From IMG/VR virus record IMGVR_UViG_3300021511_000003, positions 62,001-126,000 of that record: a DNA stretch of 64,000 nt. One strand, given 5' to 3'. Below, piece by piece: positions 1-64,000 of the stretch. Positions within the stretch are counted from its first letter, which is position 1. The number at the start of each line of letters is the position of its first letter. The position numbers and the translations under genes were made by a program. Under the pieces are notes generated by a model, which was not told the DNA's origin, ran no database searches, and saw only the letters and a list, made by a program, of their open reading frames with translations.

Positions 1-522
1 ATTAAGATATTCGGAAATATTTGAATATTTCATCCCTTTCCCTCTGATAAATATAAAAATTGGTTTCTTATCATCAGTCAAAATGGGACTGCCGTTTTTA
101 TTACAATAAATACCTGCAACTAACAACTGTGATCGACATGCATTACAAAAATCAACCGTGGCTCTTTCCGCTGAGGTCATTGGGCATGTTCTTATTTCAC
201 CATTTGCCAATTTACTTGAGCCTTTCCATGGCGGAGTTCCTTCTTTGAAAGAAAAACATATAATTGTATCACGTCCACGTTCATTTTCAATTTTCGCCAA
301 AATCTCTTTGGTGTGCGTAATAATCATATTTACTTCACTCAAATTATATTCAACACCTCTTATCTGAAAGTGCTCAATCTTTTCTTCAATATTCAAATGG
401 TTTTTTCTTGTTTTACCGGAAATATAAACACTGTGAAAAAACTCATCCTCTGGAGCAATTTTTTCGCCACTACCACCTTGAAAACCAGTTCCCTGTAGAT
501 CTTGATATTCCTCAAAACTCAT
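1..522 (-). CDS. Hypothetical protein, 3' end outside the window (MSFEEYQDLQGTG...; CP..C..C motif)
   Basis: Read manually: SD AAGGAGG, ATG at 522, frame open to position 1; not in the ORF track because it is truncated. Confidence 0.75.
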   Translation of the reverse strand, partial: MSFEEYQDLQGTGFQGGSGEKIAPEDEFFHSVYISGKTRKNHLNIEEKIEHFQIRGVEYNLSEVNMIITHTKEILAKIENERGRDTIICFSFKEGTPPWKGSSKLANGEIRTCPMTSAERATVDFCNACRSQLLVAGIYCNKNGSPILTDDKKPIFIFIRGKGMKYSNISEYLN

Positions 523-543
523 AATGTACATCCTCCTTTAAAG

Positions 544-1119
544 TTACTTATTTGGTATCAAACACCAATTTTGGCCATTTCTGTCATCTGGTATTGTAAC
601 AAGAGAAAACTCGTTGTTAAACCAGCATCTTATATATTGATCTAATAAATCACTTGAAATAAAATCACATAATTTATCATATTCAGGTAACGCAACTAAA
701 TTTGAATCTTCAATTGTAATTGGGGTGATTTTTCTTACCTTTGAATCTGTTATATCACCTGTGATTAATTTAGGGTGTGGGCAATAAACTATTACTAATC
801 TTTTTCCCACCATTCTAAAGATTTCATTTTTATACAAGTACGTATTTGTATCTAAATCATATGCAACATTCCTGGCGGTTAATACTCGATCAATTGATGT
901 ATGTTGTCTGCATAAAATACCATCTTTAGCTTTCATTTTACAAACTTCACAATTTGAATGATCAACCGTATATTTAACTCTTAGTTCAAAATTATCGTTT
1001 GCAGCTTTAGAAAAATATGATATTATCCGCCGTTTATTTAATAAAAATTTTACAATAGTTATTGGGTATACATCTGCACCCATTTTTTCAATGAACTTTT
1101 CAACTGAAACTTGTTTCAT
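544..1119 (-). CDS. Hypothetical protein with a CxxC...CxxH motif
   Basis: 191-aa ORF, SD AAGGAG. Confidence 0.7.
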   Translation of the reverse strand: MKQVSVEKFIEKMGADVYPITIVKFLLNKRRIISYFSKAANDNFELRVKYTVDHSNCEVCKMKAKDGILCRQHTSIDRVLTARNVAYDLDTNTYLYKNEIFRMVGKRLVIVYCPHPKLITGDITDSKVRKITPITIEDSNLVALPEYDKLCDFISSDLLDQYIRCWFNNEFSLVTIPDDRNGQNWCLIPNK

Positions 1120-1316
1120 TTATTAACTCCTTTGCTTTTTTTCTTTAATTTTTTCAGAACAAAAAACCAGCTATTTTGGCATATCTCCCACTTAGTAAAA
1201 TTTAATATAACTTTATTACCTAAATTAAAAGGATATAAAAGCTATATCAAACCACTAAGTGGAGAGACGATGCTAGTATTCGCATTGAAAAGTTCATATA
1301 TATCAGTAGATAATGT

Positions 1317-1478
1317 TTAATTACTATTATCCTTAGATATATACCGATTTCTGATATTATCAGAAACATTTATTTTACATATATCTGCGACCTTGATTAA
1401 CATCTCAGGAGTCGTATTTCTTAAAAATTCCTCTATACGTCTTCGCAGTTTTCGAAGCTGGTTATCAATCTGTTTCAT
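1317..1478 (-). CDS. Small hypothetical protein (53 aa, MKQIDNQLRKLRRR...)
   Basis: Read manually; SD AAGGGG directly after the stop of the 1488 ORF. Confidence 0.55.
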   Translation of the reverse strand: MKQIDNQLRKLRRRIEEFLRNTTPEMLIKVADICKINVSDNIRNRYISKDNSN

Positions 1479-1487
1479 TTATTCCCC

Positions 1488-2450
1488 TTAAAGTACGAGT
1501 GACAAATATACAGGTTTATTTTTTTGGTAAATTATATCACCACCACCAGATGATGTTTGGATCAATGTTGTTTGAAGTGAGCCAATTTGATCTATAGTTT
1601 TACTGGATTTAATTTTAATATTTTCCATAAGAGGTAATATTTCCTCTCTAAGATGTTGAGAGAATTTTTCTAAAATATATTTAACATCAGATGGTGTTGC
1701 ATCGTTTGGAAATTCTGGCAATAATAATACTTTATTATTCAATTTACCCAATAGTTTTAACCTAACCATTTCTGCTCCATAACATCCACGGATTAAAAGT
1801 TTCCAGTATTCTTCCCAATGCTCACTTGATGGCATGATTTCGATACCAACTGGAACACCTGAAAACATAATGATGGCACCAATTTGATTTTCAACTGGTT
1901 CAAACTCTGCCGCAAAAATTTCGAGTTCTTCTTTAATAGTCGGATTATCATAAAAATATCTCAAATGCGCTGAACCAATATTAACACTTGGAATTCCCCT
2001 AAGCCATTCACTAATTTTTCCCCATAATTTTGAATAATTTTCATGAGATCTGATTGATTGTTTGAGTAATGTTTTTCTAAGGGTAATTGGTAAAATATCA
2101 CTATCTACAACATCATTTAAATAACCACCCTGACTTTCTTCAATACAACATGCATTCTTAAATGATCTTGATTGTTTTTTCATTACAATACCAGAACCAC
2201 TCATTGCATGATCCTGACCTTTAGTACTTCGGACCATTATATTTGTGGGGACAATGGCTTCTGCTGAAGTATCTTTATTTTCAAAGACCATTGTTCCATA
2301 TGAAGTTGTCCGTTTGAATGACAAATTTGTTGGTTTTGCTATATCACCCCTTTCATCCCCCAGTATCGGAATAATGGCCATCTCATCAACAGCCTGAATG
2401 TTACCAATCTCAATTTTATCAAAATTGAGTCTTTTAAAAATTGAAGACAT
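1488..2450 (-). CDS. ARPP-type (ARPP-1/ARPP-2, DUF6569-like) domain protein
   Basis: Motifs MAIIPILG, YG.M.F.N, QDHAM, A.CIE.SQGG, LW..I, FE....QIGAII..G..VGIE..PS..W; adjacent to a vWA gene as recalled for bacterial ARPP-2 operons (not searched). Confidence 0.65.
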   Translation of the reverse strand: MSSIFKRLNFDKIEIGNIQAVDEMAIIPILGDERGDIAKPTNLSFKRTTSYGTMVFENKDTSAEAIVPTNIMVRSTKGQDHAMSGSGIVMKKQSRSFKNACCIEESQGGYLNDVVDSDILPITLRKTLLKQSIRSHENYSKLWGKISEWLRGIPSVNIGSAHLRYFYDNPTIKEELEIFAAEFEPVENQIGAIIMFSGVPVGIEIMPSSEHWEEYWKLLIRGCYGAEMVRLKLLGKLNNKVLLLPEFPNDATPSDVKYILEKFSQHLREEILPLMENIKIKSSKTIDQIGSLQTTLIQTSSGGGDIIYQKNKPVYLSLVL

Positions 2451-2463
2451 TTATGACCTCCTA

Positions 2464-3990
2464 TTATTTCAATTGTTTATTAAATTTATTGATGAGTAAC
2501 TTCTTGACCATTTCACGATTATCAATCATACGATTAAAGATCATTTCGGTTTCCAAATACTTGTAATTCGATACAGGCAACGGGTTTGTATCTGCTGTTA
2601 ACCTTCGTGTTGTACCGATTTTTGCATCTGCAGAAAACACAGGATTTAAATGAATCAGGTTAAATTCATAACCTGACTTTTTAAAATGATTATAGGTATG
2701 TTCAAACATACCTTTTATTGTATTTTCATAACCGTCTGATATAACAATAATAGTCTGGGGTTTGGAGATTACTGCATCTATAAGAGCTTGCCATAGTTTT
2801 GTATCATTGTGTGGAACAATAACACTAATAGGATCTTTCGTTGGAGTTTCCATTCTTTTCCCACCAACATAGATAACATCCTTGACGTTATCCAATATTG
2901 ACAAGATTGATAATGATGTAAGAAATGGATGCATTTTTCTTTCGTTACTACCCATCATGGATCTTGAGGCATCAATAATAACAACACACTCTCCAATATC
3001 AATATGATTCAATTTTTGAGATTGATATTCAATTCCTTCCATGATTTTTTCAATATTGACTGAATCGCCATTGAATAATTTAAAATAAAATGCCTTCCAT
3101 AGATCGTAAATATCTTGATTTTTATAGTTGATAGTTTTTGATTTGGTTGCACCACTACGTTTAACAGCAGATTCCATTTGTAGTGCTTCTCTATCACCCA
3201 TCTTCGCTTGTTCGTAAATTTCAGATATTTTAATATTTACTTTATAAGTATTTCTGAAACCCATTACTGTTCGGTTCGGCATGCCTTTCATCAATTTCTT
3301 GAATCGTTTAACATTGCCATCTTGGGCAGCTGTACGAAGATCCCAATATCTTTCAATTTTTGGGTATCTAACCAAAAGAATATTTTTTGGTGGTGCATGA
3401 TCAAATATATGATAAACCACCGGCATGGATTTGATATTATATCGACCGATTCTTTTGTTAAACAATTCCTCATCACCATTCAGGATTTTAAATACTTCCT
3501 GCTTTCCAAGAGCATGTCTAACCAATTTTTTCAATTTTCTTTTATAGTTAATTGCCAACCCTTCAAGTTCTTGAGTTGAACGGTCGAATATAAACTCAAG
3601 AATAATCTTTCTAGTTCTGGAGTTGTTGACTTTTTTAAAACCTTCTTCACCGGTGAGCATCAAAAGATTCTTCAAAGCTCTTGGTATTTTTTCTTTGGAA
3701 AGATTATATTTGATAACTTTTTGTTCATAGTCGAATGGTAAACCACTCGGGATTAATTCTTTTCCTGTTACACTTTGAGGATTGGCAAGTAACATATGAC
3801 TCATTGCGCCTTTTGAAAATCCAGTTCCCTCAAGTATTGTTGTTAATCCAAATAATGTTCGGTCAAATAAAAACAACTCTTTCCACATTTTGTATACTCG
3901 TTGAAACTGTTGATTTGCTTCTTCATAAAACGCACCTTTCGGAGCAAACTGAAGCATTCCAGAATCAATAGTAAGTGATTTTTCTGTCAT
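2464..3990 (-). CDS. Ro60/TROVE-like helical domain plus C-terminal vWA (MIDAS) protein
   Basis: IIDASRSMMGS (DxSxS), IIVISDGYEN and HLNPVF motifs; basic helical N-terminal ~340 aa; SD AAGGAG favours a start at 3990. Confidence 0.65.
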   Translation of the reverse strand: MTEKSLTIDSGMLQFAPKGAFYEEANQQFQRVYKMWKELFLFDRTLFGLTTILEGTGFSKGAMSHMLLANPQSVTGKELIPSGLPFDYEQKVIKYNLSKEKIPRALKNLLMLTGEEGFKKVNNSRTRKIILEFIFDRSTQELEGLAINYKRKLKKLVRHALGKQEVFKILNGDEELFNKRIGRYNIKSMPVVYHIFDHAPPKNILLVRYPKIERYWDLRTAAQDGNVKRFKKLMKGMPNRTVMGFRNTYKVNIKISEIYEQAKMGDREALQMESAVKRSGATKSKTINYKNQDIYDLWKAFYFKLFNGDSVNIEKIMEGIEYQSQKLNHIDIGECVVIIDASRSMMGSNERKMHPFLTSLSILSILDNVKDVIYVGGKRMETPTKDPISVIVPHNDTKLWQALIDAVISKPQTIIVISDGYENTIKGMFEHTYNHFKKSGYEFNLIHLNPVFSADAKIGTTRRLTADTNPLPVSNYKYLETEMIFNRMIDNREMVKKLLINKFNKQLK

Positions 3991-4081
3991 TTCTATGAAT
4001 CTCCTTTTTTTTAGTTTCAACGTAAGATAATCATAACTAATTTTTTTGGTTGAAAAATAAAAAGCATCTTTGGCCTTTTTG

Positions 4082-4137
4082 TTTCAAATATGACTTATAT
4101 AATATTCGATTTGAAATTATATCAAATCGTCTCGAAA
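4082..4137 (-). ncRNA. Degenerate fifth scaffold module of the RNA array
   Basis: Core TATAAT-TTCA-(8 nt)-ATTATA; weak outer helix TTTCGA/TTTGAAA. Confidence 0.4.
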
Positions 4138-4175
4138 AAATTCTATACCATTTAAACAGTATATTCAAAAAATAA

Positions 4176-4301
4176 TCCTGAAAGTAGAAAATGTAATAGG
4201 TACTTGATAAAGTAAGAATTGAACTTACCGTCTTTTGCGTATAAGGCAAATACCCCACCATTGGGATTTTTTATCTGAAATCACAAATAAGTCTTTCAGG
4301 A
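4176..4301 (-). ncRNA. Scaffold RNA module carrying a tRNA-Ile(UAU)-like cloverleaf (4206-4275)
   Basis: Outer helix TCCTGAAAG/CTTTCAGGA; inner TGTGAT/ATTACA; insert GATAAA/TTTATC stem, D arm TCCC-AATGGT-GGGG, anticodon arm TTTGC-CTTATAC-GCAAA, T arm GTAAG-TTCAATT-CTTAC; no CCA. Confidence 0.8.
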
Positions 4302-4327
4302 AACTGTAAATTGTATAATAAAAAGAA

Positions 4328-4406
4328 ACTAGAAGTTGTATATGTAATATGATGTTTTGGCTTCTTCTCAAAAGAATAAAACTGAAATTACAAAAAGTCT
4401 TCTAGT
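4328..4406 (-). ncRNA. Scaffold RNA module with a short hairpin insert
   Basis: Outer ACTAGAAG/CTTCTAGT; inner TGTAAT-TTCA...ATTACA; insert GTTTT..TTCTT-loop-AAGAA..AAAAC. Confidence 0.7.
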
Positions 4407-4417
4407 GTTAAAATACA

Positions 4418-4548
4418 CCCGAAGTAGTAAGTGTATTAATTTGTCATACCACAGATGGCGTGGTAGAAGGGACTCGAACCCTATACGTTGCTTTATAAGA
4501 GCAGTGCTGAACCAATCAGCGATCAGAAAATACGTCTAAGTCTTCGGG
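4418..4548 (-). ncRNA. Scaffold RNA module carrying a circularly permuted tRNA-Ile(UAU)-like domain
   Basis: Outer CCCGAAG/CTTCGGG; inner GTATT/AATAC; D arm GCTGA-TTGGT-TCAGC, anticodon arm TGCT-CTTATAA-AGCA, T arm AGGG-TTCGAGT-CCCT, then CTACCAC-G-CCA-TCT-GTGGTA. Confidence 0.8.
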
Positions 4549-4560
4549 AAAAATATAAAA

Positions 4561-4619
4561 TGGAGTTATAAATGTAATTGGTTGATTTAACAATAATTTG
4601 AAATTACATAAATTCTCCA
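4561..4619 (-). ncRNA. Minimal scaffold RNA module (first in the array)
   Basis: Outer TGGAG/CTCCA; inner TGTAAT-TTCA...ATTACA; about 20-nt AT-rich insert. Confidence 0.65.
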
Positions 4620-4660
4620 AAATGTTCTTAAACATAATAAATCATTATTCTTATTCAGAT

Positions 4661-4674
4661 ATTAATATATATAG
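4661..4674 (-). promoter_or_regulatory. Putative phage promoter class A (CTATATATATTAAT)
   Basis: Identical 14-mer at four intergenic sites, each oriented toward the downstream gene. Confidence 0.6.
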
Positions 4675-4693
4675 TTATTATATTTTTAAATGA

Positions 4694-4969
4694 TTAAGTA
4701 ACATCTACCATAGCAGGTTTTCTTGTATTATCTAAATCAAAAATAATCTTTTTATTTGAAAAATGATTTGCGGTATTCTTGATGATTTGTTTCATACCTT
4801 GTGGCATAAAATTATCAGTATAATATAATTGAAGTCCATCTTTGAAGCTAAATGCAATACCATCATGTGTTTCATTAACTTCAACTAAATCACTTCTTTT
4901 GATTTCAAGATTCATAGTACCTTTTTTAATGACAATCATTGATTCCTCAGTCATGTTATTCTCCTTCAA
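4694..4969 (-). CDS. Hypothetical protein
   Basis: ORF at the end of the RNAP operon; SD favours a start at MTEES. Confidence 0.7.
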   Translation of the reverse strand: MKENNMTEESMIVIKKGTMNLEIKRSDLVEVNETHDGIAFSFKDGLQLYYTDNFMPQGMKQIIKNTANHFSNKKIIFDLDNTRKPAMVDVT

Positions 4970-5570
4970 TTAATTTCAAGTATATTTCATTATTAAGTTC
5001 TTTTGATTTCTTACAAAACCATTCTGTGATTTTATCTTTATTATATGTTCTTAAAAAATTAGTAATTAACCAAGAAAAGTCTTGAGAATTTAACTGTTCT
5101 TCAATTTCAAAAATAATTTCATTTTGATTTTGTTTACAAATCTTTTCAATATGAAATGAATCCAATTCTGGATCTAGATATGACCATATTTCTATAATAA
5201 AATTTTTATGGTCATATTCAACAAACTCCAAAAATTTTAAGATATTTATAATATCAGATTCGCTATTTGTATTAACGATTATAGATGGTTCATAATTATA
5301 CACTTGCTTAACTCTTTTTAATATTGATTCTGCCAGAACCTGTTTTTGTTCTATTGGGTATTTTATCATATCAGGATATACTGATAAATATTCTTCTTTA
5401 AAATCTGATTTACCAATATTACGAATAATTGTTATAAAGAAATATTCTTTCAATGCTTCTTCTTCAACGGGATACCCCAATTCACTTTCCACTTCTGCAT
5501 CATCATAATCTACTTCTGGCTCTTCAATAGAGTTACCAAGAAGTATTTTTAGATCTTCTGATTCAAACAT
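4956..5570 (-). CDS. Hypothetical acidic protein in the RNAP operon
   Basis: 204-aa ORF coupled to the end of the beta gene. Confidence 0.75.
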   Translation of the reverse strand: MFESEDLKILLGNSIEEPEVDYDDAEVESELGYPVEEEALKEYFFITIIRNIGKSDFKEEYLSVYPDMIKYPIEQKQVLAESILKRVKQVYNYEPSIIVNTNSESDIINILKFLEFVEYDHKNFIIEIWSYLDPELDSFHIEKICKQNQNEIIFEIEEQLNSQDFSWLITNFLRTYNKDKITEWFCKKSKELNNEIYLKLIEGE

Positions 5571-5572
5571 TT

Positions 5573-8500
5573 TTACCTCGTTAACATTAATGATATAAAA
5601 TATGAATTTAATAAATCTTTTGCTGGAGATATTTTTGGTTCTTTATAACCAGCATTGCCATTTTGAATAATCTCTGCCATTATTTTATCTCTTGTTATAT
5701 AATCATCAGATAATGGACCCATAAATTCAGCTAAAACATGTGGACAATTATATGAAATAAAAGAATAAGTATCAAGTTCACCCAGTCTTTGACCTCCATC
5801 ACGTTTTTTTCCACTTGTAGGTTGTGATGTTTTACCTGTTGTTGGACCGGTACCACGTGCATATATTTTCGCTTCGCCAAGATGTTCGAGTTTTGACATA
5901 TACATATAACCAACAGCAACTTCAAAATGGGTTTTAGTATTATATTTAGGCAAGAAAAGTTTATATTTTGTTTTCAAGCCTAATACTTTCAATGATTTTT
6001 TAATCTCAGTATGACCGGGTGCTTTAAATGGTGGTATAATAATTGGATAAAAACCAGTCTTTTTAACCTGGTCAATCATTTTTACATATTGTGTTGTTGT
6101 CAAACTTGATAAATTTCTAACAAGATTTTCTGTTGCTTTTTTATTTGGTGACATATCAAGATTTACAAATACTTGTTTTATGAGTGCAATTGTTTTTGGT
6201 TTTGTCATTGTTGGTAATCGTTTACCTAATTCTCTTGCCATCAATCCACAATACATTTCATATAACTGACCCATATTCATTCTACTTAAAAGACCGAGAG
6301 GATTTAAAATTGTTTCAATGATATCACCGTTAGGAAGTCTTGGCATTAATTCATCGTTTTCAATTAGTGAGATGATTCCCTTATTGCCATACCTATTCGC
6401 TAATTTATCACCAAGTCCAACTCGTAATTCCTGTTCAATTCTAAATCTTACTAATACTCCTTTGATTGTTTCACCTTTGACCGTAAACGATTCTTTTGCT
6501 GGTTTCATTGATTTAAGATTTGTTTTTGTAATCAACTCTTTTAATTGTGGAAATAGTTCTTCATCAACATTAGAATAAACTTCAATATCAACAATTTTTC
6601 CACCAGGACTCTTTTTAATAAATTGTCCAGTAAACATATCAGTTGTTTCATCATCATCGAAACCAATAATATCTTCAATATCACCAAGAGTCTTTCTTAA
6701 TAATGGTTTTCCTTTTTCAATTTCATCACCAATTTCTGCAATATATAAAAGCCTATCATTAGGAGCAATTAATATTTCTTCTTCAATACCATGTAATGAA
6801 GTCAATTTATCCTGTTCTACAACTGATTTACTAATAACTGCACCATCTTCAAAATTATATCCATCATATGGCATAAGAGCGCATAATAACGGTCTTCCAA
6901 GTGAAATTGATCCATTAGACATACATGCACCTTCTGCAATAACATCACCCTGTTTGACGGTTTCACCCACCTTAATCAAAGGGTTAAATACACTTAATGT
7001 ATTTTTTCCAGAACCAGATTTTAAATGAACCGGTGTTATATCAATTATCTTTTTTGTTTTACCACATTGAATTGTTATTAAATCCTTATGAACAGAAGAA
7101 ATTTTACCATTACAAGGAGATTTTTTCACAAAGTTTTTTGATAAAACACCTGTTAATATTGATTCATATCCAGATTGAACAACAGGGGGTTGTGGATTTC
7201 TTAAAGGCAACATTTGTTTTGCCTGATTTGAAAGCATAATAACCCTTGCACCATCTGTATTTTCAAGGAATGGAATCATTGATGTAGTCGTTGAAAGCAT
7301 TCCACTTCCTTCATTATCTGATATATCTTTTGTTGTAAATAAACCTCGTGATGACGATATCAATGCGTCTATGGTTAACTGTTGAACAATTCCAATATTG
7401 TCACTCTCGGATGTATCAAGAGGATCAAGATTTCCAAAATATGAATTATGTAAATTACGAGCATCATTATGAATAGCTCTTTTATCAGGAATACCTCCAA
7501 CCTTTTTACCAGCAGGAGACACTCTTGTCATAGTTGACATTTCTTCAAGAGGATTTGCGTATTCCATATCAACAACTAATTCAGTCATTAAAAAATCACT
7601 TAATACTTTAGTTGGTACTATTGTTAATTTTGCTTCTGTATTGCCTGATAAAACTTGCTCTTTATATACTGTGTAAGCTGCAAGAATTTGTTTTTGTGCT
7701 AAATGGACAAGAACTTCTGAATTTCTAATTCGTTGATTACTAATATCATTTCTTGCAATATAAAACCCATCAACAACTTTTTCTGTCATATATTTCATAA
7801 TCATTTCAAGATCAGTTGGTAATTGTTTATTTAATAATACTTGCTTAGCAACAGGATCAACAATATTTTGAAGATTTGAACTAATAAGAAATGTTGAGTT
7901 TAATCTACCTGATAATTGAATTATTAAATCTTCAAAATATTTATGTGAAGCAAATTCGGCATCACTTTTATATTGTTGTACTTTACCATGAATGAATGAT
8001 TGGCATAGTTGTTTTTGTAAATCTGTTTGGACGTTTTGGAATATAATATATTTTTCGTTGTTAATTTTACATGAGAATTTTTCACTTGGTTTATTATCTG
8101 ACAATATATATTTAATATTATATTTTTTTAAGGTTTCATCAAAACCAAAACTAAACGCAAGCAAAAATATTAATGGCATTTTATAAGACATGAAAGCTTC
8201 AAGATATTTTTCACGTCTTAGCTGTTTAACATATATTCTAAAAACAGAATATGAGCTTTCAAATCTTGATTCACCTGGTGATGGAAATGTAATTGGATTT
8301 TGTACAATTTGATTGATCAAACATTTTTGTTTACCATTCAGTCGAAACACTCCAGTATCAGGATCAATTTTTGGCAACTCCATTTTTATTTCATGTTTGT
8401 TTCCAAATTCATCTGACATATTAATTGTAGCAATTGATAAATCAGATCTCATTACTTCACCCATTCTTTGAGGTTTATCAGCAAGTGTAATCCCTTCAAA

Positions 8501-9649
8501 TTTCATAGGAATCTCTTTTGATTCTAAAACTTTGAATGAGTTTGTTAAATCCTTTTTCAGATTTGTTTTGAAATCAACCTGGCGTTTTTCATATACATGT
8601 TCAGGAGATTTATTATCAACCATTATTTGTGGACTATATACCTGAACTCTTGGGTCAGTACTTAGATTTACAGTTTTAACAGGTTTTAACAGTTCACTTG
8701 AAAAGTTTTTATCTATTGCTTTTAATGCAACTTTCTTTCTTGATTTTGGTATCTGTCTTGCAATAGCGGTTGATTTAGATTTATCGCCACTGACTCCATA
8801 CAATATCGCTGAAGTTGCTATATCTCTCACATCATCGCCTGACGCATCACCAGAGGTTATTTTAATAATATCATCTGGATTTGTTTTTAAATATTTTTCA
8901 ACTGCGCCAGCAACATTTTTTATATTTTTTGGTTCAATATCAGTTGAAATAGCTTTGCTTATAATTCTTGCAGCCTTTTTTGTTTGGTTTTCAACCTCTT
9001 CTTCTGCTGGAATACTTTTAATAGTTCTTATATAGTGGGTCAATCTTGCGAATTTATATTCATTATCTTTCACGAGTAAACGATATTTTGATGAACTAGC
9101 ATCTAAATAATTTATTATCATATGATCAAATAAAAAGTTTCCATTTTTCATATCTCGTATAACAGGAAATATTTTTTTGTCAATAAATGGATTGATTTCT
9201 TTTGAAATATCAACAGAATAAAATAATATCTTTTGATAATTATCTGGAAAAGCATCTGACATTTGCTTCAAAATATTTGTAATAAAAAATCCAGCTCTTT
9301 GTCTATACGTAGTAGGCTTATAAACTGTATCAATAGCATTTGTATATTGTGATAAATCTACAATAACATTCTTCCCTTGCGGTATATTTTGTTGCATTGT
9401 ATAAGGAATTAATCCAAGAGCTTTATACATTTTTACAAATTGTGCTGTCATTCTTGTACGTGGAACCTGTGTAACTGGACTTGCAACAATACGAAAATCA
9501 ACTCTTTTTAAATTCAATTTTAGGTAATCTGTAATGAAATTAGAATTTTCAGAAAAATATATAATAAGATATGGTTCTTTTGGATTTTGCGGAAACCTCA
9601 CACCATCCGTTACATGCGTATATTGTTTCCATGATTTAAATTGAATCAC
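5573..9649 (-). CDS. rpoB: DNA-directed RNA polymerase beta subunit (phage type, N-terminal extension)
   Basis: GVFRLNG, YFGNLDPLDTSESDNIG, GYNFED, GDKLANRYGNKGII, LNPLGLLSRMNMGQLYE, KLEH, QPTSGKKRDGGQRLGELD. Confidence 0.95.
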   Translation of the reverse strand: MIQFKSWKQYTHVTDGVRFPQNPKEPYLIIYFSENSNFITDYLKLNLKRVDFRIVASPVTQVPRTRMTAQFVKMYKALGLIPYTMQQNIPQGKNVIVDLSQYTNAIDTVYKPTTYRQRAGFFITNILKQMSDAFPDNYQKILFYSVDISKEINPFIDKKIFPVIRDMKNGNFLFDHMIINYLDASSSKYRLLVKDNEYKFARLTHYIRTIKSIPAEEEVENQTKKAARIISKAISTDIEPKNIKNVAGAVEKYLKTNPDDIIKITSGDASGDDVRDIATSAILYGVSGDKSKSTAIARQIPKSRKKVALKAIDKNFSSELLKPVKTVNLSTDPRVQVYSPQIMVDNKSPEHVYEKRQVDFKTNLKKDLTNSFKVLESKEIPMKFEGITLADKPQRMGEVMRSDLSIATINMSDEFGNKHEIKMELPKIDPDTGVFRLNGKQKCLINQIVQNPITFPSPGESRFESSYSVFRIYVKQLRREKYLEAFMSYKMPLIFLLAFSFGFDETLKKYNIKYILSDNKPSEKFSCKINNEKYIIFQNVQTDLQKQLCQSFIHGKVQQYKSDAEFASHKYFEDLIIQLSGRLNSTFLISSNLQNIVDPVAKQVLLNKQLPTDLEMIMKYMTEKVVDGFYIARNDISNQRIRNSEVLVHLAQKQILAAYTVYKEQVLSGNTEAKLTIVPTKVLSDFLMTELVVDMEYANPLEEMSTMTRVSPAGKKVGGIPDKRAIHNDARNLHNSYFGNLDPLDTSESDNIGIVQQLTIDALISSSRGLFTTKDISDNEGSGMLSTTTSMIPFLENTDGARVIMLSNQAKQMLPLRNPQPPVVQSGYESILTGVLSKNFVKKSPCNGKISSVHKDLITIQCGKTKKIIDITPVHLKSGSGKNTLSVFNPLIKVGETVKQGDVIAEGACMSNGSISLGRPLLCALMPYDGYNFEDGAVISKSVVEQDKLTSLHGIEEEILIAPNDRLLYIAEIGDEIEKGKPLLRKTLGDIEDIIGFDDDETTDMFTGQFIKKSPGGKIVDIEVYSNVDEELFPQLKELITKTNLKSMKPAKESFTVKGETIKGVLVRFRIEQELRVGLGDKLANRYGNKGIISLIENDELMPRLPNGDIIETILNPLGLLSRMNMGQLYEMYCGLMARELGKRLPTMTKPKTIALIKQVFVNLDMSPNKKATENLVRNLSSLTTTQYVKMIDQVKKTGFYPIIIPPFKAPGHTEIKKSLKVLGLKTKYKLFLPKYNTKTHFEVAVGYMYMSKLEHLGEAKIYARGTGPTTGKTSQPTSGKKRDGGQRLGELDTYSFISYNCPHVLAEFMGPLSDDYITRDKIMAEIIQNGNAGYKEPKISPAKDLLNSYFISLMLTR

Positions 9650-9821
9650 TAGTTTCCCCTCTGCAAATTATATTTGTTAGTTTTCCTGTTGAACATTCAT
9701 TTTGATGACCTTTTTTAATATATTCGGGACAATTACTTGAATGTTTACTATAACACCATTTACCATTTTTAAATTGATAATTAGCTTCTTGACTACAACC
9801 ATAATTGCATAGTTGTATTAT
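9636..9821 (-). pseudogene. Miniature HNH-family remnant: N-terminal Cys motif fused in frame to the C-terminal tail
   Basis: Reads IIQLCNYGCSQEANYQFKNGKWCYSKHSSNCPEYIKKGHQNECSTGKLTNIICRGETSDSI*; ATA at the start position. Confidence 0.75.
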
Positions 9822-12800
9822 TCCTTTTTTTCTTCCACAAGTGTACCAGTAAGGACTTTTTCAAGAACAGATGCTTCCCCAGTTTCATCAGTAATCAATC
9901 CAGTTTTTATAGCTTCGTTGATATTTTCGAAGGCCAGTCCCTGAATAAAACTTGTCTTGAATACAATCTGTTTAATATTAATCATAACAGGATCCCATTT
10001 ACGTCCAAGTCTTGCAGGAATACTCTGATTGGCTCTATCTCTTAATGATTGTGATAATAAAATTTCAATATGAACACTATCCATATCTCTAAGATCACCA
10101 TATATTTTAAATAATTTTAAATATAAATGATTAGCATCTTTATAAATTTCACGCCCTCCAATTAGTCTTTCAACATATTGGATTTGTTTTTTCATTGCTT
10201 CTGTTTCTGTTGGTACTTCTAATATTGTACTATGTTTCTTATAATATAATTTGATTGTTTCTTTATTTTCTTCGATTTCATATATTTGAAATTTAATTGG
10301 ATAATCAAGAATGATATTATAGATTGAATCTGAAAATTCAACTATAGCTACAGAAGCTCTTATAGACAAAATAGTTTTTGTATCATTAAATGTCAAATCT
10401 CCTGATACTGGGTAATCTCCTTTTGAAATTGTAACTGTACAATCATCGTTACATGCCAATACATTATCATTTTGTATTAAAGTCTTTCTTACAATCTTTT
10501 CATCTACAAGAGCATCATTCTGAATAATATCGTCAATGATATTTCTTGAAACAACACTTACTGCACCGCCTGTGTGGAACGTTTTCATAATAGTCTGTGT
10601 TCCAGCTTCACCAATAAGCTGTGCTGCCATTACACCTGCATATGGACTTCGATGACGTTCTAATAGTTTTCCATAACAAGTATGACATAGTTTTGAAGAT
10701 TCACAAAATACGGGTGTTCGTAAATGAATTTGATCTCCAATCTTATAATTTACAGGATTAAATAATTGAGGTTTACCATTTTCAAGAACATAACGACCAT
10801 TCAGTCTAGTTGATAGTTTTTTAGTTAACCTTAGATCAAGAGTCCTTTTTGTTTTACAATCTTGTAGATTTGGATCAATCTCAACACTGTTTAAAACATA
10901 TGCTAATTTTCTTGCCATGTATCCAGTATCTGCAGTATTTAAAACTCTATCAATAATACCACTTCTTGCACCAGACGCTGCTGAAAAATATTGACTATTT
11001 GTTAAACCATCCGAAAACGAACCATCTATTGGAGGTAATACTTTTCCTGTTGGATCAGATACTAAACCTTTAGCAACAAAAATTTGTGTTGGTTGTCCCC
11101 AACCTTTACCTCCACCTGATTCAATTAAATCATAAACACCACTTCCTTTCAAATGTTCTATTAACATTACTTGCATTTTTTTCAATAATACATCGGCTTC
11201 CTCTGTTGATGAATTTTTCAATTGTTTTTTAAGCTCTAAAATTTCAGGTGGTAATTGAATATCATCTAATGTAATACTTGGTGAAATGATTGTTGAAAAT
11301 TTAAATGAAATATCTTTTAATTTTGAAAAAGATTTAATTGCTTGTTCCTGACCATATTTTTTAAGAATTGGAGAAATCATTCCATTAACAACTTTCTTTG
11401 TCACTATATCATTATAAAATGGAGTATCCAATGGAAATACACTATTAAAAAGAGCTTTTCCCATTGTTGTAGTTTTCTTTCTATATACTACAGGAATATA
11501 TGGATCAACAGCATTATCTAAATCTTTTTGTGTTACTGCAATAGGAGGAGTTGTTCTTTTTATATCTTTTGTGATTGTAAAAAGTCCAACACACATTTCT
11601 TTTGAAAGTTCAAAATTTACAGATTTATCATTATCACCACTTTCAGATCTCATCATTTTAGTTTTTGCTTCAAGTTGTGCTTCATTCGTAATTGGATGAA
11701 AAATTGCCATAGTATCACCATCAAAATCAGCATTGAATCCACCAACTTGTAATGTACATAATTGCACTGTATTCCCTTTAATTAAAATTGGATTAAATGC
11801 TCTAATAGATTCAGCATGTAAACAAGGGTCACGTTTTGCCAATACAACACGATTCATCATAGCAACTTCTGTTGCTTCAAATACAATATCATATAGTTCT
11901 TTTGGTATTTTATCTCCACTTTTAATAGACTTGAAAACTTGTTTAACACCATCAACAGAAAGTTCAAATTTTGTAAACTTTTTAACTTCATCTGATAATT
12001 TCTTTTTATCAACCCGACTTGAAAATAAACGATGTAATATAAATGGTTCAAATAAACTAACAGCCATCCGTAATGGTATCCCAATTTCATTTACTTTTAA
12101 ATCTGGACCTGGTGTAATAACGGCACGACCAGAAAAATCTGTACGTTTACCAAGCATTTGTGATCGAATTAAACCACGTTTTTTCTGAATTAATTTTCTA
12201 ATAAAATTGTCATGATTAATAATTGCTTTTTGTAATTCAAAATTCAACAAATCAAATAATGGTCCACTTTTTGCAGCACTCCTTATCTGATGTGCTCGGC
12301 GTATAGTTGTGATATAATAATCATTTAAAGGATCAATAATCCACATTCCATTTTCATCTTGATATGCATCTCGTTGAATTGGTGGTATTACTGGTAAAAC
12401 ATCTAAAAATAACGTATTGTTTTCATATGATTCTTTTATCTTTTTAATGAATTTATCTCGAGTATCAGACCCCCCTCTAAATTTGATTTTTGGAAGTAAC
12501 TTCATAAATGATGAAATTCCAGTAACACCTCTTGAATCTTTTTGAAGAAGCCCTTTTGAATCAACTGAAAAGGTTTCTTGCGCAGATATAAATAATTCAA
12601 TTTGTCTATCAAGTTGAATAAGAAGTATATATGCAGATGGGTGAATAACATAAGCATTTAAATTAATATATGAAAATGTTTTCTTTCGTTCAGTAGATTC
12701 TTCGGATCCAAAAATTATTTCAGAAAAAAGACCATCAGGATGAAACTCCCCAGGTTTGGAAAATAATTCCGTTGTTGTTACAGGGGTCAATCCTTTTTTG

Positions 12801-12829
12801 AAATTATTTATATTCAGAAAATTAATCAT
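9818..12829 (-). CDS. rpoC: DNA-directed RNA polymerase beta' subunit
   Basis: GLFSEIIFG, LPVIPP, LGKRTDFSGRAVITP, catalytic FNADFDGDTM, TADTGYMARKL, GEAGTQTIMKTFHTGG. Confidence 0.97.
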   Translation of the reverse strand: MINFLNINNFKKGLTPVTTTELFSKPGEFHPDGLFSEIIFGSEESTERKKTFSYINLNAYVIHPSAYILLIQLDRQIELFISAQETFSVDSKGLLQKDSRGVTGISSFMKLLPKIKFRGGSDTRDKFIKKIKESYENNTLFLDVLPVIPPIQRDAYQDENGMWIIDPLNDYYITTIRRAHQIRSAAKSGPLFDLLNFELQKAIINHDNFIRKLIQKKRGLIRSQMLGKRTDFSGRAVITPGPDLKVNEIGIPLRMAVSLFEPFILHRLFSSRVDKKKLSDEVKKFTKFELSVDGVKQVFKSIKSGDKIPKELYDIVFEATEVAMMNRVVLAKRDPCLHAESIRAFNPILIKGNTVQLCTLQVGGFNADFDGDTMAIFHPITNEAQLEAKTKMMRSESGDNDKSVNFELSKEMCVGLFTITKDIKRTTPPIAVTQKDLDNAVDPYIPVVYRKKTTTMGKALFNSVFPLDTPFYNDIVTKKVVNGMISPILKKYGQEQAIKSFSKLKDISFKFSTIISPSITLDDIQLPPEILELKKQLKNSSTEEADVLLKKMQVMLIEHLKGSGVYDLIESGGGKGWGQPTQIFVAKGLVSDPTGKVLPPIDGSFSDGLTNSQYFSAASGARSGIIDRVLNTADTGYMARKLAYVLNSVEIDPNLQDCKTKRTLDLRLTKKLSTRLNGRYVLENGKPQLFNPVNYKIGDQIHLRTPVFCESSKLCHTCYGKLLERHRSPYAGVMAAQLIGEAGTQTIMKTFHTGGAVSVVSRNIIDDIIQNDALVDEKIVRKTLIQNDNVLACNDDCTVTISKGDYPVSGDLTFNDTKTILSIRASVAIVEFSDSIYNIILDYPIKFQIYEIEENKETIKLYYKKHSTILEVPTETEAMKKQIQYVERLIGGREIYKDANHLYLKLFKIYGDLRDMDSVHIEILLSQSLRDRANQSIPARLGRKWDPVMINIKQIVFKTSFIQGLAFENINEAIKTGLITDETGEASVLEKVLTGTLVEEKKE

Positions 12830-12981
12830 TATACGCATATCCTTTGTGCCAAATTACCTGTAGAACATTCATCTTTATGACCATATTTATAGTGACATCT
12901 TTCACATACAGACCATGCTAAATCTGGATCTAACTTAAAAAAATGGGTTGCTTCTTTGCCACATCCATCACAAATAATCAT
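12829..12981 (-). CDS. 50-aa miniature HNH-family derivative
   Basis: MIICDGCGKEATHFFKLDPDLAWSVCERCHYKYGHKDECSTGNLAQRICV*; TAATG overlaps at both ends. Confidence 0.75.
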   Translation of the reverse strand: MIICDGCGKEATHFFKLDPDLAWSVCERCHYKYGHKDECSTGNLAQRICV

Positions 12982-13448
12982 TATTTATCATCAATTGCAT
13001 TTGTTTTATTAATATCAAGATAAGATTTAATTTTTTTGAACATCCTCGTTACTTGTGCTTTTTTTGCAGCTGTGGATGCCGGTTTGATCACAGTTTTTGA
13101 AAGGACATTATGTCTATGATTTAATTGATTCAAAATACCTTGAAGTGTATTAGTATCAAATTTTCCTTTTGGATCATTCATTAATCTTTGAACAAGTTTT
13201 AATGCAACTGCAATTACTTTTTTATCCTCCATACCCATACGATTACAGATGGGTATAAGATATGGAGAAGTGTTTCTACCAATTGGTAACAACTTTAGAA
13301 AACATTTTGGCTTATCACCGTATAATCTATCTCTCAAATCCTTCTTTAGTAAATACGATAAACTATCTTCGGGATTAATTAAATCATTTGCCTTTCTAAT
13401 AAGTTCCGAAAGATGTTTTATTTCTTCATTTAATTGGTCGCTCATCAT
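12981..13448 (-). CDS. Hypothetical protein, first gene of the RNAP operon
   Basis: 155-aa ORF, SD GGAGG. Confidence 0.75.
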   Translation of the reverse strand: MMSDQLNEEIKHLSELIRKANDLINPEDSLSYLLKKDLRDRLYGDKPKCFLKLLPIGRNTSPYLIPICNRMGMEDKKVIAVALKLVQRLMNDPKGKFDTNTLQGILNQLNHRHNVLSKTVIKPASTAAKKAQVTRMFKKIKSYLDINKTNAIDDK

Positions 13449-13486
13449 TTAACCTCCGATAACTGGATGTAATATCTTATTTTATA

Positions 13487-13494
13487 TTTGTTCT
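13487..13494 (-). promoter_or_regulatory. Putative phage promoter class B (RGAACAWA)
   Basis: AGAACAAA about 40 nt upstream of the start; the motif recurs before many genes. Confidence 0.45.
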
Positions 13495-13510
13495 TAAAAT
13501 ATAATGGCAA

Positions 13511-13545
13511 AAAATATGTGGGGATAAAATTTCCCCACATATTTT
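13511..13545. terminator. Rho-independent terminator-like hairpin
   Basis: AAAATATGTGGGG/CCCCACATATTTT stem with T/A tails. Confidence 0.75.
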
Positions 13546-13627
13546 ATAACTTTTTATCTTTGGGTGTCGAATTTACTGAATCTGTATTTTTAATGCTTCC
13601 GACCCGGAAACGTAATATTATTGGGTT

Positions 13628-13954
13628 TCACATACTTTTAAAGCGTATTACATAAATATTTGTTTCTGGAAATTTATGCCAGGTTTTTACATCCACCAGT
13701 AACATTTCAGAAATTTGTTTGTCTTTTTTATCAAGTAATTCCAAAATAATTTCGTCATTGGTATTAACTTTTTTTGTTTGATCATATTTTGTTATTTTAA
13801 TTCCATCGACAACAATACTATATTGTGTTTTATATAAAAATTCTTTTATAGATAAACTATTTTTATAATCTTCGTTTAATTCTATGCTACATGAAGGAAG
13901 AATAAAAATAAAAAACAGTAGTGAATAAAATATTTTTCTCATTCGCATCTCCAT
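13628..13954 (-). CDS. Putative lipoprotein
   Basis: Hydrophobic signal peptide ending LPSC. Confidence 0.6.
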   Translation of the reverse strand: MEMRMRKIFYSLLFFIFILPSCSIELNEDYKNSLSIKEFLYKTQYSIVVDGIKITKYDQTKKVNTNDEIILELLDKKDKQISEMLLVDVKTWHKFPETNIYVIRFKSM

Positions 13955-15399
13955 TAAAAATCAGCATTCATCAATTTTGTCATTTCATCAATTTCTTTTT
14001 TCATACCTCCTGAAAAGTATGCTGTAAAGAATTTGATCATACCATTTTCGATTTTTGAAAGAGGAATACCACCTAATCGTTTTCCTGTTAAAATATCACA
14101 AAAATCAACTCGAGAAACTCTACCGATAAAATGACATAATAATGTATGAGGTAATATCTTTGTAGTAAATCCAAAGAAATTTTGTGTTTCTTGTTGTGTT
14201 TTCAAATATTCATGCACAGCTTTAATTTTATATGTTGTACTCATTGATGGGCTTTTCATTGGGTAAAAGTTTAATAAAGTAAATAAGTCTTTATAGTCTG
14301 TACCGAATACTTGTCTAAATAAAACTTGGATATAAACTGCAATCACCGCTGTATGCTCAGGGGAAAGTGTTCTGAAATGATGGAACGGTATATGAGTCAT
14401 TTGTGATAATATTGGAAATACTAATGTTTCTGCCAATGGAGAAATAAAATTAATTTCTGATGCTCGTTCATGGAATGATATAATGAATTCGTCATCATCA
14501 ACTTTTTCAGTTGACATAGTTGATTGCCTTTGAAGTAATTCATATATTTTTTCATAAGCAATGCTTTTTAATCTTCCAAGAGTATCATTATAACTATAAG
14601 TCTTTAAGTTATCTGTATTAATACCTTGAATATCTTCTGTTGAAATACTATCATCATAAACAATAGAACCTTTATAAACTGATCGTAAAAACCATTTAAC
14701 TGATTCATCAATAACTCCAACAAAATAAGTAATTGGATTTTTATCTATTTCACAAAGAATCAGAATATTATTCATAATGAAATTGAAAATTTCAATAACA
14801 TGAACTCCAATATCTTTTCCTTGCACATTCTTGATATATTCCCACATAAATCTATCTGTTAGATTATATCTGAATGTTTTTGTTTTGATAACATCATAAA
14901 TCTTTCTAATAATATCTGTTTCAACAATATCTGAAGCAAATTGGTTATAAACTTCTCGATGTAGTTGTGCTCCCAATTTCAATTTTTCATTGTTTGAAAT
15001 CACTGAATAAATTTTAAGATAGCTTGATAGTCTAATAATTTGTTCAATTTCATCTGGTTTAAAAAGTATGGAGTTTTTCTTGACCTTTGTCATATCAACA
15101 AACTGACTATAATCAAAAGTTAAAGAATCCATATAACTATCAACATAATTTTTAATTTGAGGAATACTATCGACTACAGCTTTTGATCGCAGATTTTCAT
15201 CATGGCAATCAGTTAAAAAATTAATAAACCAGTTGCTGAATCCTTCTACGTTATGTTCAGCAACTCTCTCGATGAATTTGGTCACAATAAAATATTTATT
15301 AGTGACTGAAGAAGGTGAGAGAAAGAGTTTTATTGGTTCAACATCATCATCTACTACAACTGACCATACTTTTGGTCCATTCTGCTCAATTCGTAACAA
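13954..15399 (-). CDS. Hypothetical protein (~480 aa)
   Basis: Long ORF; SD AAGGAGG favours a TTG start near 15399 (ORF track gives 15432). Confidence 0.75.
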   Translation of the reverse strand: MLRIEQNGPKVWSVVVDDDVEPIKLFLSPSSVTNKYFIVTKFIERVAEHNVEGFSNWFINFLTDCHDENLRSKAVVDSIPQIKNYVDSYMDSLTFDYSQFVDMTKVKKNSILFKPDEIEQIIRLSSYLKIYSVISNNEKLKLGAQLHREVYNQFASDIVETDIIRKIYDVIKTKTFRYNLTDRFMWEYIKNVQGKDIGVHVIEIFNFIMNNILILCEIDKNPITYFVGVIDESVKWFLRSVYKGSIVYDDSISTEDIQGINTDNLKTYSYNDTLGRLKSIAYEKIYELLQRQSTMSTEKVDDDEFIISFHERASEINFISPLAETLVFPILSQMTHIPFHHFRTLSPEHTAVIAVYIQVLFRQVFGTDYKDLFTLLNFYPMKSPSMSTTYKIKAVHEYLKTQQETQNFFGFTTKILPHTLLCHFIGRVSRVDFCDILTGKRLGGIPLSKIENGMIKFFTAYFSGGMKKEIDEMTKLMNADF

Positions 15400-15511
15400 A
15401 ATAAATTGACCTCCTTTGATGTTGTGAGACATTCATTGATAAAAAATACCAATGAATACCTCATGGACCTTTATGAGTTGTGGTTATAAAGATCCAATTC
15501 AAAAAATAACG

Positions 15512-15570
15512 AAACACTTATATCTTTCATTAGTTATTAATATATATAGACATGGAATATATAAGTGTTT
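15512..15570 (-). promoter_or_regulatory. Class A promoter motif (15536-15549) flanked by a perfect 12-bp inverted repeat
   Basis: AAACACTTATAT (15512-15523) and ATATAAGTGTTT (15559-15570). Confidence 0.55.
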
Positions 15571-15590
15571 AAGTTCTCATATTCAAAGAT

Positions 15591-16502
15591 TTATATTTTA
15601 CACACCAAATCTTTTAAGACTTGCTCAAATATTTCTTTTGGTACTGTTGTTGTGCCTGATTGTGTTACTACATAAGCAGCGCATTTATTTGCAAGAATGG
15701 CTGCTTCGTGTATAGAATAATTCATTGATAAACATAAACCCATAACAGCCACAACCGTATCACCGGCACCTGAAACATTGTAAACTTCAACGGGTTCTGA
15801 CATAATTGAATATTCTTTATTATTCAACTTATTATATAAAATCATTCCATGTTTGCCTTTTGTTTCAAGAATAAATTTTACATTTTTTAATGAATATTTA
15901 GATGATAGTTTCATGATTTTCCATTCTTTTTCATTGGGTGTAATCATGTAAGCATCATTATATAAAAAGCCATTAATTGGTTTTGGATCAACAATGATTT
16001 TTGTATTCAGAGTTTTAAGAAATTCCATTAGTTCTTTTGTAATCATTCCTTTTGCATAATCCGAAACTATAATAACATCATATACTTTTCTACAATCTTT
16101 AAGGAAAACTTCAATTGCTCTTTTTGAATCAATTTTCGAGATTGTTTCTCTATCAACTCTTAACATTTGAACTTTACGGTCATCAGCAATAATTCTTTCT
16201 TTTACAATTGTTTGTTTTGAACCGTATGAACATAAATTCTTTGCGCCTATATTATCCAATTCATTAATTATCAACCCCCCATTGATATCATTCGAAATTG
16301 AGGACATACAATCAACTTGTGCTCCGAGTTCTCTAAGATTTCTACAAACATGGCCACAACCTCCCAAAGTATAATATTCTTCTTTAACGTGAACAACAGG
16401 TACAGGAGCTTCTGGGCATATTCTTTCAACTTTACCTATAATATATTTGTCAAGCATTATATCGCCAACAACTAAAACTTTCACATGACCAGTTTCTTTC
16501 AT
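15591..16502 (-). CDS. hldE: D-glycero-D-manno-heptose-7-phosphate kinase (HldE/RfaE domain I, PfkB family)
   Basis: VLVVGDIMLDKY, ERICPEAPVPVV, SDYAKG, VDPK, ITPNEKE, VYNVSGAGDTV. Confidence 0.9.
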   Translation of the reverse strand: MKETGHVKVLVVGDIMLDKYIIGKVERICPEAPVPVVHVKEEYYTLGGCGHVCRNLRELGAQVDCMSSISNDINGGLIINELDNIGAKNLCSYGSKQTIVKERIIADDRKVQMLRVDRETISKIDSKRAIEVFLKDCRKVYDVIIVSDYAKGMITKELMEFLKTLNTKIIVDPKPINGFLYNDAYMITPNEKEWKIMKLSSKYSLKNVKFILETKGKHGMILYNKLNNKEYSIMSEPVEVYNVSGAGDTVVAVMGLCLSMNYSIHEAAILANKCAAYVVTQSGTTTVPKEIFEQVLKDLVCKI

Positions 16503-16566
16503 ATACACCGCCTTTTTAAAATTTTCGTGGCAAAAAAGAGTATCGAACTCATTTTTTGTAAAGTGT

Positions 16567-16645
16567 GAGAGAGGTAATTCCGCTATCCCATAAGGACCGG
16601 TGATTTTGCGTCCTAACCTTGCGGTTAGTTTGCCTTTTTCTCTCT
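16567..16645 (-). promoter_or_regulatory. c-di-GMP-I (GEMM-I) riboswitch aptamer
   Basis: GAGAG-AAAAA-GGCAAAC-TAACC-GCAA-GGTTAG-GACGCAAA-ATCACC-GGTCC-TTAT-GGGATAGC-GGAATTACC-TCTCTC matches the class I consensus, with P1 GAGAG/CTCTC and a GNRA loop. Confidence 0.88.
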
Positions 16646-16683
16646 TAATTTTACATTATGTTCCAATTGTAAATTGTATAATC

Positions 16684-17421
16684 TTACAGTTCATTCAACA
16701 TTTTCTGAATTTCGGCATTTACGAAAGCATTACCTTGCAACCAAGGACGATCTTCTGGACCAGCGGATCCACCGGATATTCCGGTACCACCAGTTGCAAT
16801 TGATGTATCAGAGGCCTTGGCATATGAAAAACCAATACCCCATCCGAATGCTTCAATTTTACGATGGGCACCTTCAGCTTTAAATACAAGCACATTGGCA
16901 CCGTTTTGCATGGCTTTCAGAGCCATTGCTCCAACTAATTGTACTGAGTTGGTTTTCCCGTTTTTGGCAGTACCGTTGATAAAAGCGACATGCGTTCCGG
17001 TGTTTTTAATTCCCTTAATACGATCAGGGTCGATTACAAGCAGGATACGACGATCATTTTTTTCACGTCCATTAACGCATTTTTCGGGGTTCACTTCAGC
17101 ATATGTAATACGGGTCTCCCCCCATTTAGCCATATTTTCAAGGGCACCTTCGGAAAAGACTTTTCCAAATTCGAGAATGTTTTTGATTGTAACGAAATCG
17201 CCATCCGGAGTCGGTGTAGTGAACCATCCGGGTTGACCAGGAATCGGAACGGAACCGGCATTCGGGAAGGCACGGTCAGTAGCTTCGTATGTATTTATAC
17301 TGTGATCATCAATGGATGCAGTAACATCATCGACATTTGCTTCGGATGTTGTATCCGCCATTGCGGGTATATAAAATGCAACAAAAACAAGGCTCATCAT
17401 AATTACAATAATCTTTTTCAT
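16684..17421 (-). CDS. Secreted protein of unknown function
   Basis: Signal peptide MKKIIVIMMSLVFVAFYIPAMA; higher GC than its flanks. Confidence 0.75.
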   Translation of the reverse strand: MKKIIVIMMSLVFVAFYIPAMADTTSEANVDDVTASIDDHSINTYEATDRAFPNAGSVPIPGQPGWFTTPTPDGDFVTIKNILEFGKVFSEGALENMAKWGETRITYAEVNPEKCVNGREKNDRRILLVIDPDRIKGIKNTGTHVAFINGTAKNGKTNSVQLVGAMALKAMQNGANVLVFKAEGAHRKIEAFGWGIGFSYAKASDTSIATGGTGISGGSAGPEDRPWLQGNAFVNAEIQKMLNEL

Positions 17422-17474
17422 AAGATTTAATCTCCTTTTTCATTTGTATGATATTCGTTTTACAATTAGTAAGA

Positions 17475-17513
17475 ATAGAACCCTAAGATTAGAACTCTAT
17501 CTTAGAGTCCTAT
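17475..17513 (-). terminator. Long intergenic hairpin (terminator or mRNA-stabilising)
   Basis: ATAGGACTCTAAGAT/ATCTTAGGGTTCTAT pairs fully only on the minus strand (G-U pairs). Confidence 0.6.
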
Positions 17514-17539
17514 CTTTTAATAATTATCGTTAATGATTA

Positions 17540-18556
17540 TTAGTTCCCTCCTACAACGCCATTGGCAGTTGCATGTGAAGAACCGGAAACGGAAACGTGG
17601 CTTCTGTCATTATGAACACCGATGTCGGCATTCAGAGTGGCATTACCGGATCCGTGAGTTCCACCAACAAAACTGAAGTTAGAAGCTCCACCTGCATAAG
17701 TTCCACCACGAGCAATGACTCCACCAACTCCACCACTACCCTGAACTATGCTGTACTGCATACCATGAGAAGCAAAGGTATTGGCTTCGGTATATGTACG
17801 GGCACTGATACTACGATGTGAACCATAAAAGTCACCGGTTACCATTGTATGACCTTCGACATTGGCACCACCATTGATCCAGTTGATATCTCTTACATAC
17901 CCACGACCACTTTCATAATCATAGTCGGAAGCATAAAACTCTCCCATGGAACCATTTCCACCACCAACCCATGAACCACTTGGATAACCCTCTTCCATTG
18001 CGTTGTGATACTGACTTACCATACCACCAACATAGACGGTGCCTTGAACAACTTCACGATTACCACATTTACCAGAGGCTATACCCCAAGTGTCAGCTTC
18101 ACCATAAAAAGAGGCACCGGCACCGGCACGAGATGTTCTGCTGTAATGATCATTGGTGTATGACCATGCATCAGAATGACTTGTAGCATTCATTCCGCCT
18201 GATTGATCGGCAGGATTGTCAATAAGATCATAACGAGGGACTGGAATCCAGATTCCACAACAAATATGTACCCAACTGGTTCCAACATATTGCAGAGATT
18301 GACCAGCAGCGTTAGCATATGTGGAAACATCCCCACCTGCATAACCTCTGGCAGATGAGTGGGCATCGTCATTATAAGCTCCCGGGTAACCGGAATAGGA
18401 ATTGGAGTTATCATTAGATGGTGCTTCACCGTAGTAATAACCGGTAGCGGTCAAAGGGCCTTCACCTGGAGGGCAATTTCCGCCTGGGCATGCCATAACA
18501 CTACCAACTGCAATTAACGTAATCATAATAAATGCAATAAACAATTTTTTAAACAT
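17540..18556 (-). CDS. Secreted Gly/Ser/Tyr-rich protein
   Basis: Signal peptide ending VMA; low-complexity beta-type composition; GC-rich codons. Confidence 0.75.
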   Translation of the reverse strand: MFKKLFIAFIMITLIAVGSVMACPGGNCPPGEGPLTATGYYYGEAPSNDNSNSYSGYPGAYNDDAHSSARGYAGGDVSTYANAAGQSLQYVGTSWVHICCGIWIPVPRYDLIDNPADQSGGMNATSHSDAWSYTNDHYSRTSRAGAGASFYGEADTWGIASGKCGNREVVQGTVYVGGMVSQYHNAMEEGYPSGSWVGGGNGSMGEFYASDYDYESGRGYVRDINWINGGANVEGHTMVTGDFYGSHRSISARTYTEANTFASHGMQYSIVQGSGGVGGVIARGGTYAGGASNFSFVGGTHGSGNATLNADIGVHNDRSHVSVSGSSHATANGVVGGN

Positions 18557-18609
18557 AATTCAATTCTCCTTTTTCACATGTGATAAAATTAATTAAAATA
18601 GTACGGGTG

Positions 18610-18870
18610 TTATTTAGATATATCTTTTTCTTCTTCAACTTTCAACTTCTGTTGCTCGACGTTTTGCTCTTTTGACGCCAATGGAACAATAACAGCTTGT
18701 TGACCATCTCGAGAAGTGATAACTCTGCTATCTGCCTTTTGTTGTTCGACGGCAGCAAGTTTAAAGGTGTCATAATATCCAATATGTTTATAATTGGATT
18801 CAAGTGCAAAAGCAGGAGCAGTGACCATCAAACACATCAATAAAACAATTAGTATCGATATTATTTTCAT
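18610..18870 (-). CDS. Small secreted protein
   Basis: Signal peptide ending AFA; SD AAGGAG. Confidence 0.7.
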   Translation of the reverse strand: MKIISILIVLLMCLMVTAPAFALESNYKHIGYYDTFKLAAVEQQKADSRVITSRDGQQAVIVPLASKEQNVEQQKLKVEEEKDISK

Positions 18871-18907
18871 TTAAAGTTTCGCTCCTTTTAAAAATGTTTT
18901 AAGTAAT

Positions 18908-19450
18908 TTATTTCTTGTTGTTTATCCCCCTCCTTTCATACTGAAATGGACCAATTATGAAAACTTCAATTCCACCTGATTGAACTGAACCATAAAACAT
19001 GATATTTTCATTATCCTGTTTTATCGGTAAATCAATCGTATAATGCCTATATATTAAATCACTAATTGCCAATCCATTATTTATAAAATCTTCTTTATGG
19101 CTTTTCATTTTTGATTTAATACTATAGTTGATTGAATATTCAACCAAGTTTGGATTGTAGATTTCCATAGTTACCATCACTTTAACAATGTCTTTATTTA
19201 TTACTTGAAGTTTATCCATTGATAAAGTATGTGGGATAAAAATACTTGTCCCGTCTTTGTCAATAACAGTTGAAAAACCAGTGAACCAAAATGTAACCAT
19301 CATATTTGTTTCACCAGATACATCTTTAAGAACGTAGTTCGGATTTGCTATTGGTCTTCCACTATTTAAACGAATGTTATAAACAGGGGCAGCACATGAT
19401 ACCAAAAATATAAGTAACATGACTGGTAACATAAATTTAATTTTTTTCAT
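18908..19450 (-). CDS. Putative lipoprotein
   Basis: Lipobox LVSC. Confidence 0.7.
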   Translation of the reverse strand: MKKIKFMLPVMLLIFLVSCAAPVYNIRLNSGRPIANPNYVLKDVSGETNMMVTFWFTGFSTVIDKDGTSIFIPHTLSMDKLQVINKDIVKVMVTMEIYNPNLVEYSINYSIKSKMKSHKEDFINNGLAISDLIYRHYTIDLPIKQDNENIMFYGSVQSGGIEVFIIGPFQYERRGINNKK

Positions 19451-19531
19451 AACTTTTCCCTTCTATAATAAAAAATATTTAATTTAATTTCTCAAAAATA
19501 AACGTACAATATACAATTATTTTTATTAGTT

Positions 19532-19545
19532 ATTAATATATATAG
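19532..19545 (-). promoter_or_regulatory. Class A promoter motif
   Basis: CTATATATATTAAT upstream of the exported-protein cluster. Confidence 0.6.
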
Positions 19546-19568
19546 GTATATGAGTTATAAATAAAAAA

Positions 19569-20465
19569 TTATATTTGGAATGATAGAAGTTCTTTTAAAG
19601 TTATTGATGATGATGAACCTTTAGAACGATTTTGATATGTAGGTATTACTTGTAGATTTTTATGATGGGCTATTAATTTAGGTGTTACTTTATTTATAAA
19701 ACCATTATATATTGAATATTTATGATCCAGTTCATATTGATTTTTTATTCCTCTTAATTCAATATGTTTGATTTTATATTTTTTTAAGGTTTTTCTAGTT
19801 TCTTTATATACTTTGAAAATATATTCTTTAAACATAGATGATTGTTCCGGATTAATTTGTCTACCAAAATATTTACATTTATTTTTACATTCATTTGAAC
19901 AATAGAAATATCCATTTGATTTTCCAGTTTTAAGAGATCTCAAACGTTCAGTCAATTGTATTCTATTAGGTATAAATTTTATATTACAATATTTACATCT
20001 TACAAATATAGTAGTACCAATAAATTCTGGGGTTTCGATTTCAAAAAATAAAGGATGCCTATATTTATATTCTTCTTTTGTTAATAAATGAGATTTTCTA
20101 ATTTTTTCTATGGTATTTTTTGAATATATTCCAGTTTCTCCTTTATTCCAAGGAACGGAACCTGTTTTAATTTTAGTAAAATGTTTACTTCTTACTTTTC
20201 TTAGTTCATTACCTTTTTTTTCACCATAGATTTCTTCATATGTTTTACCTTTTGTTGATTTGGTACATCTCATCTTTTTTAGTGTTTCATTAGAATATAT
20301 CCCGCTTTTTCCTTTATTCCAGGGTGTTCTATTATACATAGGATTATTCTTACCAGACCGTGTTTTTTTTATTTTTGGACACTTAGAAAAATGTTTTGAA
20401 CAACACCACTTACCATTTATAAATTGATGTTTAGCTTCTTGTCCACAACCAAAGTCGCATAACAT
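19569..20465 (-). CDS. Homing endonuclease, NUMOD3-like repeats plus HNH (ELDH..S...HHKNL variant)
   Basis: Family N-terminus CDFGCGQEA..GKWCCS; PWNKG repeats; YFYCS. Confidence 0.8.
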   Translation of the reverse strand: MLCDFGCGQEAKHQFINGKWCCSKHFSKCPKIKKTRSGKNNPMYNRTPWNKGKSGIYSNETLKKMRCTKSTKGKTYEEIYGEKKGNELRKVRSKHFTKIKTGSVPWNKGETGIYSKNTIEKIRKSHLLTKEEYKYRHPLFFEIETPEFIGTTIFVRCKYCNIKFIPNRIQLTERLRSLKTGKSNGYFYCSNECKNKCKYFGRQINPEQSSMFKEYIFKVYKETRKTLKKYKIKHIELRGIKNQYELDHKYSIYNGFINKVTPKLIAHHKNLQVIPTYQNRSKGSSSSITLKELLSFQI

Positions 20466-20986
20466 TATTTGATAATATACCGTCTGATTTGTGATATTAA
20501 ACGATCCATATCTATGAAATCACCAGGACATGATAACTCCGTATTAGATGATACATCTCTATGGAATTTAACTTTGGTAGGAGAAATACCAAAATGATTT
20601 AACATAGGATTTATTAGCCTATATGCCAAAATTTGATACAGACGATTTGGTGGAATTTTGAAATCGTAATCGCCCAAAATTCCTATATGTATGGCTCTAT
20701 TATTAATGTTTGGATTAATATCTTCCCAATCACATAAATAAACAAACGGACGACATGTAATAACAGTATAATCACTTTTTATCATATCAATTACATAATG
20801 ATAATTTACATCACCCTGTTTTTTCTCAAGTACACCTTTAAATAATCCTGATACCTGATATTTCGGGTTATCAATTTTTGACTCAGGATTCTCATACATT
20901 TCTGCTGTATGGTGTAAAATTATCCATTTAACACTTTGTCTTCTTCGTTTTAACATTGAAGGTCTTAAAGGTATTCTTGTTGGCAT
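20465..20986 (-). CDS. N-acetylmuramoyl-L-alanine amidase (Amidase_2)
   Basis: IILHHT, YHYVI, FHRD....SCPG. Confidence 0.8.
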   Translation of the reverse strand: MPTRIPLRPSMLKRRRQSVKWIILHHTAEMYENPESKIDNPKYQVSGLFKGVLEKKQGDVNYHYVIDMIKSDYTVITCRPFVYLCDWEDINPNINNRAIHIGILGDYDFKIPPNRLYQILAYRLINPMLNHFGISPTKVKFHRDVSSNTELSCPGDFIDMDRLISQIRRYIIK

Positions 20987-20997
20987 ATTTATTTCCT

Positions 20998-21294
20998 CTA
21001 AAGAGTATTATGAATTGGATTCCCTGTTACAAGTTGTCCAATTGTGCATCCAGTAACACGTCTTGATATACTAGATTTTCCTCTACCATTCGTAAAATTT
21101 GTTAGGCTTGCTGTTATAATTTTACCAGGATGACCACAAGTACCAATAACAATATCAAATAATCTTGTAACTTGAAAAGAAGATGAAATATGGTTTGGGC
21201 TTCCGGTTACTACTGGACCACTCATTGGTACACAACCAGAATGACAACAACAAACTCCCATCCATATATCTCCAATACGCGATATATTCAACAT
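20998..21294 (-). CDS. PAAR-like spike tip protein
   Basis: RIGD, CCCH, GPVVTGS, CGHPGKI pattern; close to the gp5-like gene. Confidence 0.7.
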   Translation of the reverse strand: MLNISRIGDIWMGVCCCHSGCVPMSGPVVTGSPNHISSSFQVTRLFDIVIGTCGHPGKIITASLTNFTNGRGKSSISRRVTGCTIGQLVTGNPIHNTL

Positions 21295-22271
21295 TATTCA
21301 TAATCCTCAAAAATATCTAAAGAGTTATTAATTTTTTCTTTATTTTCTATTAGTAATTTTTTTGCATCAACTAATGCATTACGACTTGGTAATAACCCAT
21401 ATGTTGCACCAGTTGTGTATTCTCTTGTTAGATAATCTATTGTAAATTCAAATTTTTCAATTAACCTAAGTATATATGGATCATTATCAAAATTTACATT
21501 TAGACTATAAACTATATGGTTAAACTCATCCTTAAAAACCCAATCAGTTATATTTGTGCTGATTATATTTACAGCATCATCAAATGTACCCACCAATCCA
21601 GAAATGTCTTGTCCATAATAATTCTTATTATTAATGTATATTTCTTTTACATGGATGAAAGATGTCGAACCTATTGAGGTTGAATCTAAACCAAATGATA
21701 TATAACCATCACCAGGATCTTCATCAATATTAGATGGATTATATCTCATGACCTGATCTTCGAGATCTGTTACTGAAACAACTGCTTCTGAAGTTGTATC
21801 CGTAGTTATTGTACCATGAACATTAGTTTTAATTATTGAAATATTAACAGTTTCATCTTTTACAAAATCATCAAAAGAGTCGCCTGATGAAGAATCGAAT
21901 TCTACACTTAACTTTTTATATTTTCTATCGGGTATATCTTCTTTGGTTGTATCAGATATCAAATATTGACTCCAAACTGTTGCATTCGTACCATCATATG
22001 TTATTTTTAAAGTTGTTCGTTTAGGTGGTCCATAATTCAAACCAAATGAAATATGGTCTGCTGAAAGAGATATTTTTAATACAGGGAGTTTTGTATTTAT
22101 TAAATATTCTGTCATCTCCCTTTCGACTACAGCACATATATCATTTGTTAAAGCATCAATTTGAGTATCAAGTTCTTTTATTTGATTTTCAATTACGTCG
22201 AGACTTGTATTTAAATTATCAACGTGTAATGGGATGTCTTCTCTCATATATCCCACAACATTTTTAGTCAT
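21294..22271 (-). CDS. Hypothetical virion protein
   Basis: 325-aa ORF in the baseplate cluster. Confidence 0.6.
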   Translation of the reverse strand: MTKNVVGYMREDIPLHVDNLNTSLDVIENQIKELDTQIDALTNDICAVVEREMTEYLINTKLPVLKISLSADHISFGLNYGPPKRTTLKITYDGTNATVWSQYLISDTTKEDIPDRKYKKLSVEFDSSSGDSFDDFVKDETVNISIIKTNVHGTITTDTTSEAVVSVTDLEDQVMRYNPSNIDEDPGDGYISFGLDSTSIGSTSFIHVKEIYINNKNYYGQDISGLVGTFDDAVNIISTNITDWVFKDEFNHIVYSLNVNFDNDPYILRLIEKFEFTIDYLTREYTTGATYGLLPSRNALVDAKKLLIENKEKINNSLDIFEDYE

Positions 22272-22289
22272 TATAATCTCCTTTCAATA

Positions 22290-23057
22290 TTAAAAAAAAC
22301 CTGATTTTGTTAATTTTTTAACTTCTGCAACACTTTTAGTTATTGCATCTATAGCTCCTGTTTTTACATCAATAACTCCATTAAGTGCTGTTGTAAACTT
22401 TTGTTGATTCTCATAAGGCAGTGCAATATCATTAAACATCTGTTCGTAGTCAAATTTACCATAATTGATAGATAATGGATCACTAACTATTCCTGTTTGA
22501 TCATATAAGGAATTTGTTTGATCTGTATAATTAGAGGCTATAGAAATATATTCAGGATCCTTAGCAGCACAAATCAATGATACACATTCAATAAGTTCAT
22601 CTGCTTGGCTTAATGAACCACCCATATTATTTCCACCAGGGATTCCAATACCACCAAACATATCATTAAGTAAACTTCCCAATCTTGCAGCACCAAATTC
22701 AGGAATACCAATACTTTGAATTAAGTTATCTATTTTATCAAACACACCAGTAATACAACCAAGAATATTTGATATAGGAGATAATTGATTTAAATAACTA
22801 CAGTTATCTAGAATGTTTTTCATCGCTTTCATATCATCCACCGAATCTCCTGGATAAAGATTACCCGCTGATGTCTTCATTGAAGTAACTCCATTTTGTA
22901 CATCTTCAATATCAGGAGAAAATACCATATTCATTAAAGTATGCTTCAAGTTTCGTGCAGTTTCTTTTGCTTGACTTAAACCTAGATCTACTGGACCAAG
23001 AAGTGAATTAAAATCAGATGTCATTTTATTACACAAAGCTCGTTCTGTAGGTAACAT
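22290..23057 (-). CDS. Hypothetical virion/baseplate protein
   Basis: Translationally coupled to the gp5-like gene. Confidence 0.6.
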   Translation of the reverse strand: MLPTERALCNKMTSDFNSLLGPVDLGLSQAKETARNLKHTLMNMVFSPDIEDVQNGVTSMKTSAGNLYPGDSVDDMKAMKNILDNCSYLNQLSPISNILGCITGVFDKIDNLIQSIGIPEFGAARLGSLLNDMFGGIGIPGGNNMGGSLSQADELIECVSLICAAKDPEYISIASNYTDQTNSLYDQTGIVSDPLSINYGKFDYEQMFNDIALPYENQQKFTTALNGVIDVKTGAIDAITKSVAEVKKLTKSGFF

Positions 23058-24004
23058 TATGTGTCCCTCTCACCTTTTGGGTCTGTTTTAATAGCTGAAG
23101 TTGCAGATAATGCTGGTCCTGCTGCCCCACTTTGCTCAACTATATTACTTGCATCATGATTCATATTCCCACCAGCACGACCATTTATTATATTTGATGC
23201 CTGATAATTTAAATTACTATTACTTAATATATTAGTATCTTCTCCTGACTCGTGATTCATTTTAGCATTTGCTTTAACATCTATATTACCAGCTTCTGCT
23301 GTTACTTTTATATCCCCAGTTGTAGAGACAATATCTATATCACCATTACATGTTAATTTAAAATTTTCATCAGTTTTTATCAAAATATCACTTTTAAAAT
23401 ATGCCTGTAATTTTTGTTCGTCAATATCAATATGTAAAAAATCACCCTTATAAGTTCTGATTAAAATCTTTTCTTTTCCTTCACGTTCATCAAAAAGTAT
23501 TGTTGTTTGATTACCATCAATAATATATACAGAACTTGTGTCTCCTGTAGGTGGAGAGTTAAGTTGCCTCTTTTTACCTGTTATTTCAGTTCTAGCATCA
23601 GATGCATCATCTGAAATAACAATGGCTCTACCTTCATGAGTTTTTAATAAAGTCCATTTATCTTGATAATTTGAACCCAATTGATTCTCTGGTAATACTT
23701 TAGTATTTTGTAAATCTAGAGCACCAAAGTAATATGGTGAATTTATATTACCGCCCTCAAAGAATACAAACAACCACGAACCTTTTTTAGGAATGAATGA
23801 TGATCCCATATAATGATGGTCACTATCACATTCCATATTTCGACCACCAACTGGGTTATTAGCAGGACGTGCCCACAATCCTTTTTTTTCTTCAACTTCA
23901 GGCATCAAGTCGGGAATCCACACTTTAACTCTTCCAAATTTTTTTTTATCTTTATTATTGACAACCTTAGCTCTCCAGTTGCCGTAGATTGCCCCTCTTT
24001 CCAT
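23057..24004 (-). CDS. Baseplate hub/spike, gp5/VgrG OB-fold plus beta-helix
   Basis: RAKVVNNKD...GRVKVWIP, WARP, P.KGSWLFVFFEGG..N.PYYFG. Confidence 0.85.
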   Translation of the reverse strand: MERGAIYGNWRAKVVNNKDKKKFGRVKVWIPDLMPEVEEKKGLWARPANNPVGGRNMECDSDHHYMGSSFIPKKGSWLFVFFEGGNINSPYYFGALDLQNTKVLPENQLGSNYQDKWTLLKTHEGRAIVISDDASDARTEITGKKRQLNSPPTGDTSSVYIIDGNQTTILFDEREGKEKILIRTYKGDFLHIDIDEQKLQAYFKSDILIKTDENFKLTCNGDIDIVSTTGDIKVTAEAGNIDVKANAKMNHESGEDTNILSNSNLNYQASNIINGRAGGNMNHDASNIVEQSGAAGPALSATSAIKTDPKGERDT

Positions 24005-24018
24005 TTATTAGATATCCT

Positions 24019-25293
24019 TTATCCTTTTGGAGTTAATTTTTTAATCCAGAATTTTTTTGCAGTAGTTATTCTAAAGTTAGCTGGCTTCCATGTTTCTTGA
24101 TCTTTTAATATATTTTCAACCCTCTTTTTTACTGGCGGGTGTTCATCAAATACTTCATTTATTTTATTTACTAGTTTACATACTTTACCACAAGGTCTTT
24201 TTGACTGTTGTTTTTTGACCCATTTATCTATTTTTTGCAAAGCTGATATTAGCTCTTTACCATACCCATATTTCGATGCAGTAGTATCAGCATGTTTTTC
24301 TGCTCTTCTATCAAGAGTCATTGCAAATATAGTATCTGTAAGACCATAATTTTTCGCCATCATTAACAAGAAATACACCATAGGTATAACAATCGGCGCT
24401 GCTGGTGAGGTAGATACAATACCAATAATCATAAGCATAAATGCATTGTCAGCAAAAATGTGCTTCCATGCATCTCTATTTTGAATATGACCAACTTCAT
24501 GTAACATAATTGCCATAACTTCTTTTTCATTTAACTTTTGTATTAAGCCTGAATGAAGAAATATTTTCGGAGTTGCTAAACAAAATGCATTTGGTGTAGA
24601 ATCCCTAATTACATATACTCGCCATTGCCTTCCATCTTTTAAAACGTTATTTAAGTTTCGTTCTAATTTTTTATTTCGTTTACATAATACAATAAAAAAA
24701 GCTAACGATCCAAATAACATAGATATTGTTATAGCCAATGAAATAAGCATATGCTTAAATACAGGATTTGTATTTTCCTTAAACGCTTCTTCTAATTTTT
24801 TACTATTCTTAGTACGAAAATAAACATTAACAGGTATTTCACGAGTGGTTATTGATTTTTGTGTTGCCCAATATGGATCAGATCTTATCACTATAATTGC
24901 ATTATTATTGAATGGGCTAAGTTGTAGTTTTCTAATTATAACTGTAGCGGAATATGCTTCAAAGGTACAGGTTCCCTTACTAATAATTTTCATTGATTGA
25001 AATATTTTCTGAGCTTTCATACCATAAAATATTTTAGTATTAACCGAAGTATTAACTTTAGTCAATTTTTTAATATCAGAGGTTTTATCAAAAACTACCG
25101 CTATTGGCATACCAAAACGAAGAAGTGTGTTAAACTGTCCTCTATTTTGATCTATCTTTTTTTTATTATCAATAAAAAGTACATAATTCCCATTATTAAG
25201 ACCACCTATTATCTTACCAAATATAGCACTACCAGGTATTTTTTGACTCAATGTATTTATTTCTTGAATATAATTTAAATAATCATCTAACAT
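24019..25293 (-). CDS. M48-family zinc metallopeptidase
   Basis: PNAF, HEVGH, EKHAD, HP..KRV, transmembrane segments. Confidence 0.85.
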   Translation of the reverse strand: MLDDYLNYIQEINTLSQKIPGSAIFGKIIGGLNNGNYVLFIDNKKKIDQNRGQFNTLLRFGMPIAVVFDKTSDIKKLTKVNTSVNTKIFYGMKAQKIFQSMKIISKGTCTFEAYSATVIIRKLQLSPFNNNAIIVIRSDPYWATQKSITTREIPVNVYFRTKNSKKLEEAFKENTNPVFKHMLISLAITISMLFGSLAFFIVLCKRNKKLERNLNNVLKDGRQWRVYVIRDSTPNAFCLATPKIFLHSGLIQKLNEKEVMAIMLHEVGHIQNRDAWKHIFADNAFMLMIIGIVSTSPAAPIVIPMVYFLLMMAKNYGLTDTIFAMTLDRRAEKHADTTASKYGYGKELISALQKIDKWVKKQQSKRPCGKVCKLVNKINEVFDEHPPVKKRVENILKDQETWKPANFRITTAKKFWIKKLTPKG

Positions 25294-25298
25294 AATAT

Positions 25299-26198
25299 TT
25301 ATCCTCTTTTGAAAATAGTCTTTGCTATTTCAAGAATCCTATTAAAATCTCTTTCATTATATTTGTAAAGATATGTAGATACTACATTACTTCCTTTAAT
25401 ATCCGATGTTGCTATAGTTGCTATAAATCTTGAACAATCTTCTAATGCTGGTAAAAAATTAAAACCAAATTGTCTTAGTATTCTTGCTGTAAATTGATGT
25501 TTATTTAGATTTGGCATAACTCCAATTTCAGATAAGGATGCTATAAAATCATTTATATTTTTAAAATCATATTTCTTTAACTTATCAACTACTGGTCTAT
25601 ATTCAAAAGCAGCAGCTGCGGCAGCTCGTTTATATGCTTTAACATTACTCATTCCAAAAAATGAAGATAATATATATAGATTAGTTAAAAATTTTAACTT
25701 ATTTATTTCAGATGAAAAACTTCCTAAAAGTCCATACTCTTTTCCAAACATTCTCAAAAGAATACTAACAAAATAATTTGAGATTGGTGATGAATATTTA
25801 TCTGTTATTTTAAACTTACCTGTAATTAATTCTGAAAAAACAATTGAATATACCATAAGTGCATATAAATTTTGTGGGCCAGGTTTTGTTGATAATACAT
25901 CATCAATACCAAATGGACTTAGATTTATTAATTGCTCATTAGTTGATTTATTAAATGAAACAGGTAAACTATATGTAGGATATACAATAATATTTAGTTG
26001 TTTTCTTTCTTTAATATTAGAAATAAAATTAAACACACCATCTTTTGTATAATGGTTTATTCTACTTTTCATCAATTCAAGAACAACGAATACTTTACGA
26101 GGACCGTTTTCAATTCTCATATTCTTTATTTTAGATGATGGAAGTTTTAATATATTATCCACCCCTTTTAGAAGATCAAACTTTTCTTTAACAATCAT
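25299..26198 (-). CDS. Hypothetical protein
   Basis: 299-aa ORF in an operon. Confidence 0.7.
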   Translation of the reverse strand: MIVKEKFDLLKGVDNILKLPSSKIKNMRIENGPRKVFVVLELMKSRINHYTKDGVFNFISNIKERKQLNIIVYPTYSLPVSFNKSTNEQLINLSPFGIDDVLSTKPGPQNLYALMVYSIVFSELITGKFKITDKYSSPISNYFVSILLRMFGKEYGLLGSFSSEINKLKFLTNLYILSSFFGMSNVKAYKRAAAAAAFEYRPVVDKLKKYDFKNINDFIASLSEIGVMPNLNKHQFTARILRQFGFNFLPALEDCSRFIATIATSDIKGSNVVSTYLYKYNERDFNRILEIAKTIFKRG

Positions 26199-26210
26199 AT
26201 TTTTATCCTA

Positions 26211-26603
26211 TTACCAATTAACCTCTATTAGGTCATCTGTTTTTTGAATTGGGAATCTATCTTTTAACATTTCAACAACAGCAGAAAAAGATGGAACAAT
26301 AACTGTATGAAGGTCAAAATCTTCGAGGGATGGAACTGTATTTACATACATGATCATATGTGCTAATGATACTGTCCCATATTCATCAAAACTTAAATAA
26401 TCAGGTCTCATTAAATATTGACGTTCAAATAGGCGTTGTTCTGAGTGTTTAAGAAGAAAATACAAATTTTTATCAATAGTTTCGAGAGTAGGTGAAGGAA
26501 ATGTAAATAAGTGATTTGCAGTTTTATACCTATTACCGGCAAAATTAATATCAATTGATATACGAGATCGTTGTCTACTTTCTTGATCAATTGTAATAGC
26601 CAT
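26211..26603 (-). CDS. Baseplate wedge gp53-like / LysM-like protein
   Basis: RPDYLSFDEYG...IMYVN pattern. Confidence 0.55.
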   Translation of the reverse strand: MAITIDQESRQRSRISIDINFAGNRYKTANHLFTFPSPTLETIDKNLYFLLKHSEQRLFERQYLMRPDYLSFDEYGTVSLAHMIMYVNTVPSLEDFDLHTVIVPSFSAVVEMLKDRFPIQKTDDLIEVNW

Positions 26604-26604
26604 A

Positions 26605-27204
26605 TTATTTGATCACCTTGAGATTTTCTTTTTTACTATCAATAAACAACTCAATAATTGATTTTGTTATATAAATAAAAATAGCAGCAGCTATAAACAT
26701 TATACCAGTGGCTGTTAAAATAGTCGATAAATAAAAAGTTGTAGTAAGGAAAAATTCTACAAGCCATGCAAGTCCTATAATATTTATTCCTTTACCAACC
26801 ATATCTTTTTTTGATAACTTTATCAATAGATCATCAATTTTTTGTAATGAACTTTGTGTTTTTTCTTTGATATCAGGATCTTTAGTATCATTGTTGATTT
26901 TTAATAAAGAGGCTCTTCCCAATACCAATGATTGTTTTATTTTTTCAGGACATTTTTTAATCTTTTGTTCAACTACTTTTTCACTGTCTTTATATTCTTT
27001 AGCAAACTTTCGTCTTGCAATAGGAAGTATTTCCGATATTGGTATATCTTTTAAAGAACCAAATACTCTATTAATAGCTAATATATTACCACTTTTTGAT
27101 TGTTTGACTATTTCGGAAGCCTTTGATTTAATTCCACCAAAATTTAATTCATGTAAAATATAGAAACTATTTAAATGCTCATTAATAATATCTAATCTTT
27201 TCAT
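26605..27204 (-). CDS. Hypothetical membrane protein
   Basis: Two C-terminal hydrophobic segments. Confidence 0.65.
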   Translation of the reverse strand: MKRLDIINEHLNSFYILHELNFGGIKSKASEIVKQSKSGNILAINRVFGSLKDIPISEILPIARRKFAKEYKDSEKVVEQKIKKCPEKIKQSLVLGRASLLKINNDTKDPDIKEKTQSSLQKIDDLLIKLSKKDMVGKGINIIGLAWLVEFFLTTTFYLSTILTATGIMFIAAAIFIYITKSIIELFIDSKKENLKVIK

Positions 27205-27818
27205 TACTTATATACCTCCTCCGAAACATTTGGGTATTCATCTCGACTCCATGTACAATTTGATTCATTTGTTGCTAATCTTAAGTCAATTTTTTCAAGT
27301 TCATCTTCATCTAAATATTTTGAGTATTCATTTACAAAATACCTATAATCCCCTTTCACAAATCCGATTGGAATTGTAAGTTTGCCATTGTGGAATTTTT
27401 CATGCATACTCTTTATCAACGTAACATACCCAATCTTATTTTTAAAATGTAACTCAATAGCTTCTTGGCAAATTTCAAATGTACAAAACTCTTGGTTTTT
27501 ATCCATATGTTTATTTACCAAAGCTGATATTAATGAAAATAGTGATGGTAAATGATGATGAACTTCAATTGTTAAATCATGTATAGATTCATGAGTAATC
27601 ATACATTCATTAATCTGAAGAACATCAATGATATAATTCCTCCATAACTTATATTCAATACTTCGCCTTATCATCATCTCGCAGTTTTTAATGAATTTCT
27701 TATATGATGATTCGTTTTCAAAATTGTTAATTCTTAGAGAAAGTCTAAATGGATAATTATCACTATAAAGTTCTAAATTTTCTATATTCGAATCTACATT
27801 AACATTTTCTGTATCCAT
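27204..27818 (-). CDS. Hypothetical protein with a degenerate HNH-like motif
   Basis: EYKLWR, C.IT, IEVHHH, HEKFH; SD favours MDTEN at 27818. Confidence 0.6.
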   Translation of the reverse strand: MDTENVNVDSNIENLELYSDNYPFRLSLRINNFENESSYKKFIKNCEMMIRRSIEYKLWRNYIIDVLQINECMITHESIHDLTIEVHHHLPSLFSLISALVNKHMDKNQEFCTFEICQEAIELHFKNKIGYVTLIKSMHEKFHNGKLTIPIGFVKGDYRYFVNEYSKYLDEDELEKIDLRLATNESNCTWSRDEYPNVSEEVYK

Positions 27819-27822
27819 AATT

Positions 27823-28809
27823 TTAATCCTTATTTTGAAATATTTTACGTATTGTGGTACTTTTCTTTCTGAAAAATGGACCAGTTGAACGTGCTGCATC
27901 TTCAAGATCTTTATATGCTTGATTATGCTCCTTTCCAAGTGATGAAAATATGAATGTGTAAGGAATTGTCGAACACACACCATTAAACTCTTTCATACAA
28001 AATGTTACCTGTTTATTTACATCATCTGTCATGATTATTGATGCCCAACCAAGTTTTTGTAGTTTTTGAACTGCTTGTGGTGATGTGAAAATATCATCTT
28101 GTTCAAGATCTAACTGGGAAAAACAAACAAAAGCATTTTTACCAAATTGACTCGATGCCCATAAAACATCTTGTTTAACATCTCCACTAACAGATTTCCC
28201 TTTTAATCCAGGTAATTTTTTAAGGACTCGATGAATAACTCTTATGATAGTTCTACTAGCTTTAGTTGAAAGATAATCCATTTTCTTTAATTCTCTATCA
28301 CTCATTAAAAGACCAACCATACCTGTAGTTGATTTTACTTTAAACGGAACAACTTTAACACCAATAAGTTTTGCACCAACATTTGTTTCGACTTGTACAT
28401 ACGTTGGTTCTAACGAAACAGTATCGATTCTTGGCATTTCAAACTTTTTTATACTAGCTTGTTTTGATGCTTTATCAATACTATCTGCAGCTCCTTGTAC
28501 TATTTGTTGTTTAGTAGTTGATTGGACTTTAGATCCAGTAAATTGTTCTAATTTTATTTTCTTTCCAACTTTTTTCATTCTGGTAACGACATTATCGTTT
28601 TTCATTGCATAAGCTACAGCAGCAGCAACACCACCAGTAACAGCACCAGTAACTCCAGCTCTAACAATATTTGATAATGTTGAATTGATGAAATTCAATA
28701 CTTCATCAGTATTATTAACAATTATATATTTTTCGATTGCTTTAATTATACCAGGTAATAATGTCGGATTAACACTTTCCGAAGTTAACATGGGGTATAC
28801 TATAATCAT
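27823..28809 (-). CDS. Hypothetical protein (possibly virion)
   Basis: 328-aa ORF. Confidence 0.7.
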   Translation of the reverse strand: MIIVYPMLTSESVNPTLLPGIIKAIEKYIIVNNTDEVLNFINSTLSNIVRAGVTGAVTGGVAAAVAYAMKNDNVVTRMKKVGKKIKLEQFTGSKVQSTTKQQIVQGAADSIDKASKQASIKKFEMPRIDTVSLEPTYVQVETNVGAKLIGVKVVPFKVKSTTGMVGLLMSDRELKKMDYLSTKASRTIIRVIHRVLKKLPGLKGKSVSGDVKQDVLWASSQFGKNAFVCFSQLDLEQDDIFTSPQAVQKLQKLGWASIIMTDDVNKQVTFCMKEFNGVCSTIPYTFIFSSLGKEHNQAYKDLEDAARSTGPFFRKKSTTIRKIFQNKD

Positions 28810-28821
28810 TTTAAGTATCTC

Positions 28822-29811
28822 CTATAATAAAAATTTAACATCAGGAATCTTTTTATTTATTTCCTGTTTATTCTTTTTAATGACTTCCTTTTTTGTTATT
28901 GATTTCTTCTTTCTTTTATATGGCGGAATAATTTTATTGAAACCATCGTCTTCACAAAACTTTTTATATGGGCACCATTGACATTGTTTCTTAGTTGCTC
29001 CAATTGTTTCTGGAACAACATTTTCTTCAATAGCTGATAGTAGAATTGGTCCTCTCATTAAAAATGACTCAGCTAATGCCATATCAATTTTAACATCAAA
29101 TGCTCGAATTGTTTTTAAATCTCGTAAAATATAGATAATAGTAATATTATCAATTTCATATCCATATTCTTTAATCAAAATATAAGCATATATTATACCT
29201 TGAAACAAATGTTCTTTTATATAAACACCCTTAAATTTTGTTGGATCGATGCTCTTAATTTCATATATCACTTTACCCTTAACAGCATCAAGTCGCCCTT
29301 TAACTTTATATTTTTCACTTACAACACTTTTTTCAACTTCATCAAAGTTATAAAGATCTTGAAATATCTCATGAATAACATGTCCAATTTTTTGAATTAA
29401 ATATAAATAAGCAAATCTAAATTGAGATTTAATATCTGATTGATATCGTTTCCTTACATAATAGTTCTGCCTCATACAAACATATAATTCGCTTACAGAT
29501 ATATAAGGTCTTTCATAACTTTGACGAGTTTTATATTCTTCAACAAGTTTACTTCTCATCATTGATTCGAACTTTATTACATCAAATGATTTTGATTGAT
29601 TACCTTTATTTATATGAACAGTTGGTAAATCTTTAAAATCATCAATTGTTGCTTCTTCAAGCAATTTCTTTGTGTTTTGTGATGCTAATTCTTTTTTTGT
29701 AACTGTTTTTGTTTTGGTCTTTTCAGAAATAGGTGCATTATCGGCAATTTTCTTTATTTCTTGCTTATCTAAATAACGTACAAGATTCTCATATTCATTC
29801 GCTAGTGCCAT
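28822..29811 (-). CDS. Cas4-like PD-(D/E)XK exonuclease with Fe-S cysteines
   Basis: SVSELYVCMRQ, G..IH, GRLDAV, EIKS, Q...Y, CQWCPYKKFC. Confidence 0.85.
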   Translation of the reverse strand: MALANEYENLVRYLDKQEIKKIADNAPISEKTKTKTVTKKELASQNTKKLLEEATIDDFKDLPTVHINKGNQSKSFDVIKFESMMRSKLVEEYKTRQSYERPYISVSELYVCMRQNYYVRKRYQSDIKSQFRFAYLYLIQKIGHVIHEIFQDLYNFDEVEKSVVSEKYKVKGRLDAVKGKVIYEIKSIDPTKFKGVYIKEHLFQGIIYAYILIKEYGYEIDNITIIYILRDLKTIRAFDVKIDMALAESFLMRGPILLSAIEENVVPETIGATKKQCQWCPYKKFCEDDGFNKIIPPYKRKKKSITKKEVIKKNKQEINKKIPDVKFLL

Positions 29812-29835
29812 ACACTCTCACTTTCAGTTTATTTC

Positions 29836-30798
29836 TTATTTAGATTTTGCCATTTTTTTGGCAGCACTGGCTTTATATTTAACAATTTTTGTTCTATATG
29901 TATCAATCAATTTATCAAATTTAGCAACACATTTCTCTGGGTTTCTTGCGGTTCTACATCTTGATTTACCAGATTGTAATGTGGCAATACCTTTTTGTAA
30001 TGCAGATACCCAACATAGATCAGTACATGCTCTACCAACTTTACTCATATTTAAAATACCTGTTTTAAGTCCAGAACTTTTATGGCATTTTGTTTTTCTA
30101 CACGCTTCATAAGTAGCTTGTAACTGTTGACTAACTGCATTTAAGAAGCCTGAAAATTCAGACAACTCAGTCATAAGTTGTTCTGTATGAAGTTCTTCTA
30201 ATTTTGATGTAGAATCTTCATCTTTATCTTCTTCATCAGGTTCATCAGCTTCTGTATAAATAAGTTCATAAGCAGATTCAATTAAATTATCACGAAGAAT
30301 TTTATATGAATCTTCAATGATATTACCTTCCCATTCATTTAGTTTATCGAAACTTTTAGATTCAGAAACAACACGAGCAAGAAGAAGACTATCAACAGCA
30401 AGACTAAAAGCTTTGGTTCTGATTTGATTTTCAATTACTTCTGAAATATCAATATCCTTTGTTTCTTTAATCTTTATTTTTAATGCTTCTTTTATATTAG
30501 CTTTTGACTTTGGAGTTGACACAATTCTCTGTGCATTTTCTCGGGCTATAGTTGCTGATTTTTTTGCATTCTGAATAAGAATAGTTGAATTACTTTGCTC
30601 TTCAATAGTATTCGGGGTGTGATCAACAAGCTTTAGCATTTCAATGAACACTGACATAAGTGCCCCTTTAATTGCCATATATTCCTCTTTAACGAGAGGA
30701 CAACAACTTTCCATTGCAGAAATATCTTTTCCAAAGAAAACATAATCTAATGCATAGAAATTTTCTAATACTCTAATTTTAGACTCTTTTGATAACAT
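29836..30798 (-). CDS. Hypothetical protein with a C-terminal Cys-rich domain
   Basis: 320-aa ORF, SD AAGGAGG. Confidence 0.7.
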   Translation of the reverse strand: MLSKESKIRVLENFYALDYVFFGKDISAMESCCPLVKEEYMAIKGALMSVFIEMLKLVDHTPNTIEEQSNSTILIQNAKKSATIARENAQRIVSTPKSKANIKEALKIKIKETKDIDISEVIENQIRTKAFSLAVDSLLLARVVSESKSFDKLNEWEGNIIEDSYKILRDNLIESAYELIYTEADEPDEEDKDEDSTSKLEELHTEQLMTELSEFSGFLNAVSQQLQATYEACRKTKCHKSSGLKTGILNMSKVGRACTDLCWVSALQKGIATLQSGKSRCRTARNPEKCVAKFDKLIDTYRTKIVKYKASAAKKMAKSK

Positions 30799-30817
30799 TT
30801 TATAACATCCTCCTTAA

Positions 30818-31111
30818 TTAATATGAAAACTCTGAGTTTTCATCCTCTAATACTTCCAACATAACTCTTCTTGAGTCATTAGGATAGTTTGTATTCTTAA
30901 TTGCTAAGCATAAAACTTTAAGAGCATCAATAGTACGCCCTCGTTTCCCTATAACTTTTCCACAATCTGACTGATCAACTCTAAGTTGAATAATAATTGC
31001 TTTAGTTGAAATGGACACTGATACTTCAACTACTTCTGGTTTATCAACAACAGCTTTTGTAGTACTTTCAATATAATTTTTTAATAATTGTGACATATCA
31101 CCCATTTTCAA
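30818..31111 (-). CDS. khpA: KhpA-like KH-domain RNA-binding protein
   Basis: VDKPE.V.V, LRVDQSDCGKVIGKRGRTIDAL, RVMLEV. Confidence 0.85.
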   Translation of the reverse strand: MKMGDMSQLLKNYIESTTKAVVDKPEVVEVSVSISTKAIIIQLRVDQSDCGKVIGKRGRTIDALKVLCLAIKNTNYPNDSRRVMLEVLEDENSEFSY

Positions 31112-31189
31112 TTCTCCTTTTCAGATATCTAGTAACGTATCTATTAATTTATTTTTTGTTCTAAATCTACACCTTAATTAGTTTAGACC

Positions 31190-32004
31190 TCAACATATTT
31201 TGTTTGCCAAATTTCTAGTTGAACATTCATCGCTATGAGCGTATTTATAATGACATTTTTTACATACAGACCAAGCTAAATCTGGGTCTAAAGAATAAAA
31301 TGGTTCTAATTTTTGTGGACGTTCATGATGAACATAGTCTGCTTTTTTACCACAGTATTGACATTTGTAGTTATCACGTTCAAGAACAAATTGCCTGAAA
31401 GTTTGATATTCGCTTTGAGTATAGGTTTTATTATTTTCTATTAGAGGATCTATACCACGAGATCTAAACAATGGACATATTAATTTACATTCTTCACAGC
31501 AGTAAAAATTTGACTCTCCAATACCACTTGGTTTTTCAATAGCTTCTGTTCGTTTTGATATTTGACCATGACTTGGAGTAAACCAACCGTTTTGTTCTTT
31601 TGAGTTTGGACAATTATGGTTTTTGCAATGAACTTGAATTTCTTTTTCTTCAGGTTTATCTGGATTATATCTCATTTCTTCAATCTTTGAAAATACAAGA
31701 TATTTTTTTTAATTTTAGATATAGTTAATTTGTTTGAATTACTTATTTTTTCTTTTGTTATGTTGTTATGATTTTTCCCATATAAAGGATGATTTTTTCC
31801 TGTCATATATTTTGAATGTTCTGGTCTTTTTTTATTCTTCCAAAAACCATCTTTCCCATATAAAGGGTGTTTTTCACCTGATCTATTTATACTCATTTGT
31901 TTTTTTATAAAAGGACAAGAATTATGACTTTTACTGCAACACCATTTATTCACCGTTTTAAAATAAAATTTTCCTTCTTGCCCACAACCATAACTACATA
32001 ACAT
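31190..32004 (-). pseudogene. HNH homing endonuclease split by a frameshift at an A8 run (31703-31710)
   Basis: ORFs 31672-32004 and 31190-31675 join as KIKKKYLVFSKIEEMRYNP if one A is added, matching the paralogs. Confidence 0.8.
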
Positions 32005-32007
32005 TAA

Positions 32008-33201
32008 TTAAACCTTTGGGTTATATTTATCAATAATTTCAGTTTGTATTGCTTCCTTTACTGTATCATCAAATACTTTTTTAAATTCCTCATCCGTTTT
32101 GTACACTTCTGGAGCATCTTTGGTTCTGAATTTCTTATCAGGTAATGTTACAAGAAAGTTCCATGCACCAGAATTTAATCTCTTGGTTGATTTTAAGAAA
32201 TTGTAATTTGTCCAAAAATTCGAGAAACCTGTTGTAAATGAACCAACTATTTCAATTTCAACGTTCGGCGGAAACAATTTATTCTTAACACATTTCAATT
32301 TACAAATAACACCTTCGAATCCATACTTATTTGAGTCTTCTGCTTTTCCTTCTGCAATTGCTGATTTTACTTTCATTTCAACTAACTGAAACGCATTGAA
32401 TTTTAAGACGGTTCCTCCGGGCATATCTTTTGAGGCACTCATAAACTTCAAATCTTTAGCTGGTGCAAACTGACCAATATTAAGAACATCTCTTAATTGA
32501 TTTATTGCAAGAAAACAAATATTATTTTGAGCGCACTTGGCTACGTACTTAGGGATAAGGATCGATAACAATCTTGCTTTATAACCGATTACACTATTTG
32601 GATCATCAGTTTCTCTTTCTTTTTGACTTAAAGTGTTTGCAATACTATCCCAAATTACAACAGATGGAGTTTCAGTAATTTTCTTTTCTTTCTTAAAAAC
32701 TGACAACCCCTCCAGAAATTTAAATACCTTTTCAATTGTTATATCTGTATAAGGTTTGATTTTTGGATATTTTACTCCAAGATTTGATAATCTAAGACTA
32801 GTTGTTGCTTCTTCTGAGTCAAGAAAACTTCCAAGGAGTTGCCCATTGTATTGCTTTTGACCTTCACCAAGTGTTTTAATAGCCAACATTGTTTTACCAC
32901 TACCTGGTTGTCCAACAATAATATTCAATCCACCAACTGCGAAACCTCCACCCAAGATTGCATCTACAACATCAATACCTGTAGAAATAACTTGTTTTAC
33001 TCCAATGTCGGATACGATATCGGTTTTATGTTCAAGAAATGAACTAAACTCATCATACAACTCTTTAGTCTTTACCTCATCTTCAGATATTTTACCAGAC
33101 CCCTTATCTACAATAGTTGAAACATCTTCATCCTTGAGTTTTACACTATCAAGAATTTCATCTGTTGTTTCATCCATAGTGATTTCTGTAATTTCATCCA
33201 T
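32008..33201 (-). CDS. uvsX: RecA/UvsX-like recombinase
   Basis: STGIDVVDAILGGG, GQPGSGKT, LDSE, IWDSIA, INQLR, PGG..LKF, KNK. Confidence 0.88.
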   Translation of the reverse strand: MDEITEITMDETTDEILDSVKLKDEDVSTIVDKGSGKISEDEVKTKELYDEFSSFLEHKTDIVSDIGVKQVISTGIDVVDAILGGGFAVGGLNIIVGQPGSGKTMLAIKTLGEGQKQYNGQLLGSFLDSEEATTSLRLSNLGVKYPKIKPYTDITIEKVFKFLEGLSVFKKEKKITETPSVVIWDSIANTLSQKERETDDPNSVIGYKARLLSILIPKYVAKCAQNNICFLAINQLRDVLNIGQFAPAKDLKFMSASKDMPGGTVLKFNAFQLVEMKVKSAIAEGKAEDSNKYGFEGVICKLKCVKNKLFPPNVEIEIVGSFTTGFSNFWTNYNFLKSTKRLNSGAWNFLVTLPDKKFRTKDAPEVYKTDEEFKKVFDDTVKEAIQTEIIDKYNPKV

Positions 33202-33215
33202 ATAAATATTCTCCT

Positions 33216-33671
33216 TTACATTGCATTTATTTTCCGTACTTCTTCTGCAATTTCATCTGTAGCTTGTTGACCTTCTTTAACAGATTTTGCCTTCAATGCT
33301 CTTGTTTTTTTGGTAAAATCTTCAACCTTATCAGCCATTTTTCTAATATCAATAAAGTCTTCTATATCAAGATTTCGATCCTTAATATCAATTTTACGAC
33401 GCAATTCAATTTCATCTTTAAGACTCTTCTGAATTTCTTTTCTCATTTCTAGTAAAGCTCTAAAAAATTCAGTTGCTGTTTTTACTTTTTCTTCGAAAAA
33501 TCTTACATATCTAGTATCAAGATTGTTTGGAATAAGTCTGTCAATCTTATCTTTTAGTTTTTCAATATCAGTAACCATATCCATAACAGCATTTCTATGT
33601 TTTTTAAATTCACTGAGTAATTCGGTAATTATTTCTTCATTTGTTTGTGTTTCATCAGACATAATAAACAC
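33216..33671 (-). CDS. Hypothetical coiled-coil protein
   Basis: ORF with SD; class B motif upstream. Confidence 0.7.
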   Translation of the reverse strand: MFIMSDETQTNEEIITELLSEFKKHRNAVMDMVTDIEKLKDKIDRLIPNNLDTRYVRFFEEKVKTATEFFRALLEMRKEIQKSLKDEIELRRKIDIKDRNLDIEDFIDIRKMADKVEDFTKKTRALKAKSVKEGQQATDEIAEEVRKINAM

Positions 33672-33692
33672 CTCTTTTATATTTTGTTCTAA

Positions 33693-33893
33693 TTATTCCA
33701 TTAATATCTTCATTTTTCCTGTCTGATCTTCTCGAAGTCTTGTACCATCTGTTATAATTTTACCATTTTTAACATAGGAGCAATTGAATCCCATTGGGCG
33801 GTCTTTTTTAGCACCCCAACATTCATGATTAGTATTGTGAGGACAATTATTACTATATGGGCAAACAACTCCAGCTTCTAAAATTAACGACAT
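33693..33893 (-). CDS. Small Cys-rich hypothetical protein
   Basis: SD GAGGAG before MSLILEAG. Confidence 0.6.
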   Translation of the reverse strand: MSLILEAGVVCPYSNNCPHNTNHECWGAKKDRPMGFNCSYVKNGKIITDGTRLREDQTGKMKILME

Positions 33894-33918
33894 GATATCT
33901 CCTCTTTTGATATAATAT

Positions 33919-35724
33919 TTATAAATCACACGATCCTGAAGCACATTTTACATCTCCAACATGTAGTGTATTTTCAACTTCTTTTTTATTTGTTAAATAT
34001 TTACGAACATCTTTCTCACTTATCTTATTTAAAATTTGACCGTCTCTTGAACCATCACGATATACAGTAACTCCTTTGAGATCATAAATATATTCAAGAA
34101 GTAACGTGCTCAATTCTTCTTCACTTGTTTCTTCTGGTAAATTAATAGTTTTACTTACTGATGCATCACAGTATTTTTGACAGGCAACTTGCATTTCAAA
34201 ATGATCTTTTGGTTCAAGATCAAATGAATCAACAAACCAATCAGGAATCTCTTCTCCATTTTCAATGATTTCTTGATATTTTGGATGAATATACATTCTT
34301 TTACTAACTCTATCACGCCTCAACATTGCCTTGGCAAACAGAGGTTCAATTGAGCTGGTTTTATCAGCCAACAATGAAATTGTACCTGTTGGTGCTAATG
34401 CCATTAATGTACAATTTCTAACCCCATATTTTTTAATATCCATTCTTAATTGAGCTGGAAGTTTTCTAATAAAAGAAGCTTTACCATAAGCAATGGGATC
34501 AAATTGTGGAAATGCACCCTTTTCAATTGCTAATTCAACTGATGCTTCATAGACTGTATTACGAATAAATTGCATTAACACTTCAGTCTCTCTCACAGCC
34601 TTTTCTGAACCATATCTAATTTTCTTTGCAAATAGATATTCAGCAAGACCAATAACACCAACACCAACACGTCTGGACTTATGAGCGTTAATATCAATTT
34701 CTTTTAGTACATATTTATTGACTTCAATAACATTATCAAGAAAACGAACAGCAAGTTTTGTTATTTCTTTCAATTTTTTCCAATTTGTATTAACATTACC
34801 CGTAATAAAATTTGGTAAAACTAATGAACCAAGATCGCATACACCATATGGTCCCAATGTAGTTTCACCACACGGATTAGTTCCAATAACTGGTTCAAAG
34901 TAATATGAATTATTTTTTGAAAAGGTAGACCAATTAATTAATCCTGGTTCAGCACATTTAACCATATTATGAACAATTTTATTCCAAATATCTCTAGATT
35001 TAACAGTACTATATGATTTTTGTTTGAATTTAAATGTCCAATTTTTATCAGCTTCAACACACTCTAAAAACTCATTATTAATCATAACTGAAATATTAAA
35101 ATGAGTAAGACTTCCTTTATCAACTGTATCTTTTACAATTTCTCGAATAGATTCTGGAGTATCATCTTTTAACCATTTACTAACATTTGGTTTTAATAAT
35201 TTTGCATCAATAAAGTCTAATAATTCAGGATGCGAAACATCAATATGACCAATCGCAGCGGCTCTTCTACTTCCACCACTTTCAATCATTCTTGATATAT
35301 AATCTGCACCTTTCATAAAACTAACTAAACCAGATGAATGACCACCTTTACCAAAAATTAGATCATTTTTTGGTCTTAGAGGTGAAAAATTTACCCCGAC
35401 TCCACCCCCTTCTGACCATAATGTTAAGGCATCTTTATATAACTGCCCGATTTCTTCAATTGAATCGCCCACAGGAAGATGATAACAATTAAAAAGTGAT
35501 CCTCTTGGTCTTGCACTATTTCTTAAAATTCTACCACCAGGAATGAAATCCATATTATAAATCATTTCACCAAAAGAATCTTCAATTCCTTTTCGTATAT
35601 TTGTTTCTGGTATTGCAATATTTTTGGCAACTCTTTCTGAACAAGTTTCCCAATTTTCACCTTCTAAAAAATATCTACTCTTAGCTATTTCTAAGGCGTT
35701 ATCTGATATTATCATTTTTTTCAT
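33919..35724 (-). CDS. nrdJ: Adenosylcobalamin-dependent (class II) ribonucleotide reductase
   Basis: PGGRIL, LFNCY, GGGVG.NFS, TNPCGE, CDLGS, APTGTIS, SKTINLP, GVTVYRDGSR; no C-terminal YY pair. Confidence 0.88.
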   Translation of the reverse strand: MKKMIISDNALEIAKSRYFLEGENWETCSERVAKNIAIPETNIRKGIEDSFGEMIYNMDFIPGGRILRNSARPRGSLFNCYHLPVGDSIEEIGQLYKDALTLWSEGGGVGVNFSPLRPKNDLIFGKGGHSSGLVSFMKGADYISRMIESGGSRRAAAIGHIDVSHPELLDFIDAKLLKPNVSKWLKDDTPESIREIVKDTVDKGSLTHFNISVMINNEFLECVEADKNWTFKFKQKSYSTVKSRDIWNKIVHNMVKCAEPGLINWSTFSKNNSYYFEPVIGTNPCGETTLGPYGVCDLGSLVLPNFITGNVNTNWKKLKEITKLAVRFLDNVIEVNKYVLKEIDINAHKSRRVGVGVIGLAEYLFAKKIRYGSEKAVRETEVLMQFIRNTVYEASVELAIEKGAFPQFDPIAYGKASFIRKLPAQLRMDIKKYGVRNCTLMALAPTGTISLLADKTSSIEPLFAKAMLRRDRVSKRMYIHPKYQEIIENGEEIPDWFVDSFDLEPKDHFEMQVACQKYCDASVSKTINLPEETSEEELSTLLLEYIYDLKGVTVYRDGSRDGQILNKISEKDVRKYLTNKKEVENTLHVGDVKCASGSCDL

Positions 35725-36734
35725 AGAGGTAGTTCTCCTTTATTACATATTATATTTGCTAATTTGCCAGTTGAACATTCATCTTTATGACCGTATTTAT
35801 AATGGCACTTTTTACATACAGACCATGCTAAATCAGGATCTAATGTAAAGAAAGGTTCAAGTTTTTGTGGACGTTCATGATGAACATAGTCTGCTTTTTT
35901 ACCACAGTATTGACATTTATAGTCATCTCTTTTTAAAACAAATTCTCTGAAAGTTTGATATTCTTCTGAAGTATATGGCTTTTCAATTGATTTGTATGGA
36001 TCTGAACGCAATGCATATAATGGACAGTCATTTTTACATTTATCTGAACAATAAAAATAACATCCATCATTTTGAAGAATTTCAATCCCTCTATTTCTTT
36101 CATATAGTTGAGTTTTTGTTGGAGTAAACCATCCCCCTTGTTCTTTTGAATTTGGACATTTGTGGTTTTTACAATGAACCTGTATTTCTTTTTCTCCAGG
36201 TTTATCTGGGTTGTATCTCATCTCTTCTATTTTTGAAAATAACGGAGATTTTCTTTTTTTATCAGATATAGAATCTAATGATTTTATTCTTATCTTAAAT
36301 CTATGTTTATCAGAAAAAACTTTTCCTTTATTAGATATACTTATCTTTCTTTTATGTTCATCAGATAATTTTTTACCTTTATAATATCCGGGTGTTCCGA
36401 TTCTTTTCAGTTTTAATTTTTCTTTATGTTCGTCAGAAAAAACTCTTCCTTTGTTAGATATACTTATCTTTCTTTTATGTTCATTAGATAATTTTTTGCC
36501 TTTATGTGATATGCTTAATTTTTTTATATGATCTTTTGAAAATTTTTTTCCTGTGTTTGCTTCACTCAATTTCTTTTTTGTATCGAAAGAAATATATTTA
36601 CCCATATTTTTATCACTATTTATTTTTTTCATATTTGGGCATGATGAAGTATTATTTTTACAACACCATTTCCCATTTTTAAATTGATGTTTAGCTTCTT
36701 GCCCACATCCATATTCACAAAGTTGTATAAACAT
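35721..36734 (-). CDS. HNH homing endonuclease with NUMOD3 repeats
   Basis: GKKLS.EHKRKIS repeats; RDDYKCQYCG...HH...CKKCH. Confidence 0.85.
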   Translation of the reverse strand: MFIQLCEYGCGQEAKHQFKNGKWCCKNNTSSCPNMKKINSDKNMGKYISFDTKKKLSEANTGKKFSKDHIKKLSISHKGKKLSNEHKRKISISNKGRVFSDEHKEKLKLKRIGTPGYYKGKKLSDEHKRKISISNKGKVFSDKHRFKIRIKSLDSISDKKRKSPLFSKIEEMRYNPDKPGEKEIQVHCKNHKCPNSKEQGGWFTPTKTQLYERNRGIEILQNDGCYFYCSDKCKNDCPLYALRSDPYKSIEKPYTSEEYQTFREFVLKRDDYKCQYCGKKADYVHHERPQKLEPFFTLDPDLAWSVCKKCHYKYGHKDECSTGKLANIICNKGELPL

Positions 36735-36742
36735 CTAACTCC

Positions 36743-37594
36743 TTAATAATCAGTCGTTATTGTGAGATGAAATGGTTTTTCTATATCATCGCGTTTCATA
36801 AAAAGATATGTATCAACTTCAGATACATTCCATTTTGTCAACTCACACAATTTTTTAACAACTAAAATTGTTGCAGCACGAATCTCACATTCTGGTCTTG
36901 AATTTTTTACAATTATAATACTTTCGTGAATTGCATCATCCAATTCATCTTCGTAAACTATACAATCATAGTATTCTAACACTCTGGGAATTTGATAATC
37001 TGCGGGGACATGTAATGAATGAAGATCTGATTCATACCATCCAAAACGTCTGAATAATTGAAGGAAAAATAATGATGCTCTTTTAAGAAATATATCAGAA
37101 GCAAAACCTGGAAAAGATAAAACCATTTCCATTAAAGGTATATCAATCGAATTATGATCTAAATATATTGCCTTTGCAAAATTCTCTCCATTCTCAACAA
37201 GTTGATTTAAATGTCTAATACGTTCTTCAATCAAAGGAAATCTTTCTTTTGATAAATTAGCTCCAAACCTTTTAATTACCCTTTCAAACGACATTTCATC
37301 GTTTATATATTCTTGAAAAGAATCAGCAAGGATATTATACATTGAACTTGATGAAGAACCATTGGGTCTTATATCATGTTGTGAATACCAATAGCAATAA
37401 TTAACAGATGATGCAACTAATTCAAATACAATATCTTTATAAGTTATTTTATCATTTGATCTGTTGTATTGTGGTTTACCATTTTCAATCATTCTTTTTG
37501 CCATGTTTTCAATTCCTGCTTCAATCAAGAAAACATGCTTGGAATCTTTCATAAAACGTTCTGATAATTCATATACATTTTTAACTAAATTCAT
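36743..37594 (-). CDS. Queuosine salvage protein (QNG1/DUF2419-like N-glycosylase)
   Basis: SVNYCYW, FPLIEER, FPGF.D, KRASLF, ADYQIPRVL, ECEIRA, HLTITTDY. Confidence 0.75.
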   Translation of the reverse strand: MNLVKNVYELSERFMKDSKHVFLIEAGIENMAKRMIENGKPQYNRSNDKITYKDIVFELVASSVNYCYWYSQHDIRPNGSSSSSMYNILADSFQEYINDEMSFERVIKRFGANLSKERFPLIEERIRHLNQLVENGENFAKAIYLDHNSIDIPLMEMVLSFPGFASDIFLKRASLFFLQLFRRFGWYESDLHSLHVPADYQIPRVLEYYDCIVYEDELDDAIHESIIIVKNSRPECEIRAATILVVKKLCELTKWNVSEVDTYLFMKRDDIEKPFHLTITTDY

Positions 37595-37733
37595 ACATTC
37601 TCCTTCATATTTGTATTATTATGTTCTAAATTCTATATTAGATGTCTATAGTTAGCTGTTCTTAACTATACTACAAGAATACAAAGTGAATTAATTCAGT
37701 AGTAATCTATATTTCAAAATTTCAACGGATAGT

Positions 37734-37771
37734 AGGAAATATTTCAATTGAATTTAATTGAAATATTTCCT
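37734..37771. repeat. Perfect 16-bp inverted repeat (terminator or operator)
   Basis: AGGAAATATTTCAATT-GAATTT-AATTGAAATATTTCCT. Confidence 0.7.
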
Positions 37772-37869
37772 CCTGAAAATCGACAAACTATATTTTATTG
37801 CCAATTTAAATTTATTACAAAAATAAAAATGTTCATACATTTTTTTCATTATTCGCCTTCTTGTTTTAT

Positions 37870-38301
37870 TTATCCATTATTTTTTGGTGAATCAAGTCCT
37901 GTAAGATCCACAACTTCTTCTTCACCTTTTTCTTTATTTGGTTCATGTTCAGAATCTAAATTTTCAAGTAAATATTCAAACTCTCCAATGTGTGCTTTTT
38001 CTTCATTTGCAATTTCGAGTAAAACTTTTTTAATATTGGTGTTATTTGTTTCACTTGCCATTTTTTCGTAAAGATTCACTGCATCATATTCAGCGATACA
38101 AGCAAGGTGTAATATAGCCATATCTTTTCTTGGACTATTTGTCATATTACTAATTTCATCCATTTGAATAAACAACTCATTTAATAAATCTTTTGGTTCA
38201 GGAATATCCACTTCCATTAAAATTGTTTCAGTATTTTCCTTAACCTTAATTTTATTAGGTCTCATGTTAAGATTTTTGAGTCTATTTAAATAGTCTGACA
38301 T
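37870..38301 (-). CDS. Ferritin-like / rubrerythrin-family protein
   Basis: AEYDAVNLYE...IANEEKAHIGEF. Confidence 0.8.
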   Translation of the reverse strand: MSDYLNRLKNLNMRPNKIKVKENTETILMEVDIPEPKDLLNELFIQMDEISNMTNSPRKDMAILHLACIAEYDAVNLYEKMASETNNTNIKKVLLEIANEEKAHIGEFEYLLENLDSEHEPNKEKGEEEVVDLTGLDSPKNNG

Positions 38302-38302
38302 C

Positions 38303-38806
38303 TTAATATACTCCCAATTCCTTTAAATATTTATGCATACCCATCGATTTCATTTTAATTCTGAAAAACTCTGATATTGTTGGTGCATAAGGTGTTTTTA
38401 CTAAAAACATATGCGCTTCAGAGGGGGTTCTGTCATTTTTTTTATTATTACATGGTTTACATGCAGATACACAATTTTCAAACGAACTTTTTCCACCTTT
38501 AGATACAGGTATAACGTGGTCAATTGTTAATTCATTATTACTTCCACAATATTGACATTTGAATCTATCTCGGATAAAAATGTTTTTCTTTGTGAAGGGA
38601 ACTCTATTTTTATATAACATTCTGATAACTTTAATAAGTTTCATTACTAGTGGTATTTTTATAAACGAACCATCTACACATTTTATTTCTCTATCATCAT
38701 ATTTAAGAACTTCAGTCTTGCCTTTAATTACAAGGCATAATGCTCTTTTCCAATTTACTGTGTTTAAGAATGTGTAGTCTCCGTTTAATATTATACATCT
38801 TTCCAT
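38303..38806 (-). CDS. HNH endonuclease (bacterial McrA-like type, unrelated to the repeated family)
   Basis: LN.DY...WKRA..LV..GK.EV; RDRFKCQYCG..LTIDHVIP.SKGG...ENCVSACKPCN. Confidence 0.85.
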   Translation of the reverse strand: MERCIILNGDYTFLNTVNWKRALCLVIKGKTEVLKYDDREIKCVDGSFIKIPLVMKLIKVIRMLYKNRVPFTKKNIFIRDRFKCQYCGSNNELTIDHVIPVSKGGKSSFENCVSACKPCNNKKNDRTPSEAHMFLVKTPYAPTISEFFRIKMKSMGMHKYLKELGVY

Positions 38807-38847
38807 TTTTTACATAACTCCTTATATATAATTTACCATGTCTATTT

Positions 38848-39057
38848 TTATGGATTCAACTTTAATATTTTCCATTTGTTATATGATTCTTTTACATACA
38901 AAGTTTTAAATTTATTTACATCAGACATATCTATAAAAATTTTACTACCGTTAATATGTGGTGATACACCAACAACATAACCATCTCGTATCATAATTTT
39001 AGTACCTTTCACACCAAAATCTACATCATCTTTTGTTAATGTAATTTCTAATAACAT
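38848..39057 (-). CDS. Hypothetical protein
   Basis: 69 aa, TAATG-coupled. Confidence 0.6.
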   Translation of the reverse strand: MLLEITLTKDDVDFGVKGTKIMIRDGYVVGVSPHINGSKIFIDMSDVNKFKTLYVKESYNKWKILKLNP

Positions 39058-39560
39058 TATTTACTCCTTTTATCCCAAGGTAATTTTGTCGTACTTTCTA
39101 ATTCTTCATCATCTTCAACCGGAGATGGGCTTTTCTGTGTATTTACTTCATTTAATATTTTGCCTTTGAACAACATATATTGTTGTTTTTTATATTCTTT
39201 TTTCTTGCCTACTACTGCTATATTAATTAAATGATAAAGTCCTTTTACTTTATGACCCTTAAATTCTATAGCGATATGTGCCGTTCCGAATTTATGAATT
39301 ATACATTGACCATCATCCCATTTTTTTAACTTACCTTCACCATAACCTTTTTTTATAGTACCCAAAAATAAGGCTTCCTCTTTTGTATGATTATGTGTTC
39401 TAATTGCTAGAACTTTTTTCCCTGGCTTTAAAGGAATACCTTTTCTTACAGCGAATGACATCCAAATATTTTTCTTATTGGGCATTTCAAACCTTAAATC
39501 CCAATGTAGTCTTGCCTTTTTAGCATCATGCTCAACTACAATAAATTTTGATTTTATCAT
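39057..39560 (-). CDS. Stand-alone LigD 3'-phosphoesterase (PE) domain
   Basis: FIVVEHDA..ARLHWDLRFE, SFAVRKG, LAIRT.NH, GYGEG...WDDG. Confidence 0.85.
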   Translation of the reverse strand: MIKSKFIVVEHDAKKARLHWDLRFEMPNKKNIWMSFAVRKGIPLKPGKKVLAIRTHNHTKEEALFLGTIKKGYGEGKLKKWDDGQCIIHKFGTAHIAIEFKGHKVKGLYHLINIAVVGKKKEYKKQQYMLFKGKILNEVNTQKSPSPVEDDEELESTTKLPWDKRSK

Positions 39561-39673
39561 TGTAAATCATCTCCAACTCCACCTGTTTTAAATTCATTAC
39601 CAGGAATTGTGCCTGTTGGTTCATATATATCTGTATATAATGATTGTAGGAAGCTTTCTAATAACTGATTCAT
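39557..39673 (-). CDS. 38-aa peptide (MNQLLESFLQSLY...)
   Basis: ATGA overlaps with both neighbours. Confidence 0.5.
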   Translation of the reverse strand: MNQLLESFLQSLYTDIYEPTGTIPGNEFKTGGVGDDLQ

Positions 39674-40500
39674 TCCTTTTTACCAACCTTTAATTTTTTT
39701 ATAAATATCTTTATAGCTCCATTCTTATTATTTGATTTAATTGCTTTTTCAAATTCCTTATCATCTAAACAATATTTTATTCTTTCTTCAAGTTCTGGAT
39801 GTTTGTTCAGTATTGTCATTAAAAACAAAAATGGTTTTATAATATTTGGGGGTTTATAATTATTTAAAGCTTTATTTAGCTTCTTTAATGCTGATGCTAA
39901 ATATTTTCCGTAACCATGATTAATTACAAAGAAATCAGCCTGTTTTTCTTTTCTATATGAAGTAGGTCTTTGAACTGCTACTACTAATGAATAATCTAGT
40001 AAGAACAAAATAGGAGCCATCCACCAAGATAAAGAAGCACGTAATATTTGTCGAGCCAATACATTATTACCTTTATCACAAATTAATTTAATTGTTTTTG
40101 TTATAATCTTCTTTTGAAGATATTGACTTAATGCCCTTGCCCCATAAGTTTGAGCCACATTTATTGGAATATGTAAATATCTACTATGAGCTATCTCATG
40201 TAGCATAACAGCAGCAGTTTCATTTAAAGTTAATTTATCTCTACAACCCTTAGTTATATAAACTCTTATCTCACCACTAGATAAAGCATTTGGAAGTTTT
40301 GTATTTAATATTCTAACTTCCCATTTTATTTTTGTATCATTTAAAATTTTTCTAACTTTATCTGTTGCTTCTTTATCTAAAGTGCTGTTTTTAAATAAAA
40401 AATAACTCCATAAAATAGAGGGAATAATTGCTGTAGCAGCAGATATTAAAAATGAAAACATAGTTATTTCTTGTAAAATAATTTCGGTACGTTTACTCAT
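39670..40500 (-). CDS. M48-family zinc metallopeptidase (second copy)
   Basis: PNA, HEIAH, EKQAD, HPELEERI. Confidence 0.82.
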   Translation of the reverse strand: MSKRTEIILQEITMFSFLISAATAIIPSILWSYFLFKNSTLDKEATDKVRKILNDTKIKWEVRILNTKLPNALSSGEIRVYITKGCRDKLTLNETAAVMLHEIAHSRYLHIPINVAQTYGARALSQYLQKKIITKTIKLICDKGNNVLARQILRASLSWWMAPILFLLDYSLVVAVQRPTSYRKEKQADFFVINHGYGKYLASALKKLNKALNNYKPPNIIKPFLFLMTILNKHPELEERIKYCLDDKEFEKAIKSNNKNGAIKIFIKKLKVGKKE

Positions 40501-40516
40501 TTTATTTCTCCATAAC

Positions 40517-40828
40517 TTATATTTTATGTCTTTTAACATCTTTTTTAACTTCAGCAGGTTTCTTACCTTTACCTCTCCAGAATGTGGAACCATGAGCTTC
40601 ATCTTTCAATGCAGCACAGAACCCTTCTGGATTGTCAACTTTACCTTGCATCTTCTTTACACATTTATCAAAGAAGTCTTTTGACTTGGCAGTTCCCTTC
40701 ATTTTACTAGTGAATGTTTTAGTGTATTTTTTAATACTTTTATCAGTCCATCCTTCTGGTTTACCTTCAAAACCAGCTTCAGAAATTCCTTTTTGTAAAT
40801 GATTTAAATAATTATTAATTATTTCCAT
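40517..40828 (-). CDS. Hypothetical basic protein
   Basis: N-terminus MEIINNYLNHLQ shared with the neighbouring gene. Confidence 0.7.
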   Translation of the reverse strand: MEIINNYLNHLQKGISEAGFEGKPEGWTDKSIKKYTKTFTSKMKGTAKSKDFFDKCVKKMQGKVDNPEGFCAALKDEAHGSTFWRGKGKKPAEVKKDVKRHKI

Positions 40829-41486
40829 TTTTATACCTCGTAAAAATAGTTCATTTTGTTTTATTAAATTTGAAATACCTGAACATTGGAACCTTTAACT
40901 TTTATTCTTTCTTTCTTAAATTTTTTCATTAATTCATCTAAAGAAAACACATTTACAAAACCGTAGTATATCATAGATATTATAGGACTGATTTCTTTAT
41001 CTTTCATTTTTTTAGCTCTATTATATGCTCTTATTGTAGATTTAAGAGCAGATGTGCCCAACACTATAGTTGGATATTTTAATATTGTTGCTTTTTCTTC
41101 AGCAGTTCCATTAAATAATTCTAAAAATCCAATACCTTCTAATATCATTCTTTGAGTAGATTTTAGTTTGGTATTTAAACAGTTATAATATATATCATTC
41201 ATTTTATCTATTTCTTTATCATCTATCGGTGGTTCCGGAAATTTCTTTTTAGCAGGCAACCAACATGAATCACCTTCAAAGAATTTAGTTTTATATTTTT
41301 TAGCTAACTTTCTTCCCAATGTACTTTTACCAGATCCTGCTGGACCTACTATTATTAACTTGTTAGATTCGCCACTGATAAATTTATCTATATCAATACC
41401 TATGGTTTTATTTGTAATAATTATTCCTTCTTGTAAATGATTTAAATAATTATTAATTATTTCCATTTTTATACCTCGTAAAAATA
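40793..41486. repeat. 56-bp exact direct repeat (40793-40848 and 41431-41486) covering the RBS and first 12 codons of two genes
   Basis: Identical sequence at both positions. Confidence 0.9.
40864..41466 (-). CDS. P-loop nucleoside/nucleotide kinase-like protein
   Basis: LIIVGPAGSGKSTLGRKLA, FEGD, ILEG. Confidence 0.7.
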   Translation of the reverse strand: MEIINNYLNHLQEGIIITNKTIGIDIDKFISGESNKLIIVGPAGSGKSTLGRKLAKKYKTKFFEGDSCWLPAKKKFPEPPIDDKEIDKMNDIYYNCLNTKLKSTQRMILEGIGFLELFNGTAEEKATILKYPTIVLGTSALKSTIRAYNRAKKMKDKEISPIISMIYYGFVNVFSLDELMKKFKKERIKVKGSNVQVFQI

Positions 41487-41490
41487 AAAG

Positions 41491-41751
41491 TTATCCATAT
41501 ATCCAAACTTGTGGGTCTGGTATACCTGTTATAGATGCTTCTCCTTTTTTTCTCCATATTAAAGTATGTCCTGTAGAAGAAGTAGATGTAAACCATCCTT
41601 CAATAATAATAAACCCTATGTGTACTTGTCTATGACAATTTGGGCATATTTTACATCTATTCCATTTGATGTTCTTTCCGCCATAAACCTTAGATTGAAT
41701 ATGATGAATATCTAGATTTATTTTCTTATTACAAATATCACACTTGGCCAT
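41491..41751 (-). CDS. Small HNH protein
   Basis: CDIC..DIHHI..GG.N..N..ICPNCH..H. Confidence 0.75.
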   Translation of the reverse strand: MAKCDICNKKINLDIHHIQSKVYGGKNIKWNRCKICPNCHRQVHIGFIIIEGWFTSTSSTGHTLIWRKKGEASITGIPDPQVWIYG

Positions 41752-42310
41752 CTTTTTCTTTAAATTCTATTTTATATTCTTCTAATACCATACGTGCTAA
41801 TCCATATGCATCACATAGATTATTATCATCAAATTCAACCCCCCATTTTTTATATGTTTTGAGGAGCATTAACTCTTTCTTCGCATTCCCCTTATCTGCT
41901 ACAAATTTCTTTAATGTTCCTGGTGTTATAATTTCATAATTTACACCACGCTTTAAAAAATTGAGTCGAAGTAAAAAATGTAATGCTCCCATTTGAAGGA
42001 CAGCCTGTCCTGCACTTTGATATGATGGTCCTTCCATATATACTTTATACAAATTCATAATGGTAGGAATAAATCTTGTGGCTTTTTCAATATCGAGAAG
42101 ACGTTCTTCAACTTCACCTGGTTTTGCTTTATAAAGTATTTGCTTAAGAATATTAGCTTTTTTATCTATTATAACTATACCCATACCATTAAAAGATGGG
42201 TCAATCCCAACAAAAATCGGGTCTCGAATTTTTCTTTTATCAGGTTTCTTTTGTAGTATATTTTTCTTTTCACCAACAATAACACCTGTTTTCTTCACAT
42301 CATCTTTCAT
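41738..42310 (-). CDS. ruvC: RuvC-like Holliday junction resolvase
   Basis: VGIDPS, MEG, P.TLKK, GNAKK, DN.CDAYGLA. Confidence 0.85.
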   Translation of the reverse strand: MKDDVKKTGVIVGEKKNILQKKPDKRKIRDPIFVGIDPSFNGMGIVIIDKKANILKQILYKAKPGEVEERLLDIEKATRFIPTIMNLYKVYMEGPSYQSAGQAVLQMGALHFLLRLNFLKRGVNYEIITPGTLKKFVADKGNAKKELMLLKTYKKWGVEFDDNNLCDAYGLARMVLEEYKIEFKEKDGQV

Positions 42311-42445
42311 ATAATATTCCTTTATTCCAAGGTACTTTATTATTTTTTACATTTGGACATGATTGCCAATTTTTACTACAACACCAATTACCATTTTGAA
42401 ATTTAATGATTGCCTCTTTACCACAACCATAATCACACAAGTGTT
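42311..42445 (-). pseudogene. N-terminal remnant of the HNH family
   Basis: LCDYGCGKEAIIKFQNGNWCCSK, frameshift, WQSCPNVKNNKVPWNKG. Confidence 0.7.
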
Positions 42446-42450
42446 TATTT

Positions 42451-43173
42451 TTATCCATGATCAATACGAATATTGGGAATAAACAATCTTTCTAACTTTT
42501 CAATCGTTTCAGCCTTCAATGTTTTTCCTTCATCGAATATTTCGGACTCCAATGGAATTTCCCCAAATGGAGTTCTAAGATTTCCCCCGCCGTATCTTTT
42601 TCTAATACGACCAAGAGAAACCATAATATCTGCCAATGCTAGATTTAAAAAATGTATATGAAGATCGTTCGGAATTTCACTAAAATCTTCTGACGACATT
42701 CTTTCATATTCAACTGTACACTTTTGTAATTCATTAAATGGGTACGGAGAAATACGAATTATATTTGGATGTTGAAATTCAAACGTATGATCCCATGACG
42801 AAAACATTTTTGTGCTAATTGATTCGTGAACTCTTAAAGCCATTTCACCAAGTTCATGATACGAGAACACTCCCATGGGTGGGTGTCCAAGTGCATACAA
42901 TTCACCTTGATCGAAATAAATATCGATTACATTAAGTATTTCCCTTCCATCCGGTTCATTTAAATAAAATTCATTTGTTCTGCCAGGAACTCTATTTGCT
43001 TCAAGTTGAACATTAAGTGACATTTTTTTTACATCTGGTACATAATATGACCACTCTCGTATTGTTTCTTCTTTTACATATTCAAGTATATCTTCATCAG
43101 ACCACTCTAAATGCATAAACGGAAACCCAAGATTTTTTTTAATATAATTTAATACTCGAGAATCATTTAACAT
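42451..43173 (-). CDS. Neck / head-completion protein (T4 gp13-like)
   Basis: YI..NLG.P...E; LALA....LGRIR.RY; PFGEI.L pattern. Confidence 0.6.
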   Translation of the reverse strand: MLNDSRVLNYIKKNLGFPFMHLEWSDEDILEYVKEETIREWSYYVPDVKKMSLNVQLEANRVPGRTNEFYLNEPDGREILNVIDIYFDQGELYALGHPPMGVFSYHELGEMALRVHESISTKMFSSWDHTFEFQHPNIIRISPYPFNELQKCTVEYERMSSEDFSEIPNDLHIHFLNLALADIMVSLGRIRKRYGGGNLRTPFGEIPLESEIFDEGKTLKAETIEKLERLFIPNIRIDHG

Positions 43174-43192
43174 AATATTTTACCTCATATAA

Positions 43193-44080
43193 TTAACAAA
43201 CTTTATGGGCTAATTTTCCAGTAGAACATTCATCTCTATGACCGTACTTATAATGACACTTTTTACATACAGACCATGCTAAATCAGGATCAAGTGCAAA
43301 AAATGGTTCAAGTTTTTGTGGTCTTTCATGATGAACATGTTCTGCTTTTTTACCACAATATTGACATTTATAATTATCTCTTTTTAAAACAAATTCTCTG
43401 AAAGTTTGATATTCTGCTTGTGTATATAGTTTGTTGTCTATTTTAAATGGATCGCTATATAAATTAAATAAAGGGCACTCATTTTTACACTTATCAGAAC
43501 AATAAAAATAACTACCACCAGACCCAAATTCATTTTCTAATGCCCTAACTCGTTCATATAATTGGGTGTATGAAGGAGTAAACCAACCACCTTGTTCTTT
43601 TGAATTTGGGCAATTATGGTTTTTACATCTAACTTTGAACTCGTTGTTTTTTATTTTAATATCTTCTACCGTACAAAAAAAATTATGATTTTTTATCCAA
43701 TCAATCTTTATTTGAATTGATTTTTTATAGTTATCAACACCATATTTTTTAATACAAGTATTTTTAAAATTATTCTTAAATTTTTCAACTTTACTTACAT
43801 TATCGACACCATATCTTTCAATACATGTTTTTTTTATTTTTTCTTTATTTTCTTTTGTTTTATTTGGGTGATCAACACCATATTTTTTAATACATGTTTG
43901 TTTCGTTTTTTCTTTTATTTTTGATACTTTATTGGGATTATCAACACCATATTTTTTAATACAAGTGTTTTTAAAATTATTTTTAACAGCTTCACATTGA
44001 AAGTGATTCTTACTACAACACCATTTACCATTTTTAAATTGATGATTTGCTTCTTGACCACAACCATATTCACATATCAT
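43193..44080 (-). CDS. HNH homing endonuclease with T(C)IKKYGVDN repeats
   Basis: Family N- and C-termini; four KYGV-type repeats. Confidence 0.85.
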   Translation of the reverse strand: MICEYGCGQEANHQFKNGKWCCSKNHFQCEAVKNNFKNTCIKKYGVDNPNKVSKIKEKTKQTCIKKYGVDHPNKTKENKEKIKKTCIERYGVDNVSKVEKFKNNFKNTCIKKYGVDNYKKSIQIKIDWIKNHNFFCTVEDIKIKNNEFKVRCKNHNCPNSKEQGGWFTPSYTQLYERVRALENEFGSGGSYFYCSDKCKNECPLFNLYSDPFKIDNKLYTQAEYQTFREFVLKRDNYKCQYCGKKAEHVHHERPQKLEPFFALDPDLAWSVCKKCHYKYGHRDECSTGKLAHKVC

Positions 44081-44134
44081 AAAGCATCCTCATCATATTT
44101 ATTTTTTGTTCTAAAATAAAATCATATTCTTACT

Positions 44135-45265
44135 TTATATATATAAAAAGTCGATTGAACTTCCCTCCAAAAATACATTATTTTTTTCAAGAGCTTTTTT
44201 CATAGATTCTAAAGGAAATATTTCACGATCACTTGTAAAATATTTTTCAACTATTTCTCGTTTATCAATCATTTCTGTTTTAACTGGATTTTCGAGTGCT
44301 CTTGATATCAATTCAAATGATACTAATCGTAAATTATTAGATATTGTCTTGTGAGTTACTTCCGCATCAACTATGTTTTTTAGTTTTTTATTTACTATAC
44401 TTGTTGGTACAGGATCTATTAATGGTCTGTTGTTTTCTATTTTTTCATAAATTTCATCCATATTACCAGTCATTGCAATTAACTGATCGAATACTTTAAT
44501 GAAAGTAACAGGTCCAATTCCATTCACACCACTGACATCATCGCCTGGATCGCCAATTACAGCCATTGATAACGGCAAAAAATTATCTGGTATATTAACT
44601 GGTTTCTTTAAAAATGTTTCCATTACTTTTCCAGATTTTAAAATTTTCTTATGTTTACCAGCTTTGGAATATATAAAAACATTATCTTTTAGACATTGCC
44701 ATAAATCATGATCATTCGAATATACTATATTTCCGACTCCATCACCACTCTTTACAAAATTTCGTGTAGTTATATAATAAGGAACAAAATCAGCTTCAAG
44801 GTTTGGAATCCTTACAACTTTAACGCTTGGCATTTTATTACATGCTTTTTCAACTAATTGGTAATTTGCATGTAAGACGCTAAAAAATAAATCACGATCT
44901 ACTTTATCTAAACCGTAAAGATCATCAATACGTCTTGACATCTTGTATCTTTTATCAATATTTTTATGATATAACGATTGTCCTGTTTCAAAAAAGACTA
45001 TAAAATTGATATTAATTCCTCTCTTAACACCATATATTTTGTGAAAAGAAAGGAATGATATCAATGACGAAAACACGGACGTATCCAAGAATTTAGATTG
45101 TTTAGACGCCTCGACTATATTTACAATAGCATGTTCCATATATAAAGATTGCATTACATTCTTTAAATCCATAAATATATTAAGAGTCTTATAATTTCCA
45201 TATGATGCAATTTCGTCAAGAATTGCATAGGTTGGATAATAACTAAGTAAAGAACTTGGGTGCAT
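44135..45265 (-). CDS. 5'-3' exonuclease / T4 RNase H-like flap nuclease
   Basis: YK..R, EAD, SNDHD, GDPGDDVSGVNGIGP (H3TH). Confidence 0.85.
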   Translation of the reverse strand: MHPSSLLSYYPTYAILDEIASYGNYKTLNIFMDLKNVMQSLYMEHAIVNIVEASKQSKFLDTSVFSSLISFLSFHKIYGVKRGININFIVFFETGQSLYHKNIDKRYKMSRRIDDLYGLDKVDRDLFFSVLHANYQLVEKACNKMPSVKVVRIPNLEADFVPYYITTRNFVKSGDGVGNIVYSNDHDLWQCLKDNVFIYSKAGKHKKILKSGKVMETFLKKPVNIPDNFLPLSMAVIGDPGDDVSGVNGIGPVTFIKVFDQLIAMTGNMDEIYEKIENNRPLIDPVPTSIVNKKLKNIVDAEVTHKTISNNLRLVSFELISRALENPVKTEMIDKREIVEKYFTSDREIFPLESMKKALEKNNVFLEGSSIDFLYI

Positions 45266-45376
45266 TTGGATATATCCTTTTATTTATTACTATTATATCA
45301 TGAACTTTTTTAAGCTGACATCATAAAATCTTCTGAACGAATTCTATTTGTAGCTGTAAACTAATATTATTATATA

Positions 45377-46132
45377 TTATTCATCTTTTACTAACGAAGA
45401 TCTTGTAAAAATTATCAATTCACAGTCACCAAGATTCGTTGTAAATGTATTCAATGAAACATCTTGATTTGAATCTTTATACATTTTGAAATTAATATTA
45501 TCATCATGTTCAATTTGAAATGGTATTACACCAAGATTTGCTGAACATTTTTCAAAAACAACATTAGTTGAAATACCTTCTGCAACTTTTGCAAATTGAT
45601 CCTTTGCCTGTGTTCCAGCTTTAATATTAGCCTCTTCACCATCAAGTTCAACCTGAATAGCTTTAATGTTAAAACTTTGTGTAATGATTTTAACTCTATC
45701 AGTAATCATAGTTTCTAATTCATGTTCAAGAATTAAACTATCATCATCTAAATTAAAAACGGCAACCAATTCATCTTCACTCATAAATTTATTATCAATA
45801 AACTGATAAGCTGGACTCATGAATTTTAATTCAGTGAACTGATCTGAAAAGATAAAATATTGGGTACCTTCTGTATTTATTTCAAGATTTACATCTTGAC
45901 CAATAAACATTTTAAATAGATCAAGTTTCTTTTTAATATCTGAAATTGACATTGTTACAGCATCCGTTAAAATGGGAGTTAAATCAATCTGAAAAATAGA
46001 TGTTTTATCATTGCTCCTTTGCCGAATTATACCATTTTTAATATCAATGTCATTACATTCTTCTTTAAGATTAGTAATACATCTCAAAAAGTCACTGAAC
46101 TCTTCTGCATTTAAACTGAAATTTTCACTCAT
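45377..46132 (-). CDS. DNA polymerase sliding clamp (gp45/PCNA-like)
   Basis: 251-aa acidic two-domain protein in the operon with the clamp loader. Confidence 0.6.
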   Translation of the reverse strand: MSENFSLNAEEFSDFLRCITNLKEECNDIDIKNGIIRQRSNDKTSIFQIDLTPILTDAVTMSISDIKKKLDLFKMFIGQDVNLEINTEGTQYFIFSDQFTELKFMSPAYQFIDNKFMSEDELVAVFNLDDDSLILEHELETMITDRVKIITQSFNIKAIQVELDGEEANIKAGTQAKDQFAKVAEGISTNVVFEKCSANLGVIPFQIEHDDNINFKMYKDSNQDVSLNTFTTNLGDCELIIFTRSSLVKDE

Positions 46133-46135
46133 TTA

Positions 46136-46321
46136 TTATTCTCCTTTTGTTTTATTCAAACTAATCAAACCTTTTTTATACATACATTTAATTGCTTTAT
46201 AAATACGTTTTTTATCCATATCTTTCGTTTTTTCACCATAAACTTTATGAATCAAAAAAAGTAAATAGACATCAGGTTTTTCAGATAGTTTTTTAAGTTT
46301 TTTTATTACTTTACCATTCAT
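46136..46321 (-). CDS. Small basic hypothetical protein
   Basis: 61-aa ORF in an operon. Confidence 0.55.
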   Translation of the reverse strand: MNGKVIKKLKKLSEKPDVYLLFLIHKVYGEKTKDMDKKRIYKAIKCMYKKGLISLNKTKGE

Positions 46322-46336
46322 ATAATATATCTCTTT

Positions 46337-46711
46337 CTATTTGATTTTTTTTATTGCTGTTACATATACAAATTTATCTTCCTTTACTTCTTCGGATTTA
46401 ACATGATCCAATGTAACAAAGCATCTCTCAATTCCACCAATAACTTCCATCACTCGTTCAGCAACATTTTTTGCACCTGACTCTTTTGAATTAATTGGTA
46501 TAGAAAAAATCATCATTACAGCATCTTCATCAGCGTAACTACAATTAAACATACATAAATTATTTCCCATGAGTTTATATAACTGATCTTTTGATGCAGC
46601 TTTACAAAATAATGTATAATAATCAGGATTTTCAACAGTCCCTTCGTATTTAATTCCAATCTCTAACGTGTTTTCAAAAATTTCTTTCAAACGTTCTTTT
46701 ACATGACTCAT
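46337..46711 (-). CDS. Hypothetical protein
   Basis: 124-aa ORF with SD. Confidence 0.7.
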   Translation of the reverse strand: MSHVKERLKEIFENTLEIGIKYEGTVENPDYYTLFCKAASKDQLYKLMGNNLCMFNCSYADEDAVMMIFSIPINSKESGAKNVAERVMEVIGGIERCFVTLDHVKSEEVKEDKFVYVTAIKKIK

Positions 46712-46725
46712 ATCAGGTATCTCCC

Positions 46726-47706
46726 TTACATAACAAATTTTATAGGTATAACAGGAGTATCGTTGAAATCCTTTCCTGTTTTATTATAATAAACTGTTAA
46801 TTTATTAATAATATGTTTATTAAAATGTTTCATAGTTTTATAATATTTTCTTTTAATTCCTCTATCTGATAGTATAATTACTTCAGGTTGAAATATTTGC
46901 TCATGAAAAATTATACTTTGAATTAAAGAAAGATATTTTGATGATAATGCAGAAGCATATAAATATACATCGTTTTTAATGTTTAATGAATCATATATGT
47001 GTTCTGAAAAAATATCAAATATTCCTTCTGCTAGAACTATTTTATTTGATTGTGGAGAATTACCTGGTAATTTATAATAATCAAGAAAGTTTGTTTGCTG
47101 TATCTTTAATTTAAAAAATGACATATTATGTGTGTGATCGACATTTCTAAATATTACAGTTGAATTATTTTCTGTTAAAAAACCAACAAAATTATTTTGT
47201 AAATAATCTTTTAATTTAAATATTGTTTCAGTAATAGGAATTCTATTTATTTCAAGGAACTGTTCAACATCATATATCAACCCTTTAATATTAGTTGATG
47301 GTATACTTGAAAATTTCATTCTTTTTTTTATATATAATTCTTTTCCAACCCATCGTTTTTTATCTAATTTTGGTAGTACAATATTAATAGTTTCATTTTC
47401 TTTATCAATAAATATTTCTTTTTTCTTTTTTATTTCATCAAATTGTTTTCTACTAACAAATGTTTCAGAAATATCATGCCCCTCTAATCGTTTTAAAAAT
47501 TTTCTAAGAGTACCATGTTCTTCACAATTAGCATGAAAACAATGGAATATAGGGGCTTCTAAAGAAATATACATATGATAATGATTTTTTGTCTTTTGAT
47601 ATTCACACCAAGGGCACTTTGTAATTATATTCTTTGCTGATACTTTTGTATAACCTAATCTATCTTTGAGATACTCAACAAAATTGTCTTGATATATACC
47701 AATCAT
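46726..47706 (-). CDS. DNA primase (Zn finger plus TOPRIM)
   Basis: CPWC..H...FHCF..C, EGIFD, LSD, KDFN. Confidence 0.85.
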   Translation of the reverse strand: MIGIYQDNFVEYLKDRLGYTKVSAKNIITKCPWCEYQKTKNHYHMYISLEAPIFHCFHANCEEHGTLRKFLKRLEGHDISETFVSRKQFDEIKKKKEIFIDKENETINIVLPKLDKKRWVGKELYIKKRMKFSSIPSTNIKGLIYDVEQFLEINRIPITETIFKLKDYLQNNFVGFLTENNSTVIFRNVDHTHNMSFFKLKIQQTNFLDYYKLPGNSPQSNKIVLAEGIFDIFSEHIYDSLNIKNDVYLYASALSSKYLSLIQSIIFHEQIFQPEVIILSDRGIKRKYYKTMKHFNKHIINKLTVYYNKTGKDFNDTPVIPIKFVM

Positions 47707-48032
47707 AAAATATACTTTGCTTTTGATAAATCACCACCTCTTAGATGTGTGATCCAATCAACAAGTCCTTTTTGATTACAAAGTGAACAACCAAATCCAT
47801 TACAACTACGGCATACAAATTCTCCATTAATTTTTTTAAAACCTGTGTAACCAATACCACCACAGTATACACAATAATTAAGAGAATGTTTATTTGAGAT
47901 ACCAGTTCCTCCGCAGTGACCACATTTTTTAATATTACATTTTTTAAATTCTTCAGGAAATAAATTTTCAAAATCTTTTACTATTTTAAATATTCTATTG
48001 ACTCTTGATAGTTGTTTATAAGTTTCTGTCAT
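47703..48032 (-). CDS. DnaJ-type CxxCxGxG zinc-finger protein
   Basis: CGHCGGTG, CVYCGGIG, CRSCNGFG, CSLCNQKG. Confidence 0.75.
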   Translation of the reverse strand: MTETYKQLSRVNRIFKIVKDFENLFPEEFKKCNIKKCGHCGGTGISNKHSLNYCVYCGGIGYTGFKKINGEFVCRSCNGFGCSLCNQKGLVDWITHLRGGDLSKAKYIL

Positions 48033-49018
48033 TTTGATGTCATAGCTTTCTTATATGCTTGTAATGATTTAAAAATATCAAAAACCATCGCCATAAAATG
48101 CATATGGGGTATTAAACACCCTTGATGACTATTTGAATATTTATTAATAATTATCTTTGCGGGTGCAGGAATTTTATTCATAAAAAATAATTCTGTATAA
48201 ACATTTCTATATTCAAGATCTTGTGCAGATAATACATCAATTACTTTATTAATAATTGGACCTATTTTATTATCTTCACCCTTTGTAATACAACTAATAA
48301 TCTCAACAATATATGAAATTAAAACTCTCTCATTTGTTATAACTGAATCTTTATCAACAATTAATTTACCATTCCAAGAACTACGTTGAAGAATATTAAT
48401 AATTCTTCTCACATCAGGATATAATTGATTAATAATAAAGGTAATATCTTTTTTATCATATTCAACTTTTTCAGTTTTTAAAACTATTTCACAATAATCA
48501 TGAACAAAATCTTTAGGAATTTGTTGAAATATATAAGGAGTAAATCTACTTTGTACTGGATCTGGGATTTTTGAAACATAATTACAAGTCCAAATAAATC
48601 TTCCATATGCTTTATGATATTTTTCAATAATACCTCTCCAAGAATCATAAGCATCACCTGTAATATTATCAGCCTCATCCATAAATACTATTTTATATCG
48701 ATCACCGCCAGCTGGGGGATGTTTTAAAAATGGTTCCACAACTTGATCAACAAAGTTAATACTTCTTTCCTTTTTTGAAGAACCATTTGCCATTAATAAA
48801 TTATCACTTTTATTTTGAAGTACTCCATTTTTCGAACAAAGAATTAATGCAAGAGTTGTTTTTCCACCACCAGGAGGACCTGAAAATAATAAATTCGGTA
48901 ACATATTTTTTGTAATAATTCTTTCAAAATCTTGAGAATATCTTTCGGGAAGACTAACATCTTTTAAAGTTGCCGGTCTATATTTTTCTACCCACATACT
49001 CGATAGTATATCACTCAT
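48029..49018 (-). CDS. Clamp loader subunit (gp44/RFC-like AAA+)
   Basis: WVEKYRP, GPPGGGKTT, DEAD, CNY..KI...QSRF, PDVR. Confidence 0.92.
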   Translation of the reverse strand: MSDILSSMWVEKYRPATLKDVSLPERYSQDFERIITKNMLPNLLFSGPPGGGKTTLALILCSKNGVLQNKSDNLLMANGSSKKERSINFVDQVVEPFLKHPPAGGDRYKIVFMDEADNITGDAYDSWRGIIEKYHKAYGRFIWTCNYVSKIPDPVQSRFTPYIFQQIPKDFVHDYCEIVLKTEKVEYDKKDITFIINQLYPDVRRIINILQRSSWNGKLIVDKDSVITNERVLISYIVEIISCITKGEDNKIGPIINKVIDVLSAQDLEYRNVYTELFFMNKIPAPAKIIINKYSNSHQGCLIPHMHFMAMVFDIFKSLQAYKKAMTSK

Positions 49019-49029
49019 TTATATCTCCT

Positions 49030-49425
49030 TTAACATTTATATGCGTTATCACTATTCAATAACATCTGAGTATAAAATTGATTTTGTATTAATTCATTAG
49101 ATATTTTTTCAATTTTAGTTTTCTCTATAAGTTTAAATGCTTTATCTCCTAATATACATTCATTATTTGCATTAAAAATAAATGATTCCATTACATCTAC
49201 ATCCCTGTTAATTTCACTAAGTATTAATGCTAGATTAGCTGCTTTATCTGGTTTAATAGTAGCCTGAAATGAAACAGCTAAGTTTTCTTCTTTCGTACTT
49301 GCAAATAAGATCATTTCTTCAACATAAAAAATATGTTCATTACATCTTTCTTTTGATGGGTAATCAGTAAAAATTTTCAAGCCATATTCATTCATTTTAT
49401 ATTTAATCTTTTCAACAAATGTCAT
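49030..49425 (-). CDS. Hypothetical protein
   Basis: SD GAGGAG before MTFVEK. Confidence 0.65.
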   Translation of the reverse strand: MTFVEKIKYKMNEYGLKIFTDYPSKERCNEHIFYVEEMILFASTKEENLAVSFQATIKPDKAANLALILSEINRDVDVMESFIFNANNECILGDKAFKLIEKTKIEKISNELIQNQFYTQMLLNSDNAYKC

Positions 49426-49494
49426 ATAATACTCCTCTAAAATGTTATTTAATATTATGTTCCTAATAGTGAATAATTCATCCAATAAAAAATA

Positions 49495-49698
49495 TCATTT
49501 TTTTGGAATATGAGTAGCTCTGGAACAAGGATAACCTAAATCCTTGAACCAGAACCATTCACAACTCGGATATATTGAAAAACTACAACAAAGTTTATTA
49601 TCGTATATTCGCTTGAAAATATATTCACACCCTTTGCATTCTTTAACAATTTCTTCAAAGTCGTTACAAGTGAATTTACACACAATATTTATCCTCAC
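49495..49698 (-). CDS. Small Cys-rich hypothetical protein
   Basis: 67-aa ORF. Confidence 0.5.
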   Translation of the reverse strand: MRINIVCKFTCNDFEEIVKECKGCEYIFKRIYDNKLCCSFSIYPSCEWFWFKDLGYPCSRATHIPKK

Positions 49699-49710
49699 TT
49701 GGGTTCCTGT

Positions 49711-50967
49711 CTACCCATAATAGTTATATATAATAAATAATTTTTTACTTGATCTTGTTATTGCAGTATAAAGCCATCGAGCATAATATTCGTCATCCCA
49801 ATAATTAGATCTTTGTTCAAATACAATTACTTTTTCCCATTCAGATCCTTGTGATTTATGCACACTCATGGTGTAACCATAATCGAAAAAGTCAACTCGG
49901 GAAGCTCCTTTTGCTGCTGCATATTTTTGCTGTTGTTTTAAATGTTTGGTACCATCATACATGGTATATGTTACCTCACCAAAACATTTAGGAGACACCA
50001 TACATTCAATAGGATCAGGGTCTCCTAAATCAATTGTCATTCGATATAAACCATAATTTTCAGGCATTAACCATTGAATTGTACCTATCTGCCCATTCAT
50101 AATTTTTATATCATGATTATTTACAAGGCATACAATTCGCTCACCCGGATATGGAATTTTATTTTTTGAATATTTAAGTTTCCTTCGTATCTTATTGTTT
50201 AGATTACATCTTGTTGTATTAAACCCACATAAAGTAATCAAATTATCATCAAATATAACTTTATTTTCCCAAATTTCTTTACAGTGTTTATTATTCCAGT
50301 TCAGTCTGAATACATCTTTGGAGAAAAACTTGTTGTTTTGTGGTATATACCCTTCTTCTCTAACTATTTTAGATAATGCGATTATAGGTGAATTCATTGC
50401 CTGTCTATGAATTTCAGTTAATTGAAAATCTGTATGTGTCAATAAATTGAATTGATCGCCAACAGGCGGTAATTGCCCATGATCACCAACTCCTATGATT
50501 GGTTTGTTAAATTTATTCAGATCGTCCCATATTTGTTTTGAAACCATTGATGCTTCATCAATTATAATAATATCAATATAAACTTCATCTTTATTTTTTA
50601 ATTCCCATCCTATTATAACATGTGTTTTTAAGTCGGGATCATATCTAGTTTTTGCTTTATATATCAACCCATGAATAGTTCCTATATAATCTTTTGGATA
50701 TATAACATTAGCATTTTCTAATTTTCTCTGTAAAACAGATGATGCTTTACCAGTAAAGGTTACAAAAGAAACATTAACACATGGAAAATATTTATTTATT
50801 TCTTTTCTTAATTCACATAATAAAGTTGTTTTACCAGTACCTGCAAATCCACCAACTGTTAAAACAAATGGATTACAGAAAAATGAAGTCTTACGACTCA
50901 TCCCATTGGATTCCAATTGACTTATTATAGCATCAACTATCTTTTGTTGTTCCAGTGTTAATTCCAA
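49711..50967 (-). CDS. SF1B helicase (RecD2/Dda-like)
   Basis: GFAGTGKT, TGKAS, TIH, DEASMV, GDHGQLPPV, LTEIHRQ, HKSQGSEW, YTAITR. Confidence 0.92.
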   Translation of the reverse strand: MELTLEQQKIVDAIISQLESNGMSRKTSFFCNPFVLTVGGFAGTGKTTLLCELRKEINKYFPCVNVSFVTFTGKASSVLQRKLENANVIYPKDYIGTIHGLIYKAKTRYDPDLKTHVIIGWELKNKDEVYIDIIIIDEASMVSKQIWDDLNKFNKPIIGVGDHGQLPPVGDQFNLLTHTDFQLTEIHRQAMNSPIIALSKIVREEGYIPQNNKFFSKDVFRLNWNNKHCKEIWENKVIFDDNLITLCGFNTTRCNLNNKIRRKLKYSKNKIPYPGERIVCLVNNHDIKIMNGQIGTIQWLMPENYGLYRMTIDLGDPDPIECMVSPKCFGEVTYTMYDGTKHLKQQQKYAAAKGASRVDFFDYGYTMSVHKSQGSEWEKVIVFEQRSNYWDDEYYARWLYTAITRSSKKLFIIYNYYG

Positions 50968-51167
50968 TTTTGTTTTTTATCTCCTTTTTAAGAAATTATT
51001 TTGCACCATCCGATTAACCATGGTATAATAAGCAATAAAATAATTATTGTAATTATAACATAAAAATAAATTCTATATTTATATCTTTCCCATAATATAG
51101 ATAATATTTTAATCACCTCCAATTCATTAAATTGTGTTATATTTCAATATTATGCAAAATTTTATAG

Positions 51168-51250
51168 TTTGTTCCAAAAACTTTATTCAATTATTAATAT
51201 ATATAGATGGAACATATTAATAAGAATAAAATTTTAACTTTAGGAACAAA
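51168..51250. promoter_or_regulatory. Divergent promoter region at the strand switch
   Basis: Class A motif 51193-51206 (-); class B motifs 51168-51175 (-), 51209-51216 (+) and 51243-51250 (+). Confidence 0.55.
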
Positions 51251-51289
51251 CAACAGAATTCAAACATTACATGAAAAAGGAGATTTTTA

Positions 51290-51748
51290 ATGAGTGATAA
51301 CGAAAAAGATATTCAGGCTTTAATTAAACGGTATAGTGAGCAACAAAGTGCATTTCAACCAAACCCTCAATTTACAGGAAATACAAACCAAGGAATTAAT
51401 TCTCATCAAGGTATAGATAACCAGGGTGTTATTAGTAAAAATACACCATTACCACCAGATATAATGATCCCTCCCAAACCAATTGAACCGGTGCCTGTTG
51501 GTAATATATGCCCGCAATGTAATATGATGCATCCTCCACTTAGACCAGGTGAAAAATGTCCTAATGCAATTACAAAGGCTATAAATGAAGAAAGTAGTGA
51601 CCCCACAATCAATATTAATAAATATCTGGTTTCTCTACAAAATATTCTCATAAGTCAAATTGAAATAAAAAAAATTAAGGATATTAAGAAACTTTATGAG
51701 AACATAACCTTAGAAATAACAAAATATTTGGAGGGATATAGCGAATAA
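51290..51748 (+). CDS. Hypothetical protein with a CPQC..H....CP motif
   Basis: SD AAGGAG. Confidence 0.7.
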   Translation: MSDNEKDIQALIKRYSEQQSAFQPNPQFTGNTNQGINSHQGIDNQGVISKNTPLPPDIMIPPKPIEPVPVGNICPQCNMMHPPLRPGEKCPNAITKAINEESSDPTININKYLVSLQNILISQIEIKKIKDIKKLYENITLEITKYLEGYSE

Positions 51749-51820
51749 AGAAGGTAATGAAAGCTTGTGGTCACTATATATTAATTAAAGATTTTGAACA
51801 GGTGAAGGATAATTTATATA

Positions 51821-52024
51821 ATGGTTAATAGTAGAACTTTATGTTTTGATGATGTTGTATTTTTTAATTATAATGGTTCGATACCAATATATAAGTTACT
51901 TGCTTTAAAGTATCATGAAACAATTTACAAAGAAGATTATGTAGTAGATCATGAAAAACAAGAAAGAGATCTTATGAATAATTTAATATCAGAGGATTTT
52001 GGAGGTGTTTTTTACCATGAATAA
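51821..52024 (+). CDS. Hypothetical protein
   Basis: 67 aa; class A-like motif at 51774-51785. Confidence 0.55.
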   Translation: MVNSRTLCFDDVVFFNYNGSIPIYKLLALKYHETIYKEDYVVDHEKQERDLMNNLISEDFGGVFYHE

Positions 52025-52727
52025 AGTAGAAAATTATATCAATGCTTGTACGTTGAATAATATTCGTAAAAATTCTAATGTTCTTGGTATTATAACTAAT
52101 ACAGAAATAGAAGAAAAGGGAAGAGGTATCGGAACTGTAGTATTATTTGTGAATCTTAAGAAAAAATCATATTTTAAATATGGAGATATTATCACATATA
52201 ATAAAAGTAAATTAAAATGGAGTTCAAAACCAGATAAAGATGGATGTAGATTATATTTGATAAATCCATATTGGTGTTCAGCATATAATCATGATATAAA
52301 AATTCCATGTGATGTTGATGTTTTAAAAAGTTATGAAGAAGGCGGAAATAGAAAATATCACATAGAAACTGAAAAAGTATATATGTCTAAAAAACAATAT
52401 ATCAAAAGATATAATATTGAATTATTTGGAGGTGTAAAATATAGAGTTATTTTAGCATGCCAAAATATGTGGGAACGTATTAATATACACAAAGATTATT
52501 ACAGAGCTTTGAATGAAACATCTAAACATTATATGATTGAACATGAACAATTAAAAAGTTATTATGGTAAATATAAAAATGCTGCTGGTGTTGCTGTAAG
52601 GAAATGGGAAAAATTCAAAGTTGAATATTATACACAAAATCAAAATGAGCAAGCTTTACAATTTAAATTGGATGAGTTAAAAAGTAAAAGTGAATCAAAT
52701 ATTATTAATTTTAAAGCTAATATGTGA
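52017..52727 (+). CDS. Hypothetical protein
   Basis: SD GGAGGT before MNKVEN. Confidence 0.7.
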   Translation: MNKVENYINACTLNNIRKNSNVLGIITNTEIEEKGRGIGTVVLFVNLKKKSYFKYGDIITYNKSKLKWSSKPDKDGCRLYLINPYWCSAYNHDIKIPCDVDVLKSYEEGGNRKYHIETEKVYMSKKQYIKRYNIELFGGVKYRVILACQNMWERINIHKDYYRALNETSKHYMIEHEQLKSYYGKYKNAAGVAVRKWEKFKVEYYTQNQNEQALQFKLDELKSKSESNIINFKANM

Positions 52728-52833
52728 TGATTTCAGTTGGAATCCAAGGTAGTTGGGACGAGCCAGCTTATAATATATGTAATATATATTATAGCTAATG
52801 ATCTAAGTATATAATAGATGAAATAATATAAAG

Positions 52834-53025
52834 AGTAATAAAAGGAATTAGATTAAAAAATAATTTCAAAAAAAGTATAAGTACAAAAACAACTATTAAA
52901 CTAAAGATATAAATTCAAAAATACAAATAGTAATAAAAGGAATTAGATTAAAAAATAATTTCAAAAAAAGTATAAGTACAAAAACAACTATTAAACTAAA
53001 GATATAAATTCAAAAATACAAATAG
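52834..53025. repeat. 95-bp perfect tandem duplication, strongly A-rich
   Basis: Copies start at 52834 and 52929. Confidence 0.9.
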
Positions 53026-53144
53026 AACCTGACGGTTCAAGTACTTCTCATAAGGCCCTACTCGGGCAGAGCAACCCTTCGGGTTGATCAAGGGCGCTAA
53101 TGGAACAAATGAATATTAAAGAAATAAATTCAAAGGAGATTTAG

Positions 53145-55076
53145 ATGTACGAAAATAAAGAAAATATAGAATGGTTTAGTCAGACCTTAATGACTTACAA
53201 GGATAAGGTATATGGAACCGATGGTTATTTAAGAATTTCATTGTCTACAAATACTGAAGATTATAAGTTCTTTAATCCACCTTTATTCAACCTTTCAATT
53301 AGCAATAACTATCAAAAAAGCTATAACCTCAACTATCATAATGCAAGTGATCTATTACAAACTTTACGTTTAGTCAAAACTCAAACGAATGGTAATAACT
53401 CTGAAATTCAGAGAAAATATCAAAAGAATATGATGTTATATATCAAATTCTTTGTAGAGAGTAATAATAAAAATTCAGTTGTAGATATAAGATTATTATC
53501 AAACGAAACAGATTTTACGAAGATTATAATTCCAGTTGAAATATTTGCAACTTTAGGAAAATGTTTAAGATATTATGTAGATAATTTTTTTGAACTATGT
53601 ACTAAATTATTAGGTCAATCAATACAATCAAAATCAAATCAGATAATACATCAATTACCATCATTAATAAAAGGGATATCATCTCAGATTGTAGGGCAAG
53701 AAATATCTCCAGATTCCCCCAGGTCGGCGCCTGAGGTTGTAGAACATGCCGTAAAAACTAAAGCAACAATTGCTGATTTAGATAAGTTTTTGGGTGATGA
53801 TATGGAAAATATTACGGTAGCTGAATTAGAAGAAAAAAAGAAACCTCTTGTTGAAGTTGATAGTATATTTGTAAAACGTGTATTAAAAAATGATTTATCA
53901 AATTTTGAAAGTATGTTAAATAATCACTCGATCAATCCAGATCCAATTTTAACGTTATCAAACGAAATTCAAAATACCATTGAACCATATATAAAGGGTG
54001 AATTTTCAATGTTACCAGGGATTAGTGATGATGATATGAAATCATTATTATATATGTCTAAAGTGTTCTATAATACGTCATATTTAAATCATTTGATAAA
54101 TAATAAGGCATTACCATTAAGTATACCTGTATTTAAATATAATAATAAAATTCGAACTCCTGAAAATCAAGAAATCGCATATGATTTATTTCTTTTTAGT
54201 TTATATATTCGTTGTATTAGAAGTCGTCTTGAAGGTAAAACAAGCGATATTATTACAAATAAGGCGTTGTTTCATATTCAATTACGATGTTTTACAGATG
54301 TTTTTGTATTTAGTTTTATAGGTAAAGATGATATTGAAAATTTAAATTCTATAATTTCAAATCGTTATAAATATTTTGATAGTATTGGTGTATTTGATAA
54401 ATATAAACAAATGCTTATAGATAATAAATGCCCTGAAATTAAAGATTTTAATATTTCATCTGCTGTAGATGAAGTAATTGATAAGGTCATTGGTAAATGT
54501 CTTAATATTATGAATTTACATGATAAAGTACATGATAATTTCAGATTACCATCTAAGAATACCTTTAATTTAGAACAAATTATAAATGAGATTATTCCAC
54601 TTGAAGTCGCTGAAAAAATAGGAAAGGATATAACAAATAAAGAAGTATTTGACGAAATTGATAAAAATACCCCAATTTCAAATGAGATTTCAAATTTTTT
54701 CTTTAAAAATAAAACTAAAGTTGGAATAAAAAAAGAAAATATATTTAGTAGTAATCTTGAAAGAATAGTTAATTTTTATTCAGATGAAATACCTGAACAG
54801 TATAAAGATAACTTTATTGAATGGATAAAAAGTCATTCTGAAATTAAAATTGATTTATCAAAAGATGAATTTCCATTTGATGAATTTGGAGATAATATTG
54901 TTAGAGCATTATATTTATGGGACCCACAAGGTGATCCTAAAACTACAAAAAGTTATAAATATTTTCAGATGAAAATACAAGAAGAATTAATGGAAAAGAA
55001 ATTAATCTTGGCAAAAATAAACGTCGAAGATAATAAAGAAAGTAATTCTGGTGATTGGAATTTTTTATCTGAATAA
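53145..55076 (+). CDS. Large hypothetical protein (643 aa)
   Basis: SD AAGGAG; class B motif at 53102. Confidence 0.8.
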   Translation: MYENKENIEWFSQTLMTYKDKVYGTDGYLRISLSTNTEDYKFFNPPLFNLSISNNYQKSYNLNYHNASDLLQTLRLVKTQTNGNNSEIQRKYQKNMMLYIKFFVESNNKNSVVDIRLLSNETDFTKIIIPVEIFATLGKCLRYYVDNFFELCTKLLGQSIQSKSNQIIHQLPSLIKGISSQIVGQEISPDSPRSAPEVVEHAVKTKATIADLDKFLGDDMENITVAELEEKKKPLVEVDSIFVKRVLKNDLSNFESMLNNHSINPDPILTLSNEIQNTIEPYIKGEFSMLPGISDDDMKSLLYMSKVFYNTSYLNHLINNKALPLSIPVFKYNNKIRTPENQEIAYDLFLFSLYIRCIRSRLEGKTSDIITNKALFHIQLRCFTDVFVFSFIGKDDIENLNSIISNRYKYFDSIGVFDKYKQMLIDNKCPEIKDFNISSAVDEVIDKVIGKCLNIMNLHDKVHDNFRLPSKNTFNLEQIINEIIPLEVAEKIGKDITNKEVFDEIDKNTPISNEISNFFFKNKTKVGIKKENIFSSNLERIVNFYSDEIPEQYKDNFIEWIKSHSEIKIDLSKDEFPFDEFGDNIVRALYLWDPQGDPKTTKSYKYFQMKIQEELMEKKLILAKINVEDNKESNSGDWNFLSE

Positions 55077-55084
55077 GGAGTTAA

Positions 55085-55708
55085 TTGCGAATGAGTTTGA
55101 ATCTTGGAAAATCATTTAATAGAAGTTATAATTTACGAATACCATTTCTTGATGGTTTTTACAATATTGGAATTTTTCTTAATAAAAAATCAACATTTCT
55201 TTTATTTAGTGTTGATCAAGCAATTAGATGTGGAGGTAGTGAAGGTATTAAAATAAATATGTACAAAAATCTTGAGTCATCAAAATTTTGTGAAACATTT
55301 CTTGAACTTCACAATTTTAGAAAGAGTACATTAGATATTTTAAATCAATTCAAAAATATTAAAGCAGAATATTATCATGAAATTTCATTTGTAATGAATG
55401 AGAGTATTAATTTTTCGAAGATTGAGATAGATGATAAAACTTTGTTTGATTGTTTAAATATTTATGGATTTACTTTAAATTCATACCAAAATGAATTTTT
55501 ATTTATAATAACTGAACGTCAGAATATTGTTAAAAAACTTAATAGAAAAATTGTAAGAACCAGTGGAGTACAAATTGCTACATCTCAAGCATTGCATATG
55601 TTGAATGACTATCATGAAGAAAGTAAAAATTCTGGAAAAGCGGGATTTGAACAAATAGTACCTACGGATATTTTGCATAAAAAGATTATTAAGTTGGATG
55701 AAGAATAA
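55085..55708 (+). CDS. Hypothetical protein
   Basis: 207-aa ORF. Confidence 0.7.
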   Translation: MRMSLNLGKSFNRSYNLRIPFLDGFYNIGIFLNKKSTFLLFSVDQAIRCGGSEGIKINMYKNLESSKFCETFLELHNFRKSTLDILNQFKNIKAEYYHEISFVMNESINFSKIEIDDKTLFDCLNIYGFTLNSYQNEFLFIITERQNIVKKLNRKIVRTSGVQIATSQALHMLNDYHEESKNSGKAGFEQIVPTDILHKKIIKLDEE

Positions 55709-55711
55709 ATA

Positions 55712-56719
55712 ATGTTTTGTGAGTACGGTTGTGGTCAGGAAGCAAAATTTGAAATGAAGAATGGTAAGTGGTGTTGTTCACATCATTGGAATGCTTGTCC
55801 GGAAGTAAAAAAGAATAGACTTGGTAAAAAAAGAAGTGAAGAATCAAAGAAAAAAATGAGTGAGTCACATAAAGGGAAACAACCATGGAATAAAGGTTTA
55901 AAAGATATATACTCAGAAGAAAGTAAAAGAAAAATGGGTAAACCAAGATTTGCTTCTGATAATCCTTTTTTTGGGAAGAAACATACCAGAGAAAGTAAAG
56001 AAAAAATGTCTTTAAAAAGAAAAGGTAAGACATATGAACAAATATACAATAAGGAAACTGCTACAAAAATAATAAACATAAGAAAAGATAAATCATACGA
56101 TCAAATTTATGGACATGAACGTTCATTAATAATAAGAAGTAAACAAAGTAAATCAATGAAATGTAGTGATAGAATTTATAAGAAAATTACAATATCGTAC
56201 TTAAATAAAAGATATTCATTTTTTTCAAAAATAGAAGAAATGAGATATAATCCATATAATAAAAAGGAAATTCAAGTTCATTGTAAAAATTATAATTGTA
56301 AAAACTCTAAAGAACAAAATGGTTGGTTTACTCCTACATATATTCAACTTTATGAAAGAATAAGACAAATAGAAAAAGATTATGGTAATGGTGGTTGTTA
56401 TTTTTATTGTTGTGAAGAATGTAAAGGAGAATGTCCATTATATAGATTAAGAAGTGATCCATTTCAAGAAACTACAAAATCATATACACAATCTGAATAT
56501 CAACAATTTAGAAAATTTGTATTGGAAAGAGATAACTACATTTGTCAATACTGTGGTGAAAAAGCAGACTATGTTCATCATGAAAGACCTCAAAAATTAG
56601 AACCATTTTTTGCACTTGATCCAGATTTAGCATGGTCTGTATGTAAAAAGTGTCATTATAAATGTGGACATAAAAATGAATGTAATACAGGAAACTTATC
56701 AAATATAGTTTGTAAATAA
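55712..56719 (+). CDS. HNH homing endonuclease with NUMOD3 repeats
   Basis: Family N- and C-termini; NPFFGKKHT.ESK.KMS. Confidence 0.85.
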   Translation: MFCEYGCGQEAKFEMKNGKWCCSHHWNACPEVKKNRLGKKRSEESKKKMSESHKGKQPWNKGLKDIYSEESKRKMGKPRFASDNPFFGKKHTRESKEKMSLKRKGKTYEQIYNKETATKIINIRKDKSYDQIYGHERSLIIRSKQSKSMKCSDRIYKKITISYLNKRYSFFSKIEEMRYNPYNKKEIQVHCKNYNCKNSKEQNGWFTPTYIQLYERIRQIEKDYGNGGCYFYCCEECKGECPLYRLRSDPFQETTKSYTQSEYQQFRKFVLERDNYICQYCGEKADYVHHERPQKLEPFFALDPDLAWSVCKKCHYKCGHKNECNTGNLSNIVCK

Positions 56720-56730
56720 GAGGAAAAAAT

Positions 56731-57966
56731 ATGGGAGCAGATCCACAGGGGTTATCTTCACCTCAACGAGAGATGTATTTTTTTATACATAATGTCTATG
56801 CGAATTTTTTTAAAGATAGTCTTGATTATTTTTCTTTACATTTATATCCTAGATTTGAACATAGAGTTGTGGCTACATATGATAAGGCAGTTGAGTATAT
56901 AACAAAGACATGTCAATATAATAGAGAAATGGATCGTCCAACCCTGCCCGCATTAGTTTTAAATCCATCTGGTGAGTTCGATGTAGCTGATGCTAATGCT
57001 GGTGGACGTCAACTTTGGAGGTTCCCTAATTTAGCTCCTGGTATGATCAAAAGAATATTTGATCCTGTATATCAAGATGAAAATAATAAAGTAACAGTTG
57101 GTTTCATTAGAATGCAGGGTGATATTGAATTGATAATGTTACTTAATAGTTTTTATGAATATTGTGATATGAGAATGTTGACACTTCAAATATTTGGTGG
57201 TTATGAAAGATGGATATATCCACAATATTTTACAACTTTTGTTATTCTCCCAGAAGAATTTGTCAACTACGAATATTATAATCCATATACAGGATTAAAA
57301 TATAAATTAGATTGGACAAGTTCTGGAGCTTATGATAAGATAGTTAAATCTACAGCAAAAAATGAACTGGTCATACCGTGTAATATTAAACCAATATACA
57401 AATTAACGAGTGTTAGTGATGCAAGTTCAAGATATGGTGGAACTGATAATCTTGCTGATTGGAGATTGACTGCTACAATTAGATATGAAATCGAAATACC
57501 ATCATATTTAATATTAGAATCAGATTGGTTAGTAAAAGAAATGTCAATTAATCTTAAAGCCGGATCTACATATTCACATTATTCAAATTATGATGTTCCT
57601 GATTTTCAAATTAAAGGAAATGTTAAAAGAGATTGGGGATTAGATGAAACATCAAATTCTACATTAATATTGGATGGGACTTGTGAAGAAACTATGACAC
57701 ATGATGAACATTCATATGTATTTAATACAAGATATTTTCATACTATTAATCAAACACAAATTGATTCAACTGGAGATTTATTAATATCTTTACCTGAACC
57801 TGTTGACGATTTAGCAGGATTTATTGTAAATAGTAAATATGGTCCGATGGATTATGGCGATCATTATTTAATTTCTGATGATGGTGAAGTATTAACTATA
57901 AAAAAAGATACAGTTGAATTAAAAGATGGAATGGTTATTGAATTATATTTTTATAAGAGGGTATAA
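56731..57966 (+). CDS. Putative virion structural protein
   Basis: 411-aa beta-rich ORF; function not recognised. Confidence 0.5.
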   Translation: MGADPQGLSSPQREMYFFIHNVYANFFKDSLDYFSLHLYPRFEHRVVATYDKAVEYITKTCQYNREMDRPTLPALVLNPSGEFDVADANAGGRQLWRFPNLAPGMIKRIFDPVYQDENNKVTVGFIRMQGDIELIMLLNSFYEYCDMRMLTLQIFGGYERWIYPQYFTTFVILPEEFVNYEYYNPYTGLKYKLDWTSSGAYDKIVKSTAKNELVIPCNIKPIYKLTSVSDASSRYGGTDNLADWRLTATIRYEIEIPSYLILESDWLVKEMSINLKAGSTYSHYSNYDVPDFQIKGNVKRDWGLDETSNSTLILDGTCEETMTHDEHSYVFNTRYFHTINQTQIDSTGDLLISLPEPVDDLAGFIVNSKYGPMDYGDHYLISDDGEVLTIKKDTVELKDGMVIELYFYKRV

Positions 57967-57967
57967 A

Positions 57968-59023
57968 ATGATTCAATTATGTGAATATGGTTGTGAAAGA
58001 ATAGCATTATTTCCACCAAGAAAAGGACAAAGAAAATGGTGTTGTTCTGAGAAATTCACACAATGTCCAGCAATGATAACAAAAATGAATATAAAGAAAC
58101 GTGGTCGAAGCTGGGATGAAACGTTAGGCATTGCTGAAGCAAATAAAAAACGAGAAAAGTTAAGAAAAAATATGTTAGAAAATAATCCAATGAATATTAT
58201 GGATCCATGGAATAAAGGAAAAAAAGATATTTATAGTGAAGAAACTTTAAGAAAAATGAAAAATAATCGTTGTAGTAATAAGGGAATTTCATGGAATGAA
58301 TTATATGGTGGTGAAAAAGCTGAGATTTTAAAAAAAGAACAATCTAAAAGAATGACTAAATGGAATAAAGGTCGAAAACCATGGAATGTAAATAAACCAG
58401 GTTGTTTTAATAAAAGAACGTTGAATTTAATGTCTGAAAAAGCAAAAGGTAGAATGAAAGATAGAAAATTAAGAAATAAAATTTCAACTACTCTTAAAAA
58501 AGGAATTGATTATTATTTAGAAACATATCCTTTTTTCTCTAACATAGAAAAAATAAAAGAAGGAAAAAATAAAGAAATATTAGTAAAGTGTAAAAATTGT
58601 GGAAAATATTTTGAACCAAATGGAACTCAGTTATATGAAAGAATTAGACAACTTGAAAAAATTGATGGGAATGATGGGTGTTATTTTTATTGTTCTGAAG
58701 AATGTAAACAACAATGCCCTTTATATAACTTAAAGCAGAATCCTTTAAAAATAACTAAAAAATATTATACAGATGAGGAATATCAAACATTTAGGAAATT
58801 TGTATTGGAAAGAGATAATTATAAATGTCAGTATTGTGGTGAAAAAGCAGAACATGTACATCATGAAAAACCACAAAAACTTGAACCATTTTTTGCACTT
58901 GATCCTGATTTTGCCTGGTCTGTATGTAAAAAGTGCCATTATAAATACGGTCATAAAGATGAATGTTCTACTGGCAAACTATCTAATATAATCTGTGGAG
59001 ATAAAAATAATGAAAAAATATAA
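57968..59023 (+). CDS. HNH homing endonuclease (PWNKG repeats)
   Basis: MIQLCEYGC start; family C-terminus. Confidence 0.85.
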   Translation: MIQLCEYGCERIALFPPRKGQRKWCCSEKFTQCPAMITKMNIKKRGRSWDETLGIAEANKKREKLRKNMLENNPMNIMDPWNKGKKDIYSEETLRKMKNNRCSNKGISWNELYGGEKAEILKKEQSKRMTKWNKGRKPWNVNKPGCFNKRTLNLMSEKAKGRMKDRKLRNKISTTLKKGIDYYLETYPFFSNIEKIKEGKNKEILVKCKNCGKYFEPNGTQLYERIRQLEKIDGNDGCYFYCSEECKQQCPLYNLKQNPLKITKKYYTDEEYQTFRKFVLERDNYKCQYCGEKAEHVHHEKPQKLEPFFALDPDFAWSVCKKCHYKYGHKDECSTGKLSNIICGDKNNEKI

Positions 59024-59582
59024 AAACGCATTAATCGAATCTATAATTGGTCATGATGATAAAGTTGAAGTTGTTATGAATGTTGCTGCTGGTGTTATCA
59101 TGAGAATAGATGAGAATAACACCAAACAAATTTTATTGATACAAAGAGCAGAAGATGATCATTGGCCAGGACATTGGGAATTCCCTCGGGGCAAATGCGA
59201 TAAACCAATGGGTGAGAATTTGATAAAATGTTGTAAACGAGAAATTAAAGAAGAGACTGGACTTGATATTGAAGTTTTAACTTTAATTGATAAATTTGAA
59301 TATTTAGCAGATCATGGTAAGAGAAGAAGTATCTGTCATAATTATTTATGTAGAATAAAAGATCCTGAACAAAAGATTAAACTTTCATTTGAGCATCAAG
59401 ATTATCATTGGATAAGTGAAGTTGGTGAAGCTCAATTGATGGTAATGCCAGATCAAAAAAGAACTATTGAAAAAGTATTGAATTCTGATCGTACTATTAC
59501 TAACAACCCTAAAAATGATTTTACAGATAATAACACACAACTTGAAGGATATTTAAAATGGCTTACTATAAAAAACCAATGA
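59010..59582 (+). CDS. NUDIX hydrolase
   Basis: WEFPRGK...GE......REIKEETGL; LSFEH..Y.W. Confidence 0.88.
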   Translation: MKKYKNALIESIIGHDDKVEVVMNVAAGVIMRIDENNTKQILLIQRAEDDHWPGHWEFPRGKCDKPMGENLIKCCKREIKEETGLDIEVLTLIDKFEYLADHGKRRSICHNYLCRIKDPEQKIKLSFEHQDYHWISEVGEAQLMVMPDQKRTIEKVLNSDRTITNNPKNDFTDNNTQLEGYLKWLTIKNQ

Positions 59583-59839
59583 CTAAAATTGAGATTCTAG
59601 TTAGAGATAATGATGATCAGTTGGTTAAAATGATTGAATATATTCGAATACTTTCAGCTCCTGGTCATTCATTTGAAGTAATAGTAGATCCTGACAGAAC
59701 AAAGGAAGAAGGAAAAGCAATATTTTTTATGGATGGTGATGGCTCTTTTTTTATTAAAGATATTAAAAAAAATGGTAAAAAAGTGAAAACTAACAAACAT
59801 GGTAAACTCATTGATGAATATTTAAAGATAATAAAATGA
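59558..59839 (+). CDS. Hypothetical protein
   Basis: 93-aa ORF. Confidence 0.6.
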   Translation: MAYYKKPMTKIEILVRDNDDQLVKMIEYIRILSAPGHSFEVIVDPDRTKEEGKAIFFMDGDGSFFIKDIKKNGKKVKTNKHGKLIDEYLKIIK

Positions 59840-60432
59840 TAATTTTAAAGATTAGTGAGAAAGGACATTATATAGAATTTCCAGGAATGTCTCCATTTAG
59901 AACTCCTGCTGAAGTTAATATTTCACATATTAGTATAAATCTCGTCGTATCCAATCTACAATCACAAGGTATTAAAAAATTTAAAATTATTTCTGATACC
60001 AAGGGTAAAGAGACAGTTTTGACTAATAATGATTTTACTGTCGATAATAGAAGCCCTAAAAAACGAAAAATAGATACATATGAAAAAAGAATCGATCAAT
60101 TAGAAACATTAATTGGTAAACTTATTAGACATCAGACGGTTGAACCAGATTCAAATACAGAACAAATTAATAATAAACTAAATAATATTGAAAAGTTATT
60201 AGAAAAACAATCAACAAAAGTAGTTCAATTTACGAAGAAAAAACAAACAAAAAAAATAAAGAAACAGAAGGGACCTGTAATTGAAGAATTGGGTGAAACT
60301 TTTATTCCATCTATTAATGTTGATGCTTTTGAAATGAAGGGTAATGGAACAAAAATAAAAATTGAACAAGATAATTCAAATCTTGATGAAAGTGCTGATT
60401 TATTATCAAGAATTATGCAGGTAGATGATTAA
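59836..60432 (+). CDS. Hypothetical protein upstream of the actin-like gene
   Basis: 198 aa, coiled-coil middle. Confidence 0.7.
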   Translation: MIILKISEKGHYIEFPGMSPFRTPAEVNISHISINLVVSNLQSQGIKKFKIISDTKGKETVLTNNDFTVDNRSPKKRKIDTYEKRIDQLETLIGKLIRHQTVEPDSNTEQINNKLNNIEKLLEKQSTKVVQFTKKKQTKKIKKQKGPVIEELGETFIPSINVDAFEMKGNGTKIKIEQDNSNLDESADLLSRIMQVDD

Positions 60433-60446
60433 GGAGGTAGTATTTA

Positions 60447-61490
60447 ATGACAGATGAAGCGAACAGCGAAGATAAACAAAAAGGCGAGACTATTTCAATT
60501 GGCCTTGATTGTGGTACAATGCATATTGTTTGCGCCAGATCAGATTCTAATGAAGTTAATATGACAAGAAATGTTTTTCTTCCACTTGATGGAGATGATA
60601 TTCAAATATCAGAATTGAGTGATATCAATTATGTGCGAAGCGATGATGATGAATTATTTATTATTGGATCTGATGCTTTTAAATATGCAAATATTTTTGG
60701 TCAAACTATCTCACGCCCAATGGAAAAAGGATTGATTTCACCGAAAGAAATTTCTGCAATTGATGTATTAACATTGATGATTAGAGAATTAATTGGAGAT
60801 GTTCAAACTAAAGATGCATATTGCTCATATTCAGTTCCTGCTGAGGCTATTGATGAAGGTCGATCTATAACATATCATGAAAATGTATTTGCTCGTATTT
60901 TAAAAACACTTGGAGTAAATTATACATCAGTTAATGAAGCAATGGCAATTATTTATTCAGAATGTGCCCAAGAAAAATTTAGTGGTATTGGTGTGAGTTT
61001 TGGTGCAGGAATGGCAAATATTGCTATAGCATATAAAGGTATTCAAGCATTAACATTTTCAACTGCAAGAGCAGGAGACTGGATTGATAATGAAGCAGCA
61101 GCTTCACTTGGTATGGTTGCAAATAGAGTTACAAGTATCAAAGAAAAATATATGCAGTTATCAGGAGAAGTACATATTAAAAATAAAAAAACAAAAAGAG
61201 TATTAGAAGCTCTTTATTACTATCATAAGGCATTGATTGAGTATACTGTAAAGAAGATCATTGAAGAGTTTAATGATAAGGTTGATATCGAAGTTGATGA
61301 ACCAATACCAATTGTTATTTCAGGTGGTACAAGTATGCCTAAAGGATTTGTTGAATTGTTTAAAGATGTTATATCAGGTTATAATTTACCATTTGAACTT
61401 TCAGAAATTAGACGAGCAAAAAATCCTTTAACAGCGGTAGCAAATGGTCTTCTTGTAAGAACAATGTCAGATGTTAAGGGGATGAAATAA
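60447..61490 (+). CDS. Actin-like ATPase (MreB/ParM/MamK superfamily)
   Basis: IGLDCGT (phosphate 1), NEAMA, GVSFGAGM (phosphate 2), ISGGTS (adenosine), NPLTAVANG (connect 2). Confidence 0.82.
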   Translation: MTDEANSEDKQKGETISIGLDCGTMHIVCARSDSNEVNMTRNVFLPLDGDDIQISELSDINYVRSDDDELFIIGSDAFKYANIFGQTISRPMEKGLISPKEISAIDVLTLMIRELIGDVQTKDAYCSYSVPAEAIDEGRSITYHENVFARILKTLGVNYTSVNEAMAIIYSECAQEKFSGIGVSFGAGMANIAIAYKGIQALTFSTARAGDWIDNEAAASLGMVANRVTSIKEKYMQLSGEVHIKNKKTKRVLEALYYYHKALIEYTVKKIIEEFNDKVDIEVDEPIPIVISGGTSMPKGFVELFKDVISGYNLPFELSEIRRAKNPLTAVANGLLVRTMSDVKGMK

Positions 61491-62158
61491 TGTATAATAA
61501 AAATAAAACAGATTGTCCAAGGGGTTTTTATTTTAACAAAGATAAACAGGAATGTGTTCCTATTCAAACTGGTGTTGAGGATAAACTTATATTAAAAGCA
61601 GAAAGATATTTTTTCAAGGAAAACAAAGATTGCCCAGATGGTTTTCATTGGTGCGATCAAACAAATCAATGTATTGAGGATGACTCAGAAAAAAGACAGG
61701 GAAAAGGAAAAGGATTTGGGAAAGGAAATGGGCCAGTTGGTGTTCCTAAAAATGAAGATGTAAATGGTGTTTTTGAAAAGATTAAAGAATCAGAAATAAT
61801 AATTGACAAAATTCTTAATAGGCTTGAAGAAAGTAATTATCTTAATGATGTTACTTTAAGTACGATCATTATGAAGTATGGAATTAGAGCTTCTAAGATG
61901 TATAATAGATGTATGGATAAAGCAAAAACACATCCTATATTAAGTAAAAATAGAGCTTTTGCCAAAGCCACTTGTAAATATAATGATGCGATGTATAACG
62001 TGAAACAGTTAAAAGCTCATATAGGAATGTGTGCACAAGCAAAGAATCCAAATAAATGTAAAAAACAAGTATTGGATGCAATAAAATTGGATTTAAAGTT
62101 GGCAGCTGTTTATGCCAAAAGAATAAAAAAATTGAAACCAAAACTGAAAAAAAATTGA
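61490..62158 (+). CDS. Cys-rich hypothetical protein (two CP.GF...C repeats)
   Basis: 222-aa ORF. Confidence 0.65.
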   Translation: MYNKNKTDCPRGFYFNKDKQECVPIQTGVEDKLILKAERYFFKENKDCPDGFHWCDQTNQCIEDDSEKRQGKGKGFGKGNGPVGVPKNEDVNGVFEKIKESEIIIDKILNRLEESNYLNDVTLSTIIMKYGIRASKMYNRCMDKAKTHPILSKNRAFAKATCKYNDAMYNVKQLKAHIGMCAQAKNPNKCKKQVLDAIKLDLKLAAVYAKRIKKLKPKLKKN

Positions 62159-62196
62159 TAGATTTTATATAAAAAATAAAAACGAAAGGAATTAAA

Positions 62197-63483
62197 ATGT
62201 TAGTTGAGTCGAAACGTGGAATTTGGAGAGAAGACACAATTCAAAGAGATATATTACCAATACCCTCACAAATTATGCGACAATTTGGTATCTCTGCCGA
62301 AAATGCAAAACATGTATTGAAATTAGAAGATTTAAGAAAAACACCACCTAATATTATTATTGCTGAAGCAAAAAAGACTTTTGGTTTTATGCAAAATTAT
62401 TTCAGTAGACAACAATTAAAAAAGAAACAAAAATATGTAATGGGACTTGGTGTTTTCCAACAACTTTTTAAAGATAGAAAAAATAAAAAAATTAAGTTGT
62501 TGAAAGCTACAGTACCAAAATTTAAAAATGTTTATAAGCCATATATTGGTCAGGATATAACTGACAAAACTATTCTTGTATTCCGAACTGGAGGAATAGG
62601 TGATCTTCTATTTATTCAACCCAATCTAATATATTTAAAAAACAAATATCCCACATGCAAAATCAAATTTGCCTGTGGTCCGCAATATCAACCTATGGTA
62701 AATAATTGGCCTTGTGTTGATGAAGTTTTAGAGTTACCATTCTTATTTAAACATATGATAAAGTCAGATTATCATATGTTATTTGAAGGTGTTATTGAAA
62801 GGTGTGAAGAAGCAAGAACGGTAAATTCTTACCATCTTTTTACACGATGGCTTGGGTTAAATTTACCAGATAATTTACTTATCCCAAGACAAGATCCGAA
62901 AACAGAACTTATTGATAAATGTTTTAATATATTAACAGAATGGGGGATTGTGAATAAATCATTTGTATTGATGCAGTTACGTGCAAGTTCTCCCATTAGA
63001 ACTCCAACACATGAATTTTGGGTTAAAATTATAGACGAACTGAATGAGAGAGGTCACTATGTTGTTTTAACTGATAGCCCAAGACAATCAGAAAAAATTG
63101 ATGAATTTATTAAAATGTTGAAAAAACCAGAAATGATATTTAACTTTTGTAAACATTCAAAATCTATTGCTTATACAATTGCTCTTACTAAATTAAGTAA
63201 ATGTGTTTACGCTACAGATTCAGCATTGATGCATATTGCTGCATCTATGGATATAAAATGTTTTGGCGTATTCGGGCCATTCCCTGGTTATATTAGATTG
63301 AGTACATATCCTTATGCCTCTTGGGTTGATGCAAAAAGAAAGTGCTCACCATGCTGGATTCATTCACATAAACCTTGTCCACAATCGAAAGATGGTTATA
63401 GTCCCTGTTATGATGAACTTGTAAATACTGATGATAAATTGAAAAAAGTCATTGATAAATTTGAGGATTTATTAAACAGATGA
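62197..63483 (+). CDS. GT9-family (heptosyltransferase-like) glycosyltransferase
   Basis: RTGGIGDL, TDSALMHIAA, FGP, CSPC....CP. Confidence 0.85.
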   Translation: MLVESKRGIWREDTIQRDILPIPSQIMRQFGISAENAKHVLKLEDLRKTPPNIIIAEAKKTFGFMQNYFSRQQLKKKQKYVMGLGVFQQLFKDRKNKKIKLLKATVPKFKNVYKPYIGQDITDKTILVFRTGGIGDLLFIQPNLIYLKNKYPTCKIKFACGPQYQPMVNNWPCVDEVLELPFLFKHMIKSDYHMLFEGVIERCEEARTVNSYHLFTRWLGLNLPDNLLIPRQDPKTELIDKCFNILTEWGIVNKSFVLMQLRASSPIRTPTHEFWVKIIDELNERGHYVVLTDSPRQSEKIDEFIKMLKKPEMIFNFCKHSKSIAYTIALTKLSKCVYATDSALMHIAASMDIKCFGVFGPFPGYIRLSTYPYASWVDAKRKCSPCWIHSHKPCPQSKDGYSPCYDELVNTDDKLKKVIDKFEDLLNR

Positions 63484-64000
63484 TTTTATGCGATTATGGG
63501 TGTGGTCGAGAAGCTAAATATCAATTTAAAAATGGTAAATGGTGTTGTAGTAAAAGTAAAAATAGTTGCCCAAAAATGAAGGAATATATGTTTAGAAATA
63601 GAACAGGAAAAAATCATCCTTTATATAATAAAGAACCTTGGAATAAAGGAAAAATAAATATCTATTCTAATATAACACTTCAAAAAATGAAGGAAAATAA
63701 TACTGGTAAAAAATTATCAATTAGTACAAAAGAAAAAATATCTAAATCTTTAAAAAATAGAACCCCTTGGAATAAAGGTAAGACGTATGATGAATTATTT
63801 GGAAGAAAAAAATCTGAAAAATTAAGATTAAAACATAGTATATTTATAAAAAAATTAATCAAAAAAAATAAATATACAACAAATACAATAAGTAAAATTA
63901 AAAATAAATATCCATTATTTTATAAAATTGAAGTAATGAGATATAATCCAAATAAGTCTGTAGAAAAAGAGATTCAAGTACACTGTAAAAATCATAATTG
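63480..64000 (+). CDS. HNH homing endonuclease family member, truncated by the window end
   Basis: MILCDYGCGREAKYQFKNGKWCCS; PWNKG; MRYNP. Confidence 0.8.
   Translation, partial: MILCDYGCGREAKYQFKNGKWCCSKSKNSCPKMKEYMFRNRTGKNHPLYNKEPWNKGKINIYSNITLQKMKENNTGKKLSISTKEKISKSLKNRTPWNKGKTYDELFGRKKSEKLRLKHSIFIKKLIKKNKYTTNTISKIKNKYPLFYKIEVMRYNPNKSVEKEIQVHCKNHN

What the first reader, a model, noticed from the sequence alone, without database searches (positions are those of the whole stretch)
1488..4674. Candidate new RNP system: array of scaffolded small RNAs with swappable (tRNA-like) cargo, upstream of Ro60/TROVE-like vWA and ARPP genes
Seen: the ~650-nt gap upstream of the vWA gene holds 4 clear modules and 1 degenerate one on the minus strand (4561-4619, 4418-4548, 4328-4406, 4176-4301, 4082-4137). 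Each has an outer helix, an internal loop beginning G-A(C/A)TT, an inner helix, TTC(A/T), then a variable insert. Outer helices differ in sequence but all pair (TGGAG/CTCCA, CCCGAAG/CTTCGGG, ACTAGAAG/CTTCTAGT, TCCTGAAAG/CTTTCAGGA). Inner helices show compensatory changes (TGTAAT/ATTACA, GTATT/AATAC, TGTGAT/ATTACA, TATAAT/ATTATA). Inserts range from about 8 to about 85 nt and two are tRNA-like. A class A promoter motif sits 40 nt upstream. Established: Ro60/Rsr proteins (TROVE plus vWA) bind adjacent Y RNAs built from a protein-binding stem and a tRNA-like effector domain (YrlA). Inference: this is a phage-borne Y-RNA-like array with a non-canonical binding stem (no GGUCCGA/UUGACC bulged helix) that loads different RNA cargo onto a TROVE-like ring with the ARPP protein. 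It could act as a decoy for host anticodon nucleases or as an RNA repair or degradation module.
Basis: partly seen in the sequence, partly recalled or inferred. Interest (0 to 1): 0.95.

Follow-up and report, generated by a model that had tools for sequence, protein, structure and literature searches.

The report
Divergent Ro60-like RNP with RNA array
A jumbo phage carries five small structured RNAs, two of them tRNA look-alikes in a shared two-helix frame, just upstream of a very divergent Ro60-like ring protein and an ARPP enzyme; the same trio recurs in many phages and bacteria, so it looks like an undescribed branch of the Ro60/Y-RNA quality-control machinery.

Summary
Window 4082-4619 (minus strand) contains four clear scaffolded RNA modules and one degenerate one. 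Two of them carry tRNA-like inserts (Rfam tRNA, 47.5 and 29.4 bits).

- **Downstream proteins.** The 508-aa protein has no Pfam, NCBIfam or PDB sequence match. Its AlphaFold model matches only Ro60/TROVE structures at the top of the list (Foldseek probability 1.00). The next gene is ARPP-1 (Pfam E=2.7e-19).
- **RNA specificity.** A covariance model built from short modules finds 57 further hits, all on the sense strand within about 1.2 kb upstream of homologous genes. It finds nothing else in the 64-kb window. Both helices covary strongly.
- **Distribution.** A GC-rich version of the scaffold precedes distant homologues (21-27% identity) in Myxococcota, Planctomycetota, Streptomycetaceae, Bacteroidota and other phages. 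ARPP follows the Ro-like gene in essentially every complete locus, and many loci lie inside large tRNA gene arrays.
- **Relation to known Y RNAs.** Rfam YrlA does not match, and the canonical Ro-binding motif is absent.

Best reading: a new, deeply divergent Ro60/Y-RNA-type RNP with ARPP as its fixed partner, probably working on tRNA. RNA binding and function are untested.

The parts
4660..4674 (-). Promoter-like 15-mer CTATATATATTAATA, 40 nt upstream of module 1
   Evidence: Four exact copies in the window, all on the minus strand, each in an intergenic gap upstream of a minus-strand ORF. The same motif sits upstream of the arrays in related phages. Promoter function is inferred.
4561..4619 (-). 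Module 1: scaffold with a short (about 20 nt) insert
   Evidence: R1 54.3 bits. Outer helix UGGAG/CUCCA and inner helix AUGUAAU/AUUACAU. The loop reads AAUU here rather than ACUU.
4418..4548 (-). Module 2: scaffold holding a tRNA-like domain without an acceptor stem (4466-4524), plus an extra hairpin
   Evidence: Rfam tRNA 29.4 bits over model positions 6-65. R1 20.9 bits, E=1e-4 with filters off. The fold shows D, anticodon and T hairpins inside a 7-bp outer helix.
4328..4406 (-). Module 3: scaffold with a 30-nt hairpin insert
   Evidence: R1 57.7 bits. The MFE structure equals the scaffold, z=-3.9.
4176..4301 (-). Module 4: scaffold holding a complete, non-permuted tRNA-like cloverleaf (4205-4275). 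Anticodon loop CUUAUAC; no CCA.
   Evidence: Rfam tRNA 47.5 bits over model positions 1-71. R1 37.4 bits. Orthologues align with covarying D, anticodon and T stems.
4082..4137 (-). Module 5: decayed copy of the conserved last module (GACUGAGUGUGAUUUCAGA type in relatives)
   Evidence: R1 13.0 bits, E=0.012. Orthologous last modules in relatives score 41-66 bits.
4020..4045 (-). Conserved leader element AAAAAUUAGUUAUGAUUAUCUUACGU, just before the ribosome-binding site of the Ro-like gene
   Evidence: Conserved in 12 related phages (A6) and matched without mismatch only once in the window. Its role is unknown.
2464..3990 (-). Ro60-like protein, 508 aa: N-terminal all-helical repeat region plus C-terminal vWA domain with a full MIDAS site
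   Evidence: AlphaFold2 pLDDT 80.7. The Foldseek top 11 PDB hits are all Ro60/TROVE, and viral Ro-like or TROVE proteins come top in BFVD. No Pfam, PHROG, NCBIfam, PADLOC or PDB sequence hit. The family has 702 representatives.
1488..2450 (-). ARPP protein, 320 aa, starting 14 nt after the Ro-like stop codon
   Evidence: Pfam ARPP-1 PF20208, 70 bits, E=2.7e-19. Invariant residues include Q79, D80, C102, Q107, R125, E184 and R221. AlphaFold2 pLDDT 89.5 with no PDB fold match. It lies directly downstream of the Ro-like gene in all complete loci L001-L066 except L022.

Best explanation
The locus encodes a ribonucleoprotein of the Ro60/Y-RNA type, built from very divergent parts.

**Proposed mechanism**
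- A phage promoter (4660-4674) drives one transcript carrying five Y-RNA-like modules.
- Each module docks on the Ro60-like ring protein (2464-3990) through a shared scaffold. In order 5' to 3', the scaffold is: the terminal outer helix closed by a G-C pair; an asymmetric internal loop with invariant 5' A-C-U opposite a 3' U-A-Y-Y-A strand; a 7-8 bp inner helix with a conserved U-G-U; and U-U-C-A-G-A.
- The variable insert projects from the protein as an adapter. It can be a full tRNA-like cloverleaf, a tRNA-like core without an acceptor stem, or a small hairpin.
- By analogy with Ro60/Y RNA/PNPase, the adapter would recruit or gate substrates and partners for the ring and for its fixed partner ARPP (1488-2450). 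ARPP is a predicted enzyme with an invariant Cys and Gln.
- The inserts mimic tRNA, and distant members of the system sit inside tRNA gene arrays. The likely substrate class is therefore tRNA: surveillance, repair or neutralisation of damaged or cleaved tRNA during infection.

**What is shown**
- The RNA structures and their covariation.
- Exclusive linkage of the RNA, the Ro-like gene and ARPP across phyla.
- A Ro60-like predicted fold.
- ARPP family membership.

**What is inferred**
- Physical binding.
- Processing into separate RNAs.
- The role of ARPP.
- tRNA as the target.
For: **RNA**
- Five modules are recovered by covariance model.
- In the MAFFT-only alignment A4, 97.6% of cells pair against 73% in shuffles and 36-47% when slid. 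Of 19 pairs, 17 show changes on both sides.
- In 58 near-clade modules, the loop A-C-U is 58/57/58 of 58 and the U-U-C is 58/55/57 of 58, while both helices vary freely.
- The distant clade behaves the same way: 86.9% paired against 64.8% in shuffles.

**Specificity**
- All 57 R1 hits with E<0.01 and 63 of 64 R2 hits lie on the sense strand just upstream of the Ro-like gene.
- Nothing else in the 64-kb window matches.

**Protein**
- Foldseek's top hits are exclusively Ro60/TROVE.
- Secondary structure is a helical N-terminal region of about 330 aa followed by an alpha/beta vWA domain.
- The MIDAS residues D340, S342, S344 and D419 are invariant.

**Partner**
- ARPP is found immediately downstream in the viral loci and in nearly all complete bacterial loci.
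- No third conserved gene exists.

**tRNA link**
- Rfam tRNA hits fall inside modules.
- Some distant modules appear, by eye, to carry a permuted YrlA-style tRNA mimic.
- 20 of 66 loci carry 5-35 tRNA genes in their flanks.

**Precedent**
- Bacterial and phage Ro60 genes have upstream, co-transcribed Y RNAs with tRNA-like domains (PMC4201824).
- Phage phiLo Ro60 binds two upstream Yrl RNAs and host PNPase (PMC12135203).
Against: - There is no sequence-level similarity to Ro60. Pfam TROVE, a family profile against PDB sequences, and NCBIfam all find nothing.
- The structural match is moderate: TM 0.43-0.51, rmsd 8-11 A.
- The canonical Ro-binding motif (GNCGAAN0-1G / GGUCCGA) is absent, and Rfam YrlA does not match.
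- No expression, processing or binding data exist for any member.
- ARPP's chemistry is unknown, and the one paper describing it links it to ADP-ribose systems, not to Ro60 (PMC9503650).
- Some scaffolded tRNA-like inserts in relatives score like real tRNAs and end in ACCA. They could be released as working tRNAs.
- The window's own copies are partly decayed: module 5 is degenerate, and module 4 lacks CCA and has a 6-bp acceptor stem.
Confidence: 0.62

Rival explanations
1. The modules are expression and processing cassettes for real small RNAs, chiefly tRNAs. The leader-trailer helices only guide RNase P and 3' trimming. The released tRNAs or minihelices then act on their own, for example by supplementing or replacing host tRNAs hit by defence nucleases. 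Under this reading the Ro-like protein and ARPP act at most transiently, as maturation or quality-control factors.
For: - The tRNA-like domain starts exactly at the G after UUCA.
- In most relatives the acceptor 3' strand is followed by ACCAA, an encoded CCA.
- Some embedded tRNAs score 67-70 bits and have ordinary anticodons: L004 Ile-GAU, L013 Lys-UUU and His-GUG.
- M. smegmatis YrlA is itself cut by RNase P and receives CCA (PMC4201824).
- Phage tRNAs are known to counter tRNA-targeting defences (PMC11555353).
Against: - Many modules have no tRNA at all yet keep the invariant loop nucleotides.
- The ordinary tRNAs of the flanking arrays lack the scaffold. In L025, only 3 scaffold hits occur among about 35 tRNAs, and all 3 lie next to the Ro-like gene.
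- Orthologous tRNA-like domains change anticodon in nearly every phage. These include A34 anticodons and a stop anticodon.
- Several inserts lack an acceptor stem or appear circularly permuted.
- Strict linkage to the protein pair is not explained by this reading.
Confidence: 0.17
2. The array is a stand-alone decoy or sponge. Its tRNA look-alikes, protected by the scaffold helices, soak up host anticodon nucleases or other tRNA-binding defence proteins. The neighbouring proteins are not needed for this.
For: - The anticodon loop keeps U33 (9 of 10) and a purine at position 37 (10 of 10), while the triplet itself diverges rapidly over a covarying stem. This fits an arms race.
- tRNA-cleaving defences and phage counter-measures are well documented (PMC11555353, PMC13096335).
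Against: - The same system occurs in bacterial chromosomes of several phyla, with the same gene pair.
- Non-tRNA modules are at least as conserved as tRNA-bearing ones.
- The invariant unpaired nucleotides of the scaffold point to a dedicated binding protein.
Confidence: 0.1
3. The structured region is a cis-acting leader of the Ro-like/ARPP mRNA, for example a set of autoregulatory operator sites or attenuators. It would not be a set of trans-acting RNAs.
For: - The array is on the same strand, directly upstream, with no convincing intrinsic terminator before the gene.
- A further conserved element lies in the leader.
Against: - There are three to eight independent modules per locus with unrelated inserts.
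- The inserts include tRNA mimics.
- U-rich spacers follow each module.
- Canonical Ro60 loci have the same upstream, co-transcribed layout and still yield separate Y RNAs (PMC4201824).
- In several bacterial loci the array is separated from the start codon by 100-400 nt.
Confidence: 0.08

Closest known systems
Bacterial Ro60 (Rsr) with YrlA/YrlB or Yrn Y RNAs, including the RYPER complex with PNPase
   Same: - A ring-type helical-repeat plus vWA protein (predicted here).
- Several small RNAs encoded just upstream on the same strand, in a polycistronic layout.
- Each RNA is a terminal 5'/3' stem, an internal loop and a second stem carrying an effector domain.
- At least one effector domain mimics tRNA.
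- In distant loci the mimic appears circularly permuted, as in YrlA.
   Different: - No detectable sequence similarity to Ro60 or Pfam TROVE.
- No GNCGAAN0-1G / GGUCCGA motif. An A-C-U loop and U-U-C-A-G are invariant instead.
- Rfam YrlA does not match.
- In this window the tRNA-like domain is not permuted and keeps an anticodon arm.
- Arrays hold up to eight modules.
- The fixed partner gene is ARPP, not RtcB/RtcA or any link to PNPase.
Thermus phage phiLo Ro60 with Yrl1 and Yrl2 (PMC12135203)
   Same: - A phage-encoded Ro60-type protein with Y-like RNAs found in the upstream non-coding region.
- Its structure (9l5y, 9kop) is among the best fold matches.
   Different: - The phiLo RNAs were picked by their CGAA motif and have no tRNA-like domain.
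- No ARPP partner is reported for it.
- Sequence identity to the window protein is about 12% in the structural alignment.
ARG-centred ARPP systems (PMC9503650)
   Same: The same ARPP-1 domain, with the conserved Cys and Gln described there.
   Different: In that paper ARPP accompanies ADP-ribosylglycohydrolase, HIRAN, WYL or deacetylase genes. No TROVE/vWA partner and no RNA is mentioned in the passages read.
tRNA gene arrays of phages and mobile islands
   Same: Distant members of the system lie inside arrays of 10-35 tRNA genes.
   Different: The array tRNAs are plain genes without the scaffold. The window itself has no conventional tRNA gene.

Membership tests
Ro60 / TROVE proteins | Helical-repeat ring followed by a vWA domain with a MIDAS site (fold level) | tested here: met
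   AlphaFold2 model at pLDDT 80.7, with helices over residues 25-326 and an alpha/beta domain over 335-480. The top 11 PDB hits are all Ro60/TROVE, probability 1.00, TM 0.43-0.51. D340, S342, S344 and D419 are invariant, and T396 is the consensus residue. Ring closure itself was not inspected.
Ro60 / TROVE proteins | Match to Pfam TROVE (PF05731) or sequence similarity to solved Ro60 proteins | tested here: not met
   No Pfam hit for the window protein or for eight relatives. phmmer and a family profile against PDB sequences find no Ro60. NCBIfam finds none. Public names are 'hypothetical' or 'VWA domain-containing'.
Ro60 / TROVE proteins | Binds Y RNA on the outer surface and misfolded RNA in the central hole | not testable with these tools
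   Needs pull-down, EMSA or an experimental structure.
Y RNA / YrlA (Rfam RF02553) | Encoded next to the Ro60 gene on the same strand, often several in one transcript | tested here: met
   Five modules lie 90-630 nt upstream of the start codon. All 57 R1 hits with E<0.01 and 63 of 64 R2 hits in related loci are sense-strand and directly upstream.
Y RNA / YrlA (Rfam RF02553) | Terminal stem carrying the Ro-binding motif GNCGAAN0-1G (bacteria) or GGUCCGA with a bulged C (animals) | tested here: not met
   The terminal stem is present, but the motif is absent from all five modules. The conserved nucleotides are G|ACU, UGU and UUCAG.
Y RNA / YrlA (Rfam RF02553) | Match to the Rfam YrlA covariance model | tested here: not met
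   No YrlA hit at E<=10 in window 3800-5000. None reaches the gathering score in 13 loci. There are only sub-threshold hits (29.7 and 23.8 bits against a cut-off of 69), and these fall elsewhere in L035 and L046.
Y RNA / YrlA (Rfam RF02553) | Effector domain that mimics tRNA, circularly permuted with a closed acceptor stem and no anticodon loop | tested here: inconclusive
   The window modules mimic tRNA but are not permuted and keep the anticodon arm. A permuted order (T arm, closed acceptor hairpin, D arm) is seen by eye in L021, L046, L013, L035 and L025. ARAGORN recognises a tRNA only after permutation, and only in L049, one of ten modules tried.
ARPP (Pfam PF20208 ARPP-1) | Match above the curated Pfam cut-off, with the conserved Cys and Gln | tested here: met
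   70 bits against a cut-off of 27. C102 and Q107 are invariant in 14 sequences spanning both clades.
tRNA genes | Complete cloverleaf with a 7-bp acceptor stem, called by a tRNA finder, with an anticodon usable in bacteria | tested here: not met
   ARAGORN finds no tRNA in the window. Module 4 has a 6-bp acceptor stem and no CCA, and module 2 has no acceptor stem. Orthologues carry anticodons such as AUG, AAU, AUA, AUC and UUA.

The most novel reading that the evidence does not exclude
The Ro-like ring, ARPP and the scaffolded RNAs form a previously unrecognised, widely distributed tRNA-care machine. It would belong to jumbo phages and to the tRNA-array islands of bacteria.

- The scaffold is a portable docking handle that presents interchangeable RNA adapters.
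- The adapters select damaged, cleaved or chemically modified tRNAs.
- ARPP is a new kind of RNA-end or ribose-processing enzyme that repairs or caps those tRNAs.

If so, this would give ARPP its first function. It would also reveal a second, independent lineage of Ro60-type RNPs with a different RNA code.
Probability: 0.3. Interest if true: 0.9.

Novelty: new variant of a known kind. Interest (0 to 1): 0.74.

Why it matters
Ro60/Y-RNA particles are conserved from bacteria to humans, where Ro60 is a lupus and Sjogren autoantigen. Their bacterial roles, and the purpose of the tRNA-like Y-RNA domain, are still unclear.

This finding adds several things:
- A second, sequence-unrecognisable lineage of about 700 representative proteins, all currently labelled 'hypothetical' or 'VWA domain-containing'.
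- A different, sharply defined RNA docking motif, with modular cargo and a single invariant protein partner.
- Repeated placement of the system inside tRNA gene arrays, which makes the question 'what do tRNA-like Y RNAs do?' directly testable.
- A first functional context for the orphan ARPP domain, which has no counterpart among solved structures.
- A compact RNA scaffold that tolerates inserts of about 10-90 nt in this window, which could be useful as a display handle.
- Cultured hosts for experiments, such as Yinghuangia soli, Minicystis rosea, Rhodopirellula baltica SH28 and Stieleria.

Tried and rejected
**Searches that found nothing useful**
- Megablast of the locus against 50,697 phage records gave no match. 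tblastn gave one unannotated 462-kb uncultured phage at 25% identity.
- Pfam, PHROGs, NCBIfam and PADLOC gave nothing for the Ro-like protein. It cannot be filed by sequence, and it is not a listed defence gene.
- phmmer and a family profile against PDB sequences gave only chance hits such as villin and HlyU.
- The sigma-70 promoter scan found no more sites than shuffled sequence (21 against 24.7), so it is uninformative for a phage with its own RNA polymerase.
- Foldseek of the confident ARPP model against PDB gave nothing better than E=0.05.
- Clustering all ORFs of 50 loci for a third conserved gene gave only antisense shadow ORFs.
- Literature searches for this protein/ARPP/RNA combination, and for vWA genes in tRNA arrays, found no description. 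The library does not hold all journals.

**Methods with limits**
- My ad hoc helix finder has a noise floor of about two hits per 128 kb of shuffled sequence at its stricter threshold. The counts in the report therefore rely on the covariance models and on matched controls.
- Model R1, built from the AT-rich clade, does not detect the GC-rich clade (best 17.7 bits). A second model, R2, was needed.
- ARAGORN on circular permutations of ten distant inserts recognised a tRNA in only one, L049. The permuted reading of the others rests on inspection.

**Ideas considered and dropped**
- CRISPR-like or transposon repeats: the modules share structure, not sequence.
- Coding ORFs 4037-4261(-) and 4357-4539(+): they overlap the RNAs, and the conservation pattern is one of paired columns.
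- A Ro-like/ARPP gene fusion in GC-rich genomes: the long open frames are overlaps of two reading frames.

Full report
**What is in the window**

On the minus strand, the 630-nt gap between ORF 4694-4969 and the gene starting at 3990 holds five units of the same design. Each unit has these parts, 5' to 3':
- an outer helix of 5-9 bp that ends in a G-C pair;
- a 5' loop strand reading ACUU (AAUU in module 1, ACGA in module 5);
- an inner helix of 5-8 bp;
- UUC(A/U)(G/A);
- an insert of about 10-90 nt;
- the 3' strand of the inner helix;
- five to eight unpaired bases;
- the 3' strand of the outer helix.

Rfam's tRNA model matches the insert of module 4 end to end (4205-4275, 47.5 bits). It matches the insert of module 2 without the acceptor stem (4466-4524, 29.4 bits). 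No other Rfam family, Y_RNA and YrlA included, matches at E<=10. ARAGORN finds no tRNA anywhere in the window. Single-sequence folding gives the expected helices, with z-scores from -1.1 to -3.9.

**The flanking genes**

The gene at 2464-3990(-) encodes a 508-aa protein with a good ribosome-binding site. It has no hit in Pfam, PHROGs, NCBIfam, PADLOC or PDB sequences. It does have 258 close metagenomic relatives.
- The family keeps a complete vWA MIDAS site: D340, S342, S344 and D419 are invariant, and T396 is the consensus residue.
- An AlphaFold2 model from a 25-sequence alignment (pLDDT 80.7) has an all-helical N-terminal two-thirds and an alpha/beta C-terminal third.
- Its 11 best PDB matches are all Ro60: Xenopus, human, the Deinococcus Rsr, the Thermus phage phiLo protein and one entry titled only 'Trove domain'. 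Probability is 1.00, E runs from 6.6e-6 to 5.9e-4, and TM from 0.43 to 0.51. After these the scores fall off sharply.
- In the viral structure library the top hit is 'Ro-like RNA binding protein' of Gordonia phage VanLee. A crAss-like phage 'TROVE domain-containing protein' ranks fifth.
- At sequence level the link is invisible. A family profile finds no Ro60 in PDB. A profile search of 1.84 billion representatives returns only 702 proteins. Those with public names are called 'hypothetical' or 'VWA domain-containing'.

The next gene, 1488-2450(-), is an ARPP-1 domain protein (70 bits). Its model is confident (pLDDT 89.5) but matches no solved structure. This agrees with the only paper on ARPP, which calls it unrelated to known domains and predicts an enzyme acting on ribose or ADP-ribose through a conserved Cys and Gln (PMC9503650). 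C102 and Q107 are invariant here.

**Is the RNA design more than chance?**

Scans of IMG/VR and of one genome per species returned 23 viral loci and 80 loci from species-representative genomes, mostly bacterial. The window itself is part of a 223-kb viral contig.

Near clade (50-76% protein identity):
- I aligned 17 short-insert modules with MAFFT alone. Under the two-helix structure, 97.6% of cells pair, against 73% after shuffling and 36-47% when the partner is slid. Of 19 pairs, 17 show changes on both sides.
- The seed modules were picked by a finder that demands pairing, so the paired percentage is inflated by selection. The variety of pair types is not.
- The resulting model R1 gives 57 hits with E<0.01 in 238 kb, and 40 of them are not in the seed. 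Every hit is on the sense strand upstream of the Ro-like gene. In the 64-kb window nothing matches outside this gap.
- In 58 aligned modules the unpaired A-C-U is 58, 57 and 58 of 58. The U-U-C after the inner helix is 58, 55 and 57 of 58. A U-G-U inside the inner helix is 55, 47 and 55 of 58. All 14 modelled pairs covary.

Distant clade (21-27% protein identity, GC-rich genomes):
- The same plan appears as CGRG|(A)ACU..|8-9 bp|U(U/A)C(A/U)G.
- A second MAFFT alignment and model R2 give 86.9% pairing against 64.8% in shuffles. R2 finds 64 hits, all sense-strand, and 63 of them lie directly upstream of the gene.
- With a simple finder and matched controls, module density is 1.62 per kb upstream-sense against 0.09-0.15 per kb in antisense or coding sequence. 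Fifty of 59 loci have at least one module.

**The conserved set of parts**

An ARPP gene follows the Ro-like gene on the same strand in every locus L001-L066 that is long enough. L022 is the one exception: ARPP lies elsewhere in that locus. No third protein is conserved.

The carriers include Minicystis rosea and other Myxococcota, many Planctomycetota (Rhodopirellula, Stieleria, Novipirellula), Streptomycetaceae (Yinghuangia, Embleya), Bacteroidota, Gemmatimonadota, a Pseudohongiella and one Pacearchaeota bin.

Twenty of the 66 loci have at least five tRNA genes within the 3-4 kb flanks, and several have 16-35. The array tRNAs themselves lack the scaffold.

**The cargo**

- Orthologous modules can be followed between phages by their outer helix. 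The 'CCUGAAAG' module carries a tRNA-like cloverleaf in the window and in most relatives, with covarying D, anticodon and T stems: 22 of 28 predicted pairs show double changes.
- The anticodon loop keeps its 7-nt length, U33 (9 of 10) and a purine at position 37 (10 of 10). The triplet differs in almost every phage: UAU, AUG, UUA, AAU, UUG, AUA, AUC, GAU.
- Most relatives have ACCAA after the acceptor stem. The window copy has AAGUACCU instead.
- In L009 the same scaffold holds only a 24-nt insert, which supports the idea of exchangeable cargo.
- In distant loci one module often has the order T arm, closed acceptor-like hairpin, D arm. This is the circular permutation known from YrlA (bioRxiv 10.1101/312249). 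I see it by eye in L021, L046, L013, L035 and L025. ARAGORN calls a tRNA only after permutation, and only in L049.

**How it most likely works**

Established knowledge:
- Ro60 is a ring that takes single-stranded ends of misfolded RNAs into its hole.
- Y RNAs bind its outer face through a conserved stem and use their other end to tether partners such as PNPase.
- Bacterial and phage Y RNAs lie upstream of rsr, are made as polycistronic precursors, and include a tRNA mimic (PMC4201824, PMC12135203).

The present system reproduces that genomic and structural grammar with different letters. I therefore infer four steps:
1. The scaffold is the docking site for the Ro-like ring. The invariant unpaired ACU and UUCAG and the conserved UGU are what one expects of a protein contact.
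2. The inserts are adapters.
3. ARPP is the effector, or a cofactor recruited to the particle, possibly through the MIDAS face.
4. tRNA is the substrate class, given the mimicry and the tRNA-array context.

Whether the outcome is repair, degradation or protection from host tRNA nucleases cannot be decided here. Steps 1-4 are all inference. What is shown is the structure, the covariation, the linkage and the fold similarity.

**Rivals**

- **Processing cassettes for real tRNAs.** This is the strongest rival, because of the encoded CCA and the RNase P-like junction. It does not explain the non-tRNA modules, the odd and unstable anticodons, or the strict linkage to the protein pair.
- **A free-standing decoy.** This does not explain the bacterial distribution.
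- **A cis-acting leader.** This does not fit three to eight independent modules with unrelated inserts.

**Comparison and novelty**

The system works like a Ro60/Y-RNA particle, but it fails three membership tests: Pfam TROVE, the Ro-binding motif and Rfam YrlA. I file it as a new variant of a known kind: a second lineage of Ro60-type RNPs with its own RNA code and an obligate ARPP partner. I found no description of it in the searchable literature. The ARPP paper lists other gene partners only.

**Limits**

- There are no experimental data of any kind.
- Fold similarity is moderate, and I could not inspect ring closure.
- The seed alignments were selected for pairing.
- E-values from the session's models are rough.
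- Many bacterial loci come from metagenome bins and could be prophages.

Noticed in passing
window 16569-16643 (-): A c-di-GMP-I-GGC variant riboswitch aptamer (RF03167, 65.2 bits against a cut-off of 59) lies directly upstream of a PfkB-family kinase ORF at 15591-16508(-). This is an unusual riboswitch-gene pair to find in a phage.
   Followed up: partly
window 5573-9649 (-) and 9818-12838 (-): Large genes resembling multisubunit RNA polymerase beta and beta' lie right next to the RNA array. The contig is therefore a jumbo phage with its own RNA polymerase, and host-type promoter scans are uninformative for it.
   Followed up: partly
window 4660-4674, 15535-15549, 19531-19545, 51192-51206 (all -): There are four exact copies of CTATATATATTAATA, each in a gap upstream of a minus-strand gene. 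The motif also sits upstream of the RNA arrays of related phages. It is probably a phage promoter class.
   Followed up: partly
window 4020-4045 (-): A leader element, AAAAAUUAGUUAUGAUUAUCUUACGU, lies between the last module and the ribosome-binding site. It is conserved in 12 related phages and is matched without mismatch only once in the window. Its role is unknown; it could be a second promoter or an operator.
   Followed up: partly
L002 ~3367-3426 and ~3438-3496; similar elements in L003, L005, L008, L009: The arrays of related phages contain additional hairpin RNAs (GGGGYG...CRCCCC, some with an ACU-type loop) that lack the UUCAG scaffold and are not found by model R1. The window has none.
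   Followed up: no
alignment A7 columns 19 and 105 (distant-clade modules, e.g. L053 2721-2817): The inner helix of the GC-rich clade has a conserved non-standard pair in 13 of 21 rows, a C-C mismatch in the rows I inspected. It is reminiscent of the bulged C in the canonical Ro-binding helix.
   Followed up: no
L035 5422-5640: A group I intron (RF00028, 81.6 bits) lies just downstream of the ARPP gene in a Bacteroidales bin. The same locus has a weak sub-threshold YrlA match at 920-1007 (29.7 bits).
   Followed up: no
L021, L025, L026, L031, L033, L045, L049, L050, L057 and others: The Ro-like/ARPP pair is embedded in arrays of 16-35 tRNA genes in a 191-kb viral contig, in the Minicystis rosea chromosome and in several Planctomycetota and Myxococcota bins.
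   Followed up: partly
L003 3695-3769: ARAGORN reads the scaffolded tRNA-like domain of one relative as a suppressor-type tRNA with anticodon UUA. Other orthologues have A34 anticodons (AUG, AAU, AUA, AUC).
   Followed up: partly
L005 ~3290-3810, L002 ~3360-3500: In some relatives each module is preceded by the spacer AUUUUAUG. This could be a processing site or a short phage promoter. The spacer is not evident in the window.
   Followed up: no

What the first reader, a model, noticed from the sequence alone, without database searches (positions are those of the whole stretch)
4418..4548. Circularly permuted tRNA-Ile(UAU): the 5' acceptor strand lies downstream of the CCA
Seen (minus strand): U8-C9, D arm, anticodon arm with loop CT-TAT-AA, T arm with TTCGAGT, then CTACCAC-G-CCA at canonical 66-76 spacing, a 3-nt linker TCT, and GTGGTA, which pairs with TACCAC. 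No complementary 5' strand precedes the D arm, so the tRNA is opened near positions 7/8 and both ends feed into the scaffold. Established: YrlA has a closed acceptor stem but lacks the anticodon arm; permuted tRNA genes of red algae and some archaea mature through a circular intermediate. Inference: either an uncharged mimic that displays an intact anticodon loop, or a precursor that is excised, ligated and reopened at the CCA loop. I do not recall this permutation in a phage.
Basis: partly seen in the sequence, partly recalled or inferred. Interest (0 to 1): 0.85.

Follow-up and report, generated by a model that had tools for sequence, protein, structure and literature searches.

The report
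Permuted tRNA mimic in phage Y-RNA array
The permuted cloverleaf is real and conserved, but it is most likely not a decoding tRNA: it is one unit of a tandem array of tRNA-mimicking small RNAs that sit next to a very divergent Ro60-like protein gene in a jumbo phage, so it looks like a new variant of bacterial Y RNA.

Summary
On the minus strand, 4548-4418 folds as a closing stem (P1, P2), D arm, anticodon arm, T arm and an acceptor hairpin whose loop starts with G-CCA. The 5' acceptor strand lies 3 nt after the CCA.

It is not an isolated oddity. The same unit occurs in 20 distinct relatives, and all six helices covary. The acceptor stem has at least 9 different sequences, and 18 of 20 relatives keep N-CCA.

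The tRNA-Ile(UAU) label does not hold. The anticodon differs between orthologues and often has A34. U8 is not conserved. Seven orthologues lack the acceptor hairpin altogether.

The element is unit 2 of four tandem units that share one conserved scaffold. They sit between a phage promoter-like motif and a 518-aa gene. The predicted fold of that protein matches Ro60/Rsr over its full length, and an ARPP-1 gene follows it. Array, Ro-like gene and ARPP-1 are present or absent together.

Distant members of the protein family sit beside YrlA-like RNAs and tRNA arrays. They carry tRNA-like cargo in other permutations.

Best reading: a Y-RNA-like tRNA mimic, a new variant of a known kind. Whether RNase P opens the CCA loop remains untested.

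The parts
4660..4674 (-). Promoter-like 15-mer CTATATATATTAATA upstream of the RNA array
   Evidence: Four exact copies lie in the window, all on the minus strand and all intergenic. The motif is conserved upstream of the array in every relative inspected. Its function as a promoter is inferred.
4562..4618 (-). Unit 0: degenerate scaffold unit (P1 GGAG/CUCC, P2 UGUAAU/AUUACA) with a tiny cargo
   Evidence: CM R1 hit at 4561-4620, 26 bits. Sequence read. In relatives this first unit carries a D-arm-like hairpin.
4418..4548 (-). Unit 1, the finding: scaffold plus a permuted full cloverleaf
   Evidence: CM R1 gives 129 bits. RNAalifold predicts all six helices. In the structure count, 98% of cells are paired and 19 of 33 pairs show compensatory change.
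4542..4548 (-). P1 5' strand CCCGAAG. It pairs with 4424-4418 (CUUCGGG).
   Evidence: MFE fold. Five of 8 P1 pairs covary.
4529..4533 (-). P2 5' strand GUAUU. It pairs with 4437-4433 (AAUAC). The conserved junction UUCUGA follows at 4528-4523.
   Evidence: The motif GAAGACUU..UGUAnUUUCnGA occurs only in this array within the 64 kb.
4506..4520 (-). D arm GCUG-AUUGGUU-CAGC
4488..4504 (-). Anticodon arm. The loop is CUUAUAA and the triplet UAU lies at 4497-4495.
   Evidence: The stem covaries in 4 of 5 pairs. The triplet is not conserved among orthologues.
4468..4482 (-). T arm AGGG-UUCGAGU-CCCU
4445..4467 (-). Closed acceptor hairpin: 3' strand (U)CUACCAC, G73, CCA (4458-4456), linker UCU, then 5' strand GUGGUAU(G)
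   Evidence: All 5 modelled pairs covary. N-CCA is kept in 18 of 20 relatives and U at -1 in 17 of 20.
4329..4405 (-). Unit 2: scaffold (P1 CUAGAAG/CUUCUAG, P2 UGUAAU/AUUACA) with a 38-nt cargo that is not tRNA-like
   Evidence: CM R1 hit at 4327-4407, 44 bits. Sequence read.
4177..4300 (-). Unit 3: scaffold (P1 CCUGAAAG/CUUUCAGG) around a normal-order tRNA-like body (4275-4205). Its anticodon loop is CUUAUAC and it has no CCA here.
   Evidence: Rfam tRNA 47.5 bits. CM R1 60 bits. ARAGORN finds it only at relaxed settings. Orthologues carry erratic anticodons: aug, auu, aau, uua, uug, uga, ucg and gau.
2464..4020 (-). Ro60/Rsr-like gene (518-aa ORF). The start is probably the ATG at 3990, which follows AAGGAG.
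   Evidence: No Pfam, PHROG or PDB sequence hit. The AF2 model has pLDDT 78.5. The top 7 Foldseek PDB hits are all Ro60/Rsr over the full length. BFVD hits include phage Ro-like and TROVE proteins. MIDAS-like DASRSM and SDGYEN motifs are present.
1488..2450 (-). ARPP-1 domain gene, always next to the Ro-like gene
   Evidence: Pfam PF20208, E 2.7e-19. Synteny. The same pair occurs in a distant huge phage. A natural Ro-like-ARPP fusion protein exists.

Best explanation
The element is unit 1 of a four-unit, polycistronic array of small RNAs. I read these as the Y-RNA-like partners of a phage-encoded, highly divergent Ro60/Rsr-like protein, which is encoded just downstream together with an ARPP-1 enzyme.

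Each unit has a constant module: P1, a 7x7 internal loop, P2 and a UUUCWGA junction. The 5' and 3' ends of the unit form this module, and I take it to be the protein-binding platform. Each unit also has a variable apical cargo derived from tRNA.

In unit 1 the cargo is a complete cloverleaf that should fold into a tRNA-like L. It is wired as a circular permutation. The scaffold enters between nt 7 and 8, and a loop beginning N73-CCA closes the acceptor stem. I propose it works as a tRNA mimic on a Ro-like RNP. It would tether or present a tRNA-recognising factor for RNA surveillance or repair, or to counter tRNA-directed host defence during infection. It does not decode AUA.

A further inferred step (about 40%): host RNase P cuts between U(-1) and G1 of the loop, and 3' exonucleases trim back to CCA. 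This would give a nicked two-piece RNA with a free CCA-3'OH, held together by P1, P2 and the acceptor stem, as shown for M. smegmatis YrlA.

Shown here: the sequence, the structure with covariation, the array, the synteny and co-occurrence, and the Ro60-like fold. Inferred: binding to the Ro-like protein, the L-shaped fold, processing and biological role.
For: Structure:
- RNAalifold finds P1, P2, D, anticodon, T and acceptor helices on 20 distinct orthologues without being told the structure.
- 98% of cells are paired. 19 of 33 pairs show double changes. 0 of 500 shuffles reach the observed covariation, and slid controls pair only 40-51% of cells.
- The acceptor stem occurs as at least 9 different complementary sequences.
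- N-CCA follows the 3' strand in 18 of 20 relatives. U(-1) is present in 17 of 20.
- G.U outnumbers A.C 31 to 7 in P1 and P2 across 105 units, so the gene strand is the RNA strand.

Not a decoder:
- Anticodons vary among near-identical bodies and include A34.

Array:
- 114 scaffold units lie in tandem, 4-18 nt apart. There are four in the window and none elsewhere in the 64 kb.

Link to the protein:
- The gene order is RNAP beta, p204, p91, array, Ro-like, ARPP-1, p191.
- Relatives without the Ro-like and ARPP-1 genes have no units.
- The Ro-like fold is supported.
- A Ro-like-ARPP fusion protein exists.
- Distant family members lie beside sub-threshold YrlA matches and a textbook T-AS-D YrlA-type RNA, and beside tRNA arrays.
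- The same scaffold carries tRNA-like cargo in other topologies: an unpermuted form with a closed scaffold hairpin at 7/8 in L163, and a form permuted at the variable loop with a CCA loop in L166.

Precedent:
- YrlA has a closed acceptor stem. M. smegmatis YrlA is cut by RNase P and gains CCA in vivo (PMC4201824; bioRxiv 10.1101/312249).
- TROVE proteins are known in some jumbo phages (PMC7824862).
Against: - The Ro60 assignment rests on a predicted model (TM about 0.47) and on context. No TROVE signal appears at sequence level, even with profiles.
- There are no expression, end-mapping or binding data.
- The constant scaffold motif (RGAAGACUU..UUUCWGA) is not the published YrlA motif GNCGAAN0-1G. 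No Rfam Y RNA or YrlA model hits the window.
- The acceptor hairpin has been lost repeatedly, in 7 of 27 orthologues. CCA has been lost twice. Neither is therefore essential to the array.
- No PNPase, RtcB or RNA ligase partner was found among 37 window ORFs.
- The loop in this phage is the shortest in the family (CCA plus 3 nt). That may hinder RNase P.
Confidence: 0.68

Rival explanations
1. It is a closed-loop mimic only. The hairpin is never cut. The CCA in the loop, together with the T arm and the 12-bp stack, is a recognition surface for a protein such as the CCA-adding enzyme, RNase P acting as a bound non-substrate, an elongation factor or a defence nuclease. (This rival concerns only the processing step; it is compatible with the Ro-partner reading.)
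For: Most YrlA RNAs are thought to keep a closed acceptor loop (10.1101/312249). The loop here is only 5-7 nt. Distant relatives have closed acceptor hairpins without any CCA (L166 unit a, L165 and L170).
Against: CCA sits exactly after N73 in 18 of 20 relatives and U at -1 in 17 of 20. These are the marks of an RNase P substrate whose 3' end matures by trimming. M. smegmatis YrlA is cut in vivo (PMC4201824).
Confidence: 0.35
2. It is a genuine circularly permuted tRNA gene. The scaffold is excised, nt 7 is ligated to nt 8, and the CCA loop is opened. The product is a decoding tRNA-Ile(UAU) for this AT-rich phage.
For: The rearranged sequence is called tRNA-Ile(tat) with CCA. Thirteen of 18 rearranged orthologues are called tRNA. 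GAU, an Ile anticodon, is the commonest triplet.
Against: - Orthologues change the anticodon freely, including A34 forms unusable in bacteria.
- U8 is present in only 13 of 20.
- The 7-66 position is mismatched.
- There is no bulge-helix-bulge geometry. P2 is separated from the core by single strands of 6-8 and 8-10 nt.
- Seven orthologues lack the acceptor hairpin.
- No ligase was seen nearby.
Confidence: 0.04
3. The scaffold is only a processing or stability device, for example leader-trailer stems cut by RNase III that release tRNA-derived RNAs from a polycistron. On this view the neighbouring Ro-like gene is coincidental synteny.
For: The units are 4-18 nt apart under one promoter-like motif. 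P1, an internal loop and P2 together make about 20 bp, which resembles phage RNase III sites (from established knowledge of T7 processing signals).
Against: Single-stranded scaffold motifs are conserved across lineages whose Ro-like proteins share only 25% identity. Units co-occur strictly with the Ro-like and ARPP-1 genes. The scaffold persists as a closed hairpin inside a tRNA-like RNA in L163, where it cannot serve to excise anything.
Confidence: 0.12
4. The array is a panel of decoys or sponges for host anticodon nucleases or other tRNA-targeting defences, acting independently of the Ro-like protein.
For: The 7-nt anticodon loops are intact while their triplets vary in both unit-1 and unit-3 types. 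Phage tRNAs are known to counter tRNA-cleaving defences (PMC7824862).
Against: Variation is not concentrated in the anticodon. Near-identical pairs differ as much in the variable and T loops (L152 versus L154). Many units carry no anticodon arm at all.
Confidence: 0.1
5. It is a chance resemblance: a decayed tRNA pseudogene or an attP remnant with a fortuitous hairpin.
For: The z-score of the single-sequence fold is only -1.5. ARAGORN still% of controls with a shuffled 5' strand.
Against: All helices covary across 20 distinct sequences from many samples. The CCA and the stem are maintained through at least 9 stem variants. No integrase is nearby.
Confidence: 0.01

Closest known systems
YrlA (Y RNA-like A; Rfam RF02553), the tRNA-mimicking Y RNA of bacterial and mycobacteriophage Ro60/Rsr
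   Same: Both are encoded beside a Ro60-type gene on the same strand. In both, the RNA ends form a stem and the apical module is a tRNA mimic with D and T arms and an acceptor stem closed by a loop. One member is opened by RNase P and ends in CCA (PMC4201824; 10.1101/312249).
   Different: YrlA runs V-T-AS-D, and its own ends form the anticodon stem, so it has no anticodon loop and no encoded CCA. Here the order is D-AC-V-T-AS. The break is at 7/8, the anticodon arm is intact and CCA is encoded in the loop. The Rfam model does not hit. The 5' motif differs. The partner protein is not recognisable as TROVE by sequence.
Deinococcus radiodurans Yrn1 and the b7a-tRNA of RNA-repair operons
   Same: These are Ro- or repair-associated RNAs with tRNA-like D/AC/T order in which a long stem replaces or extends the acceptor stem (PMC4201824; 10.1101/312249). 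They resemble unit 3 and the hairpin-less unit-1 orthologues.
   Different: They have no closed acceptor hairpin, no tandem array and no shared scaffold motif.
Circularly permuted tRNA genes of Cyanidioschyzon merolae, some green algae and Thermofilum pendens
   Same: In both, the 3' acceptor strand lies upstream of the 5' acceptor strand, joined by a short linker that has to be opened.
   Different: Those genes mature through BHB cleavage, ligation into a circle, and RNase P/Z, and they yield decoding tRNAs with conserved anticodons. Here there is no BHB, the anticodon is not conserved, CCA is encoded and the context is a Ro-like gene.
Two-piece (permuted) tmRNA of alpha-proteobacteria and cyanobacteria
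   Same: The gene order T arm, 3' acceptor strand, CCA, intervening loop, 5' acceptor strand is shared. In tmRNA the mature RNA is two base-paired pieces.
   Different: tmRNA has a tag reading frame and pseudoknots and no anticodon arm. ARAGORN finds no tmRNA here.
Ro60/Rsr (TROVE plus vWA) proteins
   Same: p518 gives a full-length fold match to D. radiodurans Rsr and to Xenopus and human Ro60 and to phage Ro-like proteins. It has a C-terminal vWA domain with a MIDAS-like motif. tRNA-like RNAs lie next to it.
   Different: There is no detectable TROVE sequence signal. The family of 559 clusters at 50% identity is constantly paired with, and once fused to, ARPP-1.

Membership tests
Canonical tRNA gene | Contiguous acceptor-D-anticodon-T-acceptor order that tRNA finders can detect | tested here: not met
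   ARAGORN finds 0 genes in the window. Rfam tRNA matches only positions 6-65.
Canonical tRNA gene | Anticodon conserved among orthologues and usable for decoding | tested here: not met
   Orthologues carry GAU, UAU, AUU, AUC, AUA, UGA, UGU, UAG, UGG and others.
Canonical tRNA gene | Core tertiary nucleotides: U8, A14, G18 G19, U54 U55 C56, A58 | tested here: inconclusive
   A14, GG, UUC and A58 are invariant, although the D arm was part of the search pattern. U8 is present in only 13 of 20.
Permuted tRNA genes (C. merolae / T. pendens type) | The 3' part of the tRNA lies upstream of the 5' part, with the acceptor ends joined by a linker | tested here: met
   Only 7-8 nt form the downstream piece.
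Permuted tRNA genes (C. merolae / T. pendens type) | Bulge-helix-bulge motif at the junction of the gene ends, for endonuclease and ligase | tested here: not met
   The flanks form P2 and P1, with conserved 6-8 and 8-10 nt single strands next to the core. No 3-4-3 BHB is present.
Permuted tRNA genes (C. merolae / T. pendens type) | Circular intermediate and a mature decoding tRNA | not testable with these tools
   This needs RT-PCR across a 7/8 junction and aminoacylation assays.
YrlA (RF02553) | Encoded within about 4 kb of a Ro60 orthologue, on the same strand | tested here: met
   The unit ends at 4418 and the Ro-like ORF starts at 4020/3990 on the same strand. The Ro assignment is by fold, not by sequence.
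YrlA (RF02553) | Match to the family covariance model | tested here: not met
   No YrlA or Y RNA hit, even at E<=10, in 3000-6500. There are also none in 9 related loci.
YrlA (RF02553) | Order T arm, closed acceptor stem, D arm, with the anticodon stem formed by the RNA ends and no anticodon loop | tested here: not met
   The order here is D, AC (closed, 7-nt loop), T, closed acceptor. The ends enter at 7/8.
YrlA (RF02553) | GNCGAAN0-1G motif near the 5' end | tested here: inconclusive
   The window has CCCGAAG. The family consensus is RGAAGACUU. It is similar but not the motif.
Y RNA in the broad sense | An RNA of about 80-130 nt whose 5' and 3' ends form a long stem with an internal loop | tested here: met
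   The unit is 131 nt. P1 and P2 covary.
Y RNA in the broad sense | Bound by the Ro60 orthologue | not testable with these tools
   Only co-occurrence is shown.
Two-piece tmRNA | Tag reading frame, pseudoknots and no anticodon arm | tested here: not met
   ARAGORN tmRNA search is negative. An anticodon arm is present.
Ro60/TROVE protein (for the 518-aa neighbour) | Pfam TROVE domain match | tested here: not met
   PDB sequence and profile searches do not hit Ro60.
Ro60/TROVE protein (for the 518-aa neighbour) | Helical-repeat ring plus a C-terminal vWA/MIDAS fold | tested here: met
   The top 7 Foldseek PDB hits are all Ro60/Rsr, 521-557 columns, probability 1.0, TM 0.42-0.47. BFVD gives Ro-like and TROVE proteins. 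DxSxS and SDG motifs are present.

The most novel reading that the evidence does not exclude
RNase P opens the CCA loop, so the phage makes a two-piece, full-cloverleaf tRNA mimic with a free CCA-3'OH and a real anticodon loop, anchored by its extra helix to a Ro-like ring and its ARPP-1 partner. This would be an RNP able to enter tRNA pathways such as charging, the CCA-adding enzyme or anticodon nucleases. It could act as a bait or sensor against tRNA-directed host defence. The same scaffold accepts tRNA modules in at least four circular permutations, which would make this a natural modular display system for tRNA mimics.
Probability: 0.2. Interest if true: 0.85.

Novelty: new variant of a known kind. 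Interest (0 to 1): 0.68.

Why it matters
Y RNAs with tRNA-like modules and phage Ro60 genes are already known. This locus adds four things.

1. A full cloverleaf mimic permuted at position 7/8, with an intact anticodon arm and a genomically encoded CCA in the closing loop. I did not find this topology described for YrlA or for permuted tRNA genes.

2. Tandem arrays of 3-7 units that share one covarying scaffold and swap tRNA-derived cargo. The same cargo occurs in several permutations across lineages.

3. A large Ro60-like protein family of 559 clusters at 50% identity. It is invisible to the Pfam TROVE model. It is constantly paired with, and once fused to, the uncharacterised ARPP-1 enzyme. 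It occurs in jumbo and huge phages and in Myxococcota, Planctomycetota, Cyanobacteria and others, next to tRNA arrays.

4. A concrete test system. It can address what the tRNA-like domain of Y RNAs is for, and whether RNase P opening is a general step.

Tried and rejected
- Similarity search: blastn of 4000-5000 against 50,697 phage records gave no match.
- Annotation of the 518-aa neighbour gave nothing from Pfam, PHROGs, PDB sequence search or PDB profile searches. Only the predicted fold was informative.
- Promoter reading of the repeated motif: I first read GAAGACUU..UGUAAUUUCnGA as a promoter in front of each tRNA-like gene. I rejected this for three reasons. It occurs only in this array. 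Both of its helical parts covary with downstream partners. The units are only 4-18 nt apart.
- Apparent L010 homologue: the MAFFT alignment suggested a homologue of the CCA hairpin in L010. Folding showed that stretch is the P1 of the next unit.
- attP or tRNA-fragment remnant: no integrase is nearby, and covariation excludes it.
- Ribozyme or known RNA family for the scaffold: an Rfam E-value scan found only tRNA.
- RNA ligase, RtcB, PNK or CCA-adding enzyme in the window: none among the 37 ORFs scanned.
- Relatives of the L163 protein in viral contigs: the search returned only L163 itself.
- Diversifying selection on the anticodon: not claimed. Close pairs differ as much in other loops.
- The papers PMC5062991 and PMC10870794 were not held.
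Full report
1. OBSERVATION

The window is part of a 223-kb viral contig, IMGVR_UViG_3300021511_000003 (window position = contig position minus 62000). It has about 29% G+C. It encodes RNA polymerase beta- and beta'-like subunits, ribonucleotide reductase, RecA and a baseplate protein, so it is a jumbo phage.

In order it contains U8-C9, a D arm, an anticodon arm with loop CUUAUAA, a T arm with UUCGAGU, then CUACCAC-G-CCA, a UCU linker and GUGGUAU. No 5' acceptor strand precedes the D arm.

ARAGORN sees no tRNA in the native window. The Rfam tRNA model aligns only positions 6-65 (29.4 bits). After moving GUGGUAU to the front, ARAGORN calls a 74-nt tRNA-Ile(tat) ending in CCA. That test is only moderately specific, because 55 of 500 versions with a shuffled 5' strand are still called.

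The stated limits are the two strands of a closing stem, CCCGAAG/CUUCGGG. The MFE fold reproduces this stem together with all four arms. The single-sequence z-score is only -1.5.

Six-bp hairpins with N-CCA at the loop start occur 10 times in the window on both strands (shuffles 3.1). One abutting a T arm exactly is roughly a 1-in-10,000 event.

2. A REPEATED SCAFFOLD

The sequence GAAGACUU-N3-UGUAnUUUCnGA in front of the D arm recurs in front of a second tRNA-like element at 4275-4205 (Rfam 47.5 bits) and in between. It occurs nowhere else in the 64 kb.

Each copy has downstream partners, so each unit has this layout:
- P1, 7-9 bp, whose inner part is GAAG/CUUC
- a 7x7 internal loop
- P2, UGUAAU/AUUACA-like
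- the junction UUUCWGA
- the cargo
- P2'
- P1'

The window has four tandem units:
- 4618-4562: tiny cargo
- 4548-4418: the finding
- 4405-4329: 38-nt cargo
- 4300-4177: a normal-order tRNA-like body

A covariance model built from unit-1 orthologues finds exactly these four and nothing else in the window.

I first took the motif for a promoter and dropped that reading for two reasons. The helical parts covary with their partners, and the units are only 4-18 nt apart. A separate 15-mer, CTATATATATTAATA, lies upstream of the array. It occurs four times in the window, always intergenic on the minus strand, and it precedes the array in all relatives. It is the better promoter candidate.

3. RELATIVES AND COVARIATION

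Loci related through the RNA polymerase gene and two pattern scans gave 27 distinct unit-1 orthologues. Twenty of them carry a hairpin after the T arm.

RNAalifold, without being given a structure, predicts P1, P2, D, anticodon, T and acceptor helices.

On the model-guided alignment:
- 98% of cells pair.
- 19 of 33 pairs show changes on both sides.
- 0 of 500 shuffles reach the observed covariation.
- Slid controls pair only 40-51% of cells.
- All five modelled acceptor pairs covary.

That alignment was fitted to the structure. The raw sequences show the same thing directly. The acceptor stem occurs as CUACCAC/GUGGUA, UUAGCAC/GUGCU, UUGGUA/UACCAA, UUGACAU/AUGUCAA, UUGUUC/GAACAA, AUGGUU/AACCAU, UUGGC/GCCAA, UUGCC/GGCAA, ACACAU/AUGUGU and UUACAU/AUGUA.

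Further regularities:
- N-CCA follows the 3' strand immediately in 18 of 20.
- The nucleotide before the 5' strand is U in 17 of 20 and can pair with N73.
- The T stem (4 bp) plus the acceptor (8 positions) make the canonical 12-layer stack.

In P1 and P2 of 105 distinct units, G.U outnumbers A.C 31 to 7, so the RNA is made from the gene strand.

4. NOT A DECODING tRNA

The anticodon triplet changes among orthologues with nearly the same body. GAU is the commonest. UAU (this phage), AUU, AUC, AUA, UGA, UGU, UAG, UGG and UUG also occur. L152, L154 and L160 differ only slightly yet read AUC, AUU and GAU.

A34 anticodons are not used by bacterial decoders apart from Arg-ACG (established knowledge). 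The normal-order tRNA-like bodies of unit 3 behave the same way: aug, auu, aau, uua, uug, uga, ucg and gau.

U8 is present in 13 of 20. Seven orthologues lack the acceptor hairpin cleanly.

On a tree of the neighbouring protein, the hairpin-plus-CCA state sits in at least four clades. These are interleaved with hairpin-less and CCA-less lineages. The feature is therefore old, maintained and dispensable.

5. THE NEIGHBOURS

The gene order is RNAP beta, p204, p91, RNA array, p518, p320 (ARPP-1), p191. Relatives that go straight from p91 to p191 lack p518, ARPP-1 and every scaffold unit. Every array locus that extends far enough has p518.

p518 has no Pfam, PHROG or PDB sequence match. Its alignment shows a MIDAS-like DASRSM...SDGYEN signature.

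An AlphaFold model (pLDDT 78.5) gives these fold matches:
- The seven best PDB matches are D. radiodurans Rsr, Xenopus Ro and human Ro60. They cover the full length with probability 1.0 and TM 0.42-0.47. The next hits fall to TM about 0.2.
- In BFVD it matches a Gordonia phage 'Ro-like RNA binding protein' and a 'TROVE domain-containing protein'.

A profile search finds 559 clusters of this family. None of 18 distant members tested hits TROVE. One is a natural fusion with ARPP-1.

ARPP is a predicted enzyme acting on ribose-containing substrates (PMC9503650). TROVE proteins with a tRNA-like partner have been noted in a few jumbo phages (PMC7824862).

6. DISTANT LINEAGES TIE IT TO Y RNAs AND SHOW OTHER PERMUTATIONS

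Huge phage LR756500.1 (Ro-like protein 25% identical, followed by ARPP-1):
- Two upstream tRNA-like RNAs have the 5' acceptor strand first.
- A closed scaffold hairpin carrying the same motif is inserted between nt 7 and 8.
- Then come D, AC, T and the 3' strand-G-CCA.
- Deleting the insert gives an ARAGORN tRNA.
- This is the unpermuted isomer of unit 1.

L166:
- One unit has the order T arm, acceptor hairpin UUCAAGC-U-CCA-AUCUU-GCUUGAA, D arm, anticodon arm. It is permuted at the variable loop.
- Its fold has z = -3.6.
- It gives a sub-threshold Rfam YrlA hit.

Other units (L166 unit a, L165, L170) have a T arm plus a closed acceptor hairpin without CCA.

In cellular genomes the protein family (21-27% identity; Myxococcota, Planctomycetota, Cyanobacteria, Actinomycetota, Bacteroidales and archaeal MAGs) lies next to dense same-strand tRNA arrays and sub-threshold YrlA matches. 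One of these reads as a textbook T-AS-D YrlA.

7. HOW IT MOST LIKELY WORKS

Shown here:
- a 131-nt RNA structure under purifying selection
- its place in an array
- strict co-occurrence with a Ro60-fold protein and ARPP-1

Inferred:
- The P1-loop-P2 module is the platform for the Ro-like protein. In Y RNAs the stem formed by the ends binds Ro60 (PMC4201824).
- The cloverleaf folds as a tRNA-like L, since the G18/G19 and U54-U55-C56 partners are invariant.
- The RNP uses the mimic to engage tRNA-recognising factors during infection.

The 12-bp stack, N73-CCA and U(-1) are the determinants of a bacterial RNase P substrate whose 3' end is matured by trimming (established knowledge). M. smegmatis YrlA is cut by RNase P in its acceptor loop and ends in CCA in vivo (PMC4201824). 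I therefore give about 40% to the loop being opened, producing a two-piece RNA with a free CCA end. Otherwise it stays closed, like most YrlA RNAs (10.1101/312249).

The excision-ligation route to a decoding tRNA-Ile is unlikely (about 4%).

8. COMPARISON AND VERDICT

The element works like YrlA but fails three of that family's defining features: arm order, absence of an anticodon loop, and a model match. It is not a permuted tRNA gene in the algal or archaeal sense, because it has no BHB and no conserved anticodon. It is not a tmRNA.

I file it as a new variant of Ro-associated Y RNA. It has a new permutation point, an encoded CCA loop, an array organisation and a previously unrecognised Ro60-like/ARPP-1 partner pair.

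Nothing here is experimental. Expression, ends and binding remain to be shown.

Noticed in passing
window 16569-16643 (-), with ORF 15591-16508 (-): A c-di-GMP-I-GGC riboswitch aptamer (Rfam 65.2 bits, above gathering) sits directly upstream of a PfkB-family sugar kinase gene in this phage.
   Followed up: partly
window 4660-4674, 15535-15549, 19531-19545, 51192-51206 (all -): The exact 15-mer CTATATATATTAATA occurs four times, always intergenic and on the strand of the downstream genes. It is a likely phage promoter consensus.
   Followed up: partly
window 17000-19000: This stretch has 39-42% G+C in a 27-31% genome. It holds ORFs 16684-17421 and 17540-18556, which have no Pfam match, and may have been acquired horizontally.
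   Followed up: no
L004 9333-9407; L002 9620-11155: In L004 the unit-3 tRNA-like body has anticodon UUA, which ARAGORN reports as 'tRNA-Stop'. In L002 the Ro-like ORF contains an in-frame stop. I did not test whether this reflects recoding, decay or sequencing error.
   Followed up: no
L010 9150-9330; L028 (minus strand) about 165-250; L142 2555-2636: G+C-rich, strongly structured inserts lie between scaffold units in some relatives. The L010 region folds with z = -5.0. No Rfam family matches.
   Followed up: no
L143 1164-1295, L010 9331-9463, L142 2325-2466, L157 6642-6773: A conserved unit type of about 132 nt has a multi-hairpin cargo in which a 7-bp hairpin is followed by UGCCA. It may be another minihelix-CCA mimic.
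   Followed up: no
L168 (Minicystis rosea CP016211.1, 8259007-8266320), L176, L169, L174: Bacterial homologues of the Ro-like gene are embedded in arrays of 6 to more than 25 same-strand tRNA genes. L170 also carries a group I intron at 5422-5640.
   Followed up: partly
window 35721-36734 (-), 33919-35724 (-), 36743-37594 (-): A NUMOD3 homing-endonuclease-like ORF abuts the ribonucleotide reductase large-subunit gene. A queuosine-salvage (Q_salvage) family gene lies next to it.
   Followed up: no
window 4037-4261 (-), 4225-4371 (-), 4357-4539 (+): Short mechanical ORFs overlap the RNA units. The 74-aa one has matches only in copies of the source contig, so these ORFs are most likely not genes.
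   Followed up: partly
L150 1520-1770 (same sequence as L028): This relative has two copies of the promoter-like 15-mer, one before unit 1 and one before unit 2. Array transcription may therefore be subdivided in some phages.
   Followed up: no

What the first reader, a model, noticed from the sequence alone, without database searches (positions are those of the whole stretch)
5573..12829. Unsplit, streamlined beta'/beta RNA polymerase in reversed gene order inside a T4-like gene set
Seen: each subunit is one ORF and beta' is upstream of beta. Beta' (~1000 aa) has no Cys ligands for the N-terminal zinc ribbon after GLFSEIIFG. Beta has about 350-400 extra N-terminal residues before the first conserved motif. 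No alpha or sigma is recognisable in the window. Established: phiKZ-like phages use split subunits, and bacteria have rpoB before rpoC. Inference: a deep-branching phage RNAP in which the beta extension or the flanking ORFs (4694, 4956, 12981, 13954) may replace alpha, omega or sigma.
Basis: partly seen in the sequence, partly recalled or inferred. Interest (0 to 1): 0.6.

Follow-up and report, generated by a model that had tools for sequence, protein, structure and literature searches.

The report
Unsplit virion-type phage RNA polymerase operon
This stretch of an uncultured jumbo phage with a T4-type capsid encodes one of the phage's two own beta'/beta RNA polymerases; the gene pair belongs to the already published 'mReC' lineage, but it appears to be the unsplit counterpart of the virion-packaged polymerase of phiKZ/AR9-like phages and sits next to a sigma-like factor gene, which connects two groups of phage polymerases that had not been linked.

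Summary
Window 9818-12838(-) is a roughly 1003-1006 aa beta' with NADFDGD and no N-terminal zinc ribbon. Window 5573-9649(-) is a 1358 aa beta with a 334-aa N-terminal extension, and beta' lies upstream of beta.

1. The 223-kb phage record has a second unsplit pair 36 kb away: beta' of 903 aa with a zinc ribbon, and beta of 1000 aa without an extension.
2. The lineage is the published mReC group. Relatives' contigs, with both pairs, are listed in that paper's supplement.
3. The flanking ORF at 13954-15432 folds like AR9 gp226 and phiKZ gp68, the sigma-like specificity subunits of jumbo-phage polymerases (Z 18.3).

Profile scores and two trees place the window's pair with the virion polymerases of AR9, phiKZ and phiR1-37, and the second pair with the non-virion polymerase. 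Neither pair nests in Bacteria. Zinc-ribbon loss and the beta extension are shared with those virion enzymes.

Two conserved promoter-like motifs exist. Class A heads the window's polymerase operon. Class B resembles AR9 early promoters and precedes the sigma-like gene.

Best model: a late-made, packaged early-gene polymerase. Packaging and promoter assignment are inferred, not shown.

The parts
9818..12838 (-). beta' subunit of the window's polymerase ('set 2'), 1006 aa as an ORF, probably 1003 aa from the ATG at 12829. It has NADFDGD and the C-terminal Cys cluster, and it lacks the N-terminal zinc ribbon.
5573..9649 (-). beta subunit of set 2, 1358 aa, GTG start. Rpb2_3 spans residues 695-762, Rpb2_6 spans 848-1283, Rpb2_7 spans 1285-1356.
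8648..9649 (-). N-terminal extension of beta (residues 1-334). Residues 12-210 form a P-loop-NTPase-like alpha/beta domain without a Walker A motif; residues 216-316 form a helical bundle. It is conserved at 39-77% identity to the query across the 29 homologues aligned (251 homologues were found with residues 1-480) and in a distant orthologue.
9650..9817 (-). 168-nt spacer between beta' and beta, absent in relatives where the two genes abut. It reads as a Cys-rich fragment resembling the N-terminus of a homing endonuclease and has no start codon.
   Evidence: read directly from the sequence
12981..13448 (-). o155, first gene of the operon. It is conserved in 7 related loci (34-76% identity) but absent in the most distant orthologous loci. 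Function unknown.
13480..13495 (-). Class A promoter-like motif (consensus TTWAGAACAWAAWATAAAT) about 40 nt upstream of o155. It is conserved at this position in 8 of 8 genomes.
13514..13542 (-). GC-rich hairpin followed by a T run (intrinsic-terminator-like) that separates the upstream unit from the polymerase operon. Relatives have an equivalent hairpin.
13954..15432 (-). o492, a sigma-like subunit candidate that folds like AR9 gp226 and phiKZ gp68. Its likely start is 11 codons downstream. 563 homologues were found; the 120 listed are 61-100% identical. It lies next to beta' even in loci with only 33% beta' identity.
15536..15549 (-). Class B promoter-like motif (consensus CTATATATATTAATWANTGAA) upstream of o492. 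It is conserved in several relatives, including the distant locus L106.
13628..13954 (-). o108, a small ORF between o492 and the terminator. It is poorly conserved (found in 1 relative).
4956..5570 (-). o204, directly downstream of beta. It is conserved in 7 related loci (30-65% identity), has an acidic N-terminal part, and has no known family.
4694..4969 (-). o91, a small conserved ORF after o204 (39-80% identity). A class A-like motif lies at 5037-5052, inside the end of o204.
4661..4674 (-). Class B motif just after the operon, heading the next minus-strand genes.

Best explanation
[quoted passage not shown] It sits in a phage with a T4-type capsid that belongs to the published mReC lineage.

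The phage carries two paralogous polymerases.
- Set 2 (this window) is virion-type. Its beta' has no zinc ribbon and its beta has a 334-aa N-terminal domain.
- Set 1 (36 kb away) is non-virion-type.
- The phage also carries a gp226/gp68-like sigma-like subunit, o492.

Proposed mechanism, by analogy with phiKZ and AR9:
1. Set 2, with o155 and perhaps o204 and o91, is transcribed from a class A promoter together with structural and replication genes.
2. It is packaged into the head and injected.
3. It starts the next infection at the AT-rich class B promoters.
4. Class B drives early genes, including o492.
5. o492 then equips the set-1 enzyme to read class A promoters.

Shown:
- gene structure, the paralogy, and the conserved operon and motifs;
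- the fold of o492;
- the grouping with virion enzymes.

Inferred: packaging, timing, and which enzyme reads which motif.
For: A second pair exists and both pairs co-occur.
- The second pair.
- Both pairs are present in 5 of 5 large related records, including a complete 277-kb genome.

Profile scores, checked against the record annotations, separate the two sets.
- The set-2 beta' profile scores 138 bits on AR9 virion beta'N, against 25 bits for the set-1 profile.
- The set-2 beta' profile scores 86 against 23 bits on phiKZ gp180, a head protein.
- The set-2 beta profile hits phiKZ gp178 (head protein) at 113 bits and AR9 virion betaN. The set-1 profile hits neither of these.
- The set-1 profile alone hits AR9 non-virion betaN.

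Trees (LG+C20+F+G4):
- beta'N: set 2 plus jumbo vRNAP, support 92/99.
- beta: set 2 plus vRNAP 87/96; set 1 plus AR9 nvRNAP 94/92.
- Bacteria are separate at 100/99 in both.
- The rival topology gives p-AU 0.043 on beta.

Shared derived traits:
- The zinc ribbon is missing in the window's beta', its orthologues, AR9 gp144 and phiKZ gp180. It is present in set 1, Carin-5, bacteria and phiKZ gp55.
- The N-extension model matches, in BFVD, a 1393-aa protein (E 5e-6, prob 1.0) and a 921-aa PBS1 protein (E 1e-4).
- phiR1-37 g099 is 1393 aa and is annotated 'RNA polymerase beta subunit, phage structural protein'.
- hhalign aligns extension residues 22-181 with g099 residues 26-207 at 26% identity.

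o492:
- 7s01_A (gp226): Z 18.3 over 414 residues, Foldseek E 8e-6.
- 8que_B (gp68): E 3e-4.
- Sigma region-2 domains follow at Z 5-6.

Motifs:
- Class A occurs 6 times against 0.14 expected; class B occurs 4 times against 0.30 expected.
- Class A is conserved before o155-beta' in 8 of 8 genomes, after a terminator hairpin.
- Class B resembles AR9's annotated early promoters, AAATATATATTAT.
- Class A contains AACA, as does the AR9 late consensus (PMC7598289).
Against: - No virion or expression data exist for this uncultured phage.
- o492 lies beside set 2, not set 1, in every relative. In phiKZ the gp68 gene, by my recollection, lies near its partner genes, so adjacency argues that o492 serves set 2.
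- No class A or B motif was found near the set-1 operon, in this genome or in 80 related loci. Early expression of set 1 is therefore unsupported.
- Class A precedes both the DNA polymerase and the capsid gene, so it is not a clean 'late' class.
- The AU test on beta'N does not reject the rival topology (p 0.17), and the beta test is only marginal.
- phiKZ and AR9 branches are long.
- The identities of the BFVD hits G4KK38 and the PBS1 protein rest on length and organism, not on a name.
Confidence: 0.6

Rival explanations
1. Set 2 is not packaged. It is an intracellular middle or late polymerase whose specificity subunit is the adjacent o492. Together they read one of the two motif classes, while set 1 or the host enzyme handles the rest.
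For: - o492 lies immediately upstream of beta' of set 2 in all relatives, including loci at 33% identity.
- Only one o492-like gene exists in the genome.
- Class A, which heads the set-2 operon, also heads replication genes.
Against: - o492 and the polymerase operon are separate units with different promoter-like motifs and a terminator between them.
- Set 2 shares zinc-ribbon loss and the beta N-domain with enzymes annotated as head or structural proteins.
- gp226 and gp68 belong to non-virion enzymes, and set 1 is the non-virion type.
Confidence: 0.25
2. The two pairs arose by a duplication inside this lineage. The resemblance of set 2 to phiKZ/AR9 virion enzymes is then convergence or a long-branch artefact.
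For: - In the full-length beta' tree without phiKZ/AR9 sequences, sets 1 and 2 are sisters.
- The AU test on beta'N does not reject the rival topology (p 0.17).
- phiKZ and AR9 branches are very long.
Against: - Both subunits give the same pairing independently.
- Long-branch attraction should pull the phiKZ/AR9 v and nv sequences together, and the opposite is seen.
- The AU test on beta gives p 0.043 against the rival.
- Two discrete shared characters support the pairing: the deletion of the zinc ribbon and the N-terminal beta domain.
Confidence: 0.12
3. The genes are a recent capture of host rpoB and rpoC, or bacterial contamination of the contig.
For: Pfam domains are the ordinary RNA polymerase ones. 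The best bacterial matches reach 27-31% identity.
Against: - The 18 sampled Bacteria (9 in the later trees) form one clade that excludes both sets (99 to 100/99 support).
- Identity is equally low to all phyla in the 80 loci returned.
- Gene order is reversed, and no alpha is found.
- Flanking genes are phage genes, and more than 100 homologues sit on viral contigs of up to 309 kb.
Confidence: 0.02

Closest known systems
mReC: multi-subunit RNAP-encoding Caudovirales (Weinheimer & Aylward 2020, PMC7481178)
   Same: It is the same lineage.
- It consists of IMG/VR contigs with full-length beta and beta', a gp23-type capsid protein (PF07068), and a polymerase outside the cellular clades.
- The paper's supplement lists contigs that I found as relatives. 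Examples are Ga0180431_10000031 with a 1364/1005 aa pair marked _a_, Ga0180432_10000164 with a 1017/903 aa pair marked _b_, and WOR52_10000459 of 277,131 bp.
   Different: - The main text does not discuss two pairs per genome, gene order, the zinc ribbon, the beta extension, accessory factors or promoters.
- It deliberately left phiKZ-type enzymes out of the trees, so the link to virion and non-virion polymerases was not made.
Virion RNA polymerase of phiKZ (gp178, gp180 and others), AR9/PBS1 (gp144, gp188, gp263 and others) and phiR1-37 (g099)
   Same: - Both subunits group with these enzymes in trees and profile scores.
- beta' lacks the N-terminal zinc ribbon.
- beta carries a long N-terminal domain.
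- There is no alpha or omega.
- beta' genes precede beta genes where they are linked.
   Different: - Here each subunit is one polypeptide, not four or five pieces.
- The capsid is gp23-type, not phiKZ-type.
- No tubulin is found in this record or in a complete relative.
- Packaging is unproven.
- Sequence identity is only about 25-31% in the conserved parts.
AR9 gp226 and phiKZ gp68, the sigma-like fifth subunits of non-virion polymerases (PMC9209446)
   Same: - o492 has the same size (about 480 aa against 464 and 521).
- The whole-length fold matches gp226, and the C-terminal domain matches gp68.
- It has a sigma-2-like middle part.
- Residues 247-273 form a low-confidence linker where gp226 has its sigma-finger.
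   Different: - There is no detectable sequence similarity.
- The gene sits beside the virion-type pair.
- Core binding and promoter recognition are untested.
Single-polymerase phages with unsplit or nearly unsplit subunits: Cobetia phage Carin-5, Yersinia phage YerA41, Vibrio phage Va2
   Same: - Gene order is beta' before beta.
- Subunits are unsplit in Carin-5 (1083 and 927 aa).
- A small gene sits directly upstream of beta'.
   Different: - Only one beta' match was found in the records checked.
- Carin-5's upstream gene is annotated as a sigma factor and its beta' keeps the zinc ribbon.
- Carin-5 and YerA41 form their own long branch in the trees.
Bacterial RpoB/RpoC core enzyme
   Same: - It has the same double-psi beta-barrel catalytic core, NADFDGD, fork, hybrid-binding and clamp domains.
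- It keeps the C-terminal Cys cluster of beta'.
   Different: - Gene order is reversed.
- There is no alpha, omega or sigma70-family gene.
- There is no N-terminal zinc ribbon.
- beta has an extra N-terminal domain.
- It lies outside the bacterial clade.

Membership tests
mReC phages (Weinheimer & Aylward 2020) | Contig encodes both beta and beta' of at least 800 aa, with NADxDGD in beta' | tested here: met
   beta' is 1006 aa with NADFDGD and beta is 1358 aa. The criteria are quoted.
mReC phages (Weinheimer & Aylward 2020) | The polymerase clusters apart from cellular homologues | tested here: met
   Bacteria are monophyletic without the phage sequences.
mReC phages (Weinheimer & Aylward 2020) | gp23-type major capsid protein (PF07068) | tested here: met
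   PF07068 scores 117.7 bits at G000:C1:199353-200516, with a PHROG major head protein match.
mReC phages (Weinheimer & Aylward 2020) | Close relatives are among the contigs listed by the authors | tested here: met
   The contigs of L018, L019 and G002 appear in the supplement with matching protein lengths.
Jumbo-phage virion RNA polymerase (phiKZ/AR9 type) | beta' and beta group with gp180/gp178 and gp144/gp188 and not with non-virion subunits | tested here: met
   Profile scores; trees at 92/99 and 87/96. AU tests give 0.17 and 0.043, so support is moderate.
Jumbo-phage virion RNA polymerase (phiKZ/AR9 type) | Subunits split into four or five polypeptides | tested here: not met
   There is one ORF per subunit here and in most relatives.
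Jumbo-phage virion RNA polymerase (phiKZ/AR9 type) | Present in the virion and injected | not testable with these tools
   The phage is uncultured. Only the homologues are annotated as head or structural proteins.
Jumbo-phage virion RNA polymerase (phiKZ/AR9 type) | Initiates at a conserved AT-rich element of about 10 nt before early genes | tested here: inconclusive
   The class B motif exists, is conserved and resembles AR9 early promoters. Which enzyme reads it is unknown.
gp226/gp68 sigma-like subunits | Two-domain fold with a sigma-2-like part, a finger linker and a gp68-like C-terminal domain | tested here: met
   7s01_A scores Z 18.3 over 414 residues; 7ogp_B scores Z 8.2 for residues 272-479; sigma-2 domains score Z 5-6 for residues 120-255.
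gp226/gp68 sigma-like subunits | Binds the polymerase core and confers promoter specificity | not testable with these tools
   This needs biochemistry or a reliable complex model.
Chimalliviridae (nucleus-forming phiKZ-like phages) | phiKZ-type capsid protein and PhuZ tubulin | tested here: not met
   The capsid is gp23-type. PF00091 gives no match in this record or in the complete 277-kb relative. Chimallin was not tested.
Bacterial RpoB/RpoC | Nested within a bacterial clade, rpoB before rpoC, zinc ribbon in beta', alpha and omega partners | tested here: not met
   Omega was not searched.

The most novel reading that the evidence does not exclude
mReC phages preserve unsplit forms of both jumbo-phage polymerases (virion-type and non-virion-type) together with the sigma-like fifth subunit.

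The virion/non-virion duplication would then predate the split between gp23-capsid and phiKZ/AR9-type jumbo phages. The fragmented subunits of phiKZ-like phages would be secondary. They would not be relics of a pre-cellular multi-piece enzyme.

These two-subunit enzymes would also be far easier to reconstitute than the phiKZ and AR9 ones.
Probability: 0.5. Interest if true: 0.75.

Novelty: new member of a known kind. Interest (0 to 1): 0.55.

Why it matters
Reviews state that nobody knows whether the virion and non-virion polymerases of jumbo phages arose by duplication or by two captures. They also state that the origin of these enzymes remains a mystery (PMC7598289, PMC13282480). The mReC study left them out of its trees.

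If the pairing found here holds, one genome carries unsplit counterparts of both enzymes plus the sigma-like subunit. That would have three consequences.
- It dates the duplication before the divergence of very different phage groups.
- It argues that subunit splitting is derived.
- It offers a simple two-gene system for reconstituting a virion-type polymerase, whose promoter recognition and packaging are still not understood.

As a plain gene finding it is not new, because the pair is a member of a lineage published in 2020.

Tried and rejected
- **Flanking ORFs, family searches.** Pfam and PHROGs on 4694, 4956, 12981, 13628, 13954, 2464, 1488 and 544 found no family.
- **o155.** The protein atlas gave nothing. 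A Pfam scan of all 8 o155 members gave only noise.
- **PDB profile searches.** Profiles of o492, o155, o204 and o91 gave no meaningful match.
- **hhalign comparisons.** o155 against AR9 gp148 ('sigma factor, HTH') and against the Carin-5 sigma factor showed no similarity. The beta extension against the AR9 virion betaN piece showed nothing.
- **Extension fold.** Foldseek against the PDB gave only generic alpha/beta hits at TM about 0.2.
- **Complex prediction.** o492 with the N-terminal 470 residues of set-1 beta' returned no answer. This is neither support nor evidence against binding.
- **Trees.** The first beta' tree with the mixture model (68 rows by 1001 columns) did not finish in two runs. 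I replaced it with a smaller LG+G4 tree and with two small mixture-model trees.
- **Promoter motifs near set 1.** I searched for class A and B motifs near the set-1 operon in this genome and in 80 related loci and found no consistent site.
- **phiKZ beta'.** The Pfam Rpb1_2 model did not find phiKZ beta', so family profiles built here were used.
- **'Moraphages'** (PMC12619734) were considered as the lineage and rejected because they lack polymerase genes.
Full report
**1. What is there.**
The window is bases 62001-126000 of a 223,015-bp IMG/VR virus record that CheckV estimates at 71% complete. Two long ORFs lie on the minus strand.
- The ORF at 9818-12838 (1006 aa) carries Pfam Rpb1 domains 2, 3 and 5.
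- The ORF at 5573-9649 (1358 aa) carries Rpb2 domains 3, 6 and 7.
- The beta' sequence has NADFDGD and the C-terminal Cys cluster.
- Beta' is upstream of beta.

In this genome a 168-nt spacer separates the two genes. In relatives the genes abut.

**2. A second polymerase.**
The same record holds another pair 36 kb away, in the same order.
- Beta' is at G000:C1:35637-38348(-), 903 aa.
- Beta is at 31964-34966(-), 1000 aa.

I call this pair set 1 and the window's pair set 2. The paralogues are 27% identical. Two differences stand out.
- Set-1 beta' has CxC...CxxC exactly where the window's beta' has a 28-residue gap after GLFSEIIFG. The zinc-ribbon loss is therefore real and specific.
- Set-1 beta begins at residue 335 of the window's beta, so the extension is 334 aa.

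Both sets occur in 5 of 5 large related records, one of them a complete 277-kb genome with terminal repeats. They also occur together on two further contigs.

**3. Which phage.**
- The window carries UvsX, a gp44-type clamp loader, a Dda helicase, RNR, a Cas4-like nuclease and many HNH genes.
- The genome has a gp23-type capsid protein and a family-B DNA polymerase.
- No sigma70 region 2 or 4 and no alpha is detectable.
- More than 100 metagenomic beta' homologues (53-77% identical) and 251 beta homologues exist. None comes from a cultured phage.

This is the mReC lineage of Weinheimer and Aylward (PMC7481178). Their supplement lists my relatives' contigs with a 1364/1005 aa pair marked _a_ and a 1017/903 aa pair marked _b_. 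Their main text does not discuss the following:
- two pairs per genome;
- gene order;
- domain changes;
- accessory factors.

They also excluded phiKZ-type enzymes from their trees.

**4. Not bacterial.**
A scan of one genome per prokaryote species returned only ordinary rpoC loci at 27-31% identity, from many phyla. In a beta' tree of 57 rows, Bacteria form one clade (support 99). Sets 1 and 2 form another clade (support 100) with the long-branched Fusobacterium phage enzyme.

**5. Kinship with jumbo-phage enzymes.**
I built profiles of each set and searched all ORFs of AR9 and phiKZ. I then read the records' annotation.

| Target (as annotated) | Set-2 profile | Set-1 profile |
|---|---|---|
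| AR9 virion beta'N | 138 bits | 25 bits |
| phiKZ gp180 (structural head protein) | 86 bits | 23 bits |
| phiKZ gp178 (structural head protein) | 113 bits | no hit |
| AR9 virion betaN, N-terminal 932-aa piece | 92 bits | no hit |
| AR9 non-virion betaN | no hit | 71 bits |

Two mixture-model trees agree with this pairing.
- On beta'N, set 2 groups with the virion enzymes at 92/99.
- On beta, set 2 groups with the virion enzymes at 87/96, and set 1 groups with the AR9 non-virion subunit at 94/92.

The rival topology (phiKZ/AR9 virion and non-virion together) is not rejected on beta'N (p-AU 0.17). It is marginally rejected on beta (p 0.043). Long-branch attraction would favour the rival topology, so the observed pairing runs against the expected artefact.

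**6. Two shared characters.**
- **Zinc ribbon.** An alignment of N-termini shows it missing in the window's beta', its orthologues (including one at 32% identity), AR9 gp144 and phiKZ gp180. It is present in set 1, Carin-5, a Flavobacterium and phiKZ gp55.
- **Beta extension.** The model has pLDDT 85. It shows a P-loop-like alpha/beta domain without a Walker A motif, followed by helices.
  - Among predicted viral structures, its best matches are a 1393-aa protein (E 5e-6) and a 921-aa PBS1 protein (E 1e-4).
  - phiR1-37 g099 is 1393 aa and is annotated as 'RNA polymerase beta subunit, phage structural protein'.
  - hhalign aligns extension residues 22-181 with g099 residues 26-207 at 26% identity, including the invariant F-x-E-N-S stretch.
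  - That these two BFVD entries are g099 and the AR9-type virion betaN is my inference from length and organism.

The extension is thus a hallmark of virion-type beta. It is not a mobile domain, and it is not needed for alpha-less assembly, since set 1 lacks it.

**7. Flanking genes.**
The block o492 - (o155) - beta' - beta - o204 - o91 is conserved across relatives. In the most distant loci, o492 directly precedes beta'.

o492 has 563 homologues; the 120 listed are 61-100% identical, and none is annotated. Its model (pLDDT 79) gives these matches:
- AR9 gp226 over the whole length (7s01_A, Z 18.3, 414 residues; Foldseek E 8e-6);
- phiKZ gp68 (8que_B, E 3e-4; 7ogp_B, Z 8.2 for the C-terminal domain);
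- then sigma region-2 domains, including T4 gp55 (Z 5-6).

This pattern matches the published description of gp226. o155, o204 and o91 remain unexplained.

**8. Promoter-like motifs.**
Two motifs are enriched upstream of genes.
- **Class A** (TTWAGAACAWAAWATAAAT) occurs 6 times in the window against 0.14 expected. It sits before o155, after a terminator-like hairpin, in 8 of 8 genomes. It also precedes the capsid gene, the DNA polymerase, HNH genes and a tRNA.
- **Class B** (CTATATATATTAATWANTGAA) occurs 4 times against 0.30 expected. It precedes o492 (also in the distant locus L106), Dda, a NAMPT-like gene and small unknown ORFs.

AR9's annotated early promoters read AAATATATATTAT. The AR9 late consensus is AACA-N6-TA. 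The resemblance of class B to the former and of class A to the latter suggests, but does not show, which enzyme reads which.

**9. Model and its weak points.**
By analogy with phiKZ and AR9, set 2 would be made from class A, packaged, injected and used at class B. o492 and set 1 would then read class A. Four things argue against this.
- o492 lies beside set 2, not set 1.
- No class A or B motif lies near set 1.
- Class A is not purely late.
- No expression or virion data exist.

I put about 0.8 on the statement that the window's enzyme is the virion-type orthologue. I put about 0.45 on the full mechanism.

**10. Verdict.**
- The gene pair is a member of a published lineage.
- As far as the searched literature shows, four things appear to be new:
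  - the link of the two mReC pairs to virion and non-virion jumbo-phage polymerases;
  - the sigma-like neighbour;
  - the shared derived traits;
  - the two conserved motif classes.

Noticed in passing
G000:C1:31964-38348 (outside the window; L009:11964-18348): A second unsplit beta'/beta pair (903 and 1000 aa). It keeps the zinc ribbon, has no beta extension, and groups with the non-virion polymerase of AR9. A FolE2-type GTP cyclohydrolase lies directly downstream and a ThiF-like gene upstream.
   Followed up: yes
window 4661-4674, 15536-15549, 19532-19545, 51193-51206 (class B); 5037-5052, 13480-13495, 31148-31163, 33676-33691, 44098-44113, 54571-54586 (class A): Two strongly over-represented promoter-like motifs. 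They often sit back to back at divergent gene junctions elsewhere in the genome, for example at C1:596/628, 7477/7514 and 180607/180624.
   Followed up: partly
window 9650-9817: A 168-nt insert between beta' and beta, absent in relatives. It reads as a Cys-rich peptide like the N-terminal repeat of homing endonucleases but has no start codon, so it is probably a decayed mobile-element remnant.
   Followed up: no
P0014, P0084; L104:8001-12023, L105:7992-11925; L113:5136-8960; P0227: Orthologues of the window's subunits are repeatedly invaded.
- Some beta' proteins are about 1390 aa and carry an intein Pfam domain.
- In two loci beta' is cut into 779 + 230 aa by an inserted ORF.
- One beta' has an insertion at the HTGG motif.
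- One beta is 1720 aa with a LAGLIDADG domain.
Such invasions could be how split subunits arise.
   Followed up: partly
window 35721-36734, 43193-44080, 55712-56719, 57926-59023; also C1:24086-25024, 197964-198836, 217612-218466: There are at least seven paralogous HNH homing-endonuclease genes. Several are directly preceded by a class A motif.
   Followed up: no
L115-L147 (IMG/VR contigs found with the beta' alignment): Another group of viral contigs encodes beta and beta' fused in one ORF of about 2000-2500 aa, with beta first. In the beta' tree most of them form their own clade beside, not inside, Bacteria; one falls elsewhere.
   Followed up: no
G000:C1:31007-31894 and C1:187023-188441: A FolE2 GTP cyclohydrolase I and a weak queuine tRNA-ribosyltransferase-like protein hint at 7-deazaguanine modification of the phage DNA. 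This could matter for promoter recognition, as uracil does in AR9.
   Followed up: no
L300:1645-2106 (AR9 gp148): In AR9 a 153-aa gene annotated 'sigma factor, HTH domain' lies just upstream of the virion beta'N gene, in the same position as o155 here and as the sigma factor of Carin-5. No sequence similarity to o155 was detectable.
   Followed up: partly
window 4262-4693: A gap of about 430 nt with no minus-strand ORF of 45 aa or more (a 60-aa plus-strand ORF lies at 4357-4539). It holds a class B motif followed by a class A-like motif and may hold a small gene or a non-coding RNA.
   Followed up: no
window 16684-29811: Upstream on the same strand lie genes that, in relatives, carry weak or faint PAAR and gp5/gp27-like (Phage_base_V) Pfam matches and a confident Amidase_2 match. 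A tail-tip module therefore neighbours the polymerase block. A PfkB-family kinase (15591-16508) lies in between.
   Followed up: partly
G000:C1:165155 (outside the window): A class A motif sits directly in front of a tRNA-like sequence (GCATAGCTCAGTCGG).
   Followed up: no
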